Positions 1-64,000 of a DNA stretch of 64,000 nucleotides are shown one piece after another (position 1 is the first letter of the stretch; every line of letters begins with the position of its first letter). This stretch comes from Promethearchaeota archaeon (GTDB lineage Archaea; Asgardarchaeota; Lokiarchaeia; Sigyniarchaeales; SOKP01), in contig JBHLNF010000003.1 of NCBI GenBank assembly GCA_048937405.1, forward strand, positions 216,624-280,623, in the 5' to 3' direction. The notes beneath the pieces are model-generated. The model did no database searches, was not told the DNA's origin, and saw nothing but the letters and a program-made list of their open reading frames with translations. The position numbers were made by a program, and so were the translations under genes.

Positions 1-364
1 GTTAAAGGTTTCATAATAAATTCTGATTCCATAAATATAATATAATAATAGATGAAATTTAGATGATAATACGAAATAATCCGAAGATTATCCAAAAAAT
101 ACCAGTAAATCTAATATATTTATTGATTTCTATAGATAATAAATTCTTTTTATTTAAAAAGATGATAGTTTTGCTACTTTTACCTATATAACTAAAATAG
201 TATCAATAGAGAATTAAATAACATTTTTAAGAGATTCAGTAAATATATAAACTGTATATTAATCAATGAATTTTTGCATTAATTTTTTTATAAAATTTAG
301 GTTATATATGTTATATCTCTTTTCCCATTCAAAAAATAGAAATTAAAAAAATTAGGTATAAATA

Positions 365-3337
365 ATGAAAATAATAAAAAAAAAGCAATTTGAGATCCTA
401 TTCTTAATAATATCTTTGAATGCATTATTTGTTTCAGCACTATTTACATATCAAGTAATACCTGGTTTTAAGCAATTCGCGCCAATAAATCCAGAGGTCA
501 ATAATTTTCCCAGTGATCTTGATAGAAGACAATTTTTTTCAAATGTTAAAAGTAATAACCTATTATCAAAGCAAAAAAATAATCAAGATTTATTGGAGAA
601 AAGAGAATTAGAACCAGGTTGTGCAGAGATTAATTTATTAAAATCCACTAATGATGGAATTGAAATAGAATTTTTATTAACTGACTTGATAATTGAAAAT
701 ATAAGTTCGTCTGCTGGAGACCTTTATCAGAAATTAAATCTAGTTGGGGGTGGATATTTAGCTGATATTGGGAAACCGGAGTTACCTACAAAAGGGATCT
801 ATTTAGATATCCCAGAAGATGTTGAAATTGAGTTAAATGTGAAAAGTACTGAATTTCATGAAGAAGAAGGATATAATATTTATCCATGCCAACCTTCTAG
901 TTTAGATTACGAAAATGAGATAAAATCATTGGAGAAGGATATGGAAACATATCAGATTGATTCCTTTTACCCAAATGAAATCACTGGAATTATAGATATA
1001 GGAATAATACGATCACATCATTCTATTCTTTTAATCATTTGTCCAGTTAGATATAATCCTGTTGAACAAAAAATTAGATTATATACCAAGATTTTAATTG
1101 AAATAAATTATTCTCCATTAAATTCCGATTCTATGGACTCGACTTCAAATGTGAGAAGTAGATCAAAATATGTTTCAAAGGTTTTTGAATCTATGTTTGA
1201 AGATGTTTTTCTTAATTATCAATCTCCCTCTGACTTTGAGTATGTTCATCATTTATCAAATGGAGTTGGTGGAGATGATTTTGATGGAGCAGATTATCTT
1301 ATTGTTACTCCTGATCAATTTTATGAAAGTATTCTACCTCTCGCGCAAAATAAAGAATTAAAAGGACTTACAACTGCAATTGTTAATTTATCAACTATAG
1401 GTGTAAGTCCAAGTGCCGATAATATTAGTGATTATATTCAAAACGCATATGATACATGGGATCCTGTCCCTACATATGTGCTTTTAGTTGGTGATACTGA
1501 TTTTTTACCTGTACATTACAAAAATCAACATCCTTATTATACATCACAATTGGTAGCAAGTGATCTTTATTATTCAACGGTAGATGGAAGTGATTATTTT
1601 CCAGATTTATTTGTTGGAAGATTACCAGTTCAAACTAACGATGAATTAGATATAATAGTTGATAAAATTGTAAATTATGAAGAGAATATAGATCCTGCGG
1701 ATACTTGGCGTAATAAGGTGTTATTGGCAGCTTATGAACAATCAGGAAGATTTTTTATTAACACTTCTGAACAAATTAGACAATATCTTGAAACAGAAGG
1801 ATTTATTTGCGATACAGTCTATACAGGTGGATCATATACAGGAACAACAGCAGATATAATAAATTGTATTAATGAGGGCACATTTCTAGTAAATCATCGA
1901 AACCATGGCGATGTTGATGGTTGGTCTAACCCAAGATTCGATATTTCAGATATAAATTCACTCACTAATGGAGATATGCTCCCTGTTATGTTTTCGATTA
2001 ATTGTTTAAGTGGATGTTTTGATCAAATGCAAGACTGCTTTGGAGAGGCAATATTAAAAGCAGAAAATAAAGGAGTAGTTGGATATATCGGTTCGACAAG
2101 AGTGAGTTATAGTGGCTATAATGATGAACTAGACAAGGGATTAATAACATCTATTTGGCCTGAATTTACTTCAGGTTATACTAATTATGTAGGAAATTCT
2201 GATAAATTAGGACCAATTTTAAATTTTGGGAAAATTTATATGTATGATAAATATGTACTTACAGGAGGTTCATACTATGGCTGGACTCCAACTCCTGAAG
2301 TAACTCTATGCGAATTTGAAGAATTCAATCTTTTAGGTGATCCTGAATTTTCTTTATTTCCTTCTAGACCAATAAATAATCCACCATATACACCAACTAA
2401 TCCCTTCCCTCCTAATGGAACCGTTGGAATTCCCACCAATACAATTCTAAGTGTAGATGTATCAGATCCCGAAGGTGATAGCATGAATATCTCATTTTAC
2501 GACGCTTCTGATGATAGCTTGATAAACTCTACGTATGGAGTACTTAGTGGGGGAACAGCCGAAATTAATTGGTTTGGGCTTAACGGAAATACTAACTATC
2601 AATGGTATGTGATTATTAATGATGGCAAAAATATTACTCAATCAGGAACATGGTCGTTTACTACTGAAAATAATGCTCCTGATGCCCCATCTAATCCCAC
2701 TCCTATAGATGGTGCTATTGGTGTGTCTGTTAATCCTACATTAAGTGTAGATATATCAGATCCAGATAATGATACCATGAGTATCTCATTTTATGATGCT
2801 TCTGACGATAGCTTGATAAATTCTATGTATGGAGTAATTAGTGGGGGAACTGCTTCTACTGGTTGGTTTGGGCTTTCAGAAGGCAAAATTTATGGTTGGT
2901 ATGTAATAGTTACAGATGGATCTTCTTCTACAACCTCATCTATATGGAAGTTTACTATTTTAAATAACGATCCTATCTGGGATCAACTCATCACAGACCA
3001 AATTATTGAATATGGAAATTCTCTTAATTATGATATAAATGCTTCCGATTTATCAGGTATTGCATCATATTGGGTTAATGATACAACTAATTTTTATATC
3101 GATGGTAATGGTATCTTGATTAATACATCAATACTAACTCCTGGAACTTATTGGTTAGAAATAAGAGCTTATGATCCATACGATAACTATTGTACCAAAA
3201 TTTTTAGTATTATAGTAGAAGAACCTGAAGAACCGATAGATCTTGGAATTCCCGGATTTAATATAATTATTCTAATCAGTTCGATTTCTGTTATTTTTTT
3301 GATATTGATAAAAACTAAGAAGAAATACCTAAATTAA
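365..3337 (+). CDS. Surface peptidase C25 (gingipain-like) with tandem Ig/FN3-like repeats and PGF-CTERM-like anchor
   Basis: N-terminal hydrophobic signal (ILFLIISLNALFVSALF). C25-like core blocks ADYLIVTPDQF, YVLLVGDTDFLPVHY, His motif NHRNHGDVDGW and Cys motif FSINCLSGCF. Two ~95-aa tandem repeats (..SVDVSDPEGDSMNISFYDASDDSLINS.. / ..SVDISDPDNDTMSISFYDASDDSLINS..). C-terminus is GIPGF + hydrophobic helix + KTKKK. Confidence 0.65.
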   Translation: MKIIKKKQFEILFLIISLNALFVSALFTYQVIPGFKQFAPINPEVNNFPSDLDRRQFFSNVKSNNLLSKQKNNQDLLEKRELEPGCAEINLLKSTNDGIEIEFLLTDLIIENISSSAGDLYQKLNLVGGGYLADIGKPELPTKGIYLDIPEDVEIELNVKSTEFHEEEGYNIYPCQPSSLDYENEIKSLEKDMETYQIDSFYPNEITGIIDIGIIRSHHSILLIICPVRYNPVEQKIRLYTKILIEINYSPLNSDSMDSTSNVRSRSKYVSKVFESMFEDVFLNYQSPSDFEYVHHLSNGVGGDDFDGADYLIVTPDQFYESILPLAQNKELKGLTTAIVNLSTIGVSPSADNISDYIQNAYDTWDPVPTYVLLVGDTDFLPVHYKNQHPYYTSQLVASDLYYSTVDGSDYFPDLFVGRLPVQTNDELDIIVDKIVNYEENIDPADTWRNKVLLAAYEQSGRFFINTSEQIRQYLETEGFICDTVYTGGSYTGTTADIINCINEGTFLVNHRNHGDVDGWSNPRFDISDINSLTNGDMLPVMFSINCLSGCFDQMQDCFGEAILKAENKGVVGYIGSTRVSYSGYNDELDKGLITSIWPEFTSGYTNYVGNSDKLGPILNFGKIYMYDKYVLTGGSYYGWTPTPEVTLCEFEEFNLLGDPEFSLFPSRPINNPPYTPTNPFPPNGTVGIPTNTILSVDVSDPEGDSMNISFYDASDDSLINSTYGVLSGGTAEINWFGLNGNTNYQWYVIINDGKNITQSGTWSFTTENNAPDAPSNPTPIDGAIGVSVNPTLSVDISDPDNDTMSISFYDASDDSLINSMYGVISGGTASTGWFGLSEGKIYGWYVIVTDGSSSTTSSIWKFTILNNDPIWDQLITDQIIEYGNSLNYDINASDLSGIASYWVNDTTNFYIDGNGILINTSILTPGTYWLEIRAYDPYDNYCTKIFSIIVEEPEEPIDLGIPGFNIIILISSISVIFLILIKTKKKYLN

Positions 3338-3528
3338 TTAACTTCATTTTTTTCTCTTTAATTTTTATCTATATATCCTACATTATAAATTATTAAAATT
3401 AGAAAAGATAATTCTCTCCAAGAAAAATCAAATGATATAAAATTCCTATTGGATTTATTCAAATATTCATTTAAATTAATATTTGATAATATTTAATTTG
3501 GGTAAAATAATTTTTAAGAGTTAAACTG

Positions 3529-4341
3529 ATGATATTAGAAGAAACTGTTGACTTAATTAAGCAAATTTACAAGATTAATCAAATTATATTTCCCAAAATA
3601 AATAATGTTGTAGTTGGCTTAGGATATACTTGTGTAGAAGTTTATGTTCATGCTCATAAATCTTTTCTAGGCTTAGCATCAATTTTACCAAATGTAATTA
3701 CCAATACAGATTGTAGTAAAATCAATTTTGCTGGTGAACTTACAAATTATTCGATAGAGGAGCTTTTAAATTGGTCCTTTGAAGCACCTAATCTGAAAAA
3801 AATTATAGGGATCGCAGCATTGAATGCTGTTTCTCAACATGTTTTAAAATTTATGAACACTTATAGAAAAGTTGAAAATAACATACTGAAGCTACTTAAT
3901 ATCCATGAAACTACCAAGGTAACGTTCATCGGATTAATGAAACCGATAATAAGAAATATTGCTGAAACCTCAAAACAAATTACAATCATAGAAGATTCAA
4001 TATCAATATCACCAGAATTTAAGAAATTTAAAAATACAAATAATCTTAACCAATTAGAGGAAAATGATCTACATACGGATATATTATTTTGCACAGGATC
4101 TGCATTAATAAATAATACCCTTGAATCAATCTTGGAAAAATTTAAAAGAAAAGCTCAGAAAATAATTTTAATTGGTCCAACTGCGAGTTTGATTCCCGAT
4201 ATTTTATTCGATTATGGAGTAGATATAGTTTGTGGAATGGAAATCTTTGATTCCAGAGCAACAATGAAAGTTGTGCAAGAAGGAGGAGGTACTAAATTAT
4301 TTAAAAAATATGGAAAAAAATATAACTTAATTAAGGATTAA
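3529..4341 (+). CDS. DUF4213/DUF364 (putative heavy-metal chelation, Rossmann-like) domain protein
   Basis: N-terminal VVVGLGYTCVEV block. C-terminal pattern VTFIGLMKP...IIED...DILFCTGSALINNTLESIL...IILIGPTASLIPDILFDYGVDIVCG, typical of DUF364. Confidence 0.55.
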   Translation: MILEETVDLIKQIYKINQIIFPKINNVVVGLGYTCVEVYVHAHKSFLGLASILPNVITNTDCSKINFAGELTNYSIEELLNWSFEAPNLKKIIGIAALNAVSQHVLKFMNTYRKVENNILKLLNIHETTKVTFIGLMKPIIRNIAETSKQITIIEDSISISPEFKKFKNTNNLNQLEENDLHTDILFCTGSALINNTLESILEKFKRKAQKIILIGPTASLIPDILFDYGVDIVCGMEIFDSRATMKVVQEGGGTKLFKKYGKKYNLIKD

Positions 4342-4478
4342 GTTGTTTTATTTTATTGTAGTTTTTCAACTATTTTCATATCGTTTCGAATAGGAATAGA
4401 ATAATAATTATAATTACATTACTTTAATTTTAATAAATTTAAGGATTTTATTTAATTGGTTAGGATGGTACATAAAAA

Positions 4479-5009
4479 ATGTCTCAACTAATATACACTT
4501 TTAAAACAATAATAATTGGTCCAGCAGCAGTAGGAAAATCTAGTCTTATACGTAGATTTGTAGAAAATAAATTTTCTTTACATTATAAATTCACGATTGG
4601 GGTTGATTTTTTAACAAAAGAGGTTGAATTCGAAACAGGAAAGATTTCTAAACTTACATTGTGGGATATAGGTGGACAAGACCGTTTTAAGGTATTGCGT
4701 AAAAGTTTTTATGAAGGAACCAATGGAGCGATTGCTGTATTTGATCTTTCAAGAGCTCAAACTTTTTCAAAAATGAAAGAATGGGTCTCAGATGCTCGTC
4801 AAACTATTGAAACTAATTTTCCGGTTGTTATAATTGGTAATAAATCTGATTTAATTCCGGATATTGGGTTAGTTATTGATCGAAATGAGGTTAAACAATT
4901 CGCTGAGAAAGAAAAAACTATATATATTGAAACTTCTGCTAAAACAGGAGATAATGTTGAAGAAGCTTTTCTTGAACTTACAAAACGAATGATAAAAGAA
5001 TGTTCCTAG
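4479..5009 (+). CDS. Rab/Ras-like small GTPase (paralog 1 of 3)
   Basis: G1 GPAAVGKSSL, switch I FTIGVDF, G3 WDIGGQDRF, G4 GNKSDL, G5 ETSAKTG. 176 aa. Confidence 0.85.
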   Translation: MSQLIYTFKTIIIGPAAVGKSSLIRRFVENKFSLHYKFTIGVDFLTKEVEFETGKISKLTLWDIGGQDRFKVLRKSFYEGTNGAIAVFDLSRAQTFSKMKEWVSDARQTIETNFPVVIIGNKSDLIPDIGLVIDRNEVKQFAEKEKTIYIETSAKTGDNVEEAFLELTKRMIKECS

Positions 5010-5222
5010 TTCTTAAGTAAGATAAAATTTACTATTACCTTAGTTTAACCATATATTTTTTATTTTTTTTAATATCCATAAATCTACTAATTTTGTTCTC
5101 TAAGCTATTTTATTTAATTTTTTGCAGATTTGGGATAGATTTCAATTTGAATATCTAATAACATGAATATAAATTGATGAATTCTTATTCTTAGTCTATA
5201 TAGAAAATTATATTGTTTTCTA

Positions 5223-5747
5223 ATGACGGAATATACCTTTAAGATACTAGTTATTGGACCTGCTGCAGTAGGAAAATCTAGTTTAATACGACGATTTGTT
5301 GATAATGAGTTTTCATTACAATATAAATTCACTATTGGTGTGGATTTTATGACAAAGAATATTATTAATAGACAAAATCAAAGTATTAGACTAACTATTT
5401 GGGATATAGGGGGCCAAGATCGATTCAAAGTATTACTCCGGAGTTTTTACGATGGTGCTCATGGGGCAATTGTAGTTTTTGATCTCTCAAGACCTTATAC
5501 ATATTTAAAGATGAAAGATTGGATTTCTGATATGTACAAAATAATGCAAAAAAGAATTCCTATTGTGATACTAGGAAATAAACTTGATCTGATAAGTGAA
5601 ATTGGTGAAACAATAGATCGAAATGAACTTTTTCAATATACTGAAAAAGAACGTTATTTTTATTTAGAAACATCTGCTAAAACAGGTGAAAATGTAGAAA
5701 ATGCTTTTACAGAAATTACTCAAAGAATTTTAGATAAAAATTATTAA
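5223..5747 (+). CDS. Rab/Ras-like small GTPase (paralog 2 of 3)
   Basis: GPAAVGKSSL, TIGVDF, WDIGGQDRF, GNKLDL, ETSAKTG. 174 aa. Confidence 0.85.
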   Translation: MTEYTFKILVIGPAAVGKSSLIRRFVDNEFSLQYKFTIGVDFMTKNIINRQNQSIRLTIWDIGGQDRFKVLLRSFYDGAHGAIVVFDLSRPYTYLKMKDWISDMYKIMQKRIPIVILGNKLDLISEIGETIDRNELFQYTEKERYFYLETSAKTGENVENAFTEITQRILDKNY

Positions 5748-5884
5748 TTTTTAATCTTAAAAAGTTCGTTTTATAATGATTAAAATGAATTAAAGGCATT
5801 TTTTTTTTCTATTTAAATTCAATGGTTTAGAAAATTTTAAAATATCAAACTAAGATAATTTAATAAAAGTAGCTTTGATACAAA

Positions 5885-6421
5885 ATGACGCTTTATGTAT
5901 TTAAAGTTTTAATAATAGGGCCAGGAGCAGTAGGGAAAACTTCACTTTTACACAGATTTGTGGAAAATAAGTTCTCTTTTCGGTATAAATTAACGATTGG
6001 AGCGGATTTTTTAGCTAAAGTTATTCAAGATCATCCAAAACCAGGATCAACAATAAAAATGCAAATTTGGGATATTGGAGGTCAAGAACGATATAAATTC
6101 CTAAGATCCAGCTTTTTTGATGGTGCCAATGGAGCCCTAATAGTATTCGATTTATCTCGATGGCATACATTTGAAGAAATTGATGAATGGTTATCAGATT
6201 TATATGAATATGCAGGTAAAGATGTTCCTTTTGCGTTAATTGGAAATAAGGCAGATCTAATTAACTCAAAAGACGAACTTTATGAACGAGAAAGCGCACA
6301 AGTATTTGCTAAGAAAGAAAAAACATTTTATGTTGAAACTTCTGCAAAAACAGGCGAAAAAGTAGAGGATGCTTTCTTGAATTTGGCAGAATTAATGATT
6401 AAAAAGATTAATCCTGATTAA
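5885..6421 (+). CDS. Rab/Ras-like small GTPase (paralog 3 of 3)
   Basis: GPGAVGKTSL, TIGADF, WDIGGQERY, GNKADL, ETSAKTG. 178 aa. Confidence 0.85.
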   Translation: MTLYVFKVLIIGPGAVGKTSLLHRFVENKFSFRYKLTIGADFLAKVIQDHPKPGSTIKMQIWDIGGQERYKFLRSSFFDGANGALIVFDLSRWHTFEEIDEWLSDLYEYAGKDVPFALIGNKADLINSKDELYERESAQVFAKKEKTFYVETSAKTGEKVEDAFLNLAELMIKKINPD

Positions 6422-6430
6422 ATTGTTTGT

Positions 6431-9400
6431 TTAATCTAATATTTTAAGCAATGCAAATGATATAATATTTGTATAAAATTTGGATTTATTCTTTTTAATC
6501 ATCTCATTTTTAAGATCTTCATATTCAAATGAAATATCATCCAATTTCCTTTTGGTTAAGATGATATCCTTGTTAATAAAATTAATTTCTTCTTCTAATT
6601 TTTTGATATCATTTAATCGCTCTTGCTTTTTTACTGCATCTGTTATTTTTTCTATATTATGGAGTTGCCGAGCAGTTGGTTTTTTATTATTATTTCTTTC
6701 CAATCTTTGATTTAATGATTCAAGTTTAAGATTTAAAGATCTTTTTTTATAAGAATAAATTTTTTCTTTTTTTTTCATTTCTTGAACAAAGATTTTATCG
6801 TTTAGATCTTTAATCTCTCTTTTCCAGTTTGATGTTTTAGATTTTATAATTTTTTTTGCTTTTTGTTGGAGTTCACTTATGACGTTATAATCTAATGATA
6901 TCATCTCTGGAGGATCATTGAATAATAAAATCTCATTGAAATTTTCGATATTTAGAATTTTATCTGATAAATTTACAATTTCATTACCAGTGTCACCGAT
7001 AACTATTGCAAAAATTTGATTTTCGATTATATAACCCTGAAATTTTACTGAAAAAATAAATAGATATAACTCATCGGTATTGATTGGTTTTAAATCCAAT
7101 AATTTTTCCAATTCTTTCTTTTTAAGATATAAAACACTAAAATTGCCATGAAATGATTTATTTTTAATAAAATCTAAAATGCTATTAATTAAAGGATGTC
7201 CTAAGGCAAAAAAATCAATTTCCTCTTTTTTCCTGGCAAGATCAAGATCAAATGTTCCAATATACTCATTTGAAACGTTAAAAATGAAATTTTTTAATAA
7301 ACTATCTTTAACTTCTATTCTTGATTTAAATTCATTATTTTTTTTCCCATCTTCAGAACCATCATATATATCTTCAAAAGTTCCATAAAGGTGATTATCA
7401 AGTTCGAAGAAATGCTTAATTAATAAATAGAGTTCATTATGGGTTAATTTTACTTCTACACAAGACGCTAATGAACTAATAAGACCTTCCATTTGAAATG
7501 ATTTTCTATCAATCATTAAATCATCTAATTGCATCTCAATTTCCTTTGCTCTCCTTATTTCTTCATCAAGAGTTCTATAAAAATCGTTTAATTTCTTTCT
7601 TTTTTTCCCATCTTCTTCAGCAAAAATTACACCTTTGAAATCTTTTTCGATACTCCCTATAATTGGTTCCAAAATTCCAATTGATTCTTCAAAAAGATTA
7701 ATACGTTTAATTATAGCATGTATTATGTCTGTTTCTACAGTTCCTTCCATGAATATATTATAAATATAGATTTCTTTTGATTCTTGACCAATTCTATCAA
7801 GTCTTCCTATTCTTTGTTCTAATTTCATTGGATTCCAGGGTAGATCATAATTTATCAACACACGACAGAATTGGAAATTTCGACCTTCACCACCGATTTC
7901 TGTAGAAATCAAAATTGAAAATTTTTGGCTTGATCTGAATCTTTCAACTGCTTCATCTTTTTGTAGCTTATCTAATCCTCCATAAAACAATTCAACTGTA
8001 TAGTCCTGATTAAGACTCTCAATTAATGATTTAATAAATTTTAATGTATCAACGAATTGGGTAAAGATAATAATCTTTTCTTTATGATTTTGTGAATATA
8101 TTTGTTCTATTATTTCAATTAATTTATCTGATTTTGAATCATAGGGTAAAGTTTTTAATTTATCATAAAATTCTTTTAAAATTTTCTCTTGATTGAAAAG
8201 CTCTACTGCTTCTTCTTTTTTTTTCTTGAATTCTTTATTATCAAAAAAATCAATTCGTTCTATATCAAGATATTGATCCTCTAATTCTGATTCGTAATAT
8301 TCAGGATCCTCCTGTTTAATTATAGTAGGATCAAGAAAAATATCTTTGTACCTATCAATTTGTTCAAGTCTTCTTTCCAAGCTTTTCAAAAAAGCGAACT
8401 TGGAACTTGTTAATAATTTCTGTAGAGTGGTTATAATAAATCCTATTCCCACATTATCCTTACTTATAGAAGAATTATAAATTTTAGCTAGATATAAACG
8501 GATTTCATTATAAATATCTAATTCTTGTTGATTGGGATTAACCATAATCGTATTTACTATTCTTTTATTTAATAACTCTTTAGAAAATACGTTTTTTTTC
8601 CGATTTCTAATTAAAAATTTAGATAATGTATGATCTTCTTCAATTTTTCTAATTAAGTTTAATTTAAAGGAATTATCTTGAATTTGGGTCAATACTTGGT
8701 TAATTTCCCTTTTTTTGTCAATATATCTGAGCTCTTTTAAAAGTTTTATTGTATTTTTTACTTCAAAATTATTCAATCTATCAAGATTATTCAAATTTGA
8801 AACTAATAAATTAATAAAGGGCATATTTTTTCTAAAGTGCTCAAAATCACTGAAATTTTCAAAAACATCAGGATGAATAAGTTCAATTAAAGAAAATAAT
8901 TCAAATGAGTGAAGTTGTAAAGGAGTAGCAGTCAATAACAGCATACCTTCTGAATTAATACTTAATTTTTTCGCTAATTCATAATTAAGAGTTTCTCGAT
9001 AATTTCCAGTCATTGCATTAATAAGATATCTTCTTAAATGATGAGCTTCGTCAAAAATTACAATGTCCCAATTGATATTGGATAATAGTTCGATATATTT
9101 TTTATTTCGCGCAAATTGAAGTGAACAAATAATTAAATTATCATAATAAAAAGGATTCTGGAGAATTTCAAGATGTTTATAACTTCCCCTTTTTTTTAGT
9201 TCTTTGACTTTCTTACCATCATATATAACAAAATTGATATTAAATTTATTTTGCATTTCAAATTGCCATTGTTTCACTAAAGAGGCAGGAACTATAATTA
9301 AGATTCGTTCTGCTAAATCCCTTGCCATCATCTCCTTAATATATATGCCAGCTTCAATTGTTTTTCCAAGTCCAACTTCATCAGCTAAAATAATTCTTGG

Positions 9401-10039
9401 GAAATGTTCCTCAGACAAACGATGTGTAACATTTATCTGGTGTGGCATTAATGACAAGCGTGAATTTGTAATACACTTGATTTGATATGATTTATAATAA
9501 GAATAAAACAAATTTGCCCAATATTTAATCAAAAAATTTTTAGGAGGATCAGCTATCTGCTTTGAAATAAGACTTTTAATAGGTGTTTCATACTTAGAAT
9601 AAATTTCATTTTCAAAAATCTGAGATTTTTTACCATTTTCCATTAAAAGTTCATAGGAAATTATTCCATCCTTAATCAGAAAATCTCTTTTATTTATATA
9701 ACCATTTCCTTGTTTAGTAACAATTTGTTCATCTTTATCAAAAATATAATGAATGAGATCAATAGGATGGATTAATTTAATTATACTATTTCTGAAAGAA
9801 ACTTTAAATTTAGCAACAATATAAGTATCATCCTCATCTAAAGATTTTGAAGTCGGGATTTCTAACTTTTTTATTACTCGTCCAATCCCTAAATCTGGAT
9901 TCAACCTATATATAACTAGGTTACCTACATTAAATTTCTGCCCTTGACAATAAACATTAAAACATTTAGAAAATCTTGATTCTAGTTCTTTTCCACAGAA
10001 AGGACAATTATAGTTAAGAGGATTTATATTGAAAGCCAT
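6431..10039 (-). CDS. SNF2/Swi2 family helicase-ATPase (RapA/HepA-like) with N-terminal zinc ribbon
   Basis: CPFCGKE..C..YCQG zinc ribbon. Motif I LADEVGLGKTIEAG, motif II FDEAHHLR, motif III LLLTATPLQ. C-terminal helicase block LISTEIGGEGRNFQ..LINYDLPWNPMKLEQRIGRLDRIGQ. Confidence 0.85.
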   Translation of the reverse strand: MAFNINPLNYNCPFCGKELESRFSKCFNVYCQGQKFNVGNLVIYRLNPDLGIGRVIKKLEIPTSKSLDEDDTYIVAKFKVSFRNSIIKLIHPIDLIHYIFDKDEQIVTKQGNGYINKRDFLIKDGIISYELLMENGKKSQIFENEIYSKYETPIKSLISKQIADPPKNFLIKYWANLFYSYYKSYQIKCITNSRLSLMPHQINVTHRLSEEHFPRIILADEVGLGKTIEAGIYIKEMMARDLAERILIIVPASLVKQWQFEMQNKFNINFVIYDGKKVKELKKRGSYKHLEILQNPFYYDNLIICSLQFARNKKYIELLSNINWDIVIFDEAHHLRRYLINAMTGNYRETLNYELAKKLSINSEGMLLLTATPLQLHSFELFSLIELIHPDVFENFSDFEHFRKNMPFINLLVSNLNNLDRLNNFEVKNTIKLLKELRYIDKKREINQVLTQIQDNSFKLNLIRKIEEDHTLSKFLIRNRKKNVFSKELLNKRIVNTIMVNPNQQELDIYNEIRLYLAKIYNSSISKDNVGIGFIITTLQKLLTSSKFAFLKSLERRLEQIDRYKDIFLDPTIIKQEDPEYYESELEDQYLDIERIDFFDNKEFKKKKEEAVELFNQEKILKEFYDKLKTLPYDSKSDKLIEIIEQIYSQNHKEKIIIFTQFVDTLKFIKSLIESLNQDYTVELFYGGLDKLQKDEAVERFRSSQKFSILISTEIGGEGRNFQFCRVLINYDLPWNPMKLEQRIGRLDRIGQESKEIYIYNIFMEGTVETDIIHAIIKRINLFEESIGILEPIIGSIEKDFKGVIFAEEDGKKRKKLNDFYRTLDEEIRRAKEIEMQLDDLMIDRKSFQMEGLISSLASCVEVKLTHNELYLLIKHFFELDNHLYGTFEDIYDGSEDGKKNNEFKSRIEVKDSLLKNFIFNVSNEYIGTFDLDLARKKEEIDFFALGHPLINSILDFIKNKSFHGNFSVLYLKKKELEKLLDLKPINTDELYLFIFSVKFQGYIIENQIFAIVIGDTGNEIVNLSDKILNIENFNEILLFNDPPEMISLDYNVISELQQKAKKIIKSKTSNWKREIKDLNDKIFVQEMKKKEKIYSYKKRSLNLKLESLNQRLERNNNKKPTARQLHNIEKITDAVKKQERLNDIKKLEEEINFINKDIILTKRKLDDISFEYEDLKNEMIKKNKSKFYTNIISFALLKILD

Positions 10040-10499
10040 TATCTTTATATAGTATTTAGTAAACTGTGAAGTAAAAATTTATTTATTTTAAATTAGAAGT
10101 GATTGAAAATCTCAATCGCTGGGATTATTAAAGCGTATCTTTTTTCCATTAGAAAATAAAATATTCTATATGGGGGCTTTAAAAATTGAAAAAGTATTGG
10201 ATATATTTGAAATTATATTAAGAGATGAAAATATAGCTTTCAATGAATGATTATTCTATAAAAACTATCTTAATCTAACGTAGAAGGGGAAAATTTTGTT
10301 TTTTCAATAATATTAGAATATTAATAGATATGATAGTTTTTTCTTTTGCCTGAGTTGATTTTATACAAAAATTAGATTCCTTTGTATTATTATATTACAA
10401 AAAAAATATAATTATTTTATAAAGAAAACATAATAGTTATATTCAAATTAAAATAAGCTTTTTAATATACAATAATATACTTAATGTTCACTACTGAAA

Positions 10500-13262
10500 A
10501 TGACTGAATCTAATAAAAAGGCAGCTGGAGATAAAATCAAGGGAACTTCTTCAATTGAATTACTTAAAAAAGTAAATTCTGCAGCTAATTATTGTTATAA
10601 TTGTAATCGATGTAATAATGTATGCCCCACTGCCTTTCTTGACATCTTTTACCCTCGTAGTTTAATTACTGATTTAATTTATCTAACCCCCGAAGAAGCT
10701 CTGCAAAATAATGATATTTGGAAATGTCTTACTTGTGGCTTATGTTCAATTTATTGTCCAATGACTAAAGAAAACACTGGAGTAAATTTTACGCAAATTA
10801 TTAGGGATCTTCGGTCTCTTGTTTCAGATTATAAACCATTACAAGATGGATTGTTAAGTTGTAATCACGAGAGAGTATACTCAAGTCTGCCAAAATTAAT
10901 GGCTGAAGACAAAATTAAATTTACTAATAAGACTGGTTTCATTGATGGAACAGGATTAAAAATAACAGATAAAGGAGATATTGGTTATTTCATGGGATGT
11001 ATTCCCTTTTTGACAGGAGCAGCTCCGTGCGTTATTGGATGTCCTGCGGGAGTAGATGTCCAAGGATATGTATCACTTATTTCAGAAGGTAAGTTCCAAG
11101 AGGCTCTCGATCTTATTAGAGAAACTAATCCATTACCATATTTATGTGGGAGAATTTGTACTGCTCAATGTGCTTTAAATTGTAACCGTCAACATTTTGA
11201 TGATCCTGTAGCTATACGCGAACTTAAAAGGTTTGTTTGTGATTGGGAAAGAGATCACCCTAACCAGAGTAGAATTAAACCAGTTCCACAAACTAAAGAG
11301 AGGGTTGCCATTATTGGAGCTGGACCGGGGGGATTATCAGCAGCATATTTCCTTGCAAGAATGGGATATAAACCTACGATTTTCGAGAAAGGAGATAAAG
11401 TTGGAGGTGTAGTAAGATATGGTGTCCCACAGTATAGACTTTCTGATGAAGCACTTGACCAAGATGTTGAATTCATAAAAAGTATGGGTGTAGAAATTGT
11501 TTTAAATAAAGAATTTGGTCCCAATTTCACCCTAGAAGATATTTGGAAAGATGGATATAAAGCAGTCTTCATTGCTGTAGGTTTATACGTACCAAAGACT
11601 CTAAGACTCGAAGGGGAAGACTTACCTAATGTAGATGTTGCAATTGATTTTCTATTAGAACGAAAATATAAATGTTCTGAAAATCCAGAGGAATTTAAAG
11701 GTAAAACTTTTGGTATTATTGGAGGAGGTGCTGTTGCTGTAGATGTTGCTGAGACAGTAGTTCGACTCGGAGCTGTTAAAGCTAATTTGGTTGACATATT
11801 AAGTGAAGAAGCTCTTAAAAATGTACTTAAAGATTTACACGAAGCTGAAAGAGAAGTAATTGAATATCATTTTGAAACATCAACAGCTAAAATTTCAAAA
11901 GAACCTAATGGTAAATTAGCTTTAAATTGTTATAAGATTAAATGGGGAGATCTCGACCGTAAAACTGGAAGACGATCCCTGAATAAAATTGATGGTTCAG
12001 AATATAAAATTATTGTTGACCATATTGTAATAGCAATCGGGCAAGGACTTAATTCAGAACCACTTCTAGTTGCTACTGATAATAAGTTAAAGATTGATAG
12101 AGGCAAACTTATCGTTGATAATCTAACATATGAAACAGGTATTCCTGGAGTCTTTGCGGGGGGAGATATTATAAATAATTCATTAATGTGTGCAGTTGAT
12201 GCTATAGGAGATGGAAGAGAAGCGGCTTTTTCGATAGATAGATATCTCCGCGGATTTGATTTAAAAGAAGGAAGAATTAGAAAGAATGATCTAAAACGGT
12301 CTACTATACCTAAAAAATATATTCAAGTTCAATCTTGCCAAGATATGAATTTTATGCCTGGTTCTGAGAGATTGGTCTGTTTTGACGAAATTGAGTTAGG
12401 ATTTACAGAAGAACAAGCGAAAAAGGAAGCTAATCGATGTTTGAATTGTAATTGTTGCTGTAATTCTGACCAAATACCAGAGGATTTTGAAAAATCACTT
12501 AATTCTTCTGGAATAATGATATGTGATTATGGAAGTCAAACTAATTGGAGATCTTTAAATGCTCCTGATTATTTAGAAATTCCAAGAAGTATAATTGGAA
12601 TATTAAATCAAAATGATATTGTTCCAGTTGTTTTATCTGAAGAAAAATGTTGTGGACATGATCTTCTTTGGAGGGGAGATACTGAGAGTTTTAGAAAATT
12701 AGCGGAATATAATGTTAAACTCTTTAAAGATGCAGGAGTAAAGACCCTAATTTTTAGTTGCGCTGAAGGATATTATACCTGGAAATTTGAATATAAAAAA
12801 TTATTTAAAAATAGCGATGATTTCGATTTTAAAATTTATCACATAACAGAATATATTTTAAAGGAGAATTTGCTTGAAAATATCACATTTCCTAACTATG
12901 ATAATATTAAAATAACCTACCACGATCCTTGTAGACTAGGCAGAATGAGTAATGTATTTGATGCTCCACGTGAAGTATTAAAACTTATACCCTATGTAGA
13001 GATAGTTGAAATGGAGGATTCAAAGCAAGATGCTGAATGTTGTGGTGTTTCAGCTTATATTTCATGTAATCAGGATTCGAAAAAATTACAGGAGAAAAAG
13101 ATAAACCAAGCAATTGAGACTGGAGCAGAATACCTTATTTCCTCATGCCCAAAATGTATTGCCCATTTAAATTGTTATTTAAATGAAAATAGAGAATTAA
13201 AAGATAAAATAAAGGTTATAGATCTAGTAAGTTTTCTTGGAAAACAACTTTTTTTGATTTAA
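10500..13262 (+). CDS. Multidomain Fe-S flavoprotein: HdrC-like 2x[4Fe-4S] + GltD/NfnB-like NAD(P)H-FAD oxidoreductase + HdrB-like double CCG domain
   Basis: CYNCNRCNNVCP and CLTCGLCSIYCP (HdrC-like). GltD-type N-domain NPLPYLCGRICTAQCALNC. Dinucleotide folds VAIIGAGPGGLSAAYFLA and FGIIGGGAVAVDVA, plus GVFAGGDI. C-terminal CCG signatures EKCCGHD, HDPCRLGR, ECCGVSAY, SSCPKC. Confidence 0.65.
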   Translation: MTESNKKAAGDKIKGTSSIELLKKVNSAANYCYNCNRCNNVCPTAFLDIFYPRSLITDLIYLTPEEALQNNDIWKCLTCGLCSIYCPMTKENTGVNFTQIIRDLRSLVSDYKPLQDGLLSCNHERVYSSLPKLMAEDKIKFTNKTGFIDGTGLKITDKGDIGYFMGCIPFLTGAAPCVIGCPAGVDVQGYVSLISEGKFQEALDLIRETNPLPYLCGRICTAQCALNCNRQHFDDPVAIRELKRFVCDWERDHPNQSRIKPVPQTKERVAIIGAGPGGLSAAYFLARMGYKPTIFEKGDKVGGVVRYGVPQYRLSDEALDQDVEFIKSMGVEIVLNKEFGPNFTLEDIWKDGYKAVFIAVGLYVPKTLRLEGEDLPNVDVAIDFLLERKYKCSENPEEFKGKTFGIIGGGAVAVDVAETVVRLGAVKANLVDILSEEALKNVLKDLHEAEREVIEYHFETSTAKISKEPNGKLALNCYKIKWGDLDRKTGRRSLNKIDGSEYKIIVDHIVIAIGQGLNSEPLLVATDNKLKIDRGKLIVDNLTYETGIPGVFAGGDIINNSLMCAVDAIGDGREAAFSIDRYLRGFDLKEGRIRKNDLKRSTIPKKYIQVQSCQDMNFMPGSERLVCFDEIELGFTEEQAKKEANRCLNCNCCCNSDQIPEDFEKSLNSSGIMICDYGSQTNWRSLNAPDYLEIPRSIIGILNQNDIVPVVLSEEKCCGHDLLWRGDTESFRKLAEYNVKLFKDAGVKTLIFSCAEGYYTWKFEYKKLFKNSDDFDFKIYHITEYILKENLLENITFPNYDNIKITYHDPCRLGRMSNVFDAPREVLKLIPYVEIVEMEDSKQDAECCGVSAYISCNQDSKKLQEKKINQAIETGAEYLISSCPKCIAHLNCYLNENRELKDKIKVIDLVSFLGKQLFLI

Positions 13263-13499
13263 AATTATTTAAAATCTTATTTATTAAACAGATTTGAATA
13301 GAAATCTGTTTTATTTTAATAATTAACAAATATGTCAATATCTCTAGTTTATTCTTAATTCAAATAGATAAATCTACAGATTGACAATTTTAAAAATAGA
13401 GATTTTTAAGATTAACAAGTAACCTTTAAAATTTTGCTAATTTATTTTAAATATCTACAATCTATTTAAAATATAAATATACAACTAGTTGTGAAAAAC

Positions 13500-15425
13500 A
13501 TGAGTAAAACTAAGGATATACCTGTTCCGGATAAAGTTTCAGGTTTTACACAGGTCAGACTTGATGTAAATCTAACAGATGGAAAGATTAGTAAATCAAC
13601 ACTTTCTAATGAATTCTGTCGTGACTGGATTGGAGGTTATGGTTTTGGTGCTAAAGTACTTTGGGATGAATGTCCTGCTGGAGTTGATCCATTAAGCCCA
13701 GAAAATGTTTTTGTCTACGCTCATGGACCATTTCCAGGTACAATATTACCTACATCAAGTAAATATGGGGTATTTGCTAAATCTCCATTAACTGGTATGT
13801 TTGGAATGGCTATATCTTCAGGATCGGTTGGTGCTCAAGCCCGACGTGCTGGTATCAATATGATTGTTGTTAAAGGTAAGGCTCCAGAACCTGTGTATAT
13901 GGTTGTTGATGATGATGATTATTATTTAGTAAAATGCAAAGATTCCGTGTGGGGAAAGGGTTGCTGGGAAACAGAAGAACTTTTGAGAGAGGAATTCCAA
14001 GATCATCGTCTTGGAATAATGACTATTGGTCCAGGAGGCGAACGTGGAAGTTATATGGGATGTATAACAAATGATCGAAATAGACAAGCAGGGAGGACAG
14101 GTATGGGTGCTGTTATGGGATCAAAAAATCTAAAAGCAATATGCTTCAGAGGTACCAAGGGAATTAGTGTTGCTAATCCTGTCGAATTCTATAAATTAGC
14201 AAAGAAATTAATAAAAGTAGCAAATGGTCCTGCTACGGCTAAATATCGAGATTTAGGTACACCTGCAGGGATAACCAGTTATAATAAACTTGGAATGATG
14301 CCAACTTTCAACCATCGTGAGGGTACATGGGATAAGGTAGATGATGGAACTTTTACTGGTGATACATTAAACCAAGATTGGGTTGTAAAGAAGGTTGCTT
14401 GCTCGCAATGTTCAATAGGATGTGATCATATTACAAAAATACCTAAAGATCATCCTCATTGGCCTAATCTCTATTCTAGTATTGATCAAGAATTATGCTA
14501 TAGCTTTGGATCTGCTTGTGGAAATTATGATTGGCCATCTGTATTTAAATGTGTTTCATTAACAGATGATTTGGGTATTGACGCTATAAGCGGAGGTGTT
14601 ACAGCTGCTATGGCTTGTGAGTGTTATGAAGAAGGAATTATAACTAAAGAAGATTTAGGTTATGAATTACCTTTTGGATCAACTGTTAATCTCGTAAGAT
14701 TCACTGAAGAGATGATTCTTGGTAAAGGATTTGCAGGGAAGGTTTTTGGAGATGGTACAAGAGAAGCAGGAAAGCGATTAGAAGAAATGGGCAGAAAAAA
14801 TGCAAGTTATTATGGTATGCATATTAAGGGATTAGAAATACCTGCATTTGATGTACATGGTATGAATTCTTTTGCTGTTGGAATGAGTGTTTCTATTCGT
14901 GGTGCATGTCATTTACGGAATGGCTCATATGGTCTCGATGCTAAAGGAAATTTCGACAGATTTGGGTATGATAAACCACTTGAGAGAGGAAAAGCAATAA
15001 AAGATCTAGAAGATATATACGCTATAATTGATTCATATATCGTATGTAAATTTACTCGAGGTATCTATGAAAATGATGCTGAAATGGCAAAAGTGTTTGA
15101 ATTAGTAACAGGAATTCCAGTAACAGATAAATTTATACAACATAGAGGAGATGCCATTTTAAATCTTTCAAAGTGTTTTAACATCCGAGAAGGATGGACG
15201 AGAGATGATGATAGACCTCCTGAACGATTCTTCAAGCAACCACACACAAAAGGTCCAGCCAAGGGTGTTACCTTAAAGGAAGATGGTTATCAGAAATTAT
15301 TAAGTGGTTATTATGAAGCTCGAGGTTGGGATACTAAAACTGGAATTCCAACTGATGAAACATTGAAATCACTTGGATTAGATTTTGTAATTGGTAAATT
15401 AAAGCCCGCTGGAGGTAAGAAGTAA
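13500..15425 (+). CDS. aor: Tungsten-containing aldehyde:ferredoxin oxidoreductase (AOR family)
   Basis: AOR-type N-terminus (VRLDVNLTDGKI..DWIGGYGFGAKVLWDE). Fe-S/pterin region KKVACSQCSIGCDH. ~640 aa. The ORF track starts at GTG 13491; ATG 13500 is equally possible. Confidence 0.85.
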   Translation: MSKTKDIPVPDKVSGFTQVRLDVNLTDGKISKSTLSNEFCRDWIGGYGFGAKVLWDECPAGVDPLSPENVFVYAHGPFPGTILPTSSKYGVFAKSPLTGMFGMAISSGSVGAQARRAGINMIVVKGKAPEPVYMVVDDDDYYLVKCKDSVWGKGCWETEELLREEFQDHRLGIMTIGPGGERGSYMGCITNDRNRQAGRTGMGAVMGSKNLKAICFRGTKGISVANPVEFYKLAKKLIKVANGPATAKYRDLGTPAGITSYNKLGMMPTFNHREGTWDKVDDGTFTGDTLNQDWVVKKVACSQCSIGCDHITKIPKDHPHWPNLYSSIDQELCYSFGSACGNYDWPSVFKCVSLTDDLGIDAISGGVTAAMACECYEEGIITKEDLGYELPFGSTVNLVRFTEEMILGKGFAGKVFGDGTREAGKRLEEMGRKNASYYGMHIKGLEIPAFDVHGMNSFAVGMSVSIRGACHLRNGSYGLDAKGNFDRFGYDKPLERGKAIKDLEDIYAIIDSYIVCKFTRGIYENDAEMAKVFELVTGIPVTDKFIQHRGDAILNLSKCFNIREGWTRDDDRPPERFFKQPHTKGPAKGVTLKEDGYQKLLSGYYEARGWDTKTGIPTDETLKSLGLDFVIGKLKPAGGKK

Positions 15426-15980
15426 ATGTCAAAAGCCACAAAAAAGAGAGGCGGAGTAGTTCACCAATTCATTATAGTTGATCCAAACTTATGTACAGGA
15501 TGCGAAACCTGTGAATCAGTTTGTTCATTTGTTCATGATGGAGAATTCAATCCAATAAACACTAGAATTCATAGAGTCAGAATCGAACCCATTTTAAACG
15601 TTGCCTTAGCCTGCCAGAAATGTGATGATGCTCCATGTGTTCGTAGTTGTCCCGAAAAAGCCTTAGAACAAGATAAAAAAACAGGTTCAATTATCGTCGA
15701 TGATGATAAGTGCAATGGTTGCGCTTTTTGTATCCGCGCATGCGATTTTGGTGTTTTGAGTTTACATATTCAATCTCAAAAAGCTTTAATTTGCGATCTT
15801 TGTGAAACTATGAAGGAGGATTATATTGATCCCGAAAGGGGTGAAAAGTACCCAGCTTGCATTGATGTTTGTCCAAAGGAAGCAATCTCATTAAAAGATG
15901 TAGAACAAATAGGGGAAGAAAAGCGTATTGATGCTGTAAAGAGATTGTTCGGGGAGATATTAGAAGAAACTAAAGCGTAA
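15426..15980 (+). CDS. 4Fe-4S dicluster ferredoxin-type subunit, translationally abutting AOR
   Basis: CTGCETCESVC, CQKCDDAPCVRSCP, CNGCAFCIRAC, C..CIDVCP. The ATG directly follows the AOR stop (TAAATG at 15423-15428). Confidence 0.7.
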   Translation: MSKATKKRGGVVHQFIIVDPNLCTGCETCESVCSFVHDGEFNPINTRIHRVRIEPILNVALACQKCDDAPCVRSCPEKALEQDKKTGSIIVDDDKCNGCAFCIRACDFGVLSLHIQSQKALICDLCETMKEDYIDPERGEKYPACIDVCPKEAISLKDVEQIGEEKRIDAVKRLFGEILEETKA

Positions 15981-16098
15981 AACAAACTTTTTTTAAATAT
16001 CTTTTATTTTTTATTCTAATTTTTTGGATTTCAATTAAAAATTAATAATTATTACTTTTTTATGAAAGACTAAATATTTTTCAACTAAGATTATAATT

Positions 16099-16566
16099 AT
16101 GTACTCCCTAAGAAAAGCTAATTTCAATGATATTGATAAACTAATAAAGTTTCGTATTGAATTCTTAAAAGAAACTCAAGAGGCACCTAATGATGAGGAA
16201 ATGCAAATATTCAGAAAAACTCTCAAAGATTATTTTTTAGATAAAATGAAATCCAATGAGTTTATTGCTTGGTTGGCTGAATCTGATAAAAAAATCATCG
16301 CAACAAGTGGTTTATCTTTTTTACAGAGACCCCCTCATTTTGTCAATAAAATTGGAAAATTTGCTTATATTATGAATATGTATACCAGACCTAATTGGCG
16401 TAGAAAAGGAATTGGTTCAGCATTAATTGAGAAATTAATTGAAGAAATAAAGAAAAAAGGAATACAATCAGTAGTATTACATGCAACTCCCTCTGGAAGA
16501 CCATTATATGAAAAGTACGGTTTTAGAGAGAATGATGGTGATAAAGAAATGATATTAAAATTATAA
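16099..16566 (+). CDS. GNAT family N-acetyltransferase
   Basis: Acetyl-CoA motif A RRKGIGSALIEKLIEE. C-terminal LYEKYGF. Confidence 0.75.
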   Translation: MYSLRKANFNDIDKLIKFRIEFLKETQEAPNDEEMQIFRKTLKDYFLDKMKSNEFIAWLAESDKKIIATSGLSFLQRPPHFVNKIGKFAYIMNMYTRPNWRRKGIGSALIEKLIEEIKKKGIQSVVLHATPSGRPLYEKYGFRENDGDKEMILKL

Positions 16567-16922
16567 ATAATAATTAGGTTTAATCTTATCAATCATAATC
16601 AAAAAAACATTAATTAGTAACTTATGCATTTTAAGAAGAAAATTGATCAAAATTGATGCAATTTCAGAACTAATTGCACGGAAATGATAATATTATAACT
16701 CGTTTTTAACGATATTCGTCTATTCTAATTTTGTAAGTCTTTTAGGTATAATAATTACTATAAACTCATTAAACTTCAATGATAGGGAAATTACATGTCA
16801 TAATAATTTAATTTTAATAATATAGACTATTTATTTTATCATTAGAATTTCTGGGATTAGTATTAAAGACTAATCTAAGAGATTATCGATCTTTAAAATT
16901 TAGGAGGTTAAACTAACTAAAG

Positions 16923-18908
16923 GTGAATTATTTGTCTGATAAACAGACCAATGATAATAATAGCGAAGTTCAGCAAAGAATAGGTGTGTTTGTTTGCCAT
17001 TGAGGCGTCAATATCGCAGGAATTCTAGATATTCCTAAGATCGTCGAGGAAATAAATAAATTAGATAATGTTTGGGCCTATCCGTATTTATCATTATGTA
17101 CTGAAGGTGGATCTAGTGAAATTAAAGAAAAACATGAAGAAGTTAAATTTAATAGGGTCTTAGTTGCAGCTTGTACCCCAAAAACTCATCAACCAGTTTT
17201 TCATGCAATATTAAAAGAGATGGGATTACCTCCAAGATATTTAGAATTCGTAAACATTCGAGAACATTGTTCATTCGTACACCAAGCTCCAGAAGTGCGT
17301 GAAAAGGCTACTCTAAAAGCCATTGAATTAATCAAAGCTGGTATCGCTAGAGCAAAATTATTGGAAGATGTACCTACTAAAACTGTCCCAGTAGAACCAA
17401 CAGCTCTAGTGGTAGGAGGAGGAATTTCAGGTTTATCTGCTGCTATTGATCTAGGTGATGCTGGGTACAAAGTCTACTTAATTGAAAAAAATACAACCAT
17501 AGGTGGTCGCATGTCTCAGCTTGACAGAACATTCCCGACAGATGATTGTTCTATATGAATTTTGGGACCAAGAATGCTTGAAGCTAATCGTCATCCAAAC
17601 ATTGAAATCTTATCTTTTAGTGAAGTAGATAAAATAGATGGATATATCGGAAATTTCCAAGTAAATGTCAGAAGAAAAGCTCGATTTGTTCTTGAAGATA
17701 AATGCACAGGTTGTGGTACATGTACAGATGTATGCCCCGTTTATATAAGTAATTATTTTGATGAACATCTATCAGCAAGAAAAGTTATTGATATTGCATT
17801 TGCTCAAGCTGTACCTGCAATATCACAACTCGAAAGAGACGCATGCATTGAATGTTTTGCCTGTGTTGATGCCTGTGAACAATCAGCTATAGATTTTAGC
17901 CAGCAAGATGAGATCGTTGAACTTAAAGTTGGTACGATAGTAGTAGCGACTGGTTGGGATCTTTACAAAGGAGATGACTATGGTTATGGTACTTATGACA
18001 ATATAATTAATCAAATAGAATTAGAGAGGATTCTTGCTCCAAATGGACCAACATATGGCCATTTGAAACGACCTTCTGATGGTAAACGTCCTTCAAAAGT
18101 GCTCTTCATTAATTGTGTTGGATCAAGAGATATCAATAAAAATGCTCATTGTAGTGTTATTTGTTGTAATCTCTCACTAAAAAATTCTAAACTTATCAAA
18201 TCAGAGTATCCAGATTCACAAATCGTTTGTTGTTATATAGATATGAGATGTGCTGGAAAAGATTATGAAGAATACTATAGGAGATCTCGGGATGCAGGAA
18301 TAATTTTTGTTAAAGGATTGGTTGGAAAAATTGAAGAAGATCCATTAACTAAAAACCTTATAGTACAGTTTGAGCCAGTTGGAACAGATTCTGTAGTTAC
18401 TATGGAATTCCATATGGTAGTGTTGTCATCTGCTTCACTTCCATCTCAAGGTACAGTTGAAATTGCTAAAGTACTAAATATGGAAAAAAGTCCTGATGGA
18501 TTTTTAAAAGAATATCACGCTCGACTTGATCCAATTAGTACAAAAGTACCTGGAATATATATCTGTGGTTCTGCTCAAGGTCAGAAGGAAATTGATAAGG
18601 CAGTAAGTCAAGCGAGAGGAGCTGCATCTGTGGCAGGCATTCCAATGGGAAAAGGAGAATATACTATGGAATTAATTCGAGCTACTCCTTCGGATGAAAG
18701 ATGCGCAAAATGTTATAAATGCATAGAAGCATGCCCATATACAGCGATTTCTGTAAATGAAGAAGGTAATATCGTTGTTAACCTAATAAACTGTCGAGGC
18801 TGTGGAACTTGTGCATCTTTATGTCCATCGAAAGCAATTGAGTTAACTTACTATAGAGATGATCAATATATGGCATTAGTAGATGAATTACTGCCTATAG
18901 AGGAATAG
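16923..18908 (+). CDS. hdrA: Heterodisulfide reductase subunit A, selenoprotein (two in-frame UGA = Sec)
   Basis: My translation. The frame is open from GTG 16923 (AGGAGG at 16903-16908; in-frame TAA at 16914) to TAG 18906, except TGA 17001-17003 and TGA 17556-17558. Reads RIGVFVCH-U-GVNIAG and TFPTDDCSI-U-ILGPRM, both at Cys positions of conserved HdrA motifs. Also VVGGGISGLSAAIDL, NCVGSRD..HCSVICC and ferredoxin motifs CTGCGTCTDVCP and CRGCGTCASLCP. The ORF track shows only fragments 17220..17558 and 17562..18908. Confidence 0.8.
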
Positions 18909-18921
18909 AGAGGTAAAGAAA

Positions 18922-19386
18922 ATGACAAAAGAAAATGATAATGAAATCAAAATTATTGTGTTTGCTTGCTGGAAATGAGGATACGGTTCAGCTGATATGG
19001 CAGGTACTATTCGAGCCCAATATCCAGACTCGATTAGAAATGTTTTAGTACCTTGCTCAGGACGTGTAGGACCAGATTTAATTATGAGAGCATTTGGAAG
19101 AGGTGCCGATGGTGTAGTAATTAACGCTTGATATCCTGGTGAATGCGATTATGAGACTGGTAATTATCACGCATATCGACAAGTTGAATATATTAAAGAA
19201 ATACTAGAAGTAATTGGAATGAGTCCAGATAGATTAAAGATAATCTACTGTACCGCTGCTGAAGGTCAGAAATTTCAAAATGAAGCAATAGAAATTGATA
19301 AAACAATACGTAAATTAGGAATAAATCCTCTTCGTACGAAAAGCACACCTAAAAAAGAAAAAACTAAAGCTAAAGCAAAAGCTTGA
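18922..19386 (+). CDS. mvhD: MvhD/VhuD (FlpD-type) hydrogenase delta subunit-like protein, selenoprotein (two in-frame UGA = Sec)
   Basis: My translation from ATG 18922 (GAGGT 7 nt upstream): MTKENDNEIKIIVFACWK-U-GYGSADMAG..VPCSGRV..GADGVVINA-U-YPGECDYETGNYHA. TGA at 18976-18978 and 19129-19131 falls at Cys positions of the MvhD family. Terminal TGA at 19384-19386. Absent from the ORF track. Confidence 0.75.
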
Positions 19387-19400
19387 GTTATTAAATGTGT

Positions 19401-19446
19401 TTACTGATGAGATTGAGTTAAAAAAATGAGAACTCAGTTGAGGTAA
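19401..19446 (+). promoter_or_regulatory. Candidate SECIS element (kink-turn hairpin, AUGA..A-rich loop..GA) in the mvhD 3' UTR
   Basis: Hand fold. Helix I 19401-19405 (UUACU) pairs with 19442-19446 (GGUAA). 3-nt bulge at 19406-19408. Tandem sheared G19409.A19441 and A19410.G19440. 9-bp helix II 19411-19419 with 19431-19439. 11-nt apical loop AAAAAAAUGAG. Confidence 0.45.
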
Positions 19447-19571
19447 TGGATGCACCATATAACACATAAAAAAGTTTAATTATATTTAATAAAAATTTTA
19501 AAAATTGAATCAAAAATTTGGGAAATTTAAGAAAAAATAATTGGTTAATTAATAGTTAGAGTTGGAAATAC

Positions 19572-20711
19572 ATGGAAACCATGGCAGAATACTTAATAAA
19601 GATTGAAGATTTTTCTAAAATCTTAACAACTTTATTAAAAGAAAAAGCAGTGGATAAAATAATAGGGGCTGAATTGAGAGTTGATAAAAAATCTGGAACT
19701 ATTGATAGATTTACTGTTCAACCAAAATTAGTAGAAAAAGAGGAAGATCTAAAAGATTTTCCACTGACTCCTTTAATCGCATTTGGATACGCAAGAACGG
19801 ACTCTGCTTCTAAATTTTTGCATAAATCAGTAGCGGGTGCTATGAAAGAAAAAGTTGGACTTATAGCACGACCATGTGATACTAGAGCATTAATTGAACT
19901 CGCAAAGCTAAAACAAGTAAATCTTGATAATCTTTTTATAATTGGTATCGAAGATCGAGGTATGCTTCCAAAAGCAGGAAGAGAAATGAGAGCGATTAAA
20001 GATGTTGATCCTACTAAGATAATAAAAGAAAAAGTCGGAGATAACGGTCTAATCGTAAAATTTGAAGATGGAAAATCAAAAGAACTTAATCTTACGGTTG
20101 CGGAGAATTGTTTGAGATGTTATCGTAAAATCCCTATAATCGCAGATTTGACGGTTAGTGATCTCGGTATTCCAATTGATTCAGATGAGATTATCTTGAA
20201 AGTTTATTCTGAAAAAGGTAGTAATATTTTAGATAAATCTGGTATTAAAACAAAAAAACTTCCAGATAAAGAGAAGAAGACTCATTTAGATAAATATAAT
20301 GAAATTATTGCAAAAGCTAAAGAAAAAAGAGTAAAGGATTTGGAAGAATGGAAGAACTTATCACAAAAGGAAAAGATAACAGAATTACTTAAATGTACGA
20401 TGTGTAATACTTGTATAAGAGGATGTCCAGTGTGTTACTGTGTTGATTGTATCCTTATGAAAAAGAGAAAAGATAAAAATATTGACAAAGCAACTTATCA
20501 GTTAACACGAATCGCTCATGATGCGGATAGGTGTGTAGAATGTGGAAATTGTGATAACAACTGTCCTCAAAATTTACCGTTATCCCTCTATTTCCAGTCA
20601 TTAAATGACTCTTTTAAAGAAAAATTCGGTTATGAAGCAGGAATGTCTGTTGATGATATTCCATTTCGATCTGGTAAAGCAATTTCCCAGATGGAATTAG
20701 AGAAAACTTAA
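19572..20711 (+). CDS. FrhB/FdhB-like Fe-S protein (putative electron-input subunit linked to HdrA-MvhD)
   Basis: VGLIARPCDTRALIEL...LFIIGIE resembles the FrhB/FdhB core. Two ferredoxin motifs, CTMCNTCIRGCP and CVECGNCDNNCP. The family assignment is tentative. Confidence 0.4.
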   Translation: METMAEYLIKIEDFSKILTTLLKEKAVDKIIGAELRVDKKSGTIDRFTVQPKLVEKEEDLKDFPLTPLIAFGYARTDSASKFLHKSVAGAMKEKVGLIARPCDTRALIELAKLKQVNLDNLFIIGIEDRGMLPKAGREMRAIKDVDPTKIIKEKVGDNGLIVKFEDGKSKELNLTVAENCLRCYRKIPIIADLTVSDLGIPIDSDEIILKVYSEKGSNILDKSGIKTKKLPDKEKKTHLDKYNEIIAKAKEKRVKDLEEWKNLSQKEKITELLKCTMCNTCIRGCPVCYCVDCILMKKRKDKNIDKATYQLTRIAHDADRCVECGNCDNNCPQNLPLSLYFQSLNDSFKEKFGYEAGMSVDDIPFRSGKAISQMELEKT

Positions 20712-20853
20712 ACTATATTTTTTTAATTCTTTATTTTATTGTTTTATTAAAATAATAAAGATCTTTTTTAGAGAATTTTCTTCTTTTTTGTAAAAAAATA
20801 GGTATAAATATTGATATTTTTTTATCGTATTTAAAAAAATTTATGTGAAATTT

Positions 20854-21738
20854 ATGTTATTACAAAATATAGATGCCGAAATGGTATTTAATCTTCTAGT
20901 AGCTCCAGTACTCGCATGTAGTTTGCTTTTTGTTGCTTATTTGATACTACGAAAAAAAGGAAGAGGGATAAATTCCGCAGAGTTTAAGGTTATCTTCATG
21001 TTTCTTACAGCAATAGCGGTAATGGTAACCATTACAATATTAGTAAATGCAGTGTTTGAATATGGTGGTCTCCCTTTAATTTTTGGTTTTATCATAGGAA
21101 TCGGTTATATGTTATTTGGTTTATTTTACATCGGTAGGACGATTTATAGAGCAAATAATAAGATAAATAATTTATTAGAGAATGTAATCAAATCAAGCTC
21201 AGAAGTAGCTATCAATGTGGCTAACATTGCAGCAGAATTAGCGGCAAATGCTAGTGAGATAAATGCGTCATCCGAAGAGATCGCATCCTCTACAGCTGAA
21301 ACAACAAGCCTTACAGAAGGAATTATGAGAGCTTCAAGTGAAATAAATAATGTTAATGAACTAATTACAAACATAGCTGATCAAACAAATTTATTGGCGT
21401 TAAATGCCAGTATTGAAGCAGGTAGAGCTGGTGAACATGGGAGAGGGTTTGCGGTCGTAGCAGATGAAGTTCGAAAACTTGCAGAAGAATCAAAAAGAGC
21501 GGTGAGTAATACTGGCAGTAAGATTACAGATATAATAAAAAATATACAGCTTTCTTTTAATAATATGGAAGGAATAAGTTCGGCATCGGAACAACAAAGT
21601 GCTTCTATGGAAGAGATCACAGCAACTGCAAACAAATTAGGTATATTGGCAGAAGATTTAAAGGATACTCTGAAAGTATCAGATGAACCGACTAAGCAAA
21701 AAAAGAAAATCACCTTAAAAGCAATAAGGAAACATTAA
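20854..21738 (+). CDS. Minimal methyl-accepting chemotaxis protein (MCP-signal domain), copy 1
   Basis: Canonical MCP hairpin tip [39 protein letters not shown]. Three N-terminal hydrophobic helices, no HAMP. The ORF track starts at GTG 20845; ATG 20854 (MLLQN) matches the TTTATGTTATTACAA start context of copy 2. Confidence 0.85.
21181..21738 (+). repeat. MCP 3' cassette, copy 1 (near-identical DNA repeat)
   Basis: Starts at AATGTAATCAAATCAAGCTCAGAAGTAG. Aligns to 22752-23309 and 26313-26795 with only scattered mismatches. Confidence 0.85.
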
Positions 21739-21817
21739 AATCAGTCAGGTAAAAAATCTGCCAAGAAGTTCAAATAGAATATTTTATTTTCTATATATTT
21801 ATTTTTTTTATAGGTAT

Positions 21818-22048
21818 GAACTAAGAAAACTAATTTTTTTAGGGAATAATATTTCAATTAAAGATTTTGATGATGATTTGACTATAGCATCCTTCACGAT
21901 GTAATTTGTTTCATTACATGTTCTATCTCCTAATATTAGTTTTAGAAAAAACGTACCGGGAATCATGAGATCAGTAATATCAGGATTCGGATATTCTTTT
22001 TCACTTTTAATTTTCTCAATTTTTCCGTTGATAAATTCCAGTGCAATT
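21818..22048 (-). pseudogene. Duplicated 3' fragment (~76 codons) of the GNAT gene at 23379..24650
   Basis: 21739-22048 aligns by eye at roughly 95% identity to 23310-23619. It has no upstream gene body and ends at the duplication junction near 22049. Confidence 0.6.
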
Positions 22049-22230
22049 GGTGTATAGAATGCGGAAATTGCGATAAGAATTGTCCGTAAAATTTACCATT
22101 ATCTCTTTATTTCCATTCATTAAATGACTCTTTTAAAGAAAATTTCAGTTATAAAGCAGGGATGTCTATTGATGATATTCCATTTCGATTTGGAAAACCC
22201 ATCGCAAAAATGGAATTAGAGAAAACTTAA
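22049..22230 (+). pseudogene. Duplicated 3' fragment of the FrhB-like gene (parent 20530..20711) with a premature stop
   Basis: Translates WCIECGNCDKNCP*NLPLSLYFHSLNDSFKENFSYKAGMSIDDIPFRFGKPIAKMELEKT*. Parent reads RCVECGNCDNNCPQNLPLSLYFQSLNDSFKEKFGYEAGMSVDDIPFRSGKAISQMELEKT*. CAA changed to TAA; no 5' part. Confidence 0.75.
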
Positions 22231-22412
22231 TTTTTATTCTATTAAATTACATATTCTTATTATGATTATGTGAAAAAAGTGCAAAATTTATGTTCAATAG
22301 TACAAACAATGGTAGAAATATAAAGTTATTTATACAAAAATTTTCTTCAGTTAATAAAATATATTTATTATATTAAGATCAAAAAAGAACTACAGAAAGT
22401 GATGGTAGGTTT

Positions 22413-23309
22413 ATGTTATTACAAGAAATACTTCTTTCCCGAGACCAAGAAATAATACTGTCCGAAATAATACAAACCATAGTTATTTTATCGTTGATGA
22501 TAGTTGCTTCACTTCTAATACTAAAAAGAATAAGAAAAGGAATAAAATCTCCTGAATTTAAGGTTGCTTTTATGTTTCTTTCATCGATTATGGTAATGAT
22601 AGTGATGGTAAAACTTATAGACTTTTTTGAAAAGACTGCTATAGCTCAAGCTTTTGGTTATGTCTTTGGAATTAGTTATATGATAGGGTGCCTATACTTA
22701 ATTATTAAAAGTACTATTAAAGCAAATAGTAAAGTGGATGATTTATCAGATAATGTGATCAAATCAAGCTCAGAAGTAGCTATCAATGTGGCTAACATTG
22801 CAGCAGAATTAGCGGCAAATGCTAGTGAGGTAAATGCGGCATCCGAAGAGATCGCATCCTCTACAGCTGAAACAACAAGCCTTACAGAAGGAATTATGAG
22901 AGCTTCAAGTGAAATAAATAATGTTAATGAACTAATTACAAACATAGCTGATCAAACAAATTTATTGGCGTTAAATGCCAGTATTGAAGCAGGTAGAGCT
23001 GGTGAACATGGGAGAGGGTTTGCGGTCGTAGCAGATGAAGTTCGAAAACTTGCAGAAGAATCAAAAAGAGCGGTGAGTAATACGGGCAGTAAGATTACAG
23101 ATATAATAAAAAATATACAACTCTCTTTTAATAATATGGAAGGAATAAGTTCTGCTGCCGAACAGCAAAGTGCTTCTATGGAAGAGATTACAGCAACTGC
23201 AAACAAATTAGGTACACTGGCAGAAGATTTAAAGGATACTCTGAAAGTAGCAGATGAACCGACTAAGCAAAAAAAGAAAATCACCTTAAAAGCAATAAGG
23301 AAATATTAA
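22413..23309 (+). CDS. Minimal methyl-accepting chemotaxis protein, copy 2
   Basis: Same MCP tip motif. The C-terminal ~185 aa are nearly identical to copies 1 and 3; the N-terminal membrane part is divergent. Confidence 0.85.
22752..23309 (+). repeat. MCP 3' cassette, copy 2
   Basis: See copy 1. Shares diagnostic substitutions with copy 3 ([20 protein letters not shown]), where copy 1 has [20 protein letters not shown]. Confidence 0.85.
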
Positions 23310-23378
23310 AATCAGTCAGATAAAAAATCTGCCAAGAAGTTCAAATAGAATATTTTATTTTCTATATATTTATTTTTT

Positions 23379-24650
23379 TTATAGGTATGAACTAAGAAAA
23401 CTAATTTTTTTAGGGAATAATATTTCAATTAAAGATTTTGATGATGATTTGATTATAGCATCCTTCACGATGTAATTTGTTTCATTAAATGTTCTATCTC
23501 CTAATATTAGTTTTAGAAAAAATGTACCGGGAATCATGAGATCAGTAATATCAGGATTCGGATGTTCTTTTTCACTTTTAATTTTCTGGATTTTTCCATT
23601 GACAAAATCTAGTATGATTGTTTTATGATAATTGGAAAATCTCATAGTTTTGGTTAAACCTTTAAATTCAGAATGTTGTACTCTCTTTTCAATTATTTCC
23701 TTAATTAGGTTAAAAAATGCTTCTAAATTGGGGATTTTTGCCTGCCATCCATAAGTCGAAATATGTATTCCTCCTAAATTTTTAATGAAACGATACAACG
23801 ACGAGTGTTCACTTATACTTAGAGTGATGATATCATCATTAGTATAGTTTCCCATAGTTTTAATAAATTGAAGTAAACTTATCATTTCATCTTTAGTTAA
23901 ATCTGGACAAATAATTTCATAACATTGATCATCATAACTCATTCCTAAGGAAAAGTAATTACTAGCTGCGTCAGATTCTTCAAAAATATATGTAGAACGT
24001 ATTTCTGAGTTAAATATGTCTTTTAAATACATAAACTTAAAACATTCTGAATCAAATTTGTTAAATATATAAAAATTCTCATAAAATTGATTATATTTTC
24101 TTTTAATAAAAGGAATATCGCTTTTTTTTGCTTTTCTAAAGTTGATGTTTTTATAGTTTTTATTTGGAATTTTTGAAACGGGAATAGCTATTCTCTCATC
24201 GAGAGATGAAACATATTCATATCCTAATTTACGATAAAAATATGGTATCCCTTTTATAACTGAAAGAATATAGTTATTTTGAGCCATTATATTTTCATAG
24301 AGATTGTTTAATTTTTTTATAAAACCTTTTCCTCTATATTCTTGGAGGGTTCCAACAAATTCCATTTCACATACAGGTAATGTGGTTCCTCCAATTTGCC
24401 ATTCTAAAGGAGAAAGACATAATGATGAAACTATTTTGTTTTCTCTATCATCTTTAATAAACAGCCATAAAATCTCACTTTTTCTTGGATGCTCTAAAAA
24501 TATGGAAGGAATATAGGTTCTTAATATCTCATTTTGATGAACTTTCATATTGAAATTAACTATAGCTTTTAATTCTTCTTCACTATCAGTAGCAATGTGA
24601 ATGCTGAAGTGATCGTCAACTTTTACACTATAACCTTTTTGAAGTTGCAT
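23379..24650 (-). CDS. GNAT acetyltransferase, Eis-like multidomain type
   Basis: GNAT motif A QEYRGKGFIKKLNNLYENIM. ~420 aa with a second GNAT-like and C-terminal domain, as in Eis-type enzymes (tentative). Confidence 0.5.
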   Translation of the reverse strand: MQLQKGYSVKVDDHFSIHIATDSEEELKAIVNFNMKVHQNEILRTYIPSIFLEHPRKSEILWLFIKDDRENKIVSSLCLSPLEWQIGGTTLPVCEMEFVGTLQEYRGKGFIKKLNNLYENIMAQNNYILSVIKGIPYFYRKLGYEYVSSLDERIAIPVSKIPNKNYKNINFRKAKKSDIPFIKRKYNQFYENFYIFNKFDSECFKFMYLKDIFNSEIRSTYIFEESDAASNYFSLGMSYDDQCYEIICPDLTKDEMISLLQFIKTMGNYTNDDIITLSISEHSSLYRFIKNLGGIHISTYGWQAKIPNLEAFFNLIKEIIEKRVQHSEFKGLTKTMRFSNYHKTIILDFVNGKIQKIKSEKEHPNPDITDLMIPGTFFLKLILGDRTFNETNYIVKDAIIKSSSKSLIEILFPKKISFLSSYL

Positions 24651-24738
24651 AAAATTAAAAGTATATAGCTCAATTTCAATTTTTTGAAAATATAGGATTG
24701 ATTTATAGTGAAAAAGGAAAATTATCTATTATACTGGA

Positions 24739-25725
24739 TTATTTTTGGAATTCTTTTGGAATTTGAATAGAAAATTTACAGAGTAATCCTCCTGTAAGAG
24801 CTGTTTCGATTGGTTCTACCTCTGTTGGTTGATCAAAAATTACATCCCAGTATTTCTTAGTGTATCCAGCACTACAATAGCAGAAATCAGAGAAAAGCTC
24901 CTTATCTGTTCCATTTTTGATCGCACCTCGAATCCAAGGACAGTAACAACTATAAAAACCTTTCATTTTTTCATCTTTTGCTTGTAAATGTTTTTTTATT
25001 TGATAAGGCATTTTAGTTTCAATAATTTTATCTTCTTCTCTAATTCCTGGATTAATTGAGGGTGTATTTTTTACAAATTCTACTACTTCATCATCGATAT
25101 ATTGTGCAAATTCTAGAGTTCCCTCCTGTTGATGTTTTAGTAGTTGTTCAATTAACTCTTGCTTCTTTATTTTTAAAAATTCATCGATATCATTTATTCT
25201 TAAGAAATCCTCTCTATCTTTTTTAGGATCCCCCGGTCGCCCATGCAAGCATGGTTTTAATAATTCTATAGTCTTTTTTTTGCCAATTTTTTCTTTCAAT
25301 CTTTCTAAAACTATTTTAGTAAATTCTGGCTTTTTTTCAGGATGAGTTCCTAACGGAGGAATTTTAAGATCTTTAAATACTTCATTTTTTATTTGTTCAC
25401 CGTGTTCTTTAGCAACCCTTTGATAAAGATTATCCATGGCGTTATAAGATTCTGAAATATCGATAATTTCAGTTATATAGTCATATTTTTTCGTAAAAGT
25501 AGCATAATTGATTAAAGACCTTAAAAAATCTAATATGATTTCACTCTTACGTTCTACTAAAAAATCAGCATATTTAATAATTTCTCCCATAGGAAATGAA
25601 TCAAGATCATTCTTATTATTTTTTAGGTAATCATTAAATTCATTTAATCTTTTAATGTAAATATCTGCTTGTTCCTGAGGAATATTTTTTGTTGATAGAT
25701 ATTCCAAAAATGCTTTTTCTTTCAA
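24739..25725 (-). CDS. Hypothetical protein with Cys-rich C-terminal domain
   Basis: Long uninterrupted ORF. C-terminal CYCPW...FCYCSAG...LLCKF cysteine pattern. No family recognised. Confidence 0.45.
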   Translation of the reverse strand: MKEKAFLEYLSTKNIPQEQADIYIKRLNEFNDYLKNNKNDLDSFPMGEIIKYADFLVERKSEIILDFLRSLINYATFTKKYDYITEIIDISESYNAMDNLYQRVAKEHGEQIKNEVFKDLKIPPLGTHPEKKPEFTKIVLERLKEKIGKKKTIELLKPCLHGRPGDPKKDREDFLRINDIDEFLKIKKQELIEQLLKHQQEGTLEFAQYIDDEVVEFVKNTPSINPGIREEDKIIETKMPYQIKKHLQAKDEKMKGFYSCYCPWIRGAIKNGTDKELFSDFCYCSAGYTKKYWDVIFDQPTEVEPIETALTGGLLCKFSIQIPKEFQK

Positions 25726-25976
25726 AACTGATCCCCATTTAATTTATATTCTCTTATATGTAATTCAAGATCTAAAATTACTAAAATATATATGTATATT
25801 TATACATTTATTTAGCCTTGAACTATATTTAATTTAACATAAATATATAAATACATTTTTATTTGTATCATTTAGAAAATTTAGTACCATAACCTTTTTG
25901 ATTTCAAGGACTTTCAAAATATAATTTTGAAAATTGATATATAATTAAAAATAAATCAATTAAAAAAAAATTTAAG

Positions 25977-26882
25977 ATGATTTTTATGTTTCTACAGGGA
26001 TTTAGTGTTGAAGAAATTTCTTATCTTTTGTTTCCTGCGATAATTTTTTTTGTTTTGACGATTGGTTTTTATTTCTTCATCAAAAGAAGGGGAAAGGGGA
26101 TAAAATCTAAAGAATTCAAAATTATCATCATGTTCTTTAGTTCGGTTATGATTATGGTCTATATGACAGTAATTGGATTATTATGGTTTGCTGATAATGT
26201 GACAGTTCAATTAGTTGTCCAAATTATTGGAATTGGTTCTATAACAGCAGTTGCATTTATTATTATTAGAATTATTTACAACACGGATACTAAATTGGAC
26301 AATTTAGTGAATAATGTAATCAAATCAAGCTCAGAAGTAGCCATCAATGTAGCAAATATTGCAGCAGAATTAGCAGCAAATGCTAGTGAGGTAAATGCGG
26401 CATCCGAAGAGATTGCATCCTCTACAGCTGAAACAACAAGCCTTACAGAAGGAATTATGAGAGCTTCAAGTGAAATAAATAATGTTAATGAACTAATTAC
26501 AAACATAGCTGATCAAACAAATTTATTGGCGTTAAATGCCAGTATTGAAGCAGGTAGAGCTGGTGAACATGGGAGAGGGTTTGCGGTCGTAGCAGATGAA
26601 GTTCGAAAACTTGCAGAAGAATCAAAAAGAGCGGTGAGTAATACGGGCAGTAAGATTACAGATATAATAAAAAATATACAACTCTCTTTTAATAATATGG
26701 AAGGAATTAGTTCTGCTGCCGAACAGCAAAGTGCTTCTATGGAAGAGATTACTGCAACTGCAAACAAATTAGGTACACTGGCAGAAGGTTTGAAGGATTC
26801 TTTGAAAGCAGCAGAAGAATCACCAAAAAAAAAAAAGGCGACAAATATATTATCAAAAATTAAATCATCTAAAGAATATTAA
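25977..26882 (+). CDS. Minimal methyl-accepting chemotaxis protein, copy 3
   Basis: Same MCP tip motif and near-identical cassette 26313-26795. Divergent N-terminal membrane region and a different Lys-rich tail. An alternative ATG at 25986 (MFLQG) parallels copies 1 and 2. Confidence 0.85.
26313..26795 (+). repeat. MCP 3' cassette, copy 3
   Basis: See copies 1 and 2. Similarity ends after ..AACAAATTAGGTACACTGGCAGAAG. Confidence 0.85.
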
Positions 26883-26964
26883 ATAAAAATAAAGAGAAAT
26901 AAAAAATCAGAATTAATTCATAAAGGATGAGCGAAAAATAATAAAAGAAATCTTTATCCTTTTA

Positions 26965-27384
26965 TCATTTTTTATTTAGTCTTATTATAAAAGTATAACC
27001 TTTATTTCTTTCCTCAGATTCTACAATTTTTTGCCTACCGTATAAATCTACAATTTCTTTTGAGAGATATAACCCTAATCCATATCTTTCAATATCTACC
27101 CCCAAATCCAATCTATATCTCTCAATTTTTCCAAACTTTTCAAATAATTTTTCTTTTTCTTTCTTAGTTATTCCCACTCCAGTATCTTTTACCCAGATAT
27201 CAATATTTTCAGGATTTTCGATAAGATTAACTAAAATTTCACCTCCTTTTGGAGTGTTCTTCATTGTATTTGAAATAATATTTGAAATCATCTGTCTGAA
27301 ACTAATTTTATCTATCTCTATATAGATTTCACTTGTCATATCAAATTTCAATTTTAACTTACAATTAGCTGCTAAGTAGTTCAT
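26965..27384 (-). CDS. Stand-alone histidine-kinase ATPase (HATPase_c) domain, no HisKA/H-box (truncated or split kinase)
   Basis: N box ISNIISNTMKNTP, G1 DTGVGI, G2 YGLGLYL. Only 139 aa. The upstream 180 nt is non-coding-looking. Confidence 0.55.
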   Translation of the reverse strand: MNYLAANCKLKLKFDMTSEIYIEIDKISFRQMISNIISNTMKNTPKGGEILVNLIENPENIDIWVKDTGVGITKKEKEKLFEKFGKIERYRLDLGVDIERYGLGLYLSKEIVDLYGRQKIVESEERNKGYTFIIRLNKK

Positions 27385-27562
27385 ATCTTTAGCACAATTA
27401 AATAAAAGCTTAAGACAAAATTAATTATACCTATTTTTTGATTTCAAATTACTAAATATTAGATCCTTAACCAAAAAATCAATTTCATTAGAGGATTAAA
27501 TTTTAATAAAAAAAAGAATGTAAGAAAATTAGTTAAGTAGGAAAAAAAAAATTATAAAAATC

Positions 27563-28228
27563 ATGACAAATTTTAAATCTGTTGTTAATAAACTTCAAAA
27601 ACACTACTCTGATGCTGAAGATGTAGTAATCGTTAGTAATAAAGGAAAAATCCTTTACTCTACGAATAAATGGGATGTTAAGCATGATATTTTAAGTGTT
27701 TTAAATAGCTGGAAAACTGGTAATGCGCAATTTGTTAACTTATGTGGTATAAAATATTCTATTCTTCAAATGGAACCCGAACGCTTTATTGGTACTAATC
27801 GCCATAAAAAAGGACATCTAATTGGAGCTACTACTCCAGATGGAAAAATTTATATGATAGCTCATATTAAACCTAAAGCAAAAGGATGGTTTCATATGGC
27901 ATATCCTGCTGTTGCCAGAGCTGCTGCAATGTTAAAAAAAGGTTCAGAATCAAAATTTATTGACACTGAAGTTGAAAAATCTAGTAGAAATAAAATTGAG
28001 CCAATTTATGAAAGTTCAACAAGTCAGATGGCAGTAAATCAAGTTTTTCCCGCGCGATCCATTTTAGATCCATATCTTAAAGCGGAAATTGAAGGTTTTT
28101 TACAATGGATTAACAATCCCCAAGGATTAGCAGGATATATTACCAATACATTGCTACAAAATGACCATTTTAGGATTTCTAAACTTGCTGAGATATATAA
28201 TAGGTTATATTCAATATGTTATGAATAA
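27563..28228 (+). CDS. Profilin-like protein with ~95-aa C-terminal extension
   Basis: aa 1-125: VVIVSNKGKILYSTNKWDV...CGIKYSILQMEPERFIGTNRHKKGHLIGATTPDGKIYMIAHI...AYPAVARAAAML. This parallels the profilin pattern G-x-KY-x-x-I/Q...GKKG...T...I..y...a...v..l. By-eye call only. Confidence 0.5.
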   Translation: MTNFKSVVNKLQKHYSDAEDVVIVSNKGKILYSTNKWDVKHDILSVLNSWKTGNAQFVNLCGIKYSILQMEPERFIGTNRHKKGHLIGATTPDGKIYMIAHIKPKAKGWFHMAYPAVARAAAMLKKGSESKFIDTEVEKSSRNKIEPIYESSTSQMAVNQVFPARSILDPYLKAEIEGFLQWINNPQGLAGYITNTLLQNDHFRISKLAEIYNRLYSICYE

Positions 28229-28551
28229 ATAAGAAGATCTTTGGAAATCTTTTCCAAAAACTAATAACTTTTTACATTTAAGAGAAGAAATTAGGATCTA
28301 TATATTTAACCTTTTTATATCAGTTATTAACTTGCAATGAATTGAAAAATGATAGATTGTATTTTTTTAAGATGAATAGTTGTTAGATGCCTTATCGCAT
28401 CTCAATTTTTTACCAAAGAATTTTCTTTATTTTAATTATCCTCATTTTTTGACAAAAATATAAGTAATTGATTATCATAACTATCTTTGTCAGCTTAATG
28501 ACAATATAATTCATTTATAAGGTAATTTTTTTATTGTTTGAGGTAATTCTA

Positions 28552-30717
28552 ATGAGTTATGTAATATTAGATGAAGAAAAATATGATATAAAAGGAGGAA
28601 AACTAGATCTAAATTCTAAAAACATTGAAAATATAACTGAAATTAGAGGTTTAAAGACTTTTTCTGATTTACAGGTATTATATCTTAATAAAAACAAAAT
28701 AAAAGAGATTAATGGCTTAAAGCATTTAAATAAGTTGAAAGTGTTGGCCCTAAGTGATAATTTGATTACTGAAATAAAAGGTTTAGAATCAAATATTGAT
28801 CTAGAATGGTTGAATTTAAGAAGTAATCAAATTACTGAGCTTAGAAACCTAGCTTCATTAAGTAACTTAAAAATTTTAAACTTACGTGATAATAGAATTA
28901 CAGAGATTAAAGGATTAGAATCTTTAACTAATCTACAAGAATTAATTTTAACAGATAATCAAATTGCTGAAATTAGAGAACTACGCTATTTGTCAGATTT
29001 ACAAGAGATAGATTTAAAAAACAATTTAATTACTGAAATTAAAGGGTTGGAAAATCTTACTAAATTACAGCAGATTGATATGACGAATAATCAAATTTTT
29101 GAAATAAAAGGATTGGAAAATCTTACAAACTTGCAAGAATTAGTTCTTGCAGATAATAAAATTTCAGAAATTAAAGGGTTAGAAAATCTTACACGATTAC
29201 GAGTGCTAAACCTCAGCAATAATCAAATTACAGATGTTAGAGGGTTAGAATCTTTAACTAATTTAAAATTTTTGAATCTTAAAGGTAATCCAATTTCATA
29301 TAGATTGCTTAGAGAATTAGATGGTTTTGATCAAAAAGGAAATGCTAAAAAACCTCAAAAATTTGTAGAATATTGCCAATATAGATTGGAAGAGGAGAGG
29401 AAAAAAGTAGAAAGGATTTGGAACAATACCATTCAATACATTAAAAAGTCGAGTTCAATATATAGTGAAATAACATTAGATAAAATTAGTTCAAAAACAG
29501 GAATTCAATCAAAAAATTTAGAAAGTCTTATTGAGAATATGATTTATAATAAAGAGATAGATGCCCAAATCAGAGGAAATTTGCTAATTTTTAAAAAACA
29601 AGTAATAAAACCAAAACTAGAGCCTAAATTAGAAGAAATGCCGAAGTTATCTCAATTTTTAGATGAATCTATAAAAAAAAATGTTAAAGTTTTAAGGGGA
29701 GGAGATTGGAAAATTGAAGCAAACCAGAGTGTTTTTAATTATAAAGTAAAAATAAAAAACTTATCTAAGTATATTATTTCAGACATTCAAGTAATCTTTG
29801 GAGATATACCTCCAGGATTAGAATTAAGAATGGATAAATTAATCGAATTTTCAAAATTAAATCCTAATAGTGAGGTTGCCCCAACATATAAATTATATGC
29901 TACTGACAATTGTGTGGGAAGTGAAATAAAAGGTATCGTAAATTACAATGATCATTTTGGCCAAATGCACACAGTTCAAATAGAGCCATTTGAAATTTGC
30001 TATGTATGTAATTTACTTGTACCAAGGAGAGTATCTAGAGAGGAGTTTGAGAATACAATACAAAACATGGAAGGAAGGATTATGCATATAGATAGTAATA
30101 TGGATCCATATAAAATTGAGGCTCTTATTAAAAGAAAAATGGAAGAATGTAATTTTGCTTTGCTTAAAGAAATCACAGAAGCCCAACAAAATGGTTTTAG
30201 GAAAATCGAAGGATTAGCTCAAGGATTATATGATAAGCAAGATGTAGCTATATCAATTGCGATGAAAAAACTCGAGGAAGGTTCAGACATAGAAATAAAG
30301 ACTTTAAGTGATAAGGTGGAAAAAACAACTGATCTTTTAAAAGATATTAGTATTAAAATTGAAGACATAAAAAGTGATACTCAAAAAGTTCAAGATATTA
30401 TTTATTATTTGGATGAATCTAAAATCAGAGAAACTTTAAGTATTGTAATTGAAAATCCTAAAGATTTAAATAGAGTTATCTATAAAGTTATTAAAAATCC
30501 AAATTGGAGTGATGAAGAAAAAGATAAATGGGCTAAAATTGTTATGGAAACTCTCAATTATTACAAAATGTTTAAAACTCCGTTGTGGTTAAAATTCCTC
30601 AAAGGAATTACTAAAATCACATTAGGCGAACCAGCATCAAGAGCCATTACGGCTGGAGTGGAAGAATTAGTAGATTGGTTAAATTTAAAAATTGCTAAAC
30701 GGCATATTAATAAATAA
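28552..30717 (+). CDS. LRR protein: ~10 leucine-rich repeats + winged-helix module + unknown ~350-aa C-terminal domain
   Basis: Ten 22-aa repeats of type L..L..L.L..N.ItEIkGLE.L. WH-like segment ITLDKISSKTGIQSKNLESLIENMIYNKEIDAQIRGNLLIFKK. The ORF track starts at TTG 28534; ATG 28552 (MSYVILDE) is likelier. Confidence 0.8.
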   Translation: MSYVILDEEKYDIKGGKLDLNSKNIENITEIRGLKTFSDLQVLYLNKNKIKEINGLKHLNKLKVLALSDNLITEIKGLESNIDLEWLNLRSNQITELRNLASLSNLKILNLRDNRITEIKGLESLTNLQELILTDNQIAEIRELRYLSDLQEIDLKNNLITEIKGLENLTKLQQIDMTNNQIFEIKGLENLTNLQELVLADNKISEIKGLENLTRLRVLNLSNNQITDVRGLESLTNLKFLNLKGNPISYRLLRELDGFDQKGNAKKPQKFVEYCQYRLEEERKKVERIWNNTIQYIKKSSSIYSEITLDKISSKTGIQSKNLESLIENMIYNKEIDAQIRGNLLIFKKQVIKPKLEPKLEEMPKLSQFLDESIKKNVKVLRGGDWKIEANQSVFNYKVKIKNLSKYIISDIQVIFGDIPPGLELRMDKLIEFSKLNPNSEVAPTYKLYATDNCVGSEIKGIVNYNDHFGQMHTVQIEPFEICYVCNLLVPRRVSREEFENTIQNMEGRIMHIDSNMDPYKIEALIKRKMEECNFALLKEITEAQQNGFRKIEGLAQGLYDKQDVAISIAMKKLEEGSDIEIKTLSDKVEKTTDLLKDISIKIEDIKSDTQKVQDIIYYLDESKIRETLSIVIENPKDLNRVIYKVIKNPNWSDEEKDKWAKIVMETLNYYKMFKTPLWLKFLKGITKITLGEPASRAITAGVEELVDWLNLKIAKRHINK
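28612..29296 (+). repeat. 66-bp periodic coding repeats (LRR array)
   Basis: In-frame 22-codon periodicity. Recurrent ATTACTGAAATTAAAGGGTTAGAAAATCTTAC-like units. Confidence 0.8.
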
Positions 30718-30833
30718 TTTCCTCAACTTTTTTCTTATGCAATATTTAAGAATTAAGGAAAAAAAATAAAAAATTTCTTAGAGAATTTTTCCAGATGATT
30801 ATTTAATTCTCTAATTTTAAATCTAAAAAATTA

Positions 30834-33800
30834 TTATCTTAAGATTTCTTCATAGAGATTCTGGATAAATCCTTCGAAATCATCTTTAGTAAATTTAACA
30901 TTTAACATTTGCCATAGTAATCGAGGTATATGGTCTTCATCTTCATAAACAGGGATAATTTTCATCAGCCCTTTTTTAACCATTTGATATGCTGATTGCC
31001 ATTCACCTTTTACTGCATCAGATTTTATGGAATTTTCTGAGCAAAATAATACGAAAACATTAGTTTTTTTAAGAGTCTCTTCCATAAATTCTACGATATT
31101 TTGCTTGCTATCTACTTCCCAGAATAAGACCTGATCTATTTCAGGATATAATTCTAGTCGTCTAACAATTCTAGAAACTTGAAAGTAATCTGTGTCTAAT
31201 GTTGAATAACTTATGAAAACATTATGTTTTGCCATAATTTCTTCTTTAGGTATAAGTACTGCCGCTTCTAATGCCAGAGCTTTAGAGCTTGAAAAGTATT
31301 CACCTTGGATTTCTTTATTTTTAATCATATCTTGAATTACATTCTCAATTATAGTTTCATCTATTATACCGCTCTTTTCACTTATATCTACGAGTTGTAA
31401 ACGAGTAAATTTCGCCCCTAAGGTTAAGATTGTCTGCTTAATTCGATTAATTGTTTCTACTTGTGACTTTTTACAAATTAATATTTTTTCTTCAGCTGCA
31501 TTCACTAAGTCTATTAATTCAAAAGTCTGAGCTTCGTTTTGAATTTCTGTTAAATTTTCTATAGCTTTATCTAATTCATTCGCCTTAATTAGAGAATCTA
31601 CAAAAGACATTCTTTCTTGAAGTTCTTCTTCAGTTTTAGTTTTCTTTTCTTTAACTTTTTGTTCATCTATTTTAATCTGATAATATGCGATTGTAGTTTT
31701 AATTTGAGTTTTATTTGATTTTATTTTTTCTTTATATTCAATGAGATTATAATTTTTAACAATTTCTTTAGCTTCTTTAATTTGTTTTTGAGCTTGGTTT
31801 AAGGTCTCTATGGCATCACTATATTCTTGTTTCTGAGCAAACTTATTAGCCGTATCAATGAGGGATGTAGCTTTATTATAATATTTATCAACTTTTGCCT
31901 CTTGTTTAATCATTTCTTTAGTTTTTTTTTCAATGGGTGCTTCTGCGGATGGTTTCACTTTAGGAGGCTTCCTTTTCTTTGAAACAACAAGAAGACTTAC
32001 TAATATTAATCCTAAAATACCCACACTAACTACAATGATAATTAATACGAGGTAATTTTTACCGTCTCCAGGAGTACCTTTACTCAAGGTAAGAGGATCT
32101 ACGGCTAATTCGAGTTCAAAATATTTATCTGAATATCCGTTAGCAGAAATGGTCATATTTAACAAAATGGGCTCTTCTCCTGGTTCTACGGTTATCGGCT
32201 CAAAAGTTGTAAAATAGGTTCCCCCTCCAAGGTTTTGAACATTACTAGACACATCACTGCCATTCCACCACATCTGAAATGTTGCATCAGAAATTCCATG
32301 ATTAGTCTTATTATAGACAGAATAAGTAAGATTGAATTCGTCTAAAGAGAAATTAGAATCTGTCACTTCTATAAATAGATTCCTTTCTGGAGCCCATTGA
32401 CATGTATAGAAGTATGGCCAATTCAAAACATTCGGCAGAAATCCAGTTAAGGCAACGTGATGTGCAAAAATCACTTTTAAACAATATGCCCATACATGTG
32501 CAGAATCATTAATTAAAAGTTCTTGAATTCTGTCGTACATTACTTCTCTTGCAGGCCCGTCAGGGGTAATGAGCGCTTGTTCCATTAATAGCTGTACGTT
32601 ATCATTGATATTCTCAGGGTCTCTACCAGCATAACCTGCCTCTAAATATCCATCATATTGAGCAATATTAGAAGCTTCTGATCTATTGGTAAACAATGGA
32701 TTGATAAAGTCGCTAGCATCATTATAGTCAGGTCCCCAGCCAACAAGTAATAGCTCTAGATGATTTCTTGTATACCCGTTCCACTCGAACATTTTAGAGG
32801 TAAGAGTAATTAAATCACTCCCTGCATCCGTTACTCGAATTCCGATTTTCTTTAGATCTCTGATTAACATTGTATATACATCTTCTCGAAGTTCGGAGCC
32901 GATGTTATAAGAATAGTTAAAGGTTCTAAATGGAGAAGTCTCTGTTGCTGCAACCCATTCAGCGTCGTCATCTAGATTAAAGCCTTCCCCATATCCCATT
33001 GATTGCATTATTATTCTTGCCTTTGTTAAGTTATATATGGGAACAGGGAATGTCCAGTTGGAGTACTTAAAACCCATTGGAATAGGAGATTTCATTCTGA
33101 TGGCATAACCTAATTTGGTAGTATTAATCAGATAATCATAATTAAATGCATAAGAAATTGCTTCTCTCCATGTCCTATTTATCAGCATATTGTTCATTAC
33201 TAAGTATTGAAAAGTTCCACCAGTATCTCCAGTATTTATCACTGCTATGTCAGGATCATCTGTAAACATATCCACAAATTCTGCTACCGGGTCTTTTAAA
33301 AAGTGGATGTCCCCTGTTAATAATGCCGCATTTCTAGCATCCGGATCTTCAATTTCTGAAAAAACTAAATTATCAATGCCCCCCCAATATCCTCTCCAAT
33401 AATTATCATAAGCATGCAAGGTTACTTCGACATCCTCCTCATATGAATCATACACAAAAGGACCAGTTCCCACAACATCCCCATCAAGTTCAACAATACC
33501 GCCTGTTTCATTATAGTATGTGTCGGTCAATATGGATGAGGCCGTATAGCATAACAAGTCCTCGAAAGGCGCATAGACACCATTTAACTCAAACCTTACA
33601 GTATCACTATCTACTTTAACAACATCTTTTATAATTTGAGTACCATTAGGGTATACATATAATGATCTTACCAGGGGAATGCCGCCTGTATTAAGACCTG
33701 TGAAATTATACAACCAAGCTTGTCTATCAAAACTAAATACAACATCATCTGCGTCAAATGTGGAACCATCGTGGAAAGTGACACCAGTTCGGAGATTAAC

Positions 33801-34133
33801 AGTATAATTTGTGTGACTTACGTCCCAGGTACCCATTTCTGCGGCGAGTAGGGGCATGATCGGCAGAGTGGGATCGCTTAAAGTATAAGTAAATAATGTT
33901 TCCACAACCTGAAAGAGTACATCCATTGATGACTCATCCCAGCAATTTTGGGGATCAATTGTATTGAGTAAGTTCGGTACACCATAAACAAAGGGAATGC
34001 TCGCAGAATCTGCACTAAATAATAAACTTGAATCAATAGCATTTTTGCGATAATCTCTAAAATTAATGAAACCATTTGATAAAGAAAGTAATATTGTTAT
34101 AATTAAAAAAATTGTTTTATACTTTTTTTTCAT
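30834..34133 (-). CDS. Receptor-like membrane protein: signal peptide + SBP family-5 (peptide/nickel-type) ectodomain + Ig-like region + TM + coiled coil + WH + TIR domain
   Basis: MKKKYKTIFLIITILLSLS signal (ATG at 34133; the ORF track extends to 34205). SBP_bac_5-like blocks (DPQNCWDESSMDVLFQVVETLFTY, VTFHDGSTFDADDVVFSF, GTGPFVYDSY). TM YLVLIIIVVSVGILGLILVSLLVV followed by KKRKPPK. K/E-rich coiled coil. WH-like LQLVDISEKSGIIDETIIENVIQDMIKNKEIQG. TIR-like HNVFISYSTLD...VFVLFCSENSIKSDAVKGEWQ. Confidence 0.75.
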   Translation of the reverse strand: MKKKYKTIFLIITILLSLSNGFINFRDYRKNAIDSSLLFSADSASIPFVYGVPNLLNTIDPQNCWDESSMDVLFQVVETLFTYTLSDPTLPIMPLLAAEMGTWDVSHTNYTVNLRTGVTFHDGSTFDADDVVFSFDRQAWLYNFTGLNTGGIPLVRSLYVYPNGTQIIKDVVKVDSDTVRFELNGVYAPFEDLLCYTASSILTDTYYNETGGIVELDGDVVGTGPFVYDSYEEDVEVTLHAYDNYWRGYWGGIDNLVFSEIEDPDARNAALLTGDIHFLKDPVAEFVDMFTDDPDIAVINTGDTGGTFQYLVMNNMLINRTWREAISYAFNYDYLINTTKLGYAIRMKSPIPMGFKYSNWTFPVPIYNLTKARIIMQSMGYGEGFNLDDDAEWVAATETSPFRTFNYSYNIGSELREDVYTMLIRDLKKIGIRVTDAGSDLITLTSKMFEWNGYTRNHLELLLVGWGPDYNDASDFINPLFTNRSEASNIAQYDGYLEAGYAGRDPENINDNVQLLMEQALITPDGPAREVMYDRIQELLINDSAHVWAYCLKVIFAHHVALTGFLPNVLNWPYFYTCQWAPERNLFIEVTDSNFSLDEFNLTYSVYNKTNHGISDATFQMWWNGSDVSSNVQNLGGGTYFTTFEPITVEPGEEPILLNMTISANGYSDKYFELELAVDPLTLSKGTPGDGKNYLVLIIIVVSVGILGLILVSLLVVSKKRKPPKVKPSAEAPIEKKTKEMIKQEAKVDKYYNKATSLIDTANKFAQKQEYSDAIETLNQAQKQIKEAKEIVKNYNLIEYKEKIKSNKTQIKTTIAYYQIKIDEQKVKEKKTKTEEELQERMSFVDSLIKANELDKAIENLTEIQNEAQTFELIDLVNAAEEKILICKKSQVETINRIKQTILTLGAKFTRLQLVDISEKSGIIDETIIENVIQDMIKNKEIQGEYFSSSKALALEAAVLIPKEEIMAKHNVFISYSTLDTDYFQVSRIVRRLELYPEIDQVLFWEVDSKQNIVEFMEETLKKTNVFVLFCSENSIKSDAVKGEWQSAYQMVKKGLMKIIPVYEDEDHIPRLLWQMLNVKFTKDDFEGFIQNLYEEILR

Positions 34134-34715
34134 AAATTTGACCCTATTTTTTGTTATGATTATTTTAGATAGAAATGTATAAAAACATTTTTGTCTAAAT
34201 TTCAAAACTAGAAAGTTGACCTGAAAAAACCAACGTTAAGAGATTGAATCGTTAAGAGATTAAATAAAGAGAGACATAACTATTAATTTGTAGTTATTAC
34301 TGTAGGAGTGCAAATAGTAATAACCAATATCTGTCATATTTTTAAAATATATGGAAATATTTTCGAATCATTTACTGGACATCATTATTTATACTTTGCT
34401 TGTATTTTATTTTAGATATTGCAATATCTTTAATGTTTTAATATAGTTCACTTAAACAACTTACTGTTTTTTAAATTACTAAATCTACAATCTTAATAAC
34501 ATATTAAGAGAAGATTTTTAAAGAAATCTAAAGCAATTTAAAATGATAATTCAATATTGGTGGTGAAAAATGATGATTCATTGTCATGAAATGAAAGATG
34601 GAGATATATATAAAAGTAAATAATCAAATATAGAATGTTATGAATGGTGAAACTTTTATTATCTTATTTGAATTATAAATAATTAATTTAATTTTCAAAA
34701 CGAAAAAATAAGAAA

Positions 34716-35489
34716 ATGTCGCTTCCATCAAAAAAAGCTATTCAAGTTGATGAGAATACAGTTAATTATGAGTATAAAATGTTAAACCATGTAATGTCGC
34801 TGGTTTACCACGAAGATAAATGCATTGAATGTGGATTTTGTCATCGAGTTTGCCCTGTTACTGTTTCAATTTATGATGAGCCTTTAAAAAAAACTGCAAT
34901 AGGAACACCAAAAGAGATGAGCATTGAATCAGACAAAAAAATCGTAGTTGATACAGAGAAATGTGTATGGTGTGGCTGTTGTACCTGGATCTGTCCAGGT
35001 TATACGTTAGAACTTTTCATAAATGGAGAGAAAAAGTTAAATGTTGTCGAGAATGGTTCACTTCCAGAATTCGAAGAAGAAGTAAGGACATTAGAAGATG
35101 GAAAAAAAGTTCGAAAAGTAGTAGAAGGTTCTATAACAATTACGTGTAATGAGAAAGATAAAAAAATAATAGAGGCATTTTGCGACGAATGTACCGTCAG
35201 TGCGATGGAAAGAAAGGATACTGAAATTGAAATAGATGGAGATAAATGCATTCTATGTTTTAAATGCTCTGAAGCAGCTAAGGAATATGATAATATTACT
35301 GTTGAAATTCATCGTGATAGATTTAAAAATGTAAAAGGAGAGCCTTCTTCTGTGTGGAATGGTATTATGTTAAGAGTTCTTGGAAAAGAAGGTAAAGTTA
35401 AGGGTATTTTGAGTCGAAGCCAAAATAAACTTGCTGATGCAGTTATGAGATTAATGGGAAAAGAATTTGAAGAAGAAGAGGAAGCTTAA
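34716..35489 (+). CDS. 4Fe-4S ferredoxin-domain (polyferredoxin-like) protein
   Basis: CIECGFCHRVCP, CVWCGCCTWICP, CILCFKCSEA. Confidence 0.6.
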   Translation: MSLPSKKAIQVDENTVNYEYKMLNHVMSLVYHEDKCIECGFCHRVCPVTVSIYDEPLKKTAIGTPKEMSIESDKKIVVDTEKCVWCGCCTWICPGYTLELFINGEKKLNVVENGSLPEFEEEVRTLEDGKKVRKVVEGSITITCNEKDKKIIEAFCDECTVSAMERKDTEIEIDGDKCILCFKCSEAAKEYDNITVEIHRDRFKNVKGEPSSVWNGIMLRVLGKEGKVKGILSRSQNKLADAVMRLMGKEFEEEEEA

Positions 35490-35534
35490 ATTACCACTTT
35501 CTTTATCCTATTTTTGTTATTTTATCATAAGAAT

Positions 35535-36410
35535 TTATTGTTTGTATAATTTATTTTGTTGAAATGCCTGTAAAATAGCATTCATTCGTCTTTTAATATT
35601 TCTCTTATACATCAAGTCAGTATGGGTTAATATATAAAACACTTCATCCCTTATTGCTTGAAATACAATGTCACCTACATTATTAGGTGAAAGTCCTGCC
35701 TTTAACATTTGACGAGTCATTTCTAATACTTGCTTAGATTCTGGATACTTCTCAATCAGTTTTTCTGCAACGGGTTTATAATCTGGTCCGCGATACTTAG
35801 CAGGACGATTACGTTCACAATCCATAATTTTTGTATCAACAAATGATGGGCAAAGAACAGAAACCTTTATTTTTGAGTGTACTTGTTCAAGTTGCTGAGC
35901 TAAAGCTTCAGAGAGGACAATAATACCATGTTTTGTAGCACCATAAATCCCATTTCCCGCACCTGACATGAGTCCAGCAAGAGACGATGTATTTAATATA
36001 TGACATTCATTTTGTTGTTTAAGCATGATTGGAACAAAATTACGTATACCATGGATTACACCCCAAAAGTTTACATTAATAATCCATTTCCAATCGGGTA
36101 GAGAATGTTCCCACATAAGGCCAGGCATCATCACACCAGCATTATTACATAATAAATGCACTTCTCCAAAAGTATCTATTGATTTTTGGGCTAATGCCTT
36201 AACTTCTTTTGCTTTTGAAACATCTGTTAATACAGATATAACATTCGCTCTTACTGCTTTCAATTCCTTTTCGGCGTTAGATAATGCATCTATATCAATG
36301 TCGGCAAGGACGACGTTCATTCCTTCCTTAACAGCTCTATTTGCAATTCCACGTCCTATGCCATTTGCACCGCCCGTGATAACAGCAACTTTATCTTTAA
36401 AATCTTTCAT
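35535..36410 (-). CDS. Short-chain dehydrogenase/reductase (SDR)
   Basis: VAVITGGANGIGRGIA, NNAG, and catalytic YGATKHG (YxxxK). Confidence 0.85.
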   Translation of the reverse strand: MKDFKDKVAVITGGANGIGRGIANRAVKEGMNVVLADIDIDALSNAEKELKAVRANVISVLTDVSKAKEVKALAQKSIDTFGEVHLLCNNAGVMMPGLMWEHSLPDWKWIINVNFWGVIHGIRNFVPIMLKQQNECHILNTSSLAGLMSGAGNGIYGATKHGIIVLSEALAQQLEQVHSKIKVSVLCPSFVDTKIMDCERNRPAKYRGPDYKPVAEKLIEKYPESKQVLEMTRQMLKAGLSPNNVGDIVFQAIRDEVFYILTHTDLMYKRNIKRRMNAILQAFQQNKLYKQ

Positions 36411-36676
36411 AAGGATCTCGTTATAATTACTTAATTATAAAATCTAAAATTAGATATTAATAAAAAAAAATAAGATAAAATATAACATTTTTCAAAAAAA
36501 ATGACAATTATATAAAAAAATCAAAATTTAACTTTTATCCGCAAATACAATATTTCTAATAATTATAAGAGGTAGAAAATTATAAAACTAAAAAATTAAA
36601 AAACTATCTACCACATATTTAGATTGTTATTTCTAATAAAACAAAACCTATTAAAAAATTGATAAAGTGATATAAA

Positions 36677-37684
36677 ATGGCAAAAAGAGTTGCAATCAAC
36701 GGTTTTGGGCGTATAGGACGTCTATTTTTCCGAGCTGTTTATGATAATTTCTGGAATGATATTGATATTGTGTCAATCAACGATCTTTTTGAACCAAAAT
36801 ATTTGGCGTATGCGTTAAAATATGACTCTGTCTTTGGAAGATTTAAAGGAAAAGTAGAATCTACTGAAAACTCATTGATAATTGATGGTAAGAACATACC
36901 AATAACTGCTGAGAGAGATCCTGCAGCTTTACCACATGCTAGCAATAATATTGATGTTGCTGTTGAATCTACTGGTCGATTCGTAAATAGAGAAGGAGCT
37001 AGTAAGCATTTAACTGCTGGGGCAAAAAGAGTTTTAATTAGTGCTCCCGCAACAGATCCAGATATTACTGTTGTTCTTGGATGTAATGATGATAAATTAA
37101 CAAGTGATCATAAAATTATTTCAAATGCATCTTGTACGACTAATTGTTTAGCTCCCGTAGTAAAAGTTTTACAAGAATCTGTAAAAATTAAGTACGGTAT
37201 AATGACTACAATCCATTCGTATACTAATGATCAATCCACAGCAGATATAGCACGTGCTGGAACTCCAGAGAAAATGATCCGAGGAAGAGCTGCCGCAGCC
37301 AACATGATCCCAACTTCAACGGGAGCAGCTAAAGCTATTGGATTGGTTTTTCCTGAATTGCAAGGAAAATTAGATGGAATAGCAATGAGAGTTCCAACTC
37401 CAGATGGTAGTGTTGTAGATCTTAAAGCAGTAGTCGAGAATCCAATCTCAGCAGTAGAGATTAATGCAAAGATGAGAGAAGCAGCTAACGGATCCTTAAA
37501 GGGTATCTTAGATTATACCGATGATCCAATAGTAAGTAGTGATATTGTTGGAAATCCTCATAGTTCTGTCTTTAGTAGCCTCTGGACGAAAGTAATCAAT
37601 GATGAAGTCTCCGTTTTATCATGGTACGATAATGAATGGGGATTTTCTAACCGTATGGCTGAATTAATCATTAAAAAGCTATAA
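36677..37684 (+). CDS. gap: Glyceraldehyde-3-phosphate dehydrogenase, class I (bacterial/eukaryotic type)
   Basis: VAINGFGRIGRLFFRA, active site SNASCTTNCLAP, WYDNEWGFS. 335 aa. Confidence 0.9.
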   Translation: MAKRVAINGFGRIGRLFFRAVYDNFWNDIDIVSINDLFEPKYLAYALKYDSVFGRFKGKVESTENSLIIDGKNIPITAERDPAALPHASNNIDVAVESTGRFVNREGASKHLTAGAKRVLISAPATDPDITVVLGCNDDKLTSDHKIISNASCTTNCLAPVVKVLQESVKIKYGIMTTIHSYTNDQSTADIARAGTPEKMIRGRAAAANMIPTSTGAAKAIGLVFPELQGKLDGIAMRVPTPDGSVVDLKAVVENPISAVEINAKMREAANGSLKGILDYTDDPIVSSDIVGNPHSSVFSSLWTKVINDEVSVLSWYDNEWGFSNRMAELIIKKL

Positions 37685-37836
37685 ATATCTAACTTTTTTA
37701 ATTCCTTTTTTTATTTTTCGCATTAAAATTAGATTAGAAATAGTTCAAGAAAATCTAAACTTTCTTAATCCAACCTAAGTTCTTAAAAAATTTTACAATT
37801 AAATTTTAAAGTGTTTATATTAAAAAAAAATTGAAT

Positions 37837-38547
37837 TTAAATTTTAATTCTTAACTCTTTTTGCTTTCTCATAAGAATAATCAATGAGATAATAGTTATT
37901 ATAGGAAAAACTAAGAAGATTTCGAAACTTGGAATTCCATTTCCTTCTCCAGATTGAGAGGTAAACATATTTGTGTCTGTTAATGTAAAAATGAGGGGAT
38001 TACCTACAGGTCTTTGGAATGTACCATTAATAAGTAGTCCAGTACTCCGTTCATACCAAACTTGAGTTGAATAAATCATATCTTCTAAAACCCATATATC
38101 TAAACTTCCGAATCCTGGATAATTCACTGTTAATTCGTCAGTAACGTTAAAAGTACGATCGGAGGAACCAACAATTACAATTGGTATTAAATCCCCGATA
38201 GAAACATCTGTGAATATCCATATTACTGAATGATTCCCATCCCCAAATGCTAATGTGTTAGAATTTGAAATTAGTCGAGTTTGTATATTTTCAAACCAAG
38301 ATACCATAGCATCATATTCAGGAACCCTCAGAGTAACATTATATAAATCACCTGAATAATGAGCGTAACTATAATCGTGACTATAGGTTAATCCAAAGTC
38401 ATATGTATAATTAGCATACAATCCATCAAAAATTTTTCCTTGAGATGTTCTAAGATTACCTTGTTCTCCAAAACTATATGAAGAAAAAGTCATAAATAGT
38501 GAAAAACTTAAAAAAATTATTAAAAAAAATGTTTTTTTCGATTGCAT
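37837..38547 (-). CDS. Secreted protein with C-terminal PGF-CTERM-like (PSF variant) membrane anchor
   Basis: N-terminal signal FFLIIFLSFSLFMTFSS. Several N-x-S/T sequons. C-terminus GNGIPSFEIFLVFPIITIISLIILMRKQK. Confidence 0.45.
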   Translation of the reverse strand: MQSKKTFFLIIFLSFSLFMTFSSYSFGEQGNLRTSQGKIFDGLYANYTYDFGLTYSHDYSYAHYSGDLYNVTLRVPEYDAMVSWFENIQTRLISNSNTLAFGDGNHSVIWIFTDVSIGDLIPIVIVGSSDRTFNVTDELTVNYPGFGSLDIWVLEDMIYSTQVWYERSTGLLINGTFQRPVGNPLIFTLTDTNMFTSQSGEGNGIPSFEIFLVFPIITIISLIILMRKQKELRIKI

Positions 38548-38832
38548 GATTTTTAGATTTCTAAAAAAATTTTATTAGTTTTATATAAGATTTTCACTTT
38601 TAAAAAGACTTCATTTTATTAAAAAGGATTTTACTAAAATTTATTTAGAATAAATTGAACGTGAGAAAATAAATTTCTGATATAAAGCATGTATTTTGAT
38701 AAGAAATTTCTAACTCAATTCATAAATTAGATTGTATTTATACTTTGTAATTGATATTAAAATTTAATTAAAGCAATAATAAAATCAATAAAAGAATAAT
38801 ACTTTTAAAGCTCTCTAAATAATAATTAAAAC

Positions 38833-39765
38833 ATGGACCTTAGCGCAGGAAAACCTATTGAAATATCAGATAAGAGTCTTTTCGATAAATATTTTCAAAA
38901 ATTTCCACCAGACATCTCTGAATTTACTTTCACTAACCTTTTCATGTGGAGGAATTATTATAATTTCTCATTTATCGTATTTAAGGAACATTTAATCCTA
39001 TTTTCTTATGATTATTTGAAGAATAGAAGAAAGCCTATTAATACAGACTCAAAAGATTATCTTTATTTTTTTCCTCCGATTGGTCCAAATCCTGATAAAA
39101 TCATTCTTGAATTATTTGAAAATCTTGGGAATGTAGAGGTTCATAGGGTTCCAGAAGACATCTGTGAAAAACTAAAGGAAAGTAAGAAATTTGCCAAATT
39201 AAATTTAAAATATCTTGAAGATCGCAATAATTGGGATTATGTACATGATAAAGAAGAAATATTGAATTTAGCGGGAAATAAGTATCGGCAAAATAGAAGA
39301 TGGTTACAGAAATTCAAAAATACCTACAATTACGATTTCCAATTATTATCAGTAGATCTCATTGAAAAATGTAAAGAATTGCAGCTTGAATGGTGTATCA
39401 TGCGAGCATGTACAGAAGATGAAAGTTTAGATGCTGAACAAGATGCTATCTATGAAGCCTTAAATAATTTTGATGCTCTTGGATTTAGTGGAGGTATACT
39501 ATGTGTAAACGATAAATGTGCTGCTTATACTTTTGGTGAAAAGCTTAATGAAAAAGTTTTAGTGATTCATATTGAAAAGGCTCATATGGAATATGACGGG
39601 GCTTATCAAGCAATTAACAATTTTTTCTTAAAAAATAGTTATGAAGAGGCAGTTTATGTTAATAGAGAACAAGATTTAGGTATAGAGGGGTTAAGAAGAG
39701 CGAAAGAGTCCTATAAACCTATTCATATGATTAAAAAAAGTATTATTTACAGAAAAAAAATGTAA
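38833..39765 (+). CDS. DUF2156 (lysyl-phosphatidylglycerol synthase C-terminal-like, GNAT fold) protein
   Basis: N-terminal FTFTNLFMWRNYYNFSF signature and ~300-aa length, typical of DUF2156. Tentative. Confidence 0.45.
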   Translation: MDLSAGKPIEISDKSLFDKYFQKFPPDISEFTFTNLFMWRNYYNFSFIVFKEHLILFSYDYLKNRRKPINTDSKDYLYFFPPIGPNPDKIILELFENLGNVEVHRVPEDICEKLKESKKFAKLNLKYLEDRNNWDYVHDKEEILNLAGNKYRQNRRWLQKFKNTYNYDFQLLSVDLIEKCKELQLEWCIMRACTEDESLDAEQDAIYEALNNFDALGFSGGILCVNDKCAAYTFGEKLNEKVLVIHIEKAHMEYDGAYQAINNFFLKNSYEEAVYVNREQDLGIEGLRRAKESYKPIHMIKKSIIYRKKM

Positions 39766-39884
39766 AATAACCCTTAATAAATTCTTTATAGGATATTTAT
39801 TCAATGTTATATTATGTATTCTTATAAGTTTAAATCTTTTATATTCTGGAAGAGGAATCTTAAGAAGTTTAAAGGGATTTAACT

Positions 39885-40295
39885 GTGGTCAAAGCTATTC
39901 GAGATTTATGGATTCAAAGATTAGATGGAATTGTTATATTTAGTAGAGTTTTTCATCAAAAAATAGAAGATCAACTATTTGGAGCCCTCTTAAGCGCTCT
40001 TAATTCATTTACTCAGGAGATAGCTGATGGAGAATTGACCAATTTTGAGATAAAAAATATTCGCTTTACAATTATCAAAAGAGAAAACCTTTTCTTTATA
40101 GCAAATTCCTCAAAAAAACATAAAGAAAAGAAAATTTTAGCAGAATTGGAGACTATTGCTAAGAGATTCTTAGAACAATATCCTGAAACAAAAAATCATA
40201 ATTGGAATGGATGTATTGATGAATATAAAAACTTCGAAAGTAAAATCACGGATACTTTAGAAGATCCAGTTAAAAAATTCTGGGATGATTTTTAA
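39885..40295 (+). CDS. Small longin/roadblock-like domain protein
   Basis: GIVIFSRVF...DQLFGALLSALNSFTQEI...IRFTIIKRENLFFIANS...ILAELETIAKRFLEQY, a beta-beta-alpha-beta-beta-beta-alpha pattern by eye. GTG start. Confidence 0.35.
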   Translation: MVKAIRDLWIQRLDGIVIFSRVFHQKIEDQLFGALLSALNSFTQEIADGELTNFEIKNIRFTIIKRENLFFIANSSKKHKEKKILAELETIAKRFLEQYPETKNHNWNGCIDEYKNFESKITDTLEDPVKKFWDDF

Positions 40296-40442
40296 GAATT
40301 AATCTAAATCACAGAAATACTTATTTGATTGGTTTACTTCTTTCAAAAATAAGAAAGGGAAAATATTGGATTTATAAATGTTTACATTAATATATGTGAA
40401 ATTACTTATAATACTAAAAAATCGAATAATATGTGAAAATTT

Positions 40443-42101
40443 ATGTCAGATGAGGGTTCACAAGAAGAAAAACCAGTGGGGAGATTAACAGGAAAGACTA
40501 CAACTCATACAGTTACAGCGGTACTTGAGGGTCCTTCGGTTGAAAGGAATAATTATTTAGTGCTTTATGGGGAAAAAGATGAAGAAGGGAAAAGGCAATA
40601 TTATGTATTTTATATTACCGAAATGTGGACAGATGAAAAGGGGCGTATGGCAAAATTGGGAGTACTTGGAGAAAGACCAACAAGGCCTTTTGAGATTGGA
40701 GCAGATATTTTTATGGCAAAAGAAGAGCAAATTTCAAAAATCTTAGGAATCTTTAATCCCCCAGAAGAATCCCTCTCCTTAGGAAAGCTAATTGGTTATC
40801 CATATGAAGTATATCTATTGATTAAAAATTTTGGCAGAATCTTCATTACTGGAAAATCTGGTTCGGGTAAATCTTATACAATGGGAGTATTATGTGAGGA
40901 ATTTCTTAAAAAGGGAATTCCTTTAGTTATATTAGATAGACATGGAGAATATGGCTCATTAAAAGTTGCTGGTGAGGATTTACCAGAGGGAGAGAGTGAA
41001 TTTGTTGATAGAATAATAGAATTTTCTGATTTAAAGAAGAATAAGGGTGGAGATGTTGATATTGAATATTTATTTTCATTAAAACCTTCGGATATTGTTG
41101 CACCTAATCTATGTTGTGTAGTAAATTTAAATGGTATGGCTTTAGAAGTTCAAGAAGCTATAGCAGGAAAATTGTTAAAGAAGTTATATGATGCAAGTAC
41201 AACAAGAGGAATTCCTCCTTTCTACTTATTTCTAGATGAAGCCCACTTATTTGCTGGAAAGAAACAAACAGAAACTTGCGAAGTTGTAAAACTATTTGCT
41301 CAAGAAGGTAGAAAATTTGGAGCAAATATAGTTATAGGTACACAACGTCCTCAACTATTAGATACAACAATCAGAGCTCAAGCAGGAACCTGGGTTGTTC
41401 ATAATCTTTCTGATATAAGGGATATTGGGATTACAATTTCAAGCGCAGAAGATTTAAGTAATGAAAATAAATCAGATATTTCAGGATTAGACAAAGGACA
41501 GGCTATAATCTGTGGAGAAGCTGTTAAAGGAATTCCTTTATTTGTAAAAATTAGAAAGAGAAGAACAAAGCATGGTGGGGTAAGTTTTAATCCTTTAGAT
41601 TTTCTCTCAGAAAATACAGTTGAGGAACTTCAAAAACGTAAGGAACGTCTTTTGGGTGGAAAATCTGCCGATGAACTAGAAACTGGAAAGTCTATGTTTG
41701 AAGAGATGTTGGAACCAAAGAAGGCAACCGATTATTTAGATGAGATTGCGGCTCTTAAAGTAAGAATTCAAGAATTAGAGGATGAGGTCTCACGTCTTAA
41801 AGAAAAAGTAGCAAATGTTAAAGAAGGAAAAGATATTCCGCTTATAGCTACAGATGAAACAATAGAAGAATTGCAAACTGAAATAAACGTATGGAAAGAG
41901 AAATACAATTTCTTGAAAGAAATGGCGGAAAAAGGCGGAGATGACATGATTCCATTAGATGAAGATAGTGAACAATTATTAGATTTGAATAATCGAATTA
42001 TCGAACTTGAAGCACAAGTTAAAAAATATAAATCAAGATCAGATGATGCTTTGATACTAGCAGAAAAATCTATAGCTGAACTTAAGAAGCGGAAGAAATA
42101 A
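40443..42101 (+). CDS. HerA/FtsK-like (DUF87) ATPase with HAS-barrel N-terminus and ~150-aa C-terminal coiled coil
   Basis: Walker A ITGKSGSGKSYT, Walker B FYLFLDEAHLF, GRKFGANIVIGTQRPQ. Heptad-rich E/K tail (LKVRIQELEDEVSRLKEK..). Confidence 0.75.
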   Translation: MSDEGSQEEKPVGRLTGKTTTHTVTAVLEGPSVERNNYLVLYGEKDEEGKRQYYVFYITEMWTDEKGRMAKLGVLGERPTRPFEIGADIFMAKEEQISKILGIFNPPEESLSLGKLIGYPYEVYLLIKNFGRIFITGKSGSGKSYTMGVLCEEFLKKGIPLVILDRHGEYGSLKVAGEDLPEGESEFVDRIIEFSDLKKNKGGDVDIEYLFSLKPSDIVAPNLCCVVNLNGMALEVQEAIAGKLLKKLYDASTTRGIPPFYLFLDEAHLFAGKKQTETCEVVKLFAQEGRKFGANIVIGTQRPQLLDTTIRAQAGTWVVHNLSDIRDIGITISSAEDLSNENKSDISGLDKGQAIICGEAVKGIPLFVKIRKRRTKHGGVSFNPLDFLSENTVEELQKRKERLLGGKSADELETGKSMFEEMLEPKKATDYLDEIAALKVRIQELEDEVSRLKEKVANVKEGKDIPLIATDETIEELQTEINVWKEKYNFLKEMAEKGGDDMIPLDEDSEQLLDLNNRIIELEAQVKKYKSRSDDALILAEKSIAELKKRKK

Positions 42102-42299
42102 TAAAAAATCTAATTAATTTAAGATGTTGAATATGTTCTATCTTTTTTCAATTTTTTAAAAATCTTCGATTTGTTTGATTAGGATTATTTGAGAATTAAC
42201 AGTTGACATTCCGCAATAATCATAATAAAACTTTATAATCACCATAAAAATATTAAATAATTCTAAACTATTCTAAGGAATTCTGCAAAAATTAAGTTA

Positions 42300-43748
42300 T
42301 TATTTGATGAATATATCTTTTTCCTCAATATCCATTATTTCTTTCTCAGTGAATTTCTTTTCTAATTTAATTCGACTTAGAAAGAATAAGCTTATTAAGT
42401 AGAAAAGTCCCATTGACGCCATCGTGAGAGTAATTATAATTGGATTTTTTTCGTTGTTTCCTGTAAGAACTATTCCTATTGATAGTGAGGCGAGTGCTTG
42501 ACCGATTGCCATAATAAAAGCAGCCAGACCAAAATACCCTCCAGAAATTCTTGAAACAGATTCCTCAAAATCAGATTCTACTTCCCTATCAGCAGCTTCA
42601 TATACTAAAACGCTTGCTAAAGGGGGATTAAATAATCCCGCGCCATACATAGAACCTAAAATTGTACCCATAGAACAAATGAATAATACAGTAACAAATT
42701 CAAAAGATAATCCTTTAACTAAAAATATTAATTCCATAAAAGAAGCAATCACTAAGGCTAATATACATATTTTAAAAGTTTTAAGGATTGAATTCTTTTT
42801 AAGTAATTTCCGCCAGATATAAAATCCAATAAATTTACTTGAAAATGAAACAATAACATAAATGTAGAATTTAGGTCCTGTAAACAGGAGAACATAAGTT
42901 AGAAAAGGAATCACTAAAGCACCTAAAATTCTACCTGATATCCCATTGAAGAACCTTACACCTAAATATTTTTTGAATTTTTTATCACTAAAGGGTGCTC
43001 GCATTTGTGTTAAATAATCCCGAACACTAATTCGACTACTTGAAATTTCTAGATTTGAAGAGTTATGAAAACTCTCGTCGACGGAAAAAAAAGTTATAAT
43101 AATTGTTATTAATCCAAAAATTGTAAAAATTATTCCTACCCATGGGATAATAGCAAGGATTATCTTTCCTGATGGTTCCCACCATTTAACATTTTTCGGT
43201 TCTGGTAATATGCTCTGCACCATTAATGGAAGCATTAGTGCTAATCCTGATGCAATTATTTGTAAAAAAGTTGTTGCAGCAGCAATTTTCTGTCTATTCT
43301 TATGAGTTTGCGATTGTTCAGTCAACATAGAAAGATGGACAGTTATAATTGATGCTCCTGTTATAGCCTTAATAATTAATATAATCCATAAAAATAAAGC
43401 AGTTGGCAAATATAAGGAATTATTTTGGGGGCATTTCCAAGGAAACCAAACAATAATGCTAGATAATGCCCATAAAGGTAACCCATACAAAAGATATGGT
43501 CGACGTTTTCCATATTTTCCAGGTTTTTTATTATCGGCAAGTATTCCAAAAACTATTGAAGAAATTGCGTTAACAATAAGCTGGAAGAAGACTCCTGCCG
43601 AAGTTAGGAATGAATCTAAATTAACGGTATAAACATAAAATTGAAATATAAAAGTACCTACCAACATGTTTGCCATAATAATACCGAAGTTACCTATGAT
43701 ATATCCTATCAGCGGTTTTCCATGTAATTCTCTTGGGACCTCTACCAT
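42300..43748 (-). CDS. MFS/GPH-family transporter (12 TM)
   Basis: ~12 hydrophobic helices. GKYGKRRPYLLYG loop, typical of the GPH/MFS loop 2-3 motif. Confidence 0.6.
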   Translation of the reverse strand: MVEVPRELHGKPLIGYIIGNFGIIMANMLVGTFIFQFYVYTVNLDSFLTSAGVFFQLIVNAISSIVFGILADNKKPGKYGKRRPYLLYGLPLWALSSIIVWFPWKCPQNNSLYLPTALFLWIILIIKAITGASIITVHLSMLTEQSQTHKNRQKIAAATTFLQIIASGLALMLPLMVQSILPEPKNVKWWEPSGKIILAIIPWVGIIFTIFGLITIIITFFSVDESFHNSSNLEISSSRISVRDYLTQMRAPFSDKKFKKYLGVRFFNGISGRILGALVIPFLTYVLLFTGPKFYIYVIVSFSSKFIGFYIWRKLLKKNSILKTFKICILALVIASFMELIFLVKGLSFEFVTVLFICSMGTILGSMYGAGLFNPPLASVLVYEAADREVESDFEESVSRISGGYFGLAAFIMAIGQALASLSIGIVLTGNNEKNPIIITLTMASMGLFYLISLFFLSRIKLEKKFTEKEIMDIEEKDIFIK

Positions 43749-44041
43749 ATCAATATAAAGTGTATATTAATAATTAACTTTTCGATTTCGCAAAGAATAA
43801 ATTAAATTAGTAGAAATTTTTAAAGAAATTTCTAATCTTCTTTTTTATCTCTTGTCATTTCTAAACTTTTTTTCATTACAATTCTATAACTGATAAATCG
43901 GGTTATAGAATTTAAGTGTATAATTTTAATTTAAGTATTTTTACTAATATAATTTGAATTTCCTTTTCTTTGTTTTATTTAACTTAATGTATTATTTGCA
44001 ATTAAAAATTTTAAATTAGATTAAGTCTTATTTTTGTAGTA

Positions 44042-45082
44042 ATGAGTCAAAACCAGATATTGTGTGTTACTTACTTTGATCAAGTAATTGGCCCTAGTTT
44101 TCTTTATTCCAGTGAACCGTTAATTGAATCCATTGATATTCCCGATATTAATAGGATCCTTGAATTTAATGAAGAAGAAGGGACATTCATTTTTGCATAT
44201 AGAAAATATCAAACGGTAAATCATATTTTTTATATAGATTCTGATTTAGCACGAGGAGGAAGAGAATTAATGATGATTTCATATATGATCAAGACTGCTA
44301 TCTTTAAAGATGAAATTGTAGATGTTTTCAAGTATTTGGACTCGAAAGGACCAATTTTGGAGGATTTTGCCTTGGAGGTTAAAAATATAAAAGATCTAAC
44401 CTCCTTCTTACATGAGAAGAAGAGTGGGTTGACTGGTGATTTTTTGCTAGAACTCGCTAATAATAATTTAAAGAGCATATTTTTGGAAATTTTTAATAAA
44501 TACTTTGCAAAATTAGCTCCTAAATACCGATTAGAAACCCCAATTAAAGATAGACGTCTGATCAAGAAAATATTTATTGTTGGGGCTCCAAGAGTAGGAA
44601 AGACTACATTTTTGAAAAATATTGAATTAATTCAATTTTTGAATATAAAAAGAAATGATTTACCAAGTAGAATTTTTGAAGTAGTTGTTGAAAACATTGA
44701 TATCTTAGATTATGATCCTAATTCAAGTGAGTTTGAATGTAAGGAATTTGAAAATTTAGAAAACTGTGTAAATTTCTCACAAGGTTTTATTCTCCTTTTT
44801 GATTTATCTGATAAGCATTCAGCATTAAGAACAAAAGAAATTTTTCAAATTGTCGATAATACACGATTGGAAATGCAAAGACAATTAGCACCAATTTTAA
44901 TAATTGGAAATAAATTCCACAGTGAGAAAGAACTTGATCCAAAATTTATTAATGAAACCTTTGAAATTGAAAAATTAAAAGAACTTGGAGTTAAAATTAA
45001 TTATATTCCCATAAATATTTTGAAAGAAGATGAAAAAATGATGAATGCTTTACGATGGCTAATAATTAATATATTAGAGTAG
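44042..45082 (+). CDS. Longin/roadblock-like N-domain fused to a degenerate Ras-superfamily GTPase domain
   Basis: C-half: P-loop IVGAPRVGKT. No DxxGQ (has DILDYDP). NKxD replaced by GNKFH. No SAK. N-half has an ILCVTYFDQVIGPS.. mixed alpha/beta pattern. Confidence 0.5.
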   Translation: MSQNQILCVTYFDQVIGPSFLYSSEPLIESIDIPDINRILEFNEEEGTFIFAYRKYQTVNHIFYIDSDLARGGRELMMISYMIKTAIFKDEIVDVFKYLDSKGPILEDFALEVKNIKDLTSFLHEKKSGLTGDFLLELANNNLKSIFLEIFNKYFAKLAPKYRLETPIKDRRLIKKIFIVGAPRVGKTTFLKNIELIQFLNIKRNDLPSRIFEVVVENIDILDYDPNSSEFECKEFENLENCVNFSQGFILLFDLSDKHSALRTKEIFQIVDNTRLEMQRQLAPILIIGNKFHSEKELDPKFINETFEIEKLKELGVKINYIPINILKEDEKMMNALRWLIINILE

Positions 45083-45218
45083 TAATTATAGAAAAAAAAT
45101 TCAATTTTAGACTTTTTATCAATAATATGGACATCCAACAAATCTTTTAAATTATTATAAATATATTAAATAAAAGCAATAAAGCATTCTGACTCAAATA
45201 ATTTCATAAAAGATAAAG

Positions 45219-45569
45219 ATGGGAATCAAAGGTATTGGATGGGGAATAATTTTCTTAATTACTGCAGTGATCTATTCTGCAATTCCTACTTATTTAATAA
45301 TAAGATTTTGGGTTTGGTTAAACGGTTTTCCGGTATATACGTTATCATTATTCATGCTATTTTTATGGATTGTAGCTATAATTGTTGTTTTAATATACAT
45401 TGTAGCGATGATAAGAGCTTTTATTCAAAGAAATAATGAAGAAGGTTTAGGTATACCAAAAGGAGTTAAAGGATTTGGATTAGTTTCAAGTATAATCGTT
45501 CTCTCATTTATGTTGATTTGGTATTTTATTTTTAACCAGATTGCTTTTTTCTCTATGATACCTACTTAA
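45219..45569 (+). CDS. Small integral membrane protein (3-4 TM)
   Basis: Hydrophobic helices only; no family recognised. Confidence 0.4.
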   Translation: MGIKGIGWGIIFLITAVIYSAIPTYLIIRFWVWLNGFPVYTLSLFMLFLWIVAIIVVLIYIVAMIRAFIQRNNEEGLGIPKGVKGFGLVSSIIVLSFMLIWYFIFNQIAFFSMIPT

Positions 45570-45830
45570 AAAATTTTAAAAGTAGAAAATATTACTTAAG
45601 GATCTCTTCGATATTTACCAGATTTTTGAGTTGCTTCAATCAATGATTTTACATCCTGGATTTTTCAGCAGGGTGCATATTAGCTACGAAGAATATCAAA
45701 TCATCATCAGTAGATTTAGGCTTAATAATTACTTTAATGTAAAATTTATAAATATTCAAAGGATATATGTCTATATCCATTAAAAAATATGAATATATTA
45801 AATCCAATATAATATTCTTTGTGATTTAAA

Positions 45831-46919
45831 ATGTCTGTCGAATATGGTGGGCAGTTTTTTAAAGTTATTAATAAAAAAAGTTCGCTAATTCTTGATTTAA
45901 GTAATCAAGGAATAAGAGATATATCTGAAATTAAGGGGCTTGATAATCTTGTAAATTTAAGATATCTTAATCTTAATAAAAATCAAATTACTGAAATTAA
46001 GGGTCTCGATAATCTAAGGATATTAGAGACTTTATCACTAGAAAACAATAATATTTCCGAGATTAAAGGTCTTGATAATTTAAATTTATTACAGCATCTG
46101 TTACTCAATGGAAATAATATTACTGAGATTAAAGGTCTTGGTAATCTTTCAAGTTTAAAGAGAATTGAACTACAAGATAATCCAGTTAGGGCTTCTGCAA
46201 AAGAGATGTTTGGAAGATATTGGTCAAATCCACAACCTATGGTAAAATATTGTCAACAAAAGGTTCCAGAGATTAGAGAACATGAAAAAGTTAAAAAATC
46301 AAAAGAAGAAACAATTCAATACCTCAAAAATTTACCATCTATATATGAGGAAATAACATTTGAAGAAATTAGCTTAAAAACAGGCTATAGTAAAAGAGAA
46401 CTTAAGGCTTTAACTGAAGATTTAATTTTAAAAGGAGATATACCAGGGTCAATTAGAGAAAATATTATAATATTTAAGAAAGAATTATTAACGGAAGCTC
46501 TGCAAGAAGAAACTATTCCCATAGAAAAACAAAGTAAAAAAATTTTTGTAAGTTATGCTACAAAAGACGCGGAATTATTCAAAATAAAGGAAATCGCAAA
46601 AGGTCTTAGAATTTATGATGAGATAGAGGAGGTTCTTTATTATGAAGCAGAATCATATGATAATTTTGTTAAATATATGAACGATAATCTCGGTAGATGT
46701 GATGTGGTACTCCTATTTTGCTCTCCAAATTCATTAGAATCTGGACCAGTTGAAAAAGAGTGGACTGCTGCGGATGCAATGAACAAACCTATTATTCCAG
46801 TATTTATAAGAGCGGATCATATTCCTCCACTTTTAAAATCAAGGTTAGGTGTTGAATTTGATACTTTTAATATGGAAAAAAATATTGAAGAGATTTATAG
46901 GATAATAATGAAAAGATGA
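45831..46919 (+). CDS. LRR (4 repeats) + winged-helix module + C-terminal TIR domain protein
   Basis: LRRs N.ItEIKGLDNL..L. WH-like ITFEEISLKTGYSKRELKALTEDLILKGDIPGSIRENIIIFKK. TIR-like KKIFVSYATKD...CDVVLLFCSPNSLESGPVEKEW...PIIPV. Confidence 0.75.
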   Translation: MSVEYGGQFFKVINKKSSLILDLSNQGIRDISEIKGLDNLVNLRYLNLNKNQITEIKGLDNLRILETLSLENNNISEIKGLDNLNLLQHLLLNGNNITEIKGLGNLSSLKRIELQDNPVRASAKEMFGRYWSNPQPMVKYCQQKVPEIREHEKVKKSKEETIQYLKNLPSIYEEITFEEISLKTGYSKRELKALTEDLILKGDIPGSIRENIIIFKKELLTEALQEETIPIEKQSKKIFVSYATKDAELFKIKEIAKGLRIYDEIEEVLYYEAESYDNFVKYMNDNLGRCDVVLLFCSPNSLESGPVEKEWTAADAMNKPIIPVFIRADHIPPLLKSRLGVEFDTFNMEKNIEEIYRIIMKR

Positions 46920-47066
46920 GTAATTTCAGTAAAATTACAAGTAAGATTTTCAAAATCTTTTTAGAGATAGTTATTCTTAATTTCTAATGTTATTATTCTT
47001 ATAATAATACTATTAGAATAAAGAGAAAAAAAAACCTAAAGGATTAAAAAAGATAGTAGAATAACT

Positions 47067-47276
47067 TTATTCTTTTCTAATCATAATAATTAATATAATA
47101 ATTATTAACACTTCAAAAATGATACCGAATGTAAGCATTATAGCGAAAACTAGTTCAATGTCAACGTTTGGGTTTTCTGGATCAACAAGAGCGGGATTAA
47201 TTATAAACGCCAAAAAATTAAAGATTGCAATAATGACTAAAAGTATAACAATAATTTTATCTGGTTTTTTCCACAT
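47067..47276 (-). CDS. Small membrane protein (2 TM)
   Basis: 69 aa with two hydrophobic helices. Weak support. Confidence 0.3.
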   Translation of the reverse strand: MWKKPDKIIVILLVIIAIFNFLAFIINPALVDPENPNVDIELVFAIMLTFGIIFEVLIIIILIIMIRKE

Positions 47277-47428
47277 TTTAAATCACAACCTAATTTGCTT
47301 ATATAATTAATATTGAATTTGCAAATTATTTACTTTATCAATATAGAATTTTATTTAAAAGTTCCCAAAATTGTCTATTTTTATACTAGATATTTCTTTA
47401 AGTTTTGATTGTATTCTTATTTTTTTGG

Positions 47429-48637
47429 TTAATTTAGCAAGATTTTCAAGATTCTGAGAATAAATTTTGGATTTTTCATAATAAATTTGAAAAAGAAAGA
47501 AATTACGAAAGGTACTTTTAGTAGTTGATAGAGGATAGCTTTTGGAAAGTCCATATCTCCATATAAAGAAATTTTATTTTCAATTTTAGCAGATTTTATT
47601 ATTTGAAGCAATTTTTCAAAATCATCATTTGTAAATTTTTCCAATACAGACCGAATTAAATAATGGATTTTTAATTCTCTTCCTATAATGGATCTACATG
47701 GATTTTCATAATATTTTTGAATAATCTTTTTTGAGAATTTACTATATTTAAAGCATTTTTTAACACAGCTTGTCGCATACTTTGCTGCAATTAATAGCAT
47801 TACAATTCCACCTCCTGTACTAGCTTTAACTTGACACGCAGAATCACCTAACAATAAAATGTTATCAAATGAGAGTTTATTCATTAAACCATAAGGTATA
47901 AGCCCTCCTTGCTGATCGATTTTTTGACGAGAATTAATATTAATTCTTTTTAGAAAAACCTGAAAGTTCTTTGCAATGTTTTTTGAACATGCCAAACCAA
48001 TACGATAGATTTTTCTTCCTTCAGGAACAATCCAACCAAATAATTCTTTCCATCTTTTATCAAAAAACATTGTAGCTTCATTTTCATCAAATTGCGCTTC
48101 GATACGAATTTGAGTAGCAAATAAATTCCTATTCTTTATACCTAGCAATCCTGCTACTGACGACAAAGGTCCATCACACCCAATAAGCATATTAACTTTA
48201 ATCTTTCTCTTTGAAGTTTCGACGAGTATATATTTTTGCTGAGCATCCTTTATATATTTGAAATTTTTGAATTTTTCTCCAAGCAAATATAATATATTTT
48301 CGTTCAGTTTTACTTTATTATAGAATAAACGATCAAAAGCTATTCTATCGATAATATATGGTTTTTCATTTCCTGATAATTTAATATAAGTTCCTGTTGG
48401 ACCAATAATTTTGGCAGTTTTTACTTGATTCAATATGATTTCATGAGGTAAATTAACTAATTTACTTAATTTTTGAGAAACTATCCCTGCGCATTGAAAA
48501 GGCATTCCAATCTCTTCATGTTCTTCAATAACTATAATTTTCAAATCTGTATTAGATAGTAAATAGCATAAATAGTTTCCGGCTAAACTTGCTCCAATGA
48601 TAGCTAAATCGAATTTCTCTATGTTTTGAATCATCAA
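47429..48637 (-). CDS. Geranylgeranyl reductase family FAD-dependent oxidoreductase
   Basis: FDLAIIGASLAGNYL dinucleotide fold. LLLGDSACQVKASTGGGI motif. Confidence 0.7.
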   Translation of the reverse strand: MMIQNIEKFDLAIIGASLAGNYLCYLLSNTDLKIIVIEEHEEIGMPFQCAGIVSQKLSKLVNLPHEIILNQVKTAKIIGPTGTYIKLSGNEKPYIIDRIAFDRLFYNKVKLNENILYLLGEKFKNFKYIKDAQQKYILVETSKRKIKVNMLIGCDGPLSSVAGLLGIKNRNLFATQIRIEAQFDENEATMFFDKRWKELFGWIVPEGRKIYRIGLACSKNIAKNFQVFLKRININSRQKIDQQGGLIPYGLMNKLSFDNILLLGDSACQVKASTGGGIVMLLIAAKYATSCVKKCFKYSKFSKKIIQKYYENPCRSIIGRELKIHYLIRSVLEKFTNDDFEKLLQIIKSAKIENKISLYGDMDFPKAILYQLLKVPFVISFFFKFIMKNPKFILRILKILLN

Positions 48638-48790
48638 AAGAAATAAGTAATGTAAAAATTAGAATTTTATCAATTAAGCATTATATACAATAAATATTTA
48701 GTAATATAATATTAGATTGTAATTTTATGAATGTTGAGTCCTTAAAGATAAATTTAGATTGTTAGAAAAATAGATTTGACTAGTTAAAAC

Positions 48791-49816
48791 CTAGAATTTT
48801 AAGTATTTTTTTTCGTTTTTTGGGATTGAACGTAATCCTAAAGAGAGCATCATTCCATATACAACTGCTAAAGTAATATTCCTAAAAAGAGGATGACTAT
48901 CATAAGGTAAATCAATTCGAGGTATAAAAACTGGAAGAATCTTTTCAACAATGTATTTAGTTTCAGGTTTCTCATTGTGATATTTTATAATGAGCGATTT
49001 AAATTTCTTCATAAGATTTTTATGTTCTAAAAGGATTTCATGAACATTCTTTTGTCCATTAATAATACCGAAATGGCCAAAACCTGCCATTAAAGGATTA
49101 AGTTTAAGAATATTTTCTAATGTGTTCATATAATCTTCATGATTATAATAGACAGGCATAGATGCAGGCATAGTTAATAATTTAGAACTATGATAAAGTG
49201 TTCCTACTGCTTCTCCTAAAAATATAAAATCAATTAAATTATCTTTAATAAAGATTGGAGTTTGATGATCTGGAGTATGACCAGGAGTTTTTAATATTGC
49301 TAATTTTATTTCTGATCCATTGATAGTAAATTTATCAATAATATCTAATATATTCGGATTAGAACCAAAATTTAAACTTGGATCAATAATTTTAAATGCC
49401 TCATCTTCTATAGGTTTCATTTCACCAACAAAATTTCCATATGTACTTCTTCCACGATTCAAATGGTACTCAAAATCATTTAAAAGTGCTTTAGTTTTTA
49501 AATTGGTGAGAATTTTTACATCTGGATTGTACTTTTTAATTTCCTCATATAATTTCCACATTCCACCATTATGATCGAAATGATGGTGAGAAGGTATCAA
49601 ATACTTAAATGATGATAAAGAAATATGACTTTTTTTGAAGAATCTTAGTCCTTTTTCAACATCTAAAGATGATCCACAATCAAGTAAAACAGAATAGTTA
49701 TCAAATTCTCCTAAAAACACAGATAACATCCTGTTAGCCCCATAGGCTTTCATATCTATGTGATAGAGATATTCATTAACTTTTCCTGATCTAAGAATTC
49801 TGGTTTCTTTCTCCAT
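48791..49816 (-). CDS. Metallo-beta-lactamase fold hydrolase
   Basis: SHHHFDHNGG (HxHxDH) and a downstream TPGHTPDH. Confidence 0.75.
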   Translation of the reverse strand: MEKETRILRSGKVNEYLYHIDMKAYGANRMLSVFLGEFDNYSVLLDCGSSLDVEKGLRFFKKSHISLSSFKYLIPSHHHFDHNGGMWKLYEEIKKYNPDVKILTNLKTKALLNDFEYHLNRGRSTYGNFVGEMKPIEDEAFKIIDPSLNFGSNPNILDIIDKFTINGSEIKLAILKTPGHTPDHQTPIFIKDNLIDFIFLGEAVGTLYHSSKLLTMPASMPVYYNHEDYMNTLENILKLNPLMAGFGHFGIINGQKNVHEILLEHKNLMKKFKSLIIKYHNEKPETKYIVEKILPVFIPRIDLPYDSHPLFRNITLAVVYGMMLSLGLRSIPKNEKKYLKF

Positions 49817-49912
49817 CTTTAAAGGAATAAAAATAATAGTTAAAAGTAATTTTTTATTAGAAATCCATAGTAATAAATTCTTTATCTAATTTATTAGAAA
49901 AAAAGGAATTTT

Positions 49913-52105
49913 TTAAAGATTTAATTTTTGTTTCCATATTTTCATAGATAATTTTAATTCTTCTCTTTCTGGTCGACTTAAGATTTCAGGATTGCTTTTA
50001 AGTTCAGTGCTAGTAGAATGAATACTTTTCAATATACTACTATAACCTTCCAATTTAACAAATTCATTTTGAAATCTTTCTAATGCTAATGAGATTTCTG
50101 TACCGGTCATATTATCCATATTGTTAACAATTTCATCAAATTTATTTGATAAAATTACCGCCTTAGGTGCTTCAGTTGTGTCTTTTTCTTCAGGAGGAGT
50201 AACACCTTCTTTAGGGGGAATAGTAATTGCTGGTGTCGATACAAAAGGTTCTTCTTTTAATGGTTCTTCCAAACCAGGTTTTTTTATAGTTCGAATGATT
50301 TCTTTTCGAGCTCCTACCCAAGCATCTTCAAGTATGGGGACAAAAATTTTGATATGCTCCTCAATTATACTCCCAATTCCAGCAATTTCTGTCACATCTT
50401 CTCCTCGAAATTCTGTTTTTGAAAGCACACAAAGGATAACTTCTTCATAGTCTTTATTAATCCCCCATAAATTTTGTAAAGCTCGATTTCTATAATCAAC
50501 GTTATCCATCTTATCCATTTCTTGCATAATTTGATTATGTTCATAACTTGTCGTATCTATATATGTAGCAATTCTGAAGTTTATTCGGGATGGTCTGGCT
50601 TTAATTGCTTCAATATCAATATCAGAAAGATTTGGTGCTACTATTAAAACTCGCATCTTGGCTTTTAATATTTCCTCAGTTATGTGAGCTTTCGCACTTT
50701 CTGGAGAACGAATAAACCAGATATCTTTCATAGTGAAACCCCTCTTACCTTTAGCTTGATCCCAAAATTCTCTAGTGGTTATTTCGCTGACTTCTAACCT
50801 TCTCAAAATATCCGATAGTGTATTATCTAGTGTATCCACAATTCCTTTTGAGAAAATATCTCTAATATTACCAAATGATTGAAATATACCTCCAGAAAGG
50901 CCATCAATTCTTTCTTCAGCTAACTTTACTGCTTTATTAAAATTATCAGAAATTTCTCCAAAAACTTTCTCTTTATCTTCCCCTGATTTAGCAGTTATAC
51001 TTTCGACATTTTTAACCGCATCTGTTAATGAGTCTTTCATTTTTGCTATAATTTCTGTATTAATTCCTTCTGTTGCTTTTTTTAACTCATCAGCGAAAAC
51101 TGTTTGACTTACACTCAATTGAACGTTAAGATTATCGGTAATATCTTTTAAACGATTTTCAATAACTTTATCAATTACATCACCTACAGCTTGTTGAATT
51201 ACTCCTAAACGTAATTTCTGTAAATTATCCGTTACTGTTTTTTTAATATCCCCAAATTGATTTTTTAGATCAGCAACTTGATTTCTGATTATTTGAGATG
51301 TTTTCGTATTAAGATTTTCAAATTGTTTTGTTAAAGAGCTAATTTGATCATCTGGGAGAGTTTTAGAAAGATCTCCTAACTGAGAAATATCTTCAGTTAT
51401 ATTTCTTATTTGATCGATTGCTGAAATAGTATCATCAAATTCTTTTTGTTGAGCGTGGATTTGAGAGAGCATTTTTTCCTTTAAATCTGACATTATCTCA
51501 GTAGAATCTTTAACTTTTTCCATATCTTGTGCTTCTGTTTCAAGTTGAGCAAAGGATTTTTCTAACTGCTTAGGTATAGTGGATTTTATATCTGAGATAT
51601 ATGAATAAAAATTCTTTAATTGTGCTATTAGAGCCGCGTATGGAGGTAAAGCTTGATAGTGAGGAGTTGCACCAATAATTTCCTTGAATAACCCTTTTTC
51701 AAGAAATTTATCTGCAATTTTTTTACATTCTTCTTTAGGTTTGTTAATGAGAATCGCCATTTCTCCAATAGAAACTGCCTCTCGTCCAGTGGTTCGAAAA
51801 TATAGCTCAATTTCTTCATCTGAAAGATCTATTTCACTTAAAACTTGTCTGGTTAACTCTTTTGAATATTCAACTTGCTCTTCCTTTTCTATAACATCTT
51901 TTATTTCAAAATTCTCAACTTCTAAATATTGATTTATAAAGACTGTTAATTTATGAGGTGGCTCACCATGAACATCCTCTTTTTTAATTGGAAACTTTTT
52001 TATATCTCTGTATTGATCAACCGAAATTGGAAATTTGATTTCTTTTAAACAGATTTTACATGTAACTGCAACATCAACTACATCTTTATCTTTAAATAAG
52101 TACAT
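49913..52105 (-). CDS. TrmB-like wHTH protein with a ~300-aa inserted coiled coil and TrmB-C/PLD-like C-domain
   Basis: LSDEEIELYFRTTGREAVSIGEMAILINKPKEECKKIADKFLEKGLF (TrmB-type wHTH). Long heptad region. C-terminal MRVLIVAPNLSDIDIEAIK.. block. N-terminal CKIC..H motif. Confidence 0.45.
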   Translation of the reverse strand: MYLFKDKDVVDVAVTCKICLKEIKFPISVDQYRDIKKFPIKKEDVHGEPPHKLTVFINQYLEVENFEIKDVIEKEEQVEYSKELTRQVLSEIDLSDEEIELYFRTTGREAVSIGEMAILINKPKEECKKIADKFLEKGLFKEIIGATPHYQALPPYAALIAQLKNFYSYISDIKSTIPKQLEKSFAQLETEAQDMEKVKDSTEIMSDLKEKMLSQIHAQQKEFDDTISAIDQIRNITEDISQLGDLSKTLPDDQISSLTKQFENLNTKTSQIIRNQVADLKNQFGDIKKTVTDNLQKLRLGVIQQAVGDVIDKVIENRLKDITDNLNVQLSVSQTVFADELKKATEGINTEIIAKMKDSLTDAVKNVESITAKSGEDKEKVFGEISDNFNKAVKLAEERIDGLSGGIFQSFGNIRDIFSKGIVDTLDNTLSDILRRLEVSEITTREFWDQAKGKRGFTMKDIWFIRSPESAKAHITEEILKAKMRVLIVAPNLSDIDIEAIKARPSRINFRIATYIDTTSYEHNQIMQEMDKMDNVDYRNRALQNLWGINKDYEEVILCVLSKTEFRGEDVTEIAGIGSIIEEHIKIFVPILEDAWVGARKEIIRTIKKPGLEEPLKEEPFVSTPAITIPPKEGVTPPEEKDTTEAPKAVILSNKFDEIVNNMDNMTGTEISLALERFQNEFVKLEGYSSILKSIHSTSTELKSNPEILSRPEREELKLSMKIWKQKLNL

Positions 52106-52138
52106 TTTTTATAATCATCTCTTGCTAATTTATTTATT

Positions 52139-53392
52139 TTAAAATTCAACTTTTTCAGGATAGGTTATTTCTAGCAAACTTAATGCTTTTTTTGCAATTT
52201 CATATGTAATATCGCCATCAGTTTCTTGACTTTTATATGCTGCTCTTATTTTAGGAAGTAAATATTCTGGAAATATTATTAAAGGTTTTATATCTGTTAA
52301 TAGACAAATCCATTTTCTATCATTCTTATCTATAACTTCTGTGATAATATTTAAATTTTTTAAATCCTCTAATAATATCTCGGTTACAGCAAACTCTGAG
52401 AATATTTTTGGAATTTTATCCAATGGATAATGATTGTGCCTCATTAATACAAAAAAATCATAAACATCAGGATTTAAAAGAATTGAGGCAATTTTTTTTG
52501 TTTCTTCTAATGTTTCTGTATATGGATCGTAATTTGAAAAGAAATCTACAACTTTTTGTCTGTAGAGTGGTAAGAGTTCATTATTAGTTTCACTAAAATG
52601 GTTTAATAAATTTTCATTAGGGATACGACTAAGTATTAAGTCTTTTACAAGAAATAAATATTCTCCTTGGTGAGTAATTTGTCCTGTTTTCTTATTTTTC
52701 TCTCCTTTTATCCAATCTCTACGAATAATATTCAATTCCAAAAACGGTTGAAGTAAAATGTCAATATTCACATTAGTACTCATTTTATCTAAAGTTTTTT
52801 TTATTTCCTTTTTTGATGTTGGTGATTCCCGTAATATCTCTAAGATTTTTAATCTCTCAGGACTATTATAGATCAATGCTGTTTTTTGAAGTTTATCTAA
52901 ATTGGATAATCGATCTATTTGAAATATGGTGAATTTTAATTCGTTTTTCAATCTTATATTAATATTTTCAATTAAGGAGAGTTGTTTTGAGTTTCTCGCT
53001 CTTGTTAATTTATCAAAAATAGTATCTAATCGATCTCCCATTGTTTTAATCAAATCTTCAAAAATCGCTATTTCATCATCTAATTCAAAGATAGAAATTG
53101 CGAGATATTGGGTTCCATCAGCAACCTGCTTAAAATAAGACATTACTTGATATGGTGTTTCTTTTAACCTTCCTTCATAATAATTGCTATAACTATATTT
53201 TACACTGGAAAGTCCTGTAGTGTGCTGATAAAAAATCGCAAATATGTCATTTTCATCAAGCAATTCTGAAAAATTATTTTCATCATACTCATCTTCCCGA
53301 AATACTAATTGATTCGGTTCGAATTCTGGTTCTATTTCTCCCGTCTCTTTCTGATTTATTTTGAACTGAAATGCTAATATTCCTTGGATCAC
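52139..53392 (-). CDS. Hypothetical protein: longin-like N-domain + ArsR-like winged helix
   Basis: RLKILEILRESPTSKKEIKKTL wHTH-like segment. The N-domain resembles that of 44042..45082 by eye. 34-nt gap to the downstream gene suggests an operon. Confidence 0.35.
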   Translation of the reverse strand: MIQGILAFQFKINQKETGEIEPEFEPNQLVFREDEYDENNFSELLDENDIFAIFYQHTTGLSSVKYSYSNYYEGRLKETPYQVMSYFKQVADGTQYLAISIFELDDEIAIFEDLIKTMGDRLDTIFDKLTRARNSKQLSLIENINIRLKNELKFTIFQIDRLSNLDKLQKTALIYNSPERLKILEILRESPTSKKEIKKTLDKMSTNVNIDILLQPFLELNIIRRDWIKGEKNKKTGQITHQGEYLFLVKDLILSRIPNENLLNHFSETNNELLPLYRQKVVDFFSNYDPYTETLEETKKIASILLNPDVYDFFVLMRHNHYPLDKIPKIFSEFAVTEILLEDLKNLNIITEVIDKNDRKWICLLTDIKPLIIFPEYLLPKIRAAYKSQETDGDITYEIAKKALSLLEITYPEKVEF

Positions 53393-53858
53393 TTATATCA
53401 CTTTAAAATGTTGATAAATATATATTTTGAATTAAAATTTTTAAATTCTTTCTTAAGTATTTTTATTATTAATATTTAATTAAAGTTTATTCAAATTAAA
53501 TCAGTTTATATATTAGTATTTGGAAATGATTTATTCATTTCCCTAAATGAAAATTATAAGTAAACATAGAAGGAATAATTTCTATTTAATTATTAATTAT
53601 ATGTATTATTTCCTTACTAAATTTACAGATAGGACTGAGTTCTTAAAATAGGATTTATAAAGGTTCAAAATCAATTTAATGACTATTTAGTCCTTGTTTG
53701 ATTTACCCTTTAATTTATATAATATGATTTCTTAATGAATTTCATATCAGAATAGATTTCAGAATAATTCAAGATCAAGTGGCAAATTATTTATTAAATA
53801 ATTTAGTATACTACCTAAATAATAATTTTTTAATTAATAAACCAATGAATACCCAATT

Positions 53859-56800
53859 ATGACATCTAAAATAATTAAAAGAAAGGATTTTTCAGTTTTT
53901 AGTATTATTTGTATGATCATGTTATCATCCTTATTCATTTTATTAATATATACTAATCAGAATATTGATTCATCTTTTAATGATAAAAATAAAGAATCTG
54001 AATATAACAATTTTAGAAATCCTCAAATGTCAACAGCTAAAGAGAATCTTACTGCGATATGGTATAAGAATCCTGGTTTTGATGATCCAATTGAACCAAC
54101 ATGGTATTCAAAATTTGAAGGTGACCAATCAGATATAAATGCAACTTCTGGTTCTGGTCAAGCAAATTATGAGATTCTAGGTGAGACGAGAACTTACTCT
54201 CGAATAAACGGCACACCAACGTCGACATATTGGAAGAATGTTACAAATCCCGAACGTCCCGCTTTACCTGATTTTAATGAAATCGATAATTATGGTTGTC
54301 ATGTATCTCATACTTGGATAGATCCTGACGATCCTTCTCAGATGGTAAGTGTACATTGGGATAGAAATATTACTTTACCAGTTGATATGTCAGATTATTT
54401 TATTACCTCAGTTTCATTAAGTGCAGAAGTAAATGCTACAGTTACCACTGTTGGCAGTGGTCCTCTTTATCGAGGTGGTGTAGACGTTGCTGGTGATAGT
54501 ATTGATACAGCTAGCCCTGATTTTGCAAAAGAATATGATTATGTAAGGTTTTATGTATTGATTTCAGATTTAGAAAAAAATGATGTATTTGAAGCGGCTT
54601 ATAATCAAACAACTAACCTAGGGCAAGACCCAGTTCCAGGTCCGAGTATCCCTAGTATATCAGATACAGTAATTTTTACAAGACCAGAAGAAAGTTTAAT
54701 ATCATTTTTAAATACTGTTTTAGAGAATGATCCTAACCATGAATCATTTACATTGTCATTAGGAATGAGAATATTTTGTGCTGATAATGGACAAGGTGAT
54801 CGAGATACATGGGACTCGCTTCGATTTAAATCTTGCAATTTTTCATTTACTTATGAGAAAAAGATTGATGAATTTACGACTGGATCATGGTGTCAAGATG
54901 GAGATAAAATAACTCAGGTCGTTAATGACACATATGTTACTATTAATGATGCGAAATTGAATTTTAAGTATAAAATAAATGAAGATTGGACCGATTTATC
55001 TCCAAACTCAGAAATTAGAATTTATATAAATAACAATAAACTTCCTGAGGTACTTAATCTTAGTAAAGCTACTACAAGCTTTCAATTAGCTAATAACCTA
55101 GGAGGTTTCGATGTATATGATATTATTAACTATGATATTTACCTAAATCTCTCTATTCAAGTTTATCTTGCAGAGAATTTTCATTTAGGCACTAAGAAGA
55201 TTATATCGATAGATGATGTTTATTTGAATATTTCCTATACAGTTGAATTTCCCGAATATCAAACAGATATTGAAGTATATTTTAATAATAACAATATAAC
55301 AGCCAATCCTATATTCGAAATATCAGCTAAGACAGACCTAAATATCACAATTAAATATCCTGATGAATTTGGGATTCATATTCCTCAAGCAGTTGTAAAT
55401 TTAATTGGAAATTTAACAGCTACCTTAATTGAGGATGATCTCCGAGGACAATATACAATTATTCTCAATACTGAAGATTTACCTATAGGACAAATATACT
55501 TTAATATGTTAGCACACAGAATAAACTATGAAGCTCAACAGCTTGGTGCCCTATTAATTATTTCTAAAATAGAGACAGAAAAGATACAGTTATTTATAGA
55601 TGGCGAAGAAAAGACAACTTTACCATCTGTGGACGTTCCTCTGCAAAAGTCATTAAATATAACAGTTAAATATAAAGATACCATAGGAGATCATGTTCCT
55701 GGTGCAACAATTCAATTAGTTGGCGATGGAGTATTTGAAAATTTAGATGAATCTTTAGAATTTGAGCAATATTCAATAATACTTAATACAACATTGAAGT
55801 TTAGATTAGGTCTTAATGATTTATCAATCAATGCTCAAAAAGATAGATATGAGGAACAAAGTGCATATCCAAAAATTACGGTACGAAAGATCAATACCCT
55901 AATTACACCCGTTTCTGGCTCCAATAATATAAATATTAAGCCAGGACAGAATGCGGATATTAGTGTAATTATTAATGATGCAGACTTTAATGAAACCATT
56001 AAAGGAGCAATAGTTACTTATACTTGGGAATTTGGAAATGGTATTTTAACTGATGATAATAATGATGGTATATATGAGGAAATTTTAGAAAATGTACCTT
56101 CTGGTACGCATTCAGTTAATATTACCGTTTATAAAAGCGATATTTATAATTTTGAAAGTTATGAATTCATAATCTATGCTTTGAGACCAAAACAGGATTT
56201 ACTTCTTTTCCAAATATTATTGATAATAGGTATTATAGTTTCAATAGGAATAGGAGGTTATCTTTATGCATATCAAAAAGTATTAAAATATCCTAAACAA
56301 GTCAGAAAAGTTCGTAAGTATCGAAAAACCCTAAATAAAAAACATGCACCTAATATTAGTATAAATGACCGTGAAAAAAGTTTTAATTCTGAGTATAAAC
56401 AAGAAGTAAAAAATTCATCAAAATTTATAAGAGGTAAACCTTCAATTAAAAAACCTGAAGAAAGTGGAAAACAAAAAAAAAAATCGGAAAAATCTGACAT
56501 AAAGCTAGGATCTAAAAATGAGGTCGACTCAAATATAAAAATGAGTGATGTAAATCTCAATAACCAAAAATCATATCATAGAAAAACTTTAAAAAGGCTA
56601 AGAAAATTAAAGTTTGGAATTCTTAAATTAAAAAAATTCCAAAAATTCATGTCAATTTTAATAATAACAATTTTACTATTCAATTTTCTTATTGTTAGTC
56701 ATTATCTCTACCAAAATTCAAAAAATTCATTCTATTCCCAAAAAGATGATTTTAAAGATAATCTTGGTATATCAGGACAAAAGATTTATAGTAATATACA

Positions 56801-59321
56801 ATGGCTAAATGATACATCCTTTGAAAATAATTTAATTCCAAATCCTTTCTGGTTTGAATCCTATGGAAATATAGGGGATAATTCTGATGTTAGCGCAAAA
56901 CTAGAATATACTGATAACTATGCAAATTTGACTGTTATAGGAGAAAACCACACTTTTTCGGATATCTCAGGAACTCCTCTTATTAGTAATTGGATAAGAG
57001 TTAATAATCCTGACTATCCTGATCTTCCAGATGATTCTGATATTACTGCAGAAGGATGTTGGGTTACCCATTACTGGAATGAAAGATCTGATCAATCTCC
57101 GAGTGTTCATTGGGATCAAAATGTTACAGTAGATCATGATATGTCAGATTACATAATTACATCAGTAAACTTAAGTGTTCTAGTCAATGCTACGGTTCAA
57201 GGTAATAACCCAGAAGGAGGAGGAATTGATATTGATGGTGATCCTAGTGTTTTTGGAGATACATATGATTATGTTAAATTTTATGTATTATTTTCTGACA
57301 TACCTAAGAATAAAGTATATGAGGTTGCTTCTTATCAATCAACAGACTTGGGGAATGATAGCGCCGGAACATGGGATTATCTTTATGATACCTATTTGGA
57401 TAATGTACCTCAAGATAGATTAATTGAATATCTCACTTCAGTCTTAAATACTGATAATAGAAACTTCACAATTACCTTAGGTATAAGGTTATGGTGTGAA
57501 GATAGTTCAACTGATGATATAGATAATTGGGATGAGCTATTAATTAAAAGTTGTAATTTTTCATTTACATATGAGAAAAAAATAAATCGATTTACAACTG
57601 TATCATGGAATCAAGATGCCCAGAAAATTAGCGATATCAGCCATTTTGAGAACGAAACGATAGTTCTTAATGAAGCAATACTTAATTTCACATATAGAAT
57701 TGATCCCAATTGGACCCAATCATCAATTAATTCTAAATTAAGAATTCTTATAAATAATAATCCCCATACCGAGACAATTGAATTAAATACTACTAATGGA
57801 GATTTCCAGCCAGCAAAAATCGAAGGATTTGATGTCACTCATCTAATAATCGATGATATTAATGTGTCAATACAACTTTTTCTAGCAGATGAATTTAGTT
57901 TAGATCATAATATTACTATCTCCATAGACGATGTTGAGCTTAATATCACTTACACAATAATTTCTCCTCCTCAACTAACTGATTTACAGTTATTTTTAAA
58001 TGGTGACCCTACCCCTAGTTTAGAATTATATGTAGGGCAGCAATTAAATATCACAGTGAAATATGTAAATAAAACGGGTGAGCATATTCCCAACGCCACG
58101 ATTTCACTTTCAGGTAATTTTACTGGAATTTTGGTAGAAAATAAATCATTGGAACAATATACTATCATTTTAGATACAGAAATAGAAGACGTTGGTGCCA
58201 ATTTCCTCACGATTATAGCTTATGCTGAAGATTATGAAATACAAGAAATATATCCTGCAATAACAATAAAGAAATATCCCTCGCAAGGTCTACACGTAAT
58301 CTTAAATAATGAAAATGTGACTACTGATCCGCAATTTGAACTCAACCTTGATGAAGAATTAAATATCACAATAAAATATCTAGATTCAATGGGCAATTTT
58401 ATACCTAATGCTAGTGTAAGATTAATATCCGAAGGAATAACAAAAGATCTAAATGAAAGCTCAATATTCGATCAATATAGTACTATTATTAATACATCTG
58501 ATAGATTAAGAGTTGGTCTGAATTATTTGACAATTGAAGCTCAACACCAAATTTATGAAACTAACTCTTCAATTATAAGGCTTTATATTAGAAAATTTAA
58601 CGTAGATATTTCTCCAGTATCAGGATCAAATAGAATAGAAATAAAAGCAGGTGGAGATATCAATTTAAGAATAAATTTGAATAATACTGATATTGAAGAA
58701 TTAGTGAAAGGTGCTATTGTTACTTTTGTTTGGGAGGAAGGAGATGGGATTCTAACGGATTCTGATAATGATGGTATTTATGAGGGAACTATTGAAGATA
58801 TTCCAGAAGGTGCTTTTACTATTACTATCTCAGGTTTTGCAGGTGATGAATATGATATTCAAAATTATGATTTAACTATCATAGCAATAGGAGAATCCCA
58901 TCCTGAAACAACATTATTTCATATTTTATTCATTCTGTCTGTTATATTAATAATTGGACTACTAAGTTATCTAATTGCTTATCAAACCTATTTGAAATAT
59001 CCAAGACAAGTACGAAAAGTAAGAAAATATAGAAAAACTTTGAAACGTGAACGAGATCCTAGTGTTTTTATTATGGGGCGAGAAGATACCTTTAAAAAAC
59101 TCTATAGGAAAAATTTAATTTTTCTTCATATTCCTAAATTGAAAAGCCCCCCTTCAAAATCCTCATCTCAGGAAAAAAAGAAGACTTCTGATAAATTAGA
59201 AGCTGAAAAGGAAACCCAGAAGGTAGAATCTGAAAAATTAATTGAAAAGTCTCTAGAAAAGAAAGAAGAATTGGACAGAATAGTTGATAAATCACCAGAT
59301 GAAAATTCCAAATCTGCTTAA
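53859..59321 (+). CDS. 1820-aa surface protein made of two homologous halves (4 TM, two sequon-rich ectodomains)
   Basis: Each half has an N-terminal TM, a ~330-aa domain ending FSFTYEKKI(D/N)xFTT, Ig-like repeats (LNITVKY..G.HIP.A), TDxxNDGIYE, a TM, and the basic motif LKYP(K/R)QVRKVRKYRKTL. Confidence 0.6.
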   Translation: MTSKIIKRKDFSVFSIICMIMLSSLFILLIYTNQNIDSSFNDKNKESEYNNFRNPQMSTAKENLTAIWYKNPGFDDPIEPTWYSKFEGDQSDINATSGSGQANYEILGETRTYSRINGTPTSTYWKNVTNPERPALPDFNEIDNYGCHVSHTWIDPDDPSQMVSVHWDRNITLPVDMSDYFITSVSLSAEVNATVTTVGSGPLYRGGVDVAGDSIDTASPDFAKEYDYVRFYVLISDLEKNDVFEAAYNQTTNLGQDPVPGPSIPSISDTVIFTRPEESLISFLNTVLENDPNHESFTLSLGMRIFCADNGQGDRDTWDSLRFKSCNFSFTYEKKIDEFTTGSWCQDGDKITQVVNDTYVTINDAKLNFKYKINEDWTDLSPNSEIRIYINNNKLPEVLNLSKATTSFQLANNLGGFDVYDIINYDIYLNLSIQVYLAENFHLGTKKIISIDDVYLNISYTVEFPEYQTDIEVYFNNNNITANPIFEISAKTDLNITIKYPDEFGIHIPQAVVNLIGNLTATLIEDDLRGQYTIILNTEDLPIGQIYFNMLAHRINYEAQQLGALLIISKIETEKIQLFIDGEEKTTLPSVDVPLQKSLNITVKYKDTIGDHVPGATIQLVGDGVFENLDESLEFEQYSIILNTTLKFRLGLNDLSINAQKDRYEEQSAYPKITVRKINTLITPVSGSNNINIKPGQNADISVIINDADFNETIKGAIVTYTWEFGNGILTDDNNDGIYEEILENVPSGTHSVNITVYKSDIYNFESYEFIIYALRPKQDLLLFQILLIIGIIVSIGIGGYLYAYQKVLKYPKQVRKVRKYRKTLNKKHAPNISINDREKSFNSEYKQEVKNSSKFIRGKPSIKKPEESGKQKKKSEKSDIKLGSKNEVDSNIKMSDVNLNNQKSYHRKTLKRLRKLKFGILKLKKFQKFMSILIITILLFNFLIVSHYLYQNSKNSFYSQKDDFKDNLGISGQKIYSNIQWLNDTSFENNLIPNPFWFESYGNIGDNSDVSAKLEYTDNYANLTVIGENHTFSDISGTPLISNWIRVNNPDYPDLPDDSDITAEGCWVTHYWNERSDQSPSVHWDQNVTVDHDMSDYIITSVNLSVLVNATVQGNNPEGGGIDIDGDPSVFGDTYDYVKFYVLFSDIPKNKVYEVASYQSTDLGNDSAGTWDYLYDTYLDNVPQDRLIEYLTSVLNTDNRNFTITLGIRLWCEDSSTDDIDNWDELLIKSCNFSFTYEKKINRFTTVSWNQDAQKISDISHFENETIVLNEAILNFTYRIDPNWTQSSINSKLRILINNNPHTETIELNTTNGDFQPAKIEGFDVTHLIIDDINVSIQLFLADEFSLDHNITISIDDVELNITYTIISPPQLTDLQLFLNGDPTPSLELYVGQQLNITVKYVNKTGEHIPNATISLSGNFTGILVENKSLEQYTIILDTEIEDVGANFLTIIAYAEDYEIQEIYPAITIKKYPSQGLHVILNNENVTTDPQFELNLDEELNITIKYLDSMGNFIPNASVRLISEGITKDLNESSIFDQYSTIINTSDRLRVGLNYLTIEAQHQIYETNSSIIRLYIRKFNVDISPVSGSNRIEIKAGGDINLRINLNNTDIEELVKGAIVTFVWEEGDGILTDSDNDGIYEGTIEDIPEGAFTITISGFAGDEYDIQNYDLTIIAIGESHPETTLFHILFILSVILIIGLLSYLIAYQTYLKYPRQVRKVRKYRKTLKRERDPSVFIMGREDTFKKLYRKNLIFLHIPKLKSPPSKSSSQEKKKTSDKLEAEKETQKVESEKLIEKSLEKKEELDRIVDKSPDENSKSA

Positions 59322-59339
59322 TTAACTTCTTTTTTCTTA

Positions 59340-59900
59340 TCACTTTTGCATATCGCGTTTTAATAGAGCTAATATTATAGCATCATGATATTCTCCTTGA
59401 AAAATTAAATATTGTTTTAAAATTCCTTCAATAATAAAGCCGCATTTTTCAAAAAGAGAAACTGATCTATGGTTTTTAATTGCAATATATGCTTCAAGTC
59501 TATTCATTTTTAGATGATTAAAAGCGATTTTTTTAATTAAATTTAAGGATCTCTCTCCCAATCCTTTACCCCAAAAGGATGGAAGTAGCCAAATTCCAAT
59601 TTGAGTTCTTTTATGTTGCCAATTAATATTCCAAAGACTTATTGAGCCGATTTTAATTTTATCAATATTATGTAATTCGATAATATAATTAAATTGAAGA
59701 TATTTGTCCCAATATCTTAAATAATTTTTAATTAATCCTTTCGAATGCTCTAATGATTCTAATGGCCTCAAAGATAAGTAATTTGTCAAATCTTTTTCAC
59801 TCAGACTATTGAAAAAGAAATCAGCATCGTTTTTCAAAACCTTTCTAAGAAAAAGGTTGTGATCTTCAATTACTTCAACTATTTCTAAGTTATTTTTCAT
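59340..59900 (-). CDS. GNAT acetyltransferase (RimJ/RimL-like)
   Basis: WGKGLGERSLNLIKKIAF motif A. LFEKCGF. Confidence 0.75.
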   Translation of the reverse strand: MKNNLEIVEVIEDHNLFLRKVLKNDADFFFNSLSEKDLTNYLSLRPLESLEHSKGLIKNYLRYWDKYLQFNYIIELHNIDKIKIGSISLWNINWQHKRTQIGIWLLPSFWGKGLGERSLNLIKKIAFNHLKMNRLEAYIAIKNHRSVSLFEKCGFIIEGILKQYLIFQGEYHDAIILALLKRDMQK

Positions 59901-60007
59901 ACTTGAACACTACAGAGTTCTATCTGTATAATAAAAAAAAGATATAATAAATCTTTCAAAAAAAAAGTTAAATAATTATTATTGAATAAATAGGGAAATT
60001 CGAGAGT

Positions 60008-60847
60008 TTACATTCCCCCAGTGAATTTTGGTTCTCTTTTTTGTAGAAAGGCTTGGACACCTTCATTAACATCTTTAGATCCCGCATTTACTCCAAATCC
60101 TAACATTTCGAATTGGTTTCCAATTTCTATAGGTACTTGGGTTCCAAACTTTACTGCTTTCTTAATTAATAATAGAGCAGTTGTAGCTGCATTTCCTAAC
60201 AATGAAGATTTTTCATGAATAAGCTTTTCAAATTCTTCACCCTCGTCGCATAGATAACTTACATGTCCCCATTCAAGCATTTTGTCTGCTGGAACACGCT
60301 CTCCAAAATAGCACATATTTAGCGCTCGATTCACTCCTATACGTCTTGCCATTCTTTGAGTACCTCCATTTCCAGGGAAAATACCTCTTGCTATTTCAGG
60401 AAATCCAAAAAATGATCTTTTAGTCGCAAGAATTATATCACAAACAAGAGTTAATTCACATCCTCCTCCAAAAGCATAACCATCAACAGCTGCAATTACA
60501 GGTTTTGGAAATTGTTCAATCAAGCTATAATATCTGTGTTTTTGTTGCATAGAAATACTCCAATGAACTGGAATATTTGGTTTCATTCCTTTTCCCATAG
60601 GAGCAGCTAAATCAGCACCAGCAGAAAAAGCTGCTTTTTTTGTTACATTTTTTGTTCCTCGAATGACAATACATCTAACAGTACTATCAAGCTCGAATTG
60701 TTCCATTGCTTCATAAATTTCTCTTAAAGTTTGCGTTGTTAGGGCATTTAATTTATCTGGTCTATTAATCGAAATTACAGCATAATTACCTTCTTCATTC
60801 TTCTCTACTTCAACATGTTCAAATTTCTTTTCTGACATTCCTTCCAA
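60008..60847 (-). CDS. Enoyl-CoA hydratase/isomerase (crotonase) family
   Basis: FSAGADL and AAVDGYAFGGGCELTLVCD oxyanion-hole motifs. Confidence 0.85.
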   Translation of the reverse strand: MEGMSEKKFEHVEVEKNEEGNYAVISINRPDKLNALTTQTLREIYEAMEQFELDSTVRCIVIRGTKNVTKKAAFSAGADLAAPMGKGMKPNIPVHWSISMQQKHRYYSLIEQFPKPVIAAVDGYAFGGGCELTLVCDIILATKRSFFGFPEIARGIFPGNGGTQRMARRIGVNRALNMCYFGERVPADKMLEWGHVSYLCDEGEEFEKLIHEKSSLLGNAATTALLLIKKAVKFGTQVPIEIGNQFEMLGFGVNAGSKDVNEGVQAFLQKREPKFTGGM

Positions 60848-61016
60848 CCTCTTTTATATTGTTTTTAAAAATTATCAATATCTTGATTAAAAGATAATTA
60901 GTAATATTTTTACTAAAATTAAAAATTTGCAAATTGAATTGTCATTTTAAATTTTTAGAATTTAGACAGAATCAAAAAAAGAAAGAAAAAAAAGAGGAAT
61001 ATTAGATTTGATTTTA

Positions 61017-62201
61017 TTATTTCATCTCTACCCATTTACCAGATTTTAATAATTCACATGGTTTAAAATATTCTTTTCCTGTAAGTTCAACAAGCTCATT
61101 TAAAACTTCAACTTGTCTCTGCCATGTATTTACATTTGCAGCCATAGGCCCAGGCATATTCATCCCTGCTTTTAACGTCTCATCAATTACTTCCCAACTA
61201 GTTGTTACTCCTTCCTCTAAAACTCTGCATGCTTCATTTAACATAATTGCGATTGGATATTTCAACTGATAAATTTTCGCTTTACCTGCTTTTTTATCAA
61301 CTTGTGGTCTCCCTTTAGACCAATCTCGAAATCCTTGACCTGTTTTCATACCTAATTTTCCTTCATTATATAGTTTTGTTATTACTTTTCCAGGCGCAAA
61401 ATTAGGAGATAAGGTTTTAGAATAATACAATGCATTATGGTATATAACATCGATCCCAACAAAATCAGCTAGGATTGTCATTGACATAGGACCACCTAGG
61501 CCATCATTATCAAGTTGGTCCCAAGAGAAACCCTCTTCAGCGGCTCTATCAAAAACATAACTTTGATAAATTGTAACAGGAGCAGTAACTCGATTGCAGA
61601 TAAATCCAGGTCTATCCTTTAATACCTTTGCTATATATCTTTCTCCTCTAAGACAAGGTATCGATTTTGCAAATTCTATTCCTAAGTTAATGATTTCATC
61701 AGATGAATGCTCACTATAAATGACCTCAATCAATCTCATTAAAGGTACGGGATTAAAAAAGTGCATTCCAATACATTTATCTGGTCTCCCTGATTCTTTT
61801 CCAATATCAGTAATACTCATTGTAGAGGTGTTTGAGGCAAGTATACAGTGAGGTGGAGCATTATCACCGCAGGTTTTAAAAACTTGTTGTTTAACATCCA
61901 TTTTTTCAACAACTGCTTCAATCATTATATCTGCATCCTTTACTGCCGATGCTAAATCTGTTGATTTTTTACAATTTGCCATAAGATCAGCACCACTTTT
62001 TCCTTCTGGTAATGTCCCTTTTGCTTCGAGCTTTTTTATTCCCTCGTCAATTTTACTCCATCCTTTATCTACAAACTCATCTTTTATATCCACCATAGTA
62101 ACATTATAACCAGCTAACAGCGCCATTTGACCAACTCCATGGCCCATTTGGCCAGCACCTACCACTACTAAATTTTTAATATTAACCATTTTTTTTTCCA
62201 C
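61017..62201 (-). CDS. 3-hydroxyacyl-CoA dehydrogenase (NAD-binding + C-terminal domains)
   Basis: VVVGAGQMGHGVGQMALLAGYNV, SNTSTMSITD, HFFNPVPLMRLIEV. Confidence 0.85.
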   Translation of the reverse strand: MEKKMVNIKNLVVVGAGQMGHGVGQMALLAGYNVTMVDIKDEFVDKGWSKIDEGIKKLEAKGTLPEGKSGADLMANCKKSTDLASAVKDADIMIEAVVEKMDVKQQVFKTCGDNAPPHCILASNTSTMSITDIGKESGRPDKCIGMHFFNPVPLMRLIEVIYSEHSSDEIINLGIEFAKSIPCLRGERYIAKVLKDRPGFICNRVTAPVTIYQSYVFDRAAEEGFSWDQLDNDGLGGPMSMTILADFVGIDVIYHNALYYSKTLSPNFAPGKVITKLYNEGKLGMKTGQGFRDWSKGRPQVDKKAGKAKIYQLKYPIAIMLNEACRVLEEGVTTSWEVIDETLKAGMNMPGPMAANVNTWQRQVEVLNELVELTGKEYFKPCELLKSGKWVEMK

Positions 62202-62645
62202 CTATTTAGTTTTATTTTAAAATAAAATTTTTGTAAAGTTTAATTTAACATATGTTATATTTTTTTTTCAAATTTGATAATGAAATCGATTTTTTGAGTG
62301 AATTAATATACATATTCCATCAATTTCTCGACCATAGATTTAAAAACATTTTTTTTTTTTCATAAAATAGAATCTAGTTTGATTTTAGGATATAACGTCC
62401 CAATAAAAAATAGTTTAGATTAATAAACAAATAGAATTTATTTATGAAACATCATAAATATCTTAGAATTAATTGTTTTAAGTATAAAGTACAAATAATT
62501 ATAAATTTCAATTTAAAGGTTAGGTTAAAAAGAGGTTTGAAAAATAAAAATAGCTAAAATTTATGGGATTGATATCAAACTACATCTGTCAACTTTATTA
62601 ATTATAGTTTTAGTTGGCTTTTATTCAACAAATTTTTATCTTTCC

Positions 62646-63671
62646 TTGATATCAAATGCAACCATTATCGATTTAATAATTGTTGGTTTGTTAAATGGCT
62701 TGATATTACTGTTTTCAATTTTAATCCATGAATTAAGCCATTCAATTATGGCACAAAAATATGGACTTGAAGTTAAAGAAATTGAATTATACCTCTTTGG
62801 AGGTGTTTCAAAAATAGAAGAAGAACCTAGAACACCTAAATCTGAAATGATTATTTCAATAGTTGGACCATTATCAAGTTTATTAATTGGATTAGGATTG
62901 ATTTTATTATTTTTTCTACCTATCAACATGCCCACTATTCTTTCCATTACATTATTATATTCTGGTATTACAAATATCGGATTAGGTTTTTTTAATCTTA
63001 TACCTGCTTTTCCTATTGATGGTGGAAGAATATTAAGAGCTTATTTATGGAAAAGAAAAAATAATCTATTATCTGCTACGAAATTCACTACCAAGGTAGG
63101 AATAGTTATTAGTTATGGATTTATGATTTATGGTCTTCTCCAGATGTTTACTTTTGACCTTTTTAGTGGATTTTGGTTAGTACTTATTGGTTCTTTCTTG
63201 AACTCTTCTGCAAAGCAATCATATCAGCAAACTAAAAATGATTTTATTTTATCTAATATAACTGTCAAGGATATACTTAGCGTACCATTCAAGGGGATAC
63301 CAGTTGATAAATCTCTCAATCAAGCTATAAGAGATTATTTTATTCTTTATAAAAAATCATATTTCCCGGTAATTGATAATGATAAGATAATAGGAATAAT
63401 TTATTTTAAAGATATTAGAAACATACCGAACATAGAGCGAGAAAAATATAGTGTCGGTGAATTTATGAGAGGAATCTCTGAATTTCAATATATTGAAGAA
63501 GATCTATCTGGAAAGGAGGCTTTGAAAAAATTAAATAAATTAAGCTATGTTCCTCCACTTTTAATCGTAGAAGAAAAAAGTAGTAAAAAAGTAATTGGAT
63601 TTGTAGGAAAGAGTGATCTTATCTCATCTATAGAATTTTGGAGCCAGAATATAGACCAAAAGCAAACTTAA
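62646..63671 (+). CDS. Site-2 protease family M50 metalloprotease with CBS pair
   Basis: HELSHS (HExxH), NLIPAFPIDGGR, and a C-terminal CBS pair (ITVKDIL..FPVIDNDKIIGII). A conserved N-terminal segment continues in frame upstream to 62541 (see findings). Confidence 0.8.
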   Translation: MISNATIIDLIIVGLLNGLILLFSILIHELSHSIMAQKYGLEVKEIELYLFGGVSKIEEEPRTPKSEMIISIVGPLSSLLIGLGLILLFFLPINMPTILSITLLYSGITNIGLGFFNLIPAFPIDGGRILRAYLWKRKNNLLSATKFTTKVGIVISYGFMIYGLLQMFTFDLFSGFWLVLIGSFLNSSAKQSYQQTKNDFILSNITVKDILSVPFKGIPVDKSLNQAIRDYFILYKKSYFPVIDNDKIIGIIYFKDIRNIPNIEREKYSVGEFMRGISEFQYIEEDLSGKEALKKLNKLSYVPPLLIVEEKSSKKVIGFVGKSDLISSIEFWSQNIDQKQT

Positions 63672-63698
63672 TGGAATTATTTTACTGCAACTTATAAT

Positions 63699-63980
63699 TC
63701 AGTAATAAAATATTAGCTCCTCAATACAAAGATCTTTTTCAACATCATTTTCTAGATAATTTATTTCTACTTTCTTTAATTTACTACCTAATAATATTCT
63801 AAAAGCTGTTTCAAAATAACCTTTGTTTATTCTACAAAAAGCTTTACCAAATTTTAATTTTCCTCTATGTTTAATAGTTTCTCTTAGAAAACAATGGTTT
63901 TCAATAATTATTCTTACTTTTTCTGGGTATTGTTGAACTTCCCGAACCTGTAATGAATAAAATTCTTTAAGTTCATTCAT
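63699..63980 (-). CDS. Hypothetical small protein
   Basis: 93-aa ORF with an ATG start. No motif recognised. Confidence 0.3.
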   Translation of the reverse strand: MNELKEFYSLQVREVQQYPEKVRIIIENHCFLRETIKHRGKLKFGKAFCRINKGYFETAFRILLGSKLKKVEINYLENDVEKDLCIEELIFYY

Positions 63981-64000
63981 TAAGATTTCAAGAATTTCTA

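Follow-up and report, generated by a model that had tools for sequence, protein, structure and literature searches.

Whether the four TGA codons that interrupt hdrA and mvhD in this Asgard archaeon act as stops or are decoded as selenocysteine (Sec), and what signal would direct such decoding, is the question raised by this locus, which lies within the 64,000-nucleotide stretch of DNA analysed here (the window). Translation of the hdrA frame from 16923 to 18908 gives 661 codons, with TGA 17001-17003 and TGA 17556-17558 as the sole internal stops (..GVFVCH(stop)GVNIAG.. and ..TDDCSI(stop)ILGPRM..) and TAG 18906-18908 as the end codon. After a spacer of 13 nt, the mvhD frame runs for 154 codons from ATG 18922, is interrupted solely by TGA 18976-18978 and TGA 19129-19131 (..FACWK(stop)GYGSAD.. 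and ..VVINA(stop)YPGECD..), and ends at TGA 19384-19386, which is read as a stop. A preliminary description of the locus had reported these interruptions and no others in the two frames, and translation agrees. It had also warned that default annotation mishandles both genes, and the mechanical list of open reading frames does return fragments only (17220-17558 and 17562-18908), with nothing of at least 60 aa between 18909 and 19571. The features discussed here are collected in Table 1.

Table 1. Coordinates of the genes, recoded codons and RNA elements of the hdrA-mvhD locus, in window positions.
Feature	Position	Strand	Basis or remark
hdrA (heterodisulfide-reductase subunit A-like flavoprotein, selenoprotein gene)	16932..18908	+	Pfam, PDB, conserved NTG start
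Start-codon hairpin GUCUG-AUAAA-CAGAC	16934..16948	+	first base is the third base of the hdrA start codon
UGA, probable Sec, HdrA site 1 (VCH-U-G, N-terminal iron-sulfur domain)	17001..17003	+	Cys alignment, TGA conservation
UGA, probable Sec, HdrA site 2 (DDCSI-U-ILGP, CxxU motif)	17556..17558	+	canonical HdrA Sec position
mvhD/vhuD/frhD (hydrogenase delta-subunit-like [2Fe-2S] protein, selenoprotein gene)	18922..19386	+	Pfam, PDB
UGA, probable Sec, MvhD site 1 (CWK-U-GYG), residue 19	18976..18978	+	Cys/Sec alignment
UGA, probable Sec, MvhD site 2 (INA-U-YPGEC), residue 70	19129..19131	+	Cys/Sec alignment
Putative extended SECIS element (three-helix RNA)	19395..19467	+	covariation, RNAalifold
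lokiSECIS (eukaryote-like, type I)	19407..19441	+	20 nt past the mvhD stop
frhB-like gene (FrhB_FdhB_C + 4Fe-4S)	19572..20711	+	Pfam PF04432 and Fer4

The identities first assigned to the two genes from the letters alone hold up in database comparison. The hdrA product carries Pfam FAD, NAD_binding_8 and two Fer4 regions and has the HdrA architecture of N-terminal Fe-S, FAD/thioredoxin-reductase-like, inserted ferredoxin and C-terminal ferredoxin domains. Residues 19-657 align full-length to solved HdrA 9SFI_A (PDB 9SFI chain A, E 1.3e-202), and the matches to PDB HdrA entries span E values of 1e-202 to 1e-173. MvhD belongs to Pfam PF02662 FlpD (E 4.6e-42), and MvhD/VhuD entries in the PDB are also matched. 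The start of hdrA requires revision: GTG 16923, chosen initially, is three codons too early, and TTG 16932 is probably the initiation codon since a stop codon lies between the GTG position and the conserved NTG in at least 12 orthologous loci. A Shine-Dalgarno-like AGGTGA is found 5 nt upstream of this NTG. The frhB-like gene lies 3′ of the SECIS element in 73 of 80 orthologous loci, and its product is likely the third subunit of an hdrA-mvhD module.

All four TGAs fall at columns that hold Cys, or a non-standard residue in 9SFI, in solved homologues, as an alignment by eye had indicated. HdrA site 1, which is residue 27 counted from GTG and 24 from TTG, aligns to the second Cys of VC[HY]CG in five of five solved HdrA sequences. 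HdrA site 2 falls on residue 197, which is Cys in 5ODC and non-standard in 9SFI, the Methanococcus maripaludis structure whose residue at this position is named Sec197 (PMC13518236). MvhD site 1 is matched by Cys in four chains (5ODC_D, 8RVU_F, 9SW2_D and 8RVV_F) and by a non-standard residue in 9SFI_K; at MvhD site 2, 9SFI_K has its second non-standard residue, and the other solved MvhD chains shown have Cys. Across five solved HdrA and six solved MvhD/VhuD sequences the four sites are thus Cys, the exceptions being residue 197 of 9SFI HdrA and both VhuD sites. Three of the four sites are thereby Sec positions of M. maripaludis HdrA (U197) and VhuD; the preliminary description had named both proteins as classical selenoproteins of Methanococcales.

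The same codons recur throughout a comparison set of 80 independently assembled Asgard loci, whose proteins are 53-95% identical and whose alignments run full-length through the TGAs. TGA is present at HdrA site 1 in 74 of 74 covering loci, at HdrA site 2 in 77 of 77, at MvhD site 1 in 75 of 75 and at MvhD site 2 in 76 of 76, and a Cys codon occurs at none of the four sites among these 74-77 covering loci. Recurrence of the same four TGAs in 74-77 of 80 independent loci is far beyond chance. The possibility that the TGAs are real stops, such that hdrA and mvhD are pseudogenes or carry sequencing or assembly errors, would fit the fragments produced by default ORF calling and the lack of Sec machinery in the window. 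However, such stops would have to be shared by every covering locus, in proteins that are conserved on either side of each TGA with no other stops or frameshifts across the 80 loci, and directly upstream of a conserved, covarying SECIS element. We regard this possibility as vanishingly unlikely, and the comparative data effectively refute it already.

The positions of the breaks also bear on whether the two genes might be split, with fragments such as 17562-18908 translated separately and assembling into a working enzyme. An in-frame TTG at 17562, following the second TGA, could in principle serve such a fragment. Yet the CxxU motif straddles that break, none of the TGAs is followed by a ribosome-binding site or a conserved start, and the breaks fall exactly where Sec is known in HdrA and VhuD of M. 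maripaludis. The 26-residue N-terminal peptide of HdrA and the 19-residue peptide of MvhD that would result are implausible as subunits, and split genes are accordingly an extremely unlikely account of the locus.

Elsewhere in the window TGA is an ordinary stop codon. It terminates an intact 362-aa LRR-TIR gene at 46917-46919, the example singled out in the preliminary description, as well as genes at 26965-27384 (HATPase_c) and 59340-59900 (GNAT). No other credible gene with in-frame TGAs was found in the 64-kb window, and the remaining candidates were set aside as each either lies antisense to a long genuine ORF or overlaps one. These observations weigh on a reading of UGA that involves no selenium, either through a variant code in which UGA specifies Trp, Gly or Cys, or through near-cognate readthrough that places Cys. 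Cys would be chemically acceptable at the four sites, and its insertion at Sec codons is known in other systems when selenium is short. Against selenium-free decoding, mvhD itself ends in TGA, as do no fewer than three intact genes unrelated to it, and in-frame TGAs are confined to conserved-Cys columns near the SECIS element, with no other credible gene of this kind in the window; we consider such decoding very unlikely. That recoding is site-specific and does not reflect a change of code, as first proposed, agrees with the ending of other window genes at TGA and with the presence of a single SECIS 20 nt after mvhD.

The element downstream of mvhD, which the preliminary description does not include, conforms to the lokiSECIS of Lokiarchaeota, which is defined by AUGA, a 9-bp stem, an 11-nt loop that begins with about five A and ends with G, usually as AG, and a closing GA (PMC4989117). 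All features listed in that work are present at 19407-19441: AUGA at 19407-10, a 9-bp stem formed by GAUUGAGUU (19411-19) with AACUCAGUU (19431-39), an A-rich apical loop of 11 nt that ends in AG (AAAAAAAUGAG, 19420-30), and GA at 19440-41. This is the sole credible match to the pattern in 64 kb, with 9 of 9 stem pairs formed and 0.88 matches expected in shuffled sequence. A second pattern match, at 49609, was rejected: it runs antisense to a gene, forms 7 of 8 pairs around a core of AA and does not rise above chance (0.88 expected). In an alignment of 73 sequences, compensatory changes are found in 8 of the 9 stem pairs, and the observed values were reached by 0 of 500 shuffles. The stem is paired in 95.6% of cells, versus 27-51% after a shift of the 3′ partner by 1 to 3 columns, and RNAalifold independently yields the same stem. 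A covariance model scores 97.4 bits at this position and gives one strong match per orthologous locus, always directly 3′ of mvhD. Within the window the model also matches 34857-34941 (21.5 bits), which was discarded because this stretch is part of an intact coding ORF, shows no P2 stem and is not preceded by a gene interrupted by UGA. Weaker matches at 15300-15381 (18.5 bits) and 51046-51106 (17.1 bits) are inside intact ORFs that lack the strict SECIS pattern at those positions.

No Rfam family reaches its gathering score anywhere in the window, and no SECIS family appears at E <= 10 over 19370-19580, which is expected since lokiSECIS is not in Rfam. The element resembles eukaryotic SECIS elements in its motifs but is not a member of Rfam SECIS_1. 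The Rfam matches at E <= 10 over 19370-19580 are chance-level C/D-box snoRNA and lncRNA matches. An RNA of another kind at this position, for example a C/D-box sRNA or a terminator, would find some encouragement in these sub-threshold snoRNA matches (13-19 bits versus gathering scores of 40-50) and in a C-box-like CUGAUGA within the element. The supposed guide regions, however, are complementary to one another, with covariation at 8 of their 9 pairs, as fits a hairpin and not guides that stay single-stranded; the 3′ end has no D box (CUGA), a T-run is absent, and the element matches every listed lokiSECIS feature and occurs only beside UGA-containing genes. An identity other than SECIS thus has next to no probability.

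The favored reading is that the four UGAs, two in HdrA and two in MvhD, of this Lokiarchaeia-type hdrA-mvhD unit are decoded as selenocysteine with one SECIS, to which we assign a probability of roughly 0.93. The data establish the gene identities, the alignment with Cys and Sec, the conservation of the TGAs, the covarying SECIS and the ordinary use of TGA as a stop elsewhere; actual Sec insertion, co-transcription of the genes and the chemical role of each Sec are inferred. In the proposed mechanism hdrA and mvhD, possibly with the frhB-like gene, would form a bicistronic or tricistronic unit, and the kink-turn-type SECIS would recruit the archaeal Sec-specific elongation factor carrying Sec-tRNA(Sec). 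The element would then act across the cistron boundary on UGAs that precede it by 278, 431, 1851 and 2406 nt; a single SECIS of eukaryote-like form appears to serve all four codons of both cistrons, up to 2.4 kb upstream. The terminal UGA of mvhD, 23 nt from the SECIS core, may be too close for recoding and so would function as a stop. Under this mechanism the hdrA stop must be UAA or UAG; hdrA ends with TAA or TAG in all of 68 loci, and TGA is its stop in 0 of 68. The mvhD stop is TAA in 61 of 68 loci and TGA in 7 of 68. This difference fits the prediction of the minimal-distance model of PMC4989117.

HdrA Sec212 would occupy the canonical position (Cys197/Sec197), as the second residue of a CxxU motif adjoining the bifurcating FAD; in solved methanogen enzymes Cys197 is a ligand of the N-terminal [4Fe-4S] cluster of the partner protomer (PMC9012536), or a relay to that cluster. 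HdrA Sec27 would sit in this same N-terminal cluster domain, and the [2Fe-2S] domain of MvhD, which has five conserved Cys positions, would have Sec at two of them. Genes for tRNA-Sec, EFSec/SelB, PSTK, SepSecS and SPS are absent from the 64-kb window. That this genome has the machinery is accordingly an expectation from the literature, in which the Sec trait is reported for 85.9% of Lokiarchaeia/Helarchaeales (PMC11227280).

The arrangement of Sec codons in hdrA and mvhD is already known, having been described in 2016 and catalogued in 2024. Mariotti et al. 2016 reported multi-Sec HdrA and VhuD pairs with one common SECIS in Lokiarchaeota (PMC4989117), and the earlier remark that Sec usage was published for this group is correct. 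The present locus shares with those pairs an HdrA with more than one Sec, including the canonical position, and a VhuD/MvhD with two; the tandem order, very short spacer (13 nt here) and single SECIS after the second gene; the form of that SECIS (AUGA, 9-bp stem, 11-nt loop with A5 or more first and AG last, GA); and an hdrA stop of UAA/UAG with a tolerated terminal UGA in vhuD. Nothing material is different: the locus is a further orthologue, with 95% identity to its nearest relatives among the species representatives of GTDB. Orthologues carrying these four Sec motifs are present in the dataset of Huang et al. 2024 (PMC11227280), whose files write Sec as X: GVFVCHXG is found 16 times, DDCSIXILGP 198, ACWKXGYGSAD 11 and INAXYPGECD 10. 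Since the arrangement was described in 2016 and the orthogroup is part of the 2024 Asgard selenoproteome, the finding brings no new biology. The locus is nonetheless a clean example of the Asgard selenocysteine system that links archaeal and eukaryotic Sec decoding, and it illustrates how fragmentation by default annotation can make Asgard genomes seem to lack a complete HdrA or MvhD, an effect also reported for Sec-containing hdrA of methanogens (PMC12054007).

M. maripaludis HdrA and VhuD (9SFI) belong to the same families and share exactly three of the Sec positions, namely both MvhD sites and site 2 of HdrA, whereas at HdrA site 1 the methanogen protein has Cys (VCYCG) and the Asgard gene a probable Sec codon. 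Methanococcales use an archaeal SECIS of the GAA_A type, in contrast to the eukaryote-like lokiSECIS here, and the partners of the methanogen enzyme are HdrBC, Vhu hydrogenase and Fwd in methanogenesis, whereas here an FrhB-like protein accompanies the pair in a non-methanogenic Asgard archaeon. With eukaryotic type I SECIS elements (Rfam RF00031 SECIS_1) the lokiSECIS shares unpaired adenines that open the apical loop and may share long-range action from a 3′ position with a nearby UGA still read as stop. It differs from them in its shorter upper stem (9 bp), the two cistrons it putatively serves and an additional hairpin on its 3′ side. Asgard archaea have no known SBP2 (PMC4989117).

The extra hairpin and a closing stem constitute the one possibly new point. 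The outer stem P1 pairs AUGUGUU (19395-19401) with AACACAU (19461-19467); it is paired in 93.5% of cells and shows changes on both sides at three pairs. The 3′ mini-hairpin P3 consists of AUGG (19446-49), the loop AUGCA (19450-54) and CCAU (19455-58), is invariant within the orthogroup and is also predicted by RNAalifold. Of nine divergent Asgard SECIS elements, eight are predicted to adopt the same three-helix arrangement, with P1 and P3 of unrelated sequence and a P3 loop that includes GCA; in the ninth (L080) P1 folds and P3 (GCC-CGCAA-GGC) is seen only by eye. A search of the DNA flanking the 80 loci, meant to show whether P3 is general, returned no SECIS elements other than the copies that belong to hdrA and mvhD. 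The text of PMC4989117 and PMC11227280 makes no mention of an outer stem with a GCA-loop hairpin. We tentatively suggest, as a proposal that has less than even odds, that the Asgard hdrA/mvhD SECIS is a conserved three-helix RNA (P1, the P2 AUGA/GA hairpin and the GCA-loop P3) and not a simple kink-turn hairpin. Were P3 to provide another recognition site, for example for the Sec elongation factor or for an unknown SECIS-binding protein in organisms that have no SBP2, it would be an undescribed functional part of an archaeal-to-eukaryotic SECIS intermediate and might account in part for the reach of a single element to UGAs in a different cistron, at a distance of 2.4 kb; P1 and P3 offer a concrete mutagenesis target for SECIS reporter assays. 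A reading of P3 as a euryarchaeal SECIS, with a GAA...A bulge and three consecutive G/C pairs in the upper stem, was rejected because the 'GAA' is not constant, reading GUA in the window and GAG, GAU or GGA in other orthologues, and because P3 contains two G-C pairs only. The predicted P1 and P3 hold their positions while Loki-, Hel- and Sigyn-type lineages have entirely different sequences there, as do the copies associated with hdrA and those associated with mvhD.

Several smaller observations concern the hdrA gene. Some HdrA orthologues have a third Sec at C59, which is Cys in the present protein. An attempt to equate Sec positions through homology of the HdrA N-terminal domain with MvhD was abandoned (BLASTP E 0.8; hhalign P 0.009, probability 4%); the alignment falls in the expected register (C59 with C45, C84 with U70) and, being non-significant, is a hint only. 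At the start of hdrA, the hairpin listed in Table 1 is kept in 64 of 74 loci with a loop of 4-7 nt and in 4 more with longer loops, with invariant codon choice in a genome of 30% G+C. The 5′ region has a folding z of -2.8, and in two loci (L014 and L023) the stem of this hairpin is retained while the reading frame shifts.

Conserved Cys columns, retention of the TGA codons among relatives, a covarying SECIS hairpin and TGA stops elsewhere support the preliminary description's interpretation of hdrA-mvhD as a gene pair recoded for selenocysteine (Sec), and we put the probability that its four in-frame TGAs encode Sec by means of the SECIS at 19407-19441 at about 0.93. Retranslation reproduced the coordinates proposed earlier for both frames and all four TGAs. 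The HdrA-like frame at 16923-18908 on the + strand comprises 661 codons uninterrupted but for two TGAs, and the mvhD frame runs from ATG 18922 over 154 codons to a terminal TGA at 19384-19386. The mechanical ORF list holds hdrA only as fragments (17220-17558 and 17562-18908) and contains no ORF of at least 60 aa from the hdrA stop to 19572. The first protein has Pfam FAD/NAD-binding and two ferredoxin regions and aligns over its full length with HdrA from five solved methanogen complexes (E 1e-202 to 1e-173). The second, encoded in tandem 13 nt away, matches Pfam FlpD (PF02662, "methyl-viologen-reducing hydrogenase delta subunit", E 4.6e-42) and MvhD/VhuD of solved structures (E 2e-32 to 2e-26).

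Alignment to solved HdrA and MvhD/VhuD places Cys columns opposite all four TGAs, as the preliminary description had held. Each of the five solved HdrA sequences has the second Cys of its VC[HY]CG motif at HdrA site 1. At HdrA site 2, 5ODC has Cys197, and the deposited sequence of M. maripaludis 9SFI has a non-standard residue, also numbered 197; the M. maripaludis structure paper calls it Sec197 and places a Cys-Sec pair between FAD and the N-terminal cluster (PMC13518236). For MvhD, every methanogen alignment shown has Cys at the two sites, and M. maripaludis VhuD has its two non-standard residues there. Classical methanococcal Sec positions thus account for three of the four, and the fourth, HdrA site 1, falls on a Cys conserved in the N-terminal Fe-S domain of HdrA.

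With the C-terminal HdrA fragment as query, a scan in which each GTDB species was represented by one genome yielded 80 related loci (53-95% identity), and the window's HdrA and MvhD were aligned to in-frame translations of every locus. TGA occupies HdrA sites 1 and 2 and MvhD sites 1 and 2 in 74, 77, 75 and 76 loci, respectively, counts that leave out loci truncated ahead of the site and, in the case of the mvhD sites, those lacking an adjacent mvhD. Neither Cys nor any other codon occurs at the four sites among the covering loci. Assembly error and pseudogenisation are excluded by this retention of TGA in 74-77 loci together with full-length locus alignments that pass through the codons. Relatives carry additional Sec codons at HdrA C59 (YLSL-U-TEGG; nine orthologues, L015, L022, L024, L025, L026, L053, L055, L057 and L058) and at C84 (VAA-U-TPKTH; paralogues L075, L076 and L079), with two more in L079 at ~310 and ~394 (inserted ferredoxin domain; FIN-U-AGSRD). 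The extra-Sec columns are conserved HdrA Cys columns, occupied by Cys in the window, at which Cys/Sec interchange is frequent within the clade, and the extra codons agree with the report of "up to four Sec, five possible positions" in Loki HdrA (PMC4989117).

The earlier claim of site-specific recoding, as opposed to a change of the genetic code, is borne out by TGA closing at least three unrelated intact genes and mvhD itself, and no credible in-frame TGA was found in any other gene within the window. Among relatives hdrA stops at TAA (39) or TAG (29) and at TGA in none, and mvhD at TAA (61) or TGA (7), a pattern explained by a minimal UGA-to-SECIS distance (Mariotti et al., PMC4989117). Measured to the SECIS core of the window, the distance is 23 nt for the terminal mvhD UGA and 278, 431, 1851 and 2406 nt for the four Sec codons.

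The element at 19407-19441 has every published feature of the lokiSECIS, namely AUGA, a 9-bp stem, an 11-nt loop with at least five A first and AG last, and GA (Mariotti et al. 2016, PMC4989117). Scanned on both strands with the SECIS pattern, the 64 kb gave this element at 9/9 pairs and one weak match at chance level, with ~0.9 matches expected in shuffles. Across an alignment of 73 orthologous elements, compensatory changes occur in eight of the nine stem pairs and 95.6% of stem cells are paired, versus 27-51% with the 3' partner slid; none of 500 shuffles reached the observed pairing values, and unguided RNAalifold predicted the same stem. A covariance model built from the alignment scored 97.4 bits at 19391-19476 and gave one strong match per orthologous locus, invariably right after mvhD. 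Rfam holds no matching family for the element.

Coordinates of features in the window and of SECIS elements in related Asgard loci (L-numbers)
Feature	Coordinates	Strand	Sequence or remark
Three tandem Ras-family small GTPase genes	4479-6421		176, 174, 178 aa
920-aa fusion, upstream of hdrA	10500-13262		ferredoxin domain, GltD-like NAD(P)H flavoprotein, two HdrB-type CCG domains
Tungsten-type aldehyde:ferredoxin oxidoreductase gene	13491-15425		upstream of hdrA
4Fe-4S protein gene	15426-15980		upstream of hdrA
Start-codon hairpin	16934-16948		GUCUG-AUAAA-CAGAC; begins at third base of hdrA start codon
HdrA site 1, TGA	17001-17003	+	GVFVCH-U-GVNIAG
HdrA site 2, TGA	17556-17558	+	TDDCSI-U-ILGPRM
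hdrA stop, TAG	18906-18908	+	
MvhD site 1, TGA	18976-18978	+	FACWK-U-GYGSAD
MvhD site 2, TGA	19129-19131	+	VVINA-U-YPGECD
Outer stem P1 (predicted)	19395-19401 with 19461-19467		AUGUGUU/AACACAU
lokiSECIS, AUGA	19407-10		20 nt past mvhD stop
lokiSECIS, 5' stem strand	19411-19		GAUUGAGUU
lokiSECIS, loop	19420-30		AAAAAAAUGAG
lokiSECIS, 3' stem strand	19431-39		AACUCAGUU
lokiSECIS, GA	19440-41		
Mini-hairpin P3 (predicted)	19446-19458		AUGG-AUGCA-CCAU; 3' side of SECIS hairpin
FrhB-like gene	19572-20711		4Fe-4S domain (Pfam); downstream of mvhD
TGA-terminated intact gene, HATPase_c	26965-27384		complete Pfam domain
TGA-terminated intact gene, LRR-TIR	45831-46919		complete Pfam domains
TGA-terminated intact gene, GNAT	59340-59900		complete Pfam domain
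Divergent SECIS elements	L070:5365-5448 and 6696-6784; L073:2144-2226 and 2654-2740; L075:5406-5486; L076:5386-5470; L079:5387-5470; L080:~1285-1370; L072:~5775-5860		
L070 hdrA SECIS; mvhD SECIS	5379-5415; 6712-6746		hdrA, mvhD not immediately adjacent
L073 hdrA SECIS; mvhD SECIS	2158-2193; 2670-2704		

The Sec arrangement of hdrA-mvhD is already known. As the preliminary description acknowledged, the phenomenon had been reported for Lokiarchaeota: the 2016 paper covers multi-Sec HdrA and two-Sec VhuD as well as tandem genes, one common lokiSECIS and the stop-codon rule (PMC4989117), and the description was extended to hundreds of Asgard MAGs in 2024 (PMC11227280). In the supplementary sequence files of the 2024 study, where Sec is written as X, the motifs GVFVCHXG, DDCSIXILGP, ACWKXGYGSAD and INAXYPGECD occur 16, 198, 11 and 10 times and one MvhD is nearly identical to that of the window, so the locus is one more orthologue of a catalogued selenoprotein pair. 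No tRNA or Sec-machinery genes were found within the window, and the Sec-using trait of the host rests on the literature.

The sole part of these findings that might be new is an extended SECIS architecture. The SECIS hairpin is predicted to be enclosed in a larger conserved structure, 19395-19467, formed with an outer closing stem (P1) and a short 3' hairpin (P3); the running text of the 2016, 2024 and 2026 SECIS papers makes no mention of P3. Nine divergent elements were compared, comprising Helarchaeota-type (Hel-type) hdrA and mvhD copies, Loki hdrA paralogues and one Sigynarchaeum locus. The three-helix layout is predicted in eight of the nine, where the stem sequences are unrelated and the P3 loop contains GCA; for the ninth, Sigynarchaeum L080, a P3 candidate (GCC-CGCAA-GGC) was recognized by eye only. 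When the SECIS hairpin was swapped for an inert linker in these nine elements and that of the window, the flanks folded better than shuffled flanks in 10/10 cases (z -1.6 to -4.8), with P1 formed in all ten and P3 in nine. Hel-type loci have separate SECIS elements for hdrA and for mvhD, whereas in the window one SECIS is common to both genes. The core of L079 and L072 reads AGGA instead of AUGA.

Two selenoprotein-type genes stand in tandem with one covarying SECIS after the second. Judging from the families involved, a polycistronic mRNA would carry hdrA and mvhD, and its 3' kink-turn-type SECIS would recruit the archaeal Sec elongation factor with Sec-tRNA(Sec), which would then recode the upstream UGAs in both cistrons. 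An FrhB-like gene, present 3' of mvhD in 73/80 related loci, starts ~100 nt past the extended element and 185 nt past the mvhD stop; co-transcription of this gene would make the SECIS an intercistronic element instead of one located in a 3' UTR. HdrA Sec212 (numbering from GTG) lies in a CxxU motif equivalent to C194-x-x-C/U197, and the residue at 197 in solved enzymes either is a ligand of the partner protomer's N-terminal [4Fe-4S] cluster or passes electrons to it (PMC9012536; PMC13518236). Since Sec27 is within the N-terminal cluster domain, that cluster may be where both HdrA selenols converge. The MvhD family has five conserved Cys positions (C16, U19, C45, U70 and C75), and if its [2Fe-2S] cluster is assumed to have four Cys ligands, at least one MvhD Sec would be a cluster ligand. 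When the profile of HdrA's N-terminal domain was compared with that of MvhD, C59 fell opposite C45 and C84 opposite U70, a match that is not significant (P 0.009, probability 4%).

GTG 16923, the hdrA start in the preliminary description, either falls out of frame or precedes a stop in 12 or more related loci. Because an NTG is conserved downstream (TTG 48, ATG 10, GTG 6) and stops intervene between the GTG position and this codon in those loci, TTG 16932, which AGGTGA precedes by 5 nt, is the probable start. The stem of the start-codon hairpin is invariant in 68/74 loci, with a loop that varies in sequence and length (4-11 nt) and with invariant codon choice despite the AT-rich genome. In two loci the stem survives a shift of the reading frame through it, which argues for constraint on the nucleic acid and not the peptide, and the hairpin may control translation initiation. 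A second small predicted hairpin in the 5' leader, 16899-16921 (UUUAG..GUU-AAA-CUAAC..), overlaps a GGAGG that is conserved and lies 5' of the real Shine-Dalgarno-like site, and TTAGGAGGTTAG in the leader is conserved in most related loci.

The three genes at 10500-15980 may be redox partners of the HdrA-MvhD-FrhB-like module; the latter two are syntenic in ~25 loci. The remainder of the window fits a Loki-type Asgard archaeon, with G+C of ~30%, encoded LRR and TIR proteins, and tandem Ras-family small GTPases, a hallmark of Asgard genomes; with one exception, the labels of the 80 closest loci read Promethearchaeota/Asgard MAG or just uncultured archaeon. An 1820-aa ORF (53859-59321) and the large ORFs 49913-52105, 52139-53392 and 47429-48637 have no Pfam match at E <= 1e-5. 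Three paralogous ~300-aa proteins with only an MCP signalling domain are encoded at 20845-21738, 22413-23309 and 25977-26882, the first two separated by a 675-nt gap (21739-22412). Near-identical 110-aa antisense ORFs accompany two of the three, which points to recent duplication.

Follow-up and report, generated by a model that had tools for sequence, protein, structure and literature searches.

The closest described counterpart of the element considered here is lokiSECIS, which consists of AUGA followed by a 9-bp stem and then GA (Mariotti 2016, PMC4989117). Its apical loop is 11 nt long, with mostly A in the first five positions and an ultraconserved final G that usually comes after an A, and the Rfam SECIS models do not match it (PMC4989117). 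A single lokiSECIS downstream of VhuD is common to the tandem HdrA-VhuD genes, where it is described as acting on as many as six UGAs spread over some 2 kb, and the stop codon of VhuD may itself be UGA, while that of HdrA never is (PMC4989117). More recently, the description was extended to more than 400 Asgard genomes as the "type I eSECIS-like" structure of hdrA/frhD, under a general model with a stem of 7-15 bp and up to 2 mismatches (Huang 2024, PMC11227280). The sole experimental test found for an Asgard SECIS was carried out in a Methanococcus maripaludis reporter, where a lokiarchaeal SECIS was non-functional (PMC11881835).

VhuD is also served by a SECIS in Methanococcales and Methanopyrus. 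There, the element displays a kink-turn-like, asymmetric GAA_A internal loop flanked by GC clamps, together with an extra AUGA...GAC/AAC motif. Mariotti et al. infer a separate SECIS for methanogen hdrA (PMC4989117).

The window analysed here is a 64-kb stretch of lokiarchaeal DNA with ~29% G+C, in which hdrA and mvhD lie in tandem as follows.

16923..18908, + strand: hdrA, heterodisulfide reductase subunit A, with start GTG 16923 or TTG 16932 and stop TAG 18906-18908.
18922..19386, + strand: mvhD/vhuD, FlpD family, 154 aa, with start ATG 18922 and stop codon TGA 19384-19386.

With its UGAs read as Cys, the hdrA translation aligns over its full length with the solved chain 9sfi_A (E = 1.5e-203), and Pfam identifies Fer4 and FAD domains in the protein. 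MvhD is assigned to FlpD by Pfam (E = 4.6e-42) and, likewise with UGAs as Cys, aligns with 5odc_D (E = 1.1e-33). The coordinates bear out the two distances given in the original prediction, namely a spacer of 13 nt between the hdrA stop and the mvhD ATG and a hairpin starting 15 nt past the mvhD stop. This hairpin falls within an AT-rich intergenic region of 185 nt, located 3' of mvhD at the end of the operon.

Four in-frame UGAs in the two cistrons had been predicted, and all four are found at Cys or Sec positions of solved HdrA and MvhD.

17001..17003, + strand: UGA no. 1, hdrA residue 27, predicted Sec, opposite Cys in vfvCyCg of 9sfi_A.
17556..17558, + strand: UGA no. 2, hdrA residue 212, canonical HdrA Sec site, opposite X in ddcamXil of 9sfi_A.
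18976..18978, + strand: UGA no. 3, mvhD residue 19, predicted Sec, opposite Cys in fCCnwCtyg of 5odc_D.
19129..19131, + strand: UGA no. 4, mvhD residue 70, predicted Sec, opposite Cys in vggCh of 5odc_D.

The X of 9sfi_A, a methanogen HdrA, is presumably a deposited Sec. All four positions are stop codons in every Asgard locus covering them (up to 76, the window included), and the canonical Sec of HdrA has been placed at about residue 200 (Mariotti 2016, PMC4989117). Judging from conservation and alignment, the four UGAs are predicted to be Sec codons and not the stops of a pseudogene. Genome-wide reassignment of UGA was considered as well and rejected, as three further long ORFs of the window terminate at UGA with no room for continuation, so that UGA serves as an ordinary stop codon there. 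Some orthologues have one more in-frame stop, at HdrA residue 59, where this window encodes Cys. The Sec machinery of a lokiSECIS host would comprise tRNA(Sec), SelB/EFSec, PSTK, SepSecS and SPS. Since the 64-kb window contains no tRNA genes, tRNA(Sec) included, we infer the Sec competence of this genome from its relatives. The distance from the UGAs to the element ranges from 278 to about 2,400 nt, with the hdrA UGAs 1.9-2.4 kb off.

The hairpin at 19401-19446 reads UUACUGAUGAGAUUGAGUUAAAAAAAUGAGAACUCAGUUGAGGUAA. Its 9-bp helix II pairs 19411-19419 with 19431-19439 and includes two G.U pairs and no mismatch. All pairs listed in the original prediction can form, comprising a helix I of 19401-19405 with 19442-19446 as well as helix II, and the bulge G19406-A19407-U19408, the tandem G19409.A19441 and A19410.G19440 and the loop at 19420-19430 are all present. 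RNAfold agrees, as the minimum-energy (MFE) fold of the 46-mer contains helix II, the 11-nt loop and four of the helix I pairs at -9.7 kcal/mol, compared with a mean of -4.45 for dinucleotide shuffles (z = -2.8; 1 of 200 shuffles equally stable). For the 192-nt UTR as a whole, folding stability is unremarkable (z = -0.9). Once a longer context is folded, U19401 pairs with A19461 and A19446 with U19458. Searching both strands of the 64 kb with a strict pattern (ATGA, 9 bp, 11 nt, then GA or AA, zero mismatch) returned 1 match, against 0.03 expected from dinucleotide shuffles.

Relatives were collected by scanning one genome per species with the C-terminal 448 aa of HdrA, which yielded 80 loci. 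Many of these are labelled only "uncultured archaeon", and those assigned to a phylum come from Promethearchaeota (Lokiarchaeia) and other Asgard MAGs, with Nanopelagicaceae as the one exception. The best HdrA match shares 95% protein identity. The element is found 11-21 nt past the mvhD stop in the orthologous 3' UTRs, and in the closest relatives (L001-L004 and others) its loop measures 12-13 nt or its 3' strand has one bulged nucleotide. A total of 73 distinct 3' UTRs, all downstream of Sec-type genes, were aligned with MAFFT (alignment A1), and the parts of the element and their conservation among these 73 orthologues are given below.

19395..19401, + strand: 5' arm of the outer helix P1, AUGUGUU, pairing with 19461-19467 in MFE folds.
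19402..19405, + strand: 5' strand of helix I, UACU, of which only C19404 and U19405 are kept as paired positions.
19407..19410, + strand: AUGA, 5' half of the SECIS core (K-turn-type), with UGA invariant and the leading A in 72/73.
19411..19419, + strand: 5' strand of helix II, 9 nt, with 8/9 pairs changing on both sides.
19420..19430, + strand: apical loop AAAAAAAUGAG, 11 nt, with the A run nearly invariant, the final G invariant and the preceding A in 72/73.
19431..19439, + strand: 3' strand of helix II, from RNAfold and covariation.
19440..19441, + strand: GA, 3' half of the SECIS core, with G in 72/73 (one A) and A invariant.
19442..19445, + strand: 3' strand of helix I, GGUA, with G19443 invariant.
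19446..19458, + strand: side hairpin P3 (AUGG, loop AUGCA, CCAU), with a stem 99.7% paired and almost invariant.
19461..19467, + strand: 3' arm of P1, AACACAU, from MFE folds and the alignment.

The covariation that the original prediction proposed to look for in orthologous hdrA-mvhD 3' UTRs is evident in this alignment. Helix II is recovered by RNAalifold, where 7 of the 8 predicted pairs show compensatory changes, and direct counting finds 95.4% of helix II cells paired, with both sides changed in 8 of the 9 pairs. The full proposed structure is paired in 91% of cells, compared with 32-47% after shifting the 3' partners by 1-3 columns, and none of 500 shuffles matched the pairing values of the alignment. 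Three adjacent A's of the loop A run are invariant. A helix II that varies with compensation next to unpaired bases that stay fixed is the signature of a specific recognition element. Helix I is another matter. The pair C19404-G19443 is invariant, and U19405-R19442 (U-A or U.G) is kept in all but one of the 73, yet, of the three outer pairs, the two that were counted (19402-19445 and 19403-19444) are broken in 36 and 58 of the 73, respectively. U19444 itself is found in 1 of 73, a private A-to-U change in the window that lengthens helix I. Hence, the 5-bp helix I drawn originally can form in this sequence and is conserved only at C19404-G19443 and U19405-R19442; on the evidence of the alignment, the five-pair version is particular to this genome.

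In comparison with lokiSECIS, every feature that defines the sequence is present, including AUGA, the 9-bp stem, the 11-nt A-rich loop ending in AG and the GA, which is GA in 72 of the 73 orthologues and AA in one. The position after vhuD, the single copy, the very short intergenic spacer and the multiple predicted Sec codons over ~2 kb match as well, as does the use of UGA as a possible stop of vhuD but never of hdrA. The main text of the lokiSECIS papers describes a lower stem and an internal loop below the core, whereas the alignment here points to a three-way junction in which a side hairpin is conserved. Eukaryotic SECIS of form 1 (RF00031) share several traits with the element, as they reside in the 3' UTR, have an AUGA...GA core whose predicted tandem sheared G.A pairs give a K-turn-like arrangement, begin the apical loop with unpaired adenines and act from a distance on upstream UGAs. 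Here, the AUGA...GA quartet and the unpaired AA of the loop are present in the sequence, and the quartet would adopt the same sheared-pair geometry. Yet, the element differs from eukaryotic SECIS by an additional conserved ...UGAG that closes the loop on its 3' side, by presumably serving a polycistronic mRNA and by sitting in a three-way junction. In addition, eukaryotic SECIS are recognised by SBP2, whereas no SBP2 is known in Asgard archaea, and it was not detected in Lokiarchaeota (Mariotti 2016, PMC4989117). The SECIS of Methanococcales and Methanopyrus resembles the element in being linked to vhuD, in its 3' UTR location, in providing for two Sec codons per element and in containing AUGA; however, the GC-clamped GAA_A loop of the methanogens is absent from the 3' UTR here. 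Finally, standard K-turns such as Kt-7, box C/D and the U4 5' stem-loop likewise combine a 3-nt bulge (R-A-U) with tandem G.A/A.G pairs and a regular helix, but the element has two conserved canonical-stem pairs before the junction and no D box or guide, and its K-turn geometry is putative. A canonical stem of 2 conserved bp is short for a standard K-turn.

Taken together, the hairpin is very probably an orthologue of lokiSECIS, that is, of the Asgard type I eukaryote-like SECIS located after vhuD/mvhD in the hdrA-vhuD operon of Lokiarchaeia. Both the element and its two-gene reach were already published in 2016 and 2024, and this copy, which is absent from the supplementary protein sets of Huang 2024, is one more lokiSECIS. 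By the proposed mechanism, hdrA and mvhD would be co-transcribed into one mRNA ending past 19467, where the AUGA/GA core presumably forms a K-turn-type motif at the base of the 9-bp stem. The core and the A-rich loop ending in AG may recruit the archaeal Sec-specific elongation factor carrying Sec-tRNA(Sec), either directly or via a putative SECIS-binding protein. From the 3' UTR, the element would then influence ribosomes pausing at the four distant UGAs, so that these are read as Sec. The UGA stop of mvhD, 20 nt upstream of the AUGA core, would be too close for recoding and would terminate translation.

Whether one element may serve both cistrons depends on what else the transcript contains. 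A covariance model (R1) was built from the alignment, with the window as a seed member, and run with filters off. Its match at 19389-19480 scored 97 bits, as expected for a sequence in the seed. The second-best match, at 34855-34945 with 19 bits, lies inside the ORF 34716-35489 with most pairs broken and was rejected. No second copy was found with either the model or the pattern in hdrA, in the 13-nt spacer or upstream, and the two together find one copy in 64 kb, so the claim that this is the only such hairpin near the operon holds. The predicted AUGA_AA_GA layout, as opposed to GAA_A, is likewise borne out, as a descriptor scan of 16801-19571 for a methanogen-type GAA_A SECIS returned nothing in the 3' UTR and, elsewhere in the scanned region, a single loose candidate lacking a GC clamp. 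An Infernal search with SECIS covariance models, also part of the original prediction, fared differently when the Rfam SECIS families were used. These, RF00031 included, gave no match in the whole window at the gathering score or in 19300-19600 at E <= 10, where Rfam matches amount to noise (SNORD64 at 14.5 bits, E = 6.8, and a lncRNA fragment).

These scans bear directly on the possibility that the element is a SECIS for the two UGAs of mvhD only and that those of hdrA are decoded through a different signal. No SECIS in any domain has been experimentally shown to act across a cistron boundary or, in a prokaryote, over 2.4 kb, and the reach into hdrA follows solely from the absence of a second element. 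Still, such a signal would have to be sought in a transcript with no second copy of the pattern or model in hdrA, spacer or upstream and with a single, loose GAA_A candidate devoid of a GC clamp, and RNAz gave Mariotti et al. no other conserved structure (PMC4989117). Stop-codon usage points the same way. In all 76 operons, hdrA ends in TAA or TAG and never in UGA, whereas TGA is the stop of mvhD in 8 of 76, window included. This asymmetry is expected if UGAs beyond a minimal upstream distance are recoded and a UGA ~20 nt away is not, which argues that hdrA lies within the element's reach and offers indirect support, drawn from codon usage, for that reach. Restriction to mvhD is therefore unlikely. 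An AUGA/GA SECIS in the mvhD 3' UTR serving both cistrons over ~2.4 kb, as put forward originally, is supported by these sequence comparisons and by the lack of a second element.

A role unrelated to selenocysteine, as a transcription terminator or mRNA-stability element, could be suggested by the site at the operon end, in an AT-rich intergenic region of 185 nt where the UTR as a whole folds without unusual stability. Yet, no U run follows the stem, and the sequence runs on as GAGGUAAUGG. Moreover, the unpaired AUGA, GA, A run and terminal G are more conserved than the freely covarying stem. UGA-containing genes precede the element at all loci, and relatives of it are present downstream of an hdrA paralogue and of Prx-like selenoprotein genes, so that this explanation is very unlikely.

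Archaeal L7Ae binds K-turns generally, and the element might accordingly be a K-turn that binds L7Ae for some other purpose, for instance as a small RNA of the box C/D kind or in translational regulation. In favour of this, CUGAUGA at 19404-19410 resembles a C box, and the best Rfam match is the C/D snoRNA SNORD64. However, that match is not significant, being well short of the 40-bit gathering score, and position 19406 varies across the 73 sequences (A in 37, G in 31, U in 5), so that a C-box-like UGAUGA is not conserved. The conserved 73-nt unit is without D, C' and D' boxes or a guide region, and its position is fixed at 11-21 nt past a selenoprotein stop codon. While L7Ae binding would be compatible with SECIS function too, a K-turn serving such another role is highly improbable. 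A chance hairpin in AT-rich sequence, as might be suspected from two looser pattern matches with 10-nt loops in coding regions of the window (23625-23658 on the + strand, inside a minus-strand ORF, and 37521-37554, inside the ORF 36677-37684, both rejected as chance for want of an A run or AG ending), is refuted by conservation and covariation in 73 orthologous loci, besides an expectation of 0.03 strict matches per window, and has a negligible probability.

The lokiSECIS hairpin appears to be embedded in a larger structure. As seen from the alignment and folds, the conserved unit is 19395-19467, a predicted three-way junction composed of the outer helix P1, the SECIS arm and the side hairpin P3. 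Among the 73 orthologues, P1 is paired in 93.5% of cells with little variation, and the P3 stem is formed by 19446-19449 with 19455-19458 around a loop with an invariant GC. Because both helices are almost invariant, the alignment of the main family says little for or against them. More divergent loci are informative here. In an hdrA paralogue without an adjacent mvhD (L075, L076, L079) and in Helarchaeota (L070, L073), P1 and P3 differ in sequence, and RNAfold still returns the same three-way junction. At the Sigynarchaeum locus L080, the junction can be drawn by eye from the sequence and is not the minimum-energy fold of RNAfold. The P3 loops of the divergent loci end in GCA(A). Single-sequence folds and inspection of these loci support P1 and P3, whose arms stay complementary despite the sequence change. 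Neither a junction nor a side hairpin was found in the main text of Mariotti 2016 or Huang 2024 or in a literature search on SECIS and three-way junctions, and the extended three-way-junction architecture is the sole part of the present description that may be new.

A second gene family displays a comparable architecture. For a Prx-like selenoprotein subfamily with the N-terminus MKDKF... and the Sec motif UPYC, proteins from the supplement of Huang were traced to metagenomic loci. Their 3' UTRs contain a conserved three-way junction in which P1 is GAUUUGG/CCAAAUC and the loop of the side hairpin is UAGCCA, and both sides change in 17 of 23 pairs of their alignment (A3), with 91% of cells paired. 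The arm consists of 9-11 bp and an A-rich loop ending in AUGA(N), with no AUGA...GA core at its base. The hdrA-mvhD and Prx-like elements have in common the junction, a GC-containing side-hairpin loop, the stem length and an A-rich loop that contains AUGA towards its 3' end. Since (U/G)GA...AAUGA(N) is the reading of some Prx-like loops, a second K-turn (K-loop) in the apical loop was considered. Of the 73 hdrA-mvhD sequences, 7 have U in place of the G that a K-loop requires, and AA generally takes the place of the 5' GA.

As a lead from two gene families, the shared features suggest that the recognition unit in Lokiarchaeia may exceed the K-turn. It is possible, though on balance rather doubtful, that the functional unit is the whole 73-nt junction at 19395-19467 and not a eukaryote-style stem-loop. 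Beyond an independent replication from 73 operons, covering covariation, single-copy occurrence and the asymmetry in stop codons, this genome adds little. A larger unit would matter for the design of reporter and pull-down experiments, as a minimal hairpin like that tested in M. maripaludis may lack required parts. If the whole junction is indeed the functional unit, what Sec recoding in Lokiarchaeia requires may be the junction together with the side hairpin and apical loop, and the K-turn may be optional. In that case, lokiSECIS would no longer be a short eukaryotic SECIS, and the junction would define the bait for an archaeal SECIS-binding factor.

The conserved unit downstream of mvhD is a 73-nt three-way junction at window 19395-19467, of which the SECIS hairpin is one branch, and its parts, all lying within these coordinates, are the following:

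Outer helix P1: AUGUGUU/AACACAU
SECIS arm: second branch of the junction
Side hairpin P3: AUGG-AUGCA-CCAU, the GC of the loop being invariant

RNAfold predictions for five related loci (L070, L073, L075, L076 and L079) keep the pairing of P1 and P3 despite different sequence, while in a further locus, L080, the same junction can be drawn by eye and the minimum-energy fold is another one. No description of the junction was found in the main text of either Mariotti 2016 (PMC4989117) or Huang 2024 (PMC11227280). Within the SECIS arm, the U at 19444 is carried by only one of 73 aligned orthologues, that of the window, all others having A or G at this position. This U makes the A19403-U19444 pair possible, by which the stem below the putative K-turn becomes longer and more canonical in the window's genome. 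A relaxed pattern (ATGA, 9 bp, 10-nt loop, AA) also matched two coding-region sites, at window 23625-23658 and 37521-37554, which were judged to be chance matches, as their loops lack the A-run and AG features.

A covarying three-way junction is also found in the 3' UTR of a Prx-like selenoprotein subfamily (MKDKF..., Sec motif UPYC), at L082:1540-1610 and at equivalent sites in about 40 metagenome loci among L081-L134 (alignment A3). Here, compensatory changes were seen in 17 of 23 pairs, and the elements are:

P1: GAUUUGG/CCAAAUC
Arm: 9-11 bp, with an A-rich loop whose 3' end is AUGA(N)
Side hairpin: loop UAGCCA

The base of the arm lacks the AUGA...GA core in the loci of this alignment. Many of the arm loops read (U/G)GA...AAUGA(N), and these could be closed by tandem sheared G.A pairs.

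The stop codon of mvhD in the window is itself a UGA (19384-19386), located 20 nt 5' of the AUGA core. Only a minority of hdrA-mvhD operons, 8 of 76, end mvhD in this way, while hdrA ends in UGA in none of the 76. The presence of UGA stops on mvhD and their absence on hdrA fits the minimal-distance rule for UGA recoding put forward in Mariotti 2016 (PMC4989117). The surroundings of the operon in the window are:

13491-16566: aldehyde:ferredoxin oxidoreductase (AOR), 4Fe-4S dicluster protein and GNAT acetyltransferase, upstream of hdrA; the start of the dicluster protein gene overlaps the AOR stop
16567-16922: AT-rich gap of 350 nt before hdrA, presumably containing the hdrA promoter
19572-20711: FrhB/FdhB-C-like protein with two [4Fe-4S] motifs, downstream of the operon
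20845-21738 and 22413-23309: two genes with a methyl-accepting chemotaxis signalling domain, 3' of the FrhB/FdhB-C-like gene

Contig L058 (DATKTW010000168.1), labelled 'Candidatus Nanopelagicaceae bacterium', also has an hdrA-mvhD operon of the Lokiarchaeial type, including the SECIS and four UGAs. Its HdrA shares 80% identity with that of the window, and the contig is probably a mis-binned Asgard one.

Three hdrA paralogues, in L075, L076 and L079, have no adjacent mvhD and carry extra Sec codons at HdrA residues 84, 314 and 398. A separate SECIS junction follows each of them and begins about 50-80 nt past the hdrA stop:

L075:4408-4479
L076:4390-4461
L079:4390-4462, with the core AGGA in place of AUGA

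At HdrA residue 59 (17095-17097), the window has a Cys codon, whereas about ten orthologues, including L015, L022, L024-L026, L053, L055, L057 and L058, have a UGA encoding a third Sec. Close relatives thus do not all have the same number of Sec residues in HdrA.

Follow-up and report, generated by a model that had tools for sequence, protein, structure and literature searches.

An archaeal LRR and winged-helix protein with a predicted adaptin/COPI appendage-like module, encoded beside a TIR receptor-like gene

In the window analysed here, a stretch of 64,000 nucleotides (64 kb) from a Promethearchaeota archaeon, one gene encodes an LRR solenoid and a PCI-type winged helix (WH) followed, behind a disordered hinge, by a module whose modelled structure (residues 377-604) has the fold of the adaptin and COPI appendages, or ears: a GAE-like beta-sandwich and then an alpha/beta platform. 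We presume, with a probability of roughly 0.55, that this LRR-WH-ear protein is a soluble, non-enzymatic adaptor or scaffold with flexibly linked parts, and that its likeliest partner is the cytoplasmic part of the receptor encoded by the neighbouring gene. Ears of this type are known from earlier reports on Asgard archaea, whereas the combination with LRRs and the conserved pairing with a receptor-like TIR gene seem to be new.

Gene architecture and the LRR-WH scaffold

The reading frame offers two starts: from the ATG at 28552 the product has 721 aa, and from the TTG at 28534, in the same frame, it would be six residues longer (727 aa). An identical 721-aa product is also encoded on an independent Logan contig, and three further loci (L007, L008 and L009) carry full-length orthologues of 65-67% identity. 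Divergence among the orthologues is uneven: the domains that flank the hinge are 64-83% identical, the hinge itself far less (Table 1). Scans of the 64-kb window for tRNA genes and Rfam families returned nothing.

Table 1. Positions of the features discussed, in coordinates of the window
Feature	Position	Strand	Remarks
Whole gene	28552..30717	+	721 aa from ATG; LRR, PCI-type WH, appendage-like module, helical tail; from the ORF list
LRR solenoid, residues 18-259	28603..29328	+	one degenerate and ten 22-residue repeats; SDS22/internalin/Roco-like; Pfam LRR_4, E 2.4e-48
LRR C-cap and one long helix, residues 260-303	29329..29460	+	holds the conserved YCQ; part of the alignment to the 45831 protein
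PCI-type winged helix, residues 304-350	29461..29601	+	PF01399; strand-helix-helix-wing in the AlphaFold2 model, pLDDT >90
Disordered hinge, residues 351-376	29602..29679	+	pLDDT <50; orthologue identity 12-23%
GAE/Ig-like beta-sandwich subdomain, residues 377-482	29680..29997	+	pLDDT >90; appendage matches in Foldseek; orthologue identity 79-83%
Alpha/beta platform subdomain, residues 483-604	29998..30363	+	begins at the near-invariant YVCNLLxP junction
Helical tail of 117 aa, residues 605-721	30364..30714	+	six predicted helices, pLDDT 52-76; orthologue identity 75-79%
Convergent neighbour, candidate partner	30834..34205	-	SBP_bac_5, TM and TIR_2 (Pfam)
LRR-WH-TIR paralogue, TIR_2 C-terminus	45831..46919	+	Pfam; BLASTP 44% identity over 195 aa, E 1e-37

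According to the repeat register, the ten canonical 22-residue LRRs occupy residues 40-259 behind a degenerate first repeat; the count of ten in an earlier note on this DNA thus agrees with ours, apart from that additional one. In the full-length model, this region is matched by Foldseek to the LRRs of SDS22, InlA and Roco, best for residues ~80-260 and at 30-45% identity, while NCBIfam offers only internalin LRR models, far below their cut-offs. The likeness to SDS22, internalins and Roco proteins lies in the 22-residue repeats; the archaeal protein, by contrast, is cytosolic, lacks both the internalin inter-repeat region and Roc-COR, and shows no sign of PP1 binding.

The helix at residues 268-303 (pLDDT ~90 in the AlphaFold2, or AF2, model) leads into the WH, whose resemblance to PCI domains had been noted by eye as a weak impression. 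That impression is right, since the WH scores above the curated Pfam cut-off for PCI (PF01399; 31.9 bits versus 22; residues 286-340, profile positions 22-73 of 84). With the PCI proteins of the proteasome lid, the COP9 signalosome and eIF3 it shares this WH subdomain above the PF01399 cut-off, but only the WH part is present: the single long helix 268-303 replaces the helical-repeat subdomain. A custom HMM of the WH recovers the protein at E 7e-24 and finds in the window only one other ORF, that at 45831.

The 45831 gene is the paralogue with which the earlier note had found the N-terminal part to be collinear, and it had proposed a common LRR-WH scaffold with an exchanged C-terminal module. 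Both ideas survive a BLASTP alignment (Table 1), which covers the last four LRRs, the cap, the YCQ-bearing linker and the WH as far as IFKK; beyond this point the 45831 protein continues into a TIR domain and the LRR-WH-ear protein into a beta-rich module. A homologue search with the LRR-cap and WH segment, aimed at alternative C-terminal outputs, returned only four LRR fragments.

Fold of the C-terminal module

The earlier reading of the C-terminal sequence, beta-rich first and then a helical tail, is borne out by two AF2 models. In the model of residues 375-727, the sandwich and the platform together form residues 377-604 with pLDDT >90; the platform (pLDDT ~90) runs strand-helix-strand-helix and continues with three strands and a helix. 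An adaptin-appendage-like sandwich, one of the possibilities that the earlier note had raised for AlphaFold and Foldseek, is what both independent models support. The best Foldseek matches in the PDB are the appendages of gamma-COP, beta2-adaptin and alpha-adaptin (E 1.5e-10 to 1e-7), including 9qpq_H from the COPI leaf (1.5e-10), the beta2-adaptin appendage 1e42_A (6.5e-9), the gamma-COP appendage 1pzd (1e-8) and the alpha-adaptin appendage 1b9k/1w80 (TM-score on target 0.53-0.57). Each alignment spans ~240 columns and comprises both subdomains of the adaptin and COPI ears in the same order. The independent full-length model gives appendage matches again, with TM-scores of 0.61 for 1e42_A and 0.63 for 2iv9_A. 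The superpositions are moderate (TM-score on target 0.5-0.6, rmsd 5-6 Å), and sequence identity is 9-13%. Below the appendages rank BBS9 and BBS7 (6xt9_I, 6vbu_9, 6vbv_7; E 2e-6 to 6e-6), aligned over 339-376 columns including the helical tail; these long alignments are loose, because rmsd amounts to 17-19 Å and TM-scores are low (0.17-0.32). A search of a viral structure library gave only weak matches, at the level of the sandwich.

At the sequence level, no Pfam family of adaptins, COPI or BBS proteins matches the LRR-WH-ear protein, even at E<=1, and PDB sequences searched with the single protein, a module profile and a tail profile yielded nothing meaningful. Eukaryotic ears recognise accessory proteins by short linear motifs (DPF/W, FxDxF, WxxF), and a flexible hinge ties them to a trunk subunit of HEAT/ARM type, in either a heterotetrameric adaptor or the coatomer F-subcomplex. 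The archaeal module resembles the alpha- and beta2-adaptin ears of AP-2 and the gamma- and beta-COP ears of COPI in that a sandwich precedes a platform, at the C-terminus and behind a flexible hinge. It differs from them in being carried by LRRs and a WH rather than by a HEAT/ARM trunk and in the 117-aa tail that follows it; nor does the protein have a sequence-level match or FxxxW, or a place in any known heterotetramer. FxxxW is described as a motif of the platform subdomain of adaptin and COPI ears (PMC2262067); here it is absent, and neither residues 483-604 nor the consensus of the module family contain a Trp. The conserved aromatics are an NF pair and the Tyr of AxGxYD, and two Cys, in SCVG and YVCNLL, are invariant.

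The earlier note had set its reading against a well-known housekeeping domain at the C-terminus, and none was found in Pfam, NCBIfam, PADLOC or PDB sequences. Its description of the domain as uncharacterised, however, does not hold: appendage regions of Asgard multidomain proteins are already published (10.1101/2020.10.19.343400; PMC10936438).

The tail behind the module is of a type that recurs in four relatives (P0001, P0066, P0138 and P0181). It has no consistent match in Pfam or among PDB sequences, and a homologue search with the tail alone returned only one fragment of 76 aa. A different tail, of 75 aa, is common among relatives and gives sub-threshold matches to RST and PAH. Two candidate functions were considered and rejected. 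For neither tail do Pfam or PDB sequences give a Vps28 match, within the limited sensitivity of these searches, by which no Vps28-C, steadiness box or longin is detectable anywhere in the LRR-WH-ear protein either. A hydrophobic-moment scan for a membrane-targeting amphipathic C-terminal helix gave no signal at the end of the tail, in the window protein or in the relative P0008.

The module family in Asgard archaea

The module belongs to a family of at least 673 cluster representatives (E<=1e-3), in which it nearly always lies close to the C-terminus. All named family members and related loci are from Asgard archaea (Promethearchaeota, Thor-, Hel-, Hermod- or Hodarchaeota). What precedes the module varies: LRR, TPR, PCI, beta-propeller, or a receptor-like ectodomain with a membrane helix. 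WD40/beta-propeller versions are seen in P0026 and P0044 and in seven of a set of 68 relatives, and a TM helix lies upstream of the module in 71 of 164 representatives, often 20-50 aa ahead of it. One of the members, P0136, reads SBP_bac_5, TM, module, Zn ribbon. Sub-threshold Pfam matches are to PTHB1_GAE (12 of 27 members) and Coatomer_b_Cpla (6 of 27), with a best E of ~1e-4; for the latter (PF14806), the best homologue scores 22.8 bits, short of the cut-off of 32.7. In some members the C-terminal region looks Roadblock/longin-like, by eye only. At least two paralogues are present in one MAG, LW40_45; the 64-kb window contains no second copy of the module. In the genomic contexts of five distant homologues, we observed no conserved neighbourhood, no clustering of paralogues and no TIR within 6-10 kb.

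Proteins of this kind have been described before. Adaptin/COPI appendage regions are reported from Asgard multidomain proteins that also contain PCI/HTH and TPR domains (10.1101/2020.10.19.343400; PMC10936438), as well as from other archaeal proteins linked to ESCRT, and HHpred relates the euryarchaeal arCOG15284 to AP-2 beta at 98% (Makarova 2024 / Liu 2020 preprint). The LRR-WH-ear protein agrees with arCOG15284 (e.g. WP_013898571.1) and the Asgard appendage proteins in being archaeal, in having an IG plus TBP-like region alongside PCI/HTH and repeat domains, and in the extreme shuffling of its family; Zn-ribbon or helical C-terminal extensions and membrane-anchored versions are also common to both. 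Unlike the Asgard proteins that join appendages to ESCRT components, it has no detectable Vps28-C, SB or longin and no ESCRT neighbours among the window ORFs scanned. In the parts of Liu 2020 and Makarova 2024 that were searched, supplements included, we found no mention of an LRR N-terminus, of the 117-aa tail type or of a convergent SBP-TM-TIR neighbour.

The convergent TIR receptor-like gene

The neighbouring gene encodes, in this order, a signal/TM segment, an extracellular SBP_bac_5 domain, a single TM, a cytoplasmic coiled coil, a WH-like segment and TIR_2; the two named domains are Pfam matches, whereas TM and topology were read from the sequence, with the cytoplasmic region at about residues 740-1123. 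Its WH-like segment is 36% identical to the WH of the LRR-WH-ear protein over 61 aa (pairwise E 0.002). An MIT-like domain, suspected by eye in the coiled coil, has no MIT match in Pfam or PDB sequences. As the earlier note had stated, the two genes converge, with 116 nt between the stops (30718-30833); the receptor gene is therefore not co-transcribed with the LRR-WH-ear gene.

Co-occurrence of the genes at 28552 and 30834, which had been suggested as a check, is indeed observed: a convergent SBP...TIR gene lies beside the orthologue in four of four loci (the window, L007, L008 and L009), and the outer flanks differ. Across these four genomes, which may be fairly close relatives, the TIR of the neighbour is 86-89% identical. 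Because of this adjacency in every orthologous locus, we regard the cytoplasmic part of the receptor as the likeliest partner or client. Furthermore, TIR and the ear-like module are alternative ends on two scaffolds, the LRR-WH proteins and, as P0136 illustrates, the SBP-TM proteins.

Discussion

As an adaptor, the LRR-WH-ear protein might work as follows. The LRR would bind a protein ligand, and the WH may pair with other WH-bearing proteins. [quoted passage not shown] The protein would then couple the SBP-TM-TIR receptor to downstream sorting or signalling machinery. A more far-reaching version, which we consider doubtful, is a receptor-adaptor system of Lokiarchaeial type with TIR and ear as interchangeable cytoplasmic ends of soluble LRR-WH proteins and single-pass SBP-TM receptors. 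The conserved gene pair would then act as a unit: the ear protein would dock on its TIR-bearing neighbour, WH perhaps against WH, and link the sensing of ligands at the cell surface to membrane sorting or to GTPase/ESCRT machinery.

Other explanations have to be weighed. A cargo adaptor analogous to ESCRT-0, in the sense of Makarova et al. (2024), would select cargo with its LRR and dock on ESCRT-I/ESCRT-II with ear and tail, and the TIR neighbour would be incidental. The reported precedents are Asgard adaptin appendage regions with Vps28-C, longin, TPR and HTH/PCI, proposed as ESCRT-0 analogues (PMC10936438), and fusions of Vps28/Vps23 with adaptin/COPI C-terminal domains and with UFL1-like (WH) regions (10.1101/2020.10.19.343400); the by-eye Roadblock/longin-like region of some family members points the same way. 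We nevertheless think such a role rather unlikely here: neither tail type matches Vps28 – the 75-aa tail recalls RST and PAH, below threshold – and no ESCRT gene (Vps4, ESCRT-III, Vps22/25/28) was found in the five homologue contexts or in the 34 window ORFs scanned, a set that leaves out about nine ORFs of at least 100 aa.

The protein could also be a subunit of a coat-like or BBSome-like oligomer, in which sandwich and tail hetero-oligomerise with paralogues bearing TPRs, beta-propellers or LRRs and do not bind short motifs. [quoted passage not shown] In addition, the BBS9/BBS7 alignments extend into the tail, PTHB1_GAE is the commonest sub-threshold Pfam match of the family, the propeller and TPR N-termini of some members recall BBS2/7/9 and BBS4/8, and the one MAG has at least two paralogues. 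Yet LRRs stand here in place of the propeller, and the superpositions are loose; with a single module copy in the window and paralogues that show no conserved clustering, we judge an oligomer of this type improbable.

The earlier note had favoured an immune or signalling family with alternative outputs. On such a reading the protein would be an immune sensor, with the LRR as sensor and the C-terminal module as a novel toxic or signalling effector in place of TIR. The exchange of modules stands: the same LRR-WH scaffold bears TIR_2 in the 45831 paralogue, the neighbour bears TIR, and TIR and module alternate on SBP-TM proteins as well. The effector enzyme does not: the fold is that of a known interaction module, PADLOC assigns no family to the LRR-WH-ear protein or to either TIR protein, Pfam places no enzymatic domain in residues 350-721, and there is no NTPase or other enzymatic motif. 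Moreover, the module occurs on hundreds of unrelated N-termini, some of them housekeeping-like repeat proteins, and the 64-kb neighbourhood, which includes Ras/Arf GTPases, is metabolic and signalling in character, not a defence island. What speaks for an immune or signalling role comes down to the TIR-bearing paralogue and the TIR-bearing neighbour, and we hold a novel effector to be quite improbable.

Least credible of all is a generic or convergent likeness, i.e. an ordinary Ig/ApaG/TRAP-beta-like sandwich next to an unrelated alpha/beta fold without any analogy to ears: sequence identity to appendages is indeed low, no profile matches at curated thresholds, and ApaG, TRAP-beta and complement MG domains do match the sandwich (E 1e-5 to 1e-4), but they match the sandwich only and 4-5 orders of magnitude worse than the top hits, which are all of the appendage class with both subdomains in order, the sub-threshold Pfam matches assign the two subdomains separately to GAE and to the coatomer platform, and a euryarchaeal family has the published HHpred score of 98% cited above.

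We therefore return to the adaptor or scaffold as the preferred reading. The origin of the parts of eukaryotic coat adaptors is being sought in Asgard archaea, and the present gene adds a clean, high-confidence ear-like module of GAE plus platform. Three leads emerge from the survey of its family: single-pass receptor-like proteins often carry the module as their cytoplasmic end, TIR and the module replace one another on two scaffolds, and in one orthologous group there is a genomic link to an SBP-TM-TIR receptor. If this pairing does not reflect a physical interaction, the gene adds a further combination of domains to an Asgard family already known for heavy shuffling. If it does, the two proteins form a concrete pair for asking what archaeal ears bind, with a bearing on whether receptor-adaptor coupling is older than eukaryotes. 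Should even the more far-reaching receptor-adaptor system prove true, it would represent a prokaryotic forerunner of the receptor-adaptor coupling seen in eukaryotic endocytosis and TLR-type signalling.

Gene model and N-terminal scaffold

The open reading frame of the LRR-WH-ear-like protein is real, and an independent assembly yields the same 721-residue product. Its N-terminal part consists of a degenerate first repeat and ten canonical 22-residue LRRs (Pfam LRR_4, E 2.4e-48); the winged helix (WH) reaches 31.9 bits against Pfam PCI, whose curated threshold is 22, which bears out a likeness that the earlier note had seen by eye. According to BLASTP, the protein is 44% identical over 195 residues (E 1e-37) to the LRR-WH-TIR paralogue at 45831, an alignment that takes in the last four LRRs, the cap, the YCQ-containing linker and the WH up to its end; beyond this point, the paralogue continues into TIR_2 and our protein into a beta-rich region. 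A WH HMM derived from family members matches only these two ORFs of the window. The proposed collinearity of the two LRR-WH scaffolds therefore holds, as do all other descriptive statements of the earlier note, including the convergent neighbor with SBP_bac_5, a transmembrane helix (TM) and TIR_2, whose stop lies 116 nt away.

The window has about 29% G+C; neither a tRNA nor an Rfam family was found in it. Its three tandem Ras-family GTPases, an Arf-like GTPase and a weakly profilin-like ORF, together with the Asgard origin of every named homologue of the protein, mark it as a segment of an Asgard archaeal chromosome.

Coordinates of the gene, its motifs and related or surrounding features
Source	Position (strand)	Feature
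Window	365-3337	990-aa gingipain-type cysteine protease (Peptidase_C25 + propeptide)
Window	4479-6421	three tandem Ras/Roc-family small GTPase genes, 174-178 aa each (Pfam Ras E 1e-45 to 1e-48)
Window	20845-21738, 22413-23309, 25977-26882	three ~300-aa MCP signaling-domain proteins (Pfam MCPsignal E ~1e-30)
Window	26965-27384 (-)	139-aa ORF, HATPase_c domain only; may be a truncated histidine kinase
Window	27563-28228	221-aa ORF directly upstream of the LRR-WH-ear-like gene; weak Profilin match (E 0.045, residues 17-105), C-terminal extension ~110 aa
Window	28534/28552-30717 (+)	LRR-WH-ear-like protein
Window	29911-29922	SCVG motif with invariant Cys
Window	30004-30027	YVCNLLxP motif with invariant Cys
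Window	30834-34205 (-)	receptor-like SBP-TM-TIR protein
Window	44042-45082	Arf-family GTPase domain (residues 176-342) after ~170-aa region without Pfam match; ~750 bp upstream of LRR-WH-TIR gene, 116-aa ORF between
Window	49913-52105 (-)	730 aa, no Pfam match at E<=1e-3
Window	53859-59321 (+)	1820 aa, no Pfam match at E<=1e-3
L007	7111-12528	receptor-like SBP-TM-TIR protein
L009	7062-10739	receptor-like SBP-TM-TIR protein
L010	241-1572	Ras GTPase-TIR_2 fusion, 443 aa; TIR 62% identical to 45831 TIR
L010	3805-6936	1043-aa protein ending in PCI-WH + ear-like module, 2.2 kb downstream of the fusion
L007-L009 are orthologous loci from other MAGs, L010 a related locus.

Fold of the C-terminal module

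For residues 350-721, no match was found in Pfam, NCBIfam, PADLOC or PDB sequences. Used as a query, the C-terminal region retrieves 49 homologues that share ~235 residues starting at VLRGGDWKIEGNQS and differ in their N-terminal parts (LRR+PCI, TPR, WD40, Clp_N-like or PCI only). An AlphaFold2 model built with their alignment confidently (pLDDT above 90) predicts a 7-8-stranded beta-sandwich, then an alpha/beta domain ordered strand-helix-strand-helix, three strands, helix; six helices of lower confidence follow. The top Foldseek matches in the PDB are appendage (ear) domains, each aligned over ~240 columns covering both subdomains: a COPI leaf chain (9qpq_H, E 1.5e-10) and the appendages of beta2-adaptin (1e42, E 6.5e-9), gamma-COP (1pzd/1r4x) and alpha-adaptin (1w80/1b9k, TM on target 0.53-0.57). 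Next in rank are the GAE-platform proteins BBS9 and BBS7 and chains of the Fanconi core complex; the sandwich-only folds ApaG and TRAP-beta trail the appendages by 4-5 orders of magnitude. A second, full-length model repeats the appendage matches (1e42_A, TM 0.61; 2iv9_A, TM 0.63) and is laid out as LRR solenoid, one long helix, WH, disordered hinge (residues 351-376), module and tail; its pTM of 0.45 implies that the domains are flexibly linked beads.

We give the ear-like fold a probability of about 0.9; confidence in strict homology to the ears is lower. The interpretation in the earlier note is partly supported: the LRR-WH scaffold with an alternative C-terminus stands, and the domain it called uncharacterised has an adaptin-appendage-like fold, one of those it had suggested.

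At the sequence level, Pfam gives no hint of appendage families for the window copy. Sub-threshold matches to PTHB1_GAE (the BBS9 GAE domain) occur in 12 of 27 trimmed family members, and to Coatomer_b_Cpla (the beta-COP appendage platform) in six, one hint for each subdomain. Unlike typical adaptin and COPI platforms, the window protein lacks FxxxW. Two module cysteines are 98-99% invariant (n=185 family representatives), the second frequently within a CxxC (CYVC in the window protein); they may pair in the structure or bind a metal.

Family architecture

Scored against 1.84 billion representatives, the module profile picks up 673 clusters at E<=1e-3, 410 at 1e-10 and 194 at 1e-30; the named homologues of the window protein all come from Promethearchaeota, Thor-, Hel-, Hermod- or Hodarchaeota MAGs. 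The module nearly always lies 0-110 residues from the C-terminus, behind N-terminal regions of 0 to ~2,600 residues. Among the 164 representatives whose N-terminal sequence is long enough, 71 have a predicted TM helix upstream; the usual layout is an N-terminal signal or anchor and one TM placed 20-50 residues ahead of the module. The module thus often forms the cytoplasmic end of a receptor-like protein, with ectodomains such as SBP_bac_5, beta-helix/NosD, PKD/Ig and DUF2341. In 36 of 161 representatives, the window-type WH precedes the module by 14-42 residues. Since family member P0136 reads SBP_bac_5-TM-module-Zn ribbon and the 45831 protein carries a TIR, TIR and ear-like module alternate on LRR-WH and SBP-TM scaffolds.

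Three kinds of C-terminal extension follow the module: a Zn ribbon (83 of 185 members examined), a helical tail of ~75 aa (65/185) and, more rarely, the longer tail that the window protein has in common with P0001, P0066, P0138 and P0181. The last is a Ras GTPase-TPR-module-long tail protein. The 75-aa tail (P0003-P0087; pattern ELIKEYTSQIE...SDWEKIK..W.DYK.GKI) shows sub-threshold Pfam matches to RST in 24 of 30 members (best E 1.1e-6) and to PAH_ZNF598 in 12 of 30; no RST or PAH match appears at this level for the window protein tail. Both RST and PAH (alpha-alpha-hub) domains are small, helical hubs whose binding partners are disordered. Neither tail matches Vps28.

Pairing with the receptor gene

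Full-length orthologues of the window protein (65-67% identity) exist in three other MAGs (L007, L008, L009). The earlier note had asked whether the two convergent genes co-occur: in all three, a convergent gene for an SBP_bac_5...TIR_2 protein comes next downstream, with the L008 gene cut by the contig end and its TIR visible. The outer flanks vary (profilin-like ORF in the window only, His_Phos_1 in L009, PHO4 in L007 and L008), and in L007 another receptor-like TIR protein is encoded upstream. Neither a TIR neighbor nor a conserved gene context is seen in more distant family members.

Across the four genomes, receptor TIR domains are 86-89% identical and ectodomains 25-41%; this is the pattern of a sensor that is diversifying while its cytoplasmic end stays constrained. 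The L007 ectodomain gains a beta-helix/NosD region. Among the window protein orthologues, sandwich (79-83%) and tail (75-79%) are best conserved and the hinge worst (12-23%). A WH-like segment just before the receptor TIR weakly resembles the WH of the window protein (36% over 61 aa, pairwise E 0.002).

Comparison with published proteins and proposed function

According to a 2020 preprint (10.1101/2020.10.19.343400), there are Asgard proteins that fuse adaptin/COPI C-terminal domains to Vps28/Vps23 and UFL1-like regions. Makarova et al. 2024 (PMC10936438) describe an 'adaptin appendage region' (IG + TBP) in euryarchaeal ESCRT neighborhoods (arCOG15284, HHpred 98% to AP-2 beta), with versions carrying a Zn ribbon or TM-GOLD, and in multidomain proteins of Asgard archaea that also have TPR, IG and HTH/PCI. 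As the text and searched supplements of that paper hold no mention of LRRs, the window protein represents a new domain combination. Relevant passages of these two papers likewise contain no mention of the RST/PAH likeness, and within such passages the window protein's long tail and the conserved link of its gene to a TIR receptor appear undescribed. Our literature search found no paper linking Asgard archaea with a BBSome GAE-platform module or with SBP-TM-TIR receptors.

Published work has proposed that Asgard appendage proteins act in the manner of ESCRT-0, and such a role would be a compatible alternative to partnership with the TIR receptor; Vps28-C, SB and longin domains were not found in the window protein, and it has no ESCRT neighbors. 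We consider it plausible, with somewhat better than even odds, that the protein works as a non-enzymatic adaptor. [quoted passage not shown] Because its gene is a conserved neighbor, the SBP-TM-TIR receptor is the best candidate partner of such an adaptor, a tentative lead.

Follow-up and report, generated by a model that had tools for sequence, protein, structure and literature searches.

The minus-strand ORF described here comes from a Loki-type Asgard archaeon, lies in a 64-kb window (the whole stretch of DNA that was analysed) and was present at exactly the coordinates given by the first-pass annotation (Table 1). The probable real start of the encoded putative receptor (hereafter, the receptor) is the ATG of codon 25 at position 34133, where the NCBI model P0001, an identical protein of 1099 aa named ABC transporter substrate-binding protein, also begins. 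A TATA-like TTTTTATAC box was located ~ 45–50 nt upstream of this ATG. The gene is monocistronic; an LRR-PCI gene lies tail-to-tail with it across a gap of 116 bp, and a ferredoxin gene is divergent from it across 510 bp. The flanks are made up of housekeeping (ferredoxin, SDR, GAPDH) or signalling (MCP, LRR) genes and do not form a defence island. The adjoining LRR protein has a Pfam PCI match, and a cytosolic LRR-PCI-TIR form is encoded 12 kb away at 45831–46919. The window also encodes a secreted gingipain-like protease. Neither permease nor ATPase genes of ABC transporters were found within the 64 kb, the LSGGQ signature occurred in no ORF, and the sole polytopic protein was an MFS transporter, so the earlier remark that no ABC genes are nearby holds for the whole window.

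Table 1. Features of the receptor gene; coordinates are positions in the window.
Feature	Residues	Coordinates	Strand	Basis
Whole ORF, TTG start, stop codon included	1123 aa	30834..34205	(-)	
Probable true start (ATG codon 25) and signal peptide/signal anchor MKKKYKTIFLIITILLSLSNGFINFR		34056..34133	(-)	Hydropathy; P0001 start; TATA-like box
Extracellular cluster-C solute-binding domain (SBP_bac_5, DppA/GsiB-like)	60–610	32376..34028	(-)	Pfam, PDB sequence match, AF2, Foldseek
Membrane-proximal stalk (~ 107 aa), β-rich by eye	611–717	32055..32375	(-)	pLDDT < 50; no Pfam match; conserved with P0002
Single transmembrane (TM) helix YLVLIIIVVSVGILGLILVSLLVV	718–741	31983..32054	(-)	Hydropathy, AF2
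Cytoplasmic basic juxtamembrane stretch (SKKRKPPKVKP) and K/E-rich α-helical repeats, five helices	742–932	31410..31982	(-)	AF2 pLDDT > 90, hairpins
PCI-type winged-helix domain	~ 933–982	31260..31409	(-)	AF2; Foldseek; Pfam PCI in homologues
C-terminal cytoplasmic TIR domain	993–1123	30837..31229	(-)	TIR_2; Foldseek; 123 representative clusters at E < 1e-30
Codon for Glu1068, catalytic-Glu position of TIR NADases		31002..31004	(-)	Alignment to AbTir, TcpO; Cat1 motif

Profile searches recovered both Pfam domains expected beforehand, SBP_bac_5 in the N-terminal part and TIR_2 at the C-terminus. The family-5 solute-binding protein (SBP) assignment proved sound: SBP_bac_5 matched aa 116–509 with E = 3.8e-63, and DppA was matched among PDB sequences with E = 7e-30. 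In the full-length AF2 model (pLDDT 83.7), the SBP body had pLDDT > 90 and superposed in Foldseek on GsiB/YliB, GbpA and DppA, with TM-scores of 0.80–0.90 for GsiB and DppA and a maximum of 0.90. As modelled, the domain is a complete, two-lobe “Venus flytrap”. R355 and D408 of DppA, which we take to be the residues contacting the ligand termini, fall opposite R and D of the receptor in the alignment, so that ligand contacts are possibly retained. The Ig-like region that had been proposed after the SBP domain was not borne out. The stalk at this place was modelled with pLDDT < 50, matched no Pfam domain even at E ≤ 1, and bore no recognisable resemblance to the Kre9_KNH Ig-like domain found after the SBP domain in the homologues P0017, P0018 and P0014 (in the first two, at a position equivalent to the stalk).

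Hydropathy indicated only two hydrophobic segments in the receptor, aa 29–50 and the TM helix. With the K-rich n-region before it, the former makes up a signal peptide or anchor, in agreement with the N-terminal signal suggested earlier. The latter runs directly into SKKRKPPKVKP, and one TM helix with a positive stretch behind it had likewise been described. N-x-S/T sequons were abundant in the ectodomain (aa 51–717; 16 observed vs 6.5 expected), and the cytoplasmic part contained 2 vs 2.0 expected. Among 50 type-I family members, sequons occurred at 1.59 times the expected number outside and 0.5 times inside, whereas K + R counts rose from 1.0 before the TM helix to 5.9 after it. The TIR domain was assigned to the cytoplasm because of the sequon enrichment and the positive-inside rule, and the receptor is predicted to be a type-I single-pass membrane protein.

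For the stretch that links the TM helix to the TIR domain, a K/E-rich coiled coil followed by a winged helix had been proposed. Residues 743–932 were indeed modelled as α-helical with pLDDT > 90, but as five helices packed in hairpins and continuous with the winged helix, not as one long coiled coil. The winged helix itself stood, and was identified as PCI type by Foldseek matches to chains B and C of the COP9 signalosome (E ≈ 8e-4) and by Pfam PCI matches in 8 of 56 homologues; the receptor itself had no Pfam PCI match. The most fitting reading of both parts together is a PCI-like helical-repeat/winged-helix module for oligomerisation, a known function of PCI domains (PMC10936438).

The C-terminal domain was confirmed as a TIR both by sequence (TIR_2, not PF01582, at aa 996–1113 with E = 1.6e-14) and by fold, and its end is the family-typical LYEEILR. 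A separate AF2 model of aa 866–1123 (pLDDT 89.6) gave TIR and PCI-like fold matches; the TIR matched SPARTA best (E = 8e-5), and also TLR2 (E = 1.4e-4), Hydra TRR-2 (TM 0.77), MyD88 and AbTir. The family profile found no solved TIR by sequence, which places the family TIR in a divergent TIR clade. Glu1068, correctly noted before as a retained residue at the catalytic position, aligned with AbTir E208 and TcpO E279 (sequences and residue numbers from PMC10022894), fell at the Cat1 WCWDEL motif, and is retained in 98% of the 191 TIR segments of the family. The pocket-forming motifs SYsTxD and WExDS beside it are near-invariant in the family TIRs. Four residues before this Glu, where AbTir and TcpO have a Trp, the receptor family has Ala, Pro or Ser. 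Archaeal TcpO is an NADase by experiment and requires its catalytic Glu (PMC10022894). The retained Glu is necessary, not sufficient, for catalysis, and we infer from the alignment that the receptor may have NADase activity. Non-enzymatic animal TLR TIRs also keep a Glu at the catalytic position.

The receptor is not an isolated oddity. It belongs, as a minority (SBP5) variant, to a large family restricted to Asgard archaea, in which a common cytoplasmic cassette is combined with interchangeable ectodomains. With the TIR alone as the query, 752 representative clusters were retrieved, of which 123 had E < 1e-30. TM segments upstream of a C-terminal TIR were present in ~ 85 of the 190 proteins inspected, and 71 of 74 genome loci were Asgard. 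Single genomes carry many members (at least seven in MAG H3B.172, at least eight in DZ3M.111), and five stand in a tandem array in L011. Among 39 sampled receptors, 34 had parallel, adhesin-like β-helix ectodomains and three had SBP5, the others being propeller, PKD, FG-GAP or Peripla_BP_6; this adhesin-like majority suggests surface functions other than small-ligand sensing. While the ectodomains are highly diverse, the TIR domains are 60–88% identical, and the 380-aa cytoplasmic cassette is strongly conserved and common to receptors with non-transport ectodomains. The same TIR subfamily includes cytosolic LRR-PCI-TIR, TPR and tandem-TIR proteins, and TIR-LRR relatives occur too. No conserved operon partner was found (none of the families encoded next to these genes recurs in more than ~ 10 of the 74 loci), and no relatives were found on viral contigs.

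The modules of the family have been shuffled. P0178 shares the cytoplasmic cassette with the receptor (66% identity over 373 aa, including KKRKPPKPKP) and has an SBP5 ectodomain of 25% identity, whereas P0002, the nearest relative of the receptor ectodomain (65% identical, 74% at the nucleotide level), stops after the TM helix and is a plain anchored SBP. In P0022 and P0026, SBP5 and a TM helix are joined to a different TIR clade. SBP5-TM-TIR fusions arose at least twice, with different TIR clades, which argues that the SBP-to-TIR link itself was selected. The exact pairing of ectodomain and cassette in the receptor has a single database occurrence. In the literature searched, the architecture was nowhere described, as the first-pass annotation had presumed, and the family is apparently undescribed.

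The codon usage of the gene raised the question of an assembly artefact, in which the ORF would be an in-silico chimera of an SBP gene and a TM-TIR gene from another population. GC3 was 0.30 in the ectodomain-coding part vs 0.17–0.23 elsewhere, with 167 GC-ending codons vs 102.8 expected (z = 7; z = 0.2 for the cytoplasmic part), and the step was located at the TM helix. The anomaly was not seen in 18 other family genes; moreover, the identical protein is known from a single contig, and a search for the exact gene returned no record. Nevertheless, we consider a chimera exceedingly improbable. The atypical segment is internal, and because the genes on both flanks share low GC3, two in-frame breakpoints would be needed. 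Other MAGs independently provide the same SBP5-TM-helical-PCI-TIR architecture (P0178, from a contig of 102 kb; P0188; P0010; P0011; and P0066, the last carrying Peripla_BP_6 too). Furthermore, the P0002 ectodomain gene likewise has a raised GC3 (0.25) within an AT-rich contig, which suggests a property of the SBP clade or a genuine recombination event.

We favour, at slightly better than an even chance, a ligand-sensing type-I protein of an Asgard-specific family, whose TIR output is switched by oligomerisation. The SBP domain would capture a small peptide-like ligand outside the cell, and domain closure or ligand-dependent clustering would pass the signal across the membrane, independently of transport. 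The PCI-like module would change its oligomeric state and bring the TIR domains together. The assembled TIRs would cleave NAD+ via Glu1068, yielding a signal or NAD+ depletion; alternatively, they may act as scaffolds that nucleate homotypic assemblies with cytosolic LRR-PCI-TIR and tandem-TIR proteins of the same subfamily.

Since P0002, the closest relative, is a plain TM-anchored SBP, the receptor ectodomain could still serve a transporter encoded elsewhere. The protein would then deliver peptides to a distant ABC importer, with a tail that reports on or controls transport (“transceptor”) or only determines where the protein is located. The complete, high-confidence SBP fold, whose nearest matches DppA, GsiB and GbpA are transport proteins, the aligned DppA residues, the NCBI protein name, and over a hundred Loki SBP5 paralogues with TM or Loki-CTERM anchors are consistent with this role, and the gingipain-like protease fits a peptide-scavenging lifestyle. 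We regard it as improbable, given the lack of permease and ATPase genes in the 64 kb, the conserved cassette shared with non-transport ectodomains, and the two or more origins of the fusion.

The diversity of the ectodomains over a conserved TIR, the many paralogues per genome and the conserved NADase-position Glu would also suit a surface sentinel against viruses or other invaders, with ectodomains as tripwires or decoys and a TIR NADase causing abortive infection or growth arrest by Thoeris- or SARM1-like NAD+ collapse. The cytosolic relatives with LRR-TIR and TIR-LRR layouts are reminiscent of pattern-recognition proteins, and the TM-TIR DefenseFinder system is among those enriched in Asgard genomes (Leao et al. 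2024). This role seems unlikely, as PADLOC defence models at E ≤ 0.01 matched neither the receptor nor its neighbours, barring two weak matches on a HATPase_c fragment, the flanks are of housekeeping or signalling type, no partner effector adjoins, viral contigs yielded no relatives, and a peptide-binding SBP5 fold is odd for virus sensing. It is highly doubtful that the only role of the PCI-like module and TIR is to gather surface proteins such as adhesins and binding proteins on the envelope or protrusions of Asgard cells, with no signalling. PCI and TIR are both assembly domains, most ectodomains are adhesin-like, the AbTir/TcpO-type Trp is missing and there is no conserved downstream partner; the near-invariant Glu, SYsTxD and WExDS are hard to explain for a pure scaffold, and the soluble LRR, TPR and tandem-TIR proteins with the same TIR have nothing to cluster at the surface.

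In terms of known systems, the favoured ligand-sensing receptor resembles SBPs of ABC importers of family 5 (DppA, GsiB/YliB, GbpA, OppA, NikA) in its full two-lobe cluster-C fold, but lies outside a transporter operon and carries a C-terminal TM anchor with the 380-aa cytoplasmic cassette. Venus-flytrap domains are fused across the membrane to cytoplasmic outputs in BvgS-type sensor kinases, class C GPCRs, iGluRs and natriuretic peptide receptors. The receptor shares their periplasmic-binding-protein-fold sensor, of family 5 in this case, and differs in having a TIR output instead of a kinase, cyclase, channel or G-protein coupling. Its helical repeats followed by a winged helix recall PCI proteins (COP9 signalosome, 26S proteasome lid, eIF3) and archaeal proteins with a PCI-type wH (Makarova et al. 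2024); whereas in the three former the module belongs to a subunit of a soluble multiprotein complex, here it serves as an internal linker of a membrane receptor or LRR sensor.

Activation by oligomerisation is a general rule among prokaryotic TIR NADases and defence TIRs. The receptor has a TIR_2-type domain and catalytic-position Glu in common with AbTir, TcpO, Thoeris ThsB, SPARTA TIR-APAZ and CRISPR-associated Cat1. These proteins are soluble, cytoplasmic and triggered from inside, whereas the receptor has an extracellular sensor and no ThsA, Ago or CARF partner in its vicinity, drew no PADLOC match, and lacks the Trp of the AbTir/TcpO WxxxE motif.

The likeness to animal TLR/IL-1R proposed by the first-pass annotation finds support in the domains, the folds and the topology: a signal peptide, a large ligand-binding ectodomain, a single TM helix and a cytoplasmic C-terminal TIR. 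The architecture it described stands, but the protein is not a one-off, the coiled coil and winged helix are better taken as one PCI-like module, and the Ig-like region was not confirmed; the receptor function it proposed we likewise infer. As with TLR/IL-1R, ectodomains vary and the TIR is conserved across a multigene family, and the same genomes hold soluble TIR-only and TIR-repeat proteins, possible adaptors. In contrast, the receptor ectodomain is SBP5 (β-helix in most relatives) and not LRR or Ig, a PCI-like helical/winged-helix module absent from TLRs separates the TM helix from the TIR, and the TIR lies at the extreme C-terminus and is TIR_2 rather than PF01582. We know of no Death-domain adaptors for the receptor family, unlike for TLR/IL-1R. 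As there is evidence of common descent only for the TIR domain, the resemblance is probably convergent. The receptor and its relatives make up an Asgard archaeal family whose layout is that of animal Toll-like receptors, with a prokaryotic binding module in the receptor member.

The ORF proposed in the first-pass annotation was recovered intact as an uninterrupted reading frame (Table; 1123 aa counted from TTG, the numbering used throughout). It joins an extracellular DppA-like domain to a cytoplasmic PCI-like module and a TIR domain in one polypeptide with one TM helix; we refer to it as the SBP-TIR protein. NCBI holds an identical protein of 1099 aa on a 329-kb contig ([quoted passage not shown]), modelled to start at the ATG at codon 25 of our ORF. 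A TTTTTATAC box lies ~ 45–50 nt upstream of this ATG, and because it fits an archaeal promoter, position 34133 is the likely start. The gene is tail-to-tail with the 28534-30717 gene (gap of 116 bp) and divergent from the gene at 34716 (gap of 510 bp); by gene layout, it is monocistronic.

The assignment of the ectodomain to the family-5 solute-binding proteins was borne out at both the sequence and the fold level. SBP_bac_5 matched aa 116–509 (Pfam, E = 3.8e-63), and AF2 with Foldseek gave a two-lobe fold. The nearest NCBIfam models were SapA, DppA, GsiB and NikA, all far under their equivalog cutoffs, whereas the solved structures closest in sequence were E. coli DppA (E = 7e-30), HbpA and GsiB/YliB. 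In the full-length AlphaFold2 model (88-row alignment, mean pLDDT 83.7), the SBP body had pLDDT > 90 and superposed on GsiB/YliB (TM 0.90), GbpA (0.85) and DppA (0.80–0.86), so that the ectodomain is modelled as a complete two-lobe cluster-C binding protein. Arg355 and Asp408 of DppA, which presumably anchor the dipeptide by its carboxylate and amino termini, align with the Arg and Asp of SPFRTF and GWGPDYND in the SBP-TIR protein, a soft hint of a peptide-like ligand. No ABC permease or ATPase genes adjoin the gene, as first noted, and the 64-kb window as a whole contains none. It seems quite unlikely to us that this intact binding protein is membrane-anchored and continues to supply an ABC importer encoded elsewhere. 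The stretch of ~ 107 residues linking the SBP domain to the membrane (aa 611–717) had been read as Ig-like, which we could not uphold. This stalk is beta-rich by eye only, with pLDDT < 50, no Pfam family at E ≤ 1 and no resemblance to the Ig-like Kre9_KNH domains found after the SBP domain in homologues.

Only two segments, aa 29–50 and aa 718–741, had a Kyte-Doolittle mean above 1.6 over 19 residues. The latter is the single TM helix, with the basic stretch SKKRKPPKVKP directly after it, in agreement with the topology initially proposed. The ectodomain contains 16 N-x-S/T sequons against 6.5 expected from composition, and the C-terminal part 2 against 2.0. Across 50 type-I family members, sequons occurred at 1.59 times the expected number outside and 0.50 times inside, while mean K+R counts rose from 1.0 in the 15 residues preceding the TM helix to 5.9 following it. 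These distributions, in the protein and in the 50 family members, place the TIR in the cytoplasm, with type-I topology.

In the AF2 model of aa 866–1123 (56-row alignment, pLDDT 89.6), a helical hairpin and a long helix lead into a winged helix, which a short linker connects to a five-stranded flavodoxin-like domain. The region ahead of the TIR had been described as a coiled coil followed by a WH module. Its helical character and the WH were retained, but the coiled coil was not, as aa 758–932 form five high-confidence helices running into the WH. Since the five helices are packed and continuous with the WH in the full-length model, the region is better described as a PCI-like helical-repeat/WH module. 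Foldseek matched the helical and WH part to chains B and C of the COP9 signalosome with E ~ 8e-4 and a low TM of 0.15–0.23; we assume that these chains are the PCI subunits CSN2 and CSN3; the Foldseek output names the complex only. Pfam PCI (PF01399) matched eight of 56 homologues (best E = 1.2e-4) and also the LRR-PCI-TIR relatives, and did not match the SBP-TIR protein itself. A repeat shared by the juxtamembrane helical region and the helical hairpin was considered and rejected, as BLAST comparison gave no significant match. A homology search with the helical and WH module alone returned one fragment and was uninformative on other outputs of the module. PCI domains are known to mediate oligomerisation (PMC10936438).

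For the C-terminal TIR, TIR_2 (PF13676) matched aa 996–1113 (E = 1.6e-14; 54.9 bits, cutoff 28), spanning profile positions 1–118 of 122. PF01582, the eukaryote-type TIR, did not match the protein and matched 22 of 56 relatives weakly (best E = 1.5e-6). A profile of the cytoplasmic module had 0 matches among PDB sequences at E ≤ 0.01, and single-sequence phmmer gave only a marginal match to Cat1 (E = 0.034), so fold comparison was needed. The modelled domain (pLDDT ~ 90) matched TIR structures at a Foldseek probability of 1.00 and target TM ≤ 0.77, confirming the earlier assignment; the matches were SPARTA TIR-APAZ (E = 8e-5), TLR2 (E = 1.4e-4), Hydra TRR-2 (TM 0.77), AbTir (TM 0.75), MyD88, MAL, ThsB and Cat1.

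The catalytic-position Glu anticipated in the first-pass annotation is present. Glu1068, in helix αC, aligned with E208 of AbTir and E279 of TcpO (sequences from the supplement of PMC10022894), the residue that both AbTir and the archaeal TcpO need for NADase activity (PMC10022894). It also coincides with the WCWDEL motif of Cat1 and is kept in 98% of 191 family TIR segments, in which Ser999, Tyr1000, Asp1004, Trp1029, Ser1062 and Trp1069 are conserved to a similar degree. The Trp of the WxxxE motif of AbTir and TcpO, four residues before the Glu, is Ala in the SBP-TIR protein and Pro, Ser or Ala in its relatives. A kept Glu is necessary, not sufficient, for TIR catalysis. We judge it very improbable that the protein is a purely structural organiser.

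We defined a family, Asgard “ectodomain-TM-helical/PCI-WH-TIR”, by a TIR subfamily (FxSYSTxD...WExDS...CSxNSxxSxAVxxEWQ...EILR) at the C-terminus, with the helical and WH module and a TM helix ahead of it; the SBP-TIR protein has all of these. Over aa 866–1123 it shares 60–79% identity with the best full-coverage relatives and 40–84% with all 55 matches, and for the TIR by itself identity reaches 88% with the closest representatives. The TIR-alone search yielded 752 representative clusters (50% identity level) among 1.84 billion; 123 of them were at E < 1e-30, and most were long proteins with the TIR at the extreme C-terminus. Among 190 proteins with this type of TIR, ~ 85 have TM segments upstream and ~ 40 show the full pattern of signal, 500–1700-aa ectodomain, one TM helix and TIR, the rest including multi-TM, cytosolic WH-TIR and tandem-TIR (2–4 copies) proteins. 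TIR_2 was present in all 39 long receptors, whose ectodomains were NosD/Beta_helix (34/39), SBP_bac_5 (3/39) and, in a few, beta-propellers, PKD, FG-GAP, Peripla_BP_6 or fn3. Of 74 loci in GTDB species genomes, 71 were Asgard (Promethearchaeota/Loki, Thor, Hermod, Hod, Odin and Hel), and the three non-Asgard matches were all weak. Family genes numbered at least seven in MAG H3B.172 and at least eight in DZ3M.111.

Cytosolic relatives of this TIR have LRR-PCI-TIR, TIR-LRR and TPR-TIR architectures. One such protein, of the LRR-PCI-TIR type, is encoded by another TIR gene within the window that belongs to the same Asgard subfamily; its TIR is 39% identical to that of the SBP-TIR protein (tblastn E = 1.3e-27). 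Thus, a conserved cytoplasmic cassette (basic juxtamembrane stretch, alpha-helical repeats, PCI-like WH and C-terminal TIR) is common to dozens of receptors and soluble LRR sensors. At two loci, an extracellular protein and a membrane TIR protein encoded by separate genes may form a split receptor (Table, L012 and L013).

Homologues of the ectodomain and of the cassette occur in differing combinations. In P0178, from an independent MAG (102-kb contig), the cassette is 66% identical over 373 aa, including KKRKPPKPKP, and the SBP5 ectodomain is 25% identical. P0002 matches the SBP-TIR protein from the 5′ end up to a point just short of the TM helix, with 65% identity in amino acids and 74% in nucleotides, and stops seven residues after this helix. 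P0010, P0011 and P0066 have SBP5 and beta-helix ectodomains with the same TIR, and the metagenomic P0022 and P0026 combine an SBP5 domain 48% identical to ours, one TM helix, a ~ 200-aa region without assignment and TIR_2. The TIR of the latter two belongs to another clade, missed by our TIR search, and carries KEW. With P0178, P0010, P0011 and P0066 on one side and the other-clade P0022 and P0026 on the other, the SBP5-TM-TIR combination is recurrent, having arisen more than once, with an independent fusion in P0022 and P0026.

The part of the gene coding for the ectodomain differs in codon usage from the remainder. Of its codons, 167 end in G or C where local codon usage predicts 102.8 (z = 7, corrected for amino-acid composition), and its GC3 is 0.30 as compared with ~ 0.20 for the cytoplasmic part and ten other window genes. 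The cytoplasmic part has z = 0.2, with the step at the TM helix, and 18 other family genes checked lack the raised ectodomain GC3. Such a step could mark an assembly chimera, an explanation we consider exceedingly improbable, since the two flanking regions are alike in composition and independent MAGs show the same architecture. Normal flanks, together with GC3 enrichment of the P0002 gene within its own AT-rich contig, instead suggest cassette exchange by recombination or a property of the SBP clade.

The window is AT-rich (GC 26–36%) and contains genes for a longin-domain protein and for Ras-family and Arf-like GTPases, typical Asgard eukaryotic-signature genes and hallmarks of the group. 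Neighbours of the SBP-TIR gene encode GNAT and MCP-signal proteins, a HATPase_c fragment, an LRR-PCI protein, a ferredoxin, SDR and GAPDH. The MCP-domain and HATPase_c genes constitute a chemoreceptor-like signalling cluster upstream of the LRR and TIR genes. The gingipain-like protease encoded in the window is assigned as extracellular, in line with a lifestyle of peptide scavenging, and may supply SBP5 ligands.

Table. Coordinates of genes and regions in the window and at other loci carrying TIR-family genes (L-numbers, from GTDB species genomes).
Locus	Coordinates (strand)	Gene or region	Features
Window	365-3337 (+)	Gingipain-like cysteine protease, 990 aa	Peptidase_C25 (E = 1.5e-79) and its propeptide; hydrophobic segments at N- and C-terminus
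Window	4479-6421 (+)	Three tandem ~175-aa ORFs	Walker A; first, the one scanned, is Ras family (E = 5.8e-48)
Window	20845-21738 (+)	Probable third paralogue of the MCP-domain proteins	
Window	22413-23309 (+), 25977-26882 (+)	Paralogous ~300-aa proteins	Three hydrophobic segments, MCP signalling domain (E ~ 5e-30)
Window	26965-27384	139-aa ORF	HATPase_c only; near MCP-domain genes
Window	28534-30717 (+)	Cytosolic LRR-PCI protein, 727 aa	~10 LRRs, PCI winged helix (Pfam PCI E = 1.5e-7); C-terminal ~380 aa without family match; LRR and PCI front end as in the LRR-PCI-TIR protein, output part differs
Window	30834-34205 (-)	SBP-TIR protein	SBP_bac_5, TM helix, PCI-like module, TIR
Window	32055-34055 (-)	Ectodomain-coding part of the SBP-TIR gene	Raised GC3
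Window	39885-40295 (+)	Longin-domain protein	
Window	44042-45082 (+)	346-aa protein	Arf-like GTPase domain, C-terminal
Window	45831-46919 (+)	Cytosolic LRR-PCI-TIR protein, 362 aa	~five LRRs (LRR_4 E = 3.5e-14), PCI-like winged helix, C-terminal TIR (TIR_2 E = 2.2e-14), Glu kept (EKEW); architecture recurs in other Asgard MAGs (L045, L053, L048)
Window	49913-52105 (-)	730-aa ORF	No Pfam match at E ≤ 1e-4
Window	53859-59321 (+)	1820-aa ORF	Four hydrophobic segments; no Pfam match at E ≤ 1e-4
L006	7011-9602	RelA_SpoT-TPR-SLOG-like gene	Also at L008, L009, L011, L012, L013, L014, L023, L040, L056
L011	1-20008	Five TIR genes on one strand, described as tandem array (Promethearchaeota MAG DZ3M.111)	1460-aa gene at contig start, two other genes, then adjacent genes of 506, 995, 986 and 979 aa; followed by the RelA_SpoT-TPR-SLOG-like gene
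L012	415-8229	Giant ORF (2400-2600 aa), probably secreted	Immediately upstream of 4TM-helical-WH-TIR gene; matches Sialidase-like CBM and Big_13
L013	1409-8521	Giant ORF (2400-2600 aa), probably secreted	Immediately upstream of 4TM-helical-WH-TIR gene
L048	1298-10558	Three TIR-LRR genes (451-590 aa) and one LRR-PCI-TIR gene (827 aa) (MAG 9R3_44)	TIR-LRR: N-terminal TIR and C-terminal LRRs, reversed domain order with the same TIR subfamily

A PADLOC scan of the SBP-TIR protein and five neighbours gave no defence model at E ≤ 0.01, except for two weak matches of the HATPase_c fragment; the protein is therefore not filed as a known defence system. Thoeris was rejected, as ThsB_TIR scored 15.8–19.5 bits, below the cutoff of 21.2, with no PADLOC hit and no ThsA-like gene (SIR2/Macro-SLOG) in the window. 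Rst_2TM_1TM_TIR was rejected likewise, since the neighbours encode LRR-PCI and ferredoxin proteins and PADLOC, of which v2 may lack the exact model, gave no match. No relatives of the cassette were found on viral contigs. That the protein acts as an antiviral sentinel is a reading we regard as unlikely.

We clustered 841 ORFs from the 74 loci, and under a strict coverage criterion no neighbour family occurred in more than nine loci. The commonest, found at ten loci including L011, was a RelA_SpoT-TPR-SLOG-like protein of ~ 856 aa with a RelA_SpoT domain (E = 4e-11, also resembling the small alarmone synthetase YwaC) and TPR repeats. Its SLOG/LSDAT match, at 24.0 bits, is under the cutoff of 25.4 and was not confirmed by a PDB sequence search. 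At loci where the TIR gene is present, this gene lies 250–680 bp downstream of, and on the same strand as, TIR genes of varied architecture, except at L040, where it is convergent. Its product could be a downstream sensor or effector, an attractive idea because the SLOG domain of Thoeris ThsA senses a cADPR isomer made by a TIR. However, most of the ten loci represent a single syntenic block next to genes for lysine fermentation, and our window has no copy of the gene; we therefore treat it as a lead only.

Taken together, we lean, with modest confidence, towards the SBP-TIR protein being a receptor. Ligand binding or clustering outside the cell would change the oligomeric state of the PCI-like module, and this change would bring the TIRs together, as in TIR activation in general. 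The output would be either NAD+ cleavage via Glu1068 or homotypic recruitment of soluble TIR proteins. A broader proposal, which we put forward tentatively and find rather doubtful as a whole, is a Toll-like outside-in TIR network of Asgard archaea. In such a network, each lineage would deploy dozens of type-I receptors with swappable ectodomains (beta-helix, SBP5, propeller), the SBP5 member being a receptor for extracellular peptides. The cytosolic LRR-PCI-TIR and tandem-TIR proteins would co-assemble with these receptors through PCI and TIR contacts, and the RelA/SpoT-TPR-SLOG-like protein, which adjoins family genes at ten loci, would be a candidate for the effector sensing a nucleotide signal. 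If true, receptor-coupled TIR signalling would be older than eukaryotes.

Innate immunity in animals, plants and bacteria makes common use of TIR domains. Linking a TIR to an extracellular ligand-binding domain by one membrane-spanning segment has counted as an innovation of animals (TLR/IL-1R), and prokaryotic TIR systems with a characterised function are, to our knowledge, sensors acting in the cytoplasm. Asgard archaea are the closest known prokaryotic relatives of eukaryotes, and in them the receptor layout is present and diversified, built from prokaryotic binding modules plus a PCI-like assembly domain. The architecture of the SBP-TIR protein is robust and, for a prokaryote, unexpected; it is relevant to how receptor-coupled TIR signalling originated. 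Should the family signal, it would offer a tractable system for how an outside ligand switches TIR assembly or NADase activity, and new data on where eukaryotic TIR signalling came from. It would also supply candidates for the surface sensing of peptides, viruses or partner cells in organisms that rely biologically on syntrophic contacts. Should it not signal, the NCBI label “ABC transporter substrate-binding protein” would still be corrected.

An archaeal TIR NADase, TcpO, is already known (PMC10022894), and some relatives of the SBP-TIR protein already carry a TIR-domain annotation in NCBI. Leao et al. 2024 only listed TM-TIR, a DefenseFinder system, among those enriched in Asgard genomes, and our full-text literature searches returned no description of Asgard transmembrane TIR receptors, SBP-TIR fusions or the PCI-TIR cassette. 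For the literature searched, the view that no family with this architecture had been described therefore stands, but the protein is not a singleton, being one of a large Asgard family. The proposed analogy to TLR/IL-1R is apt for the layout, type I with a cytoplasmic C-terminal TIR, but does not extend to TLR membership, as Toll-like receptors have an LRR ectodomain, whereas ours is SBP_bac_5 with no LRR match in Pfam and the TIR is not of the PF01582 type. Unlike the family-5 ABC substrate-binding proteins, it has a true SBP5 domain without permease or ATPase genes in the surrounding 64 kb. It carries a TIR_2 with the NADase-position Glu, yet it is none of Thoeris, SPARTA, Cat1 and the PADLOC systems. 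What is new, for a protein whose function we wholly infer, is a sensor with TIR output that has been given an extracellular binding domain and a PCI-like coupler.
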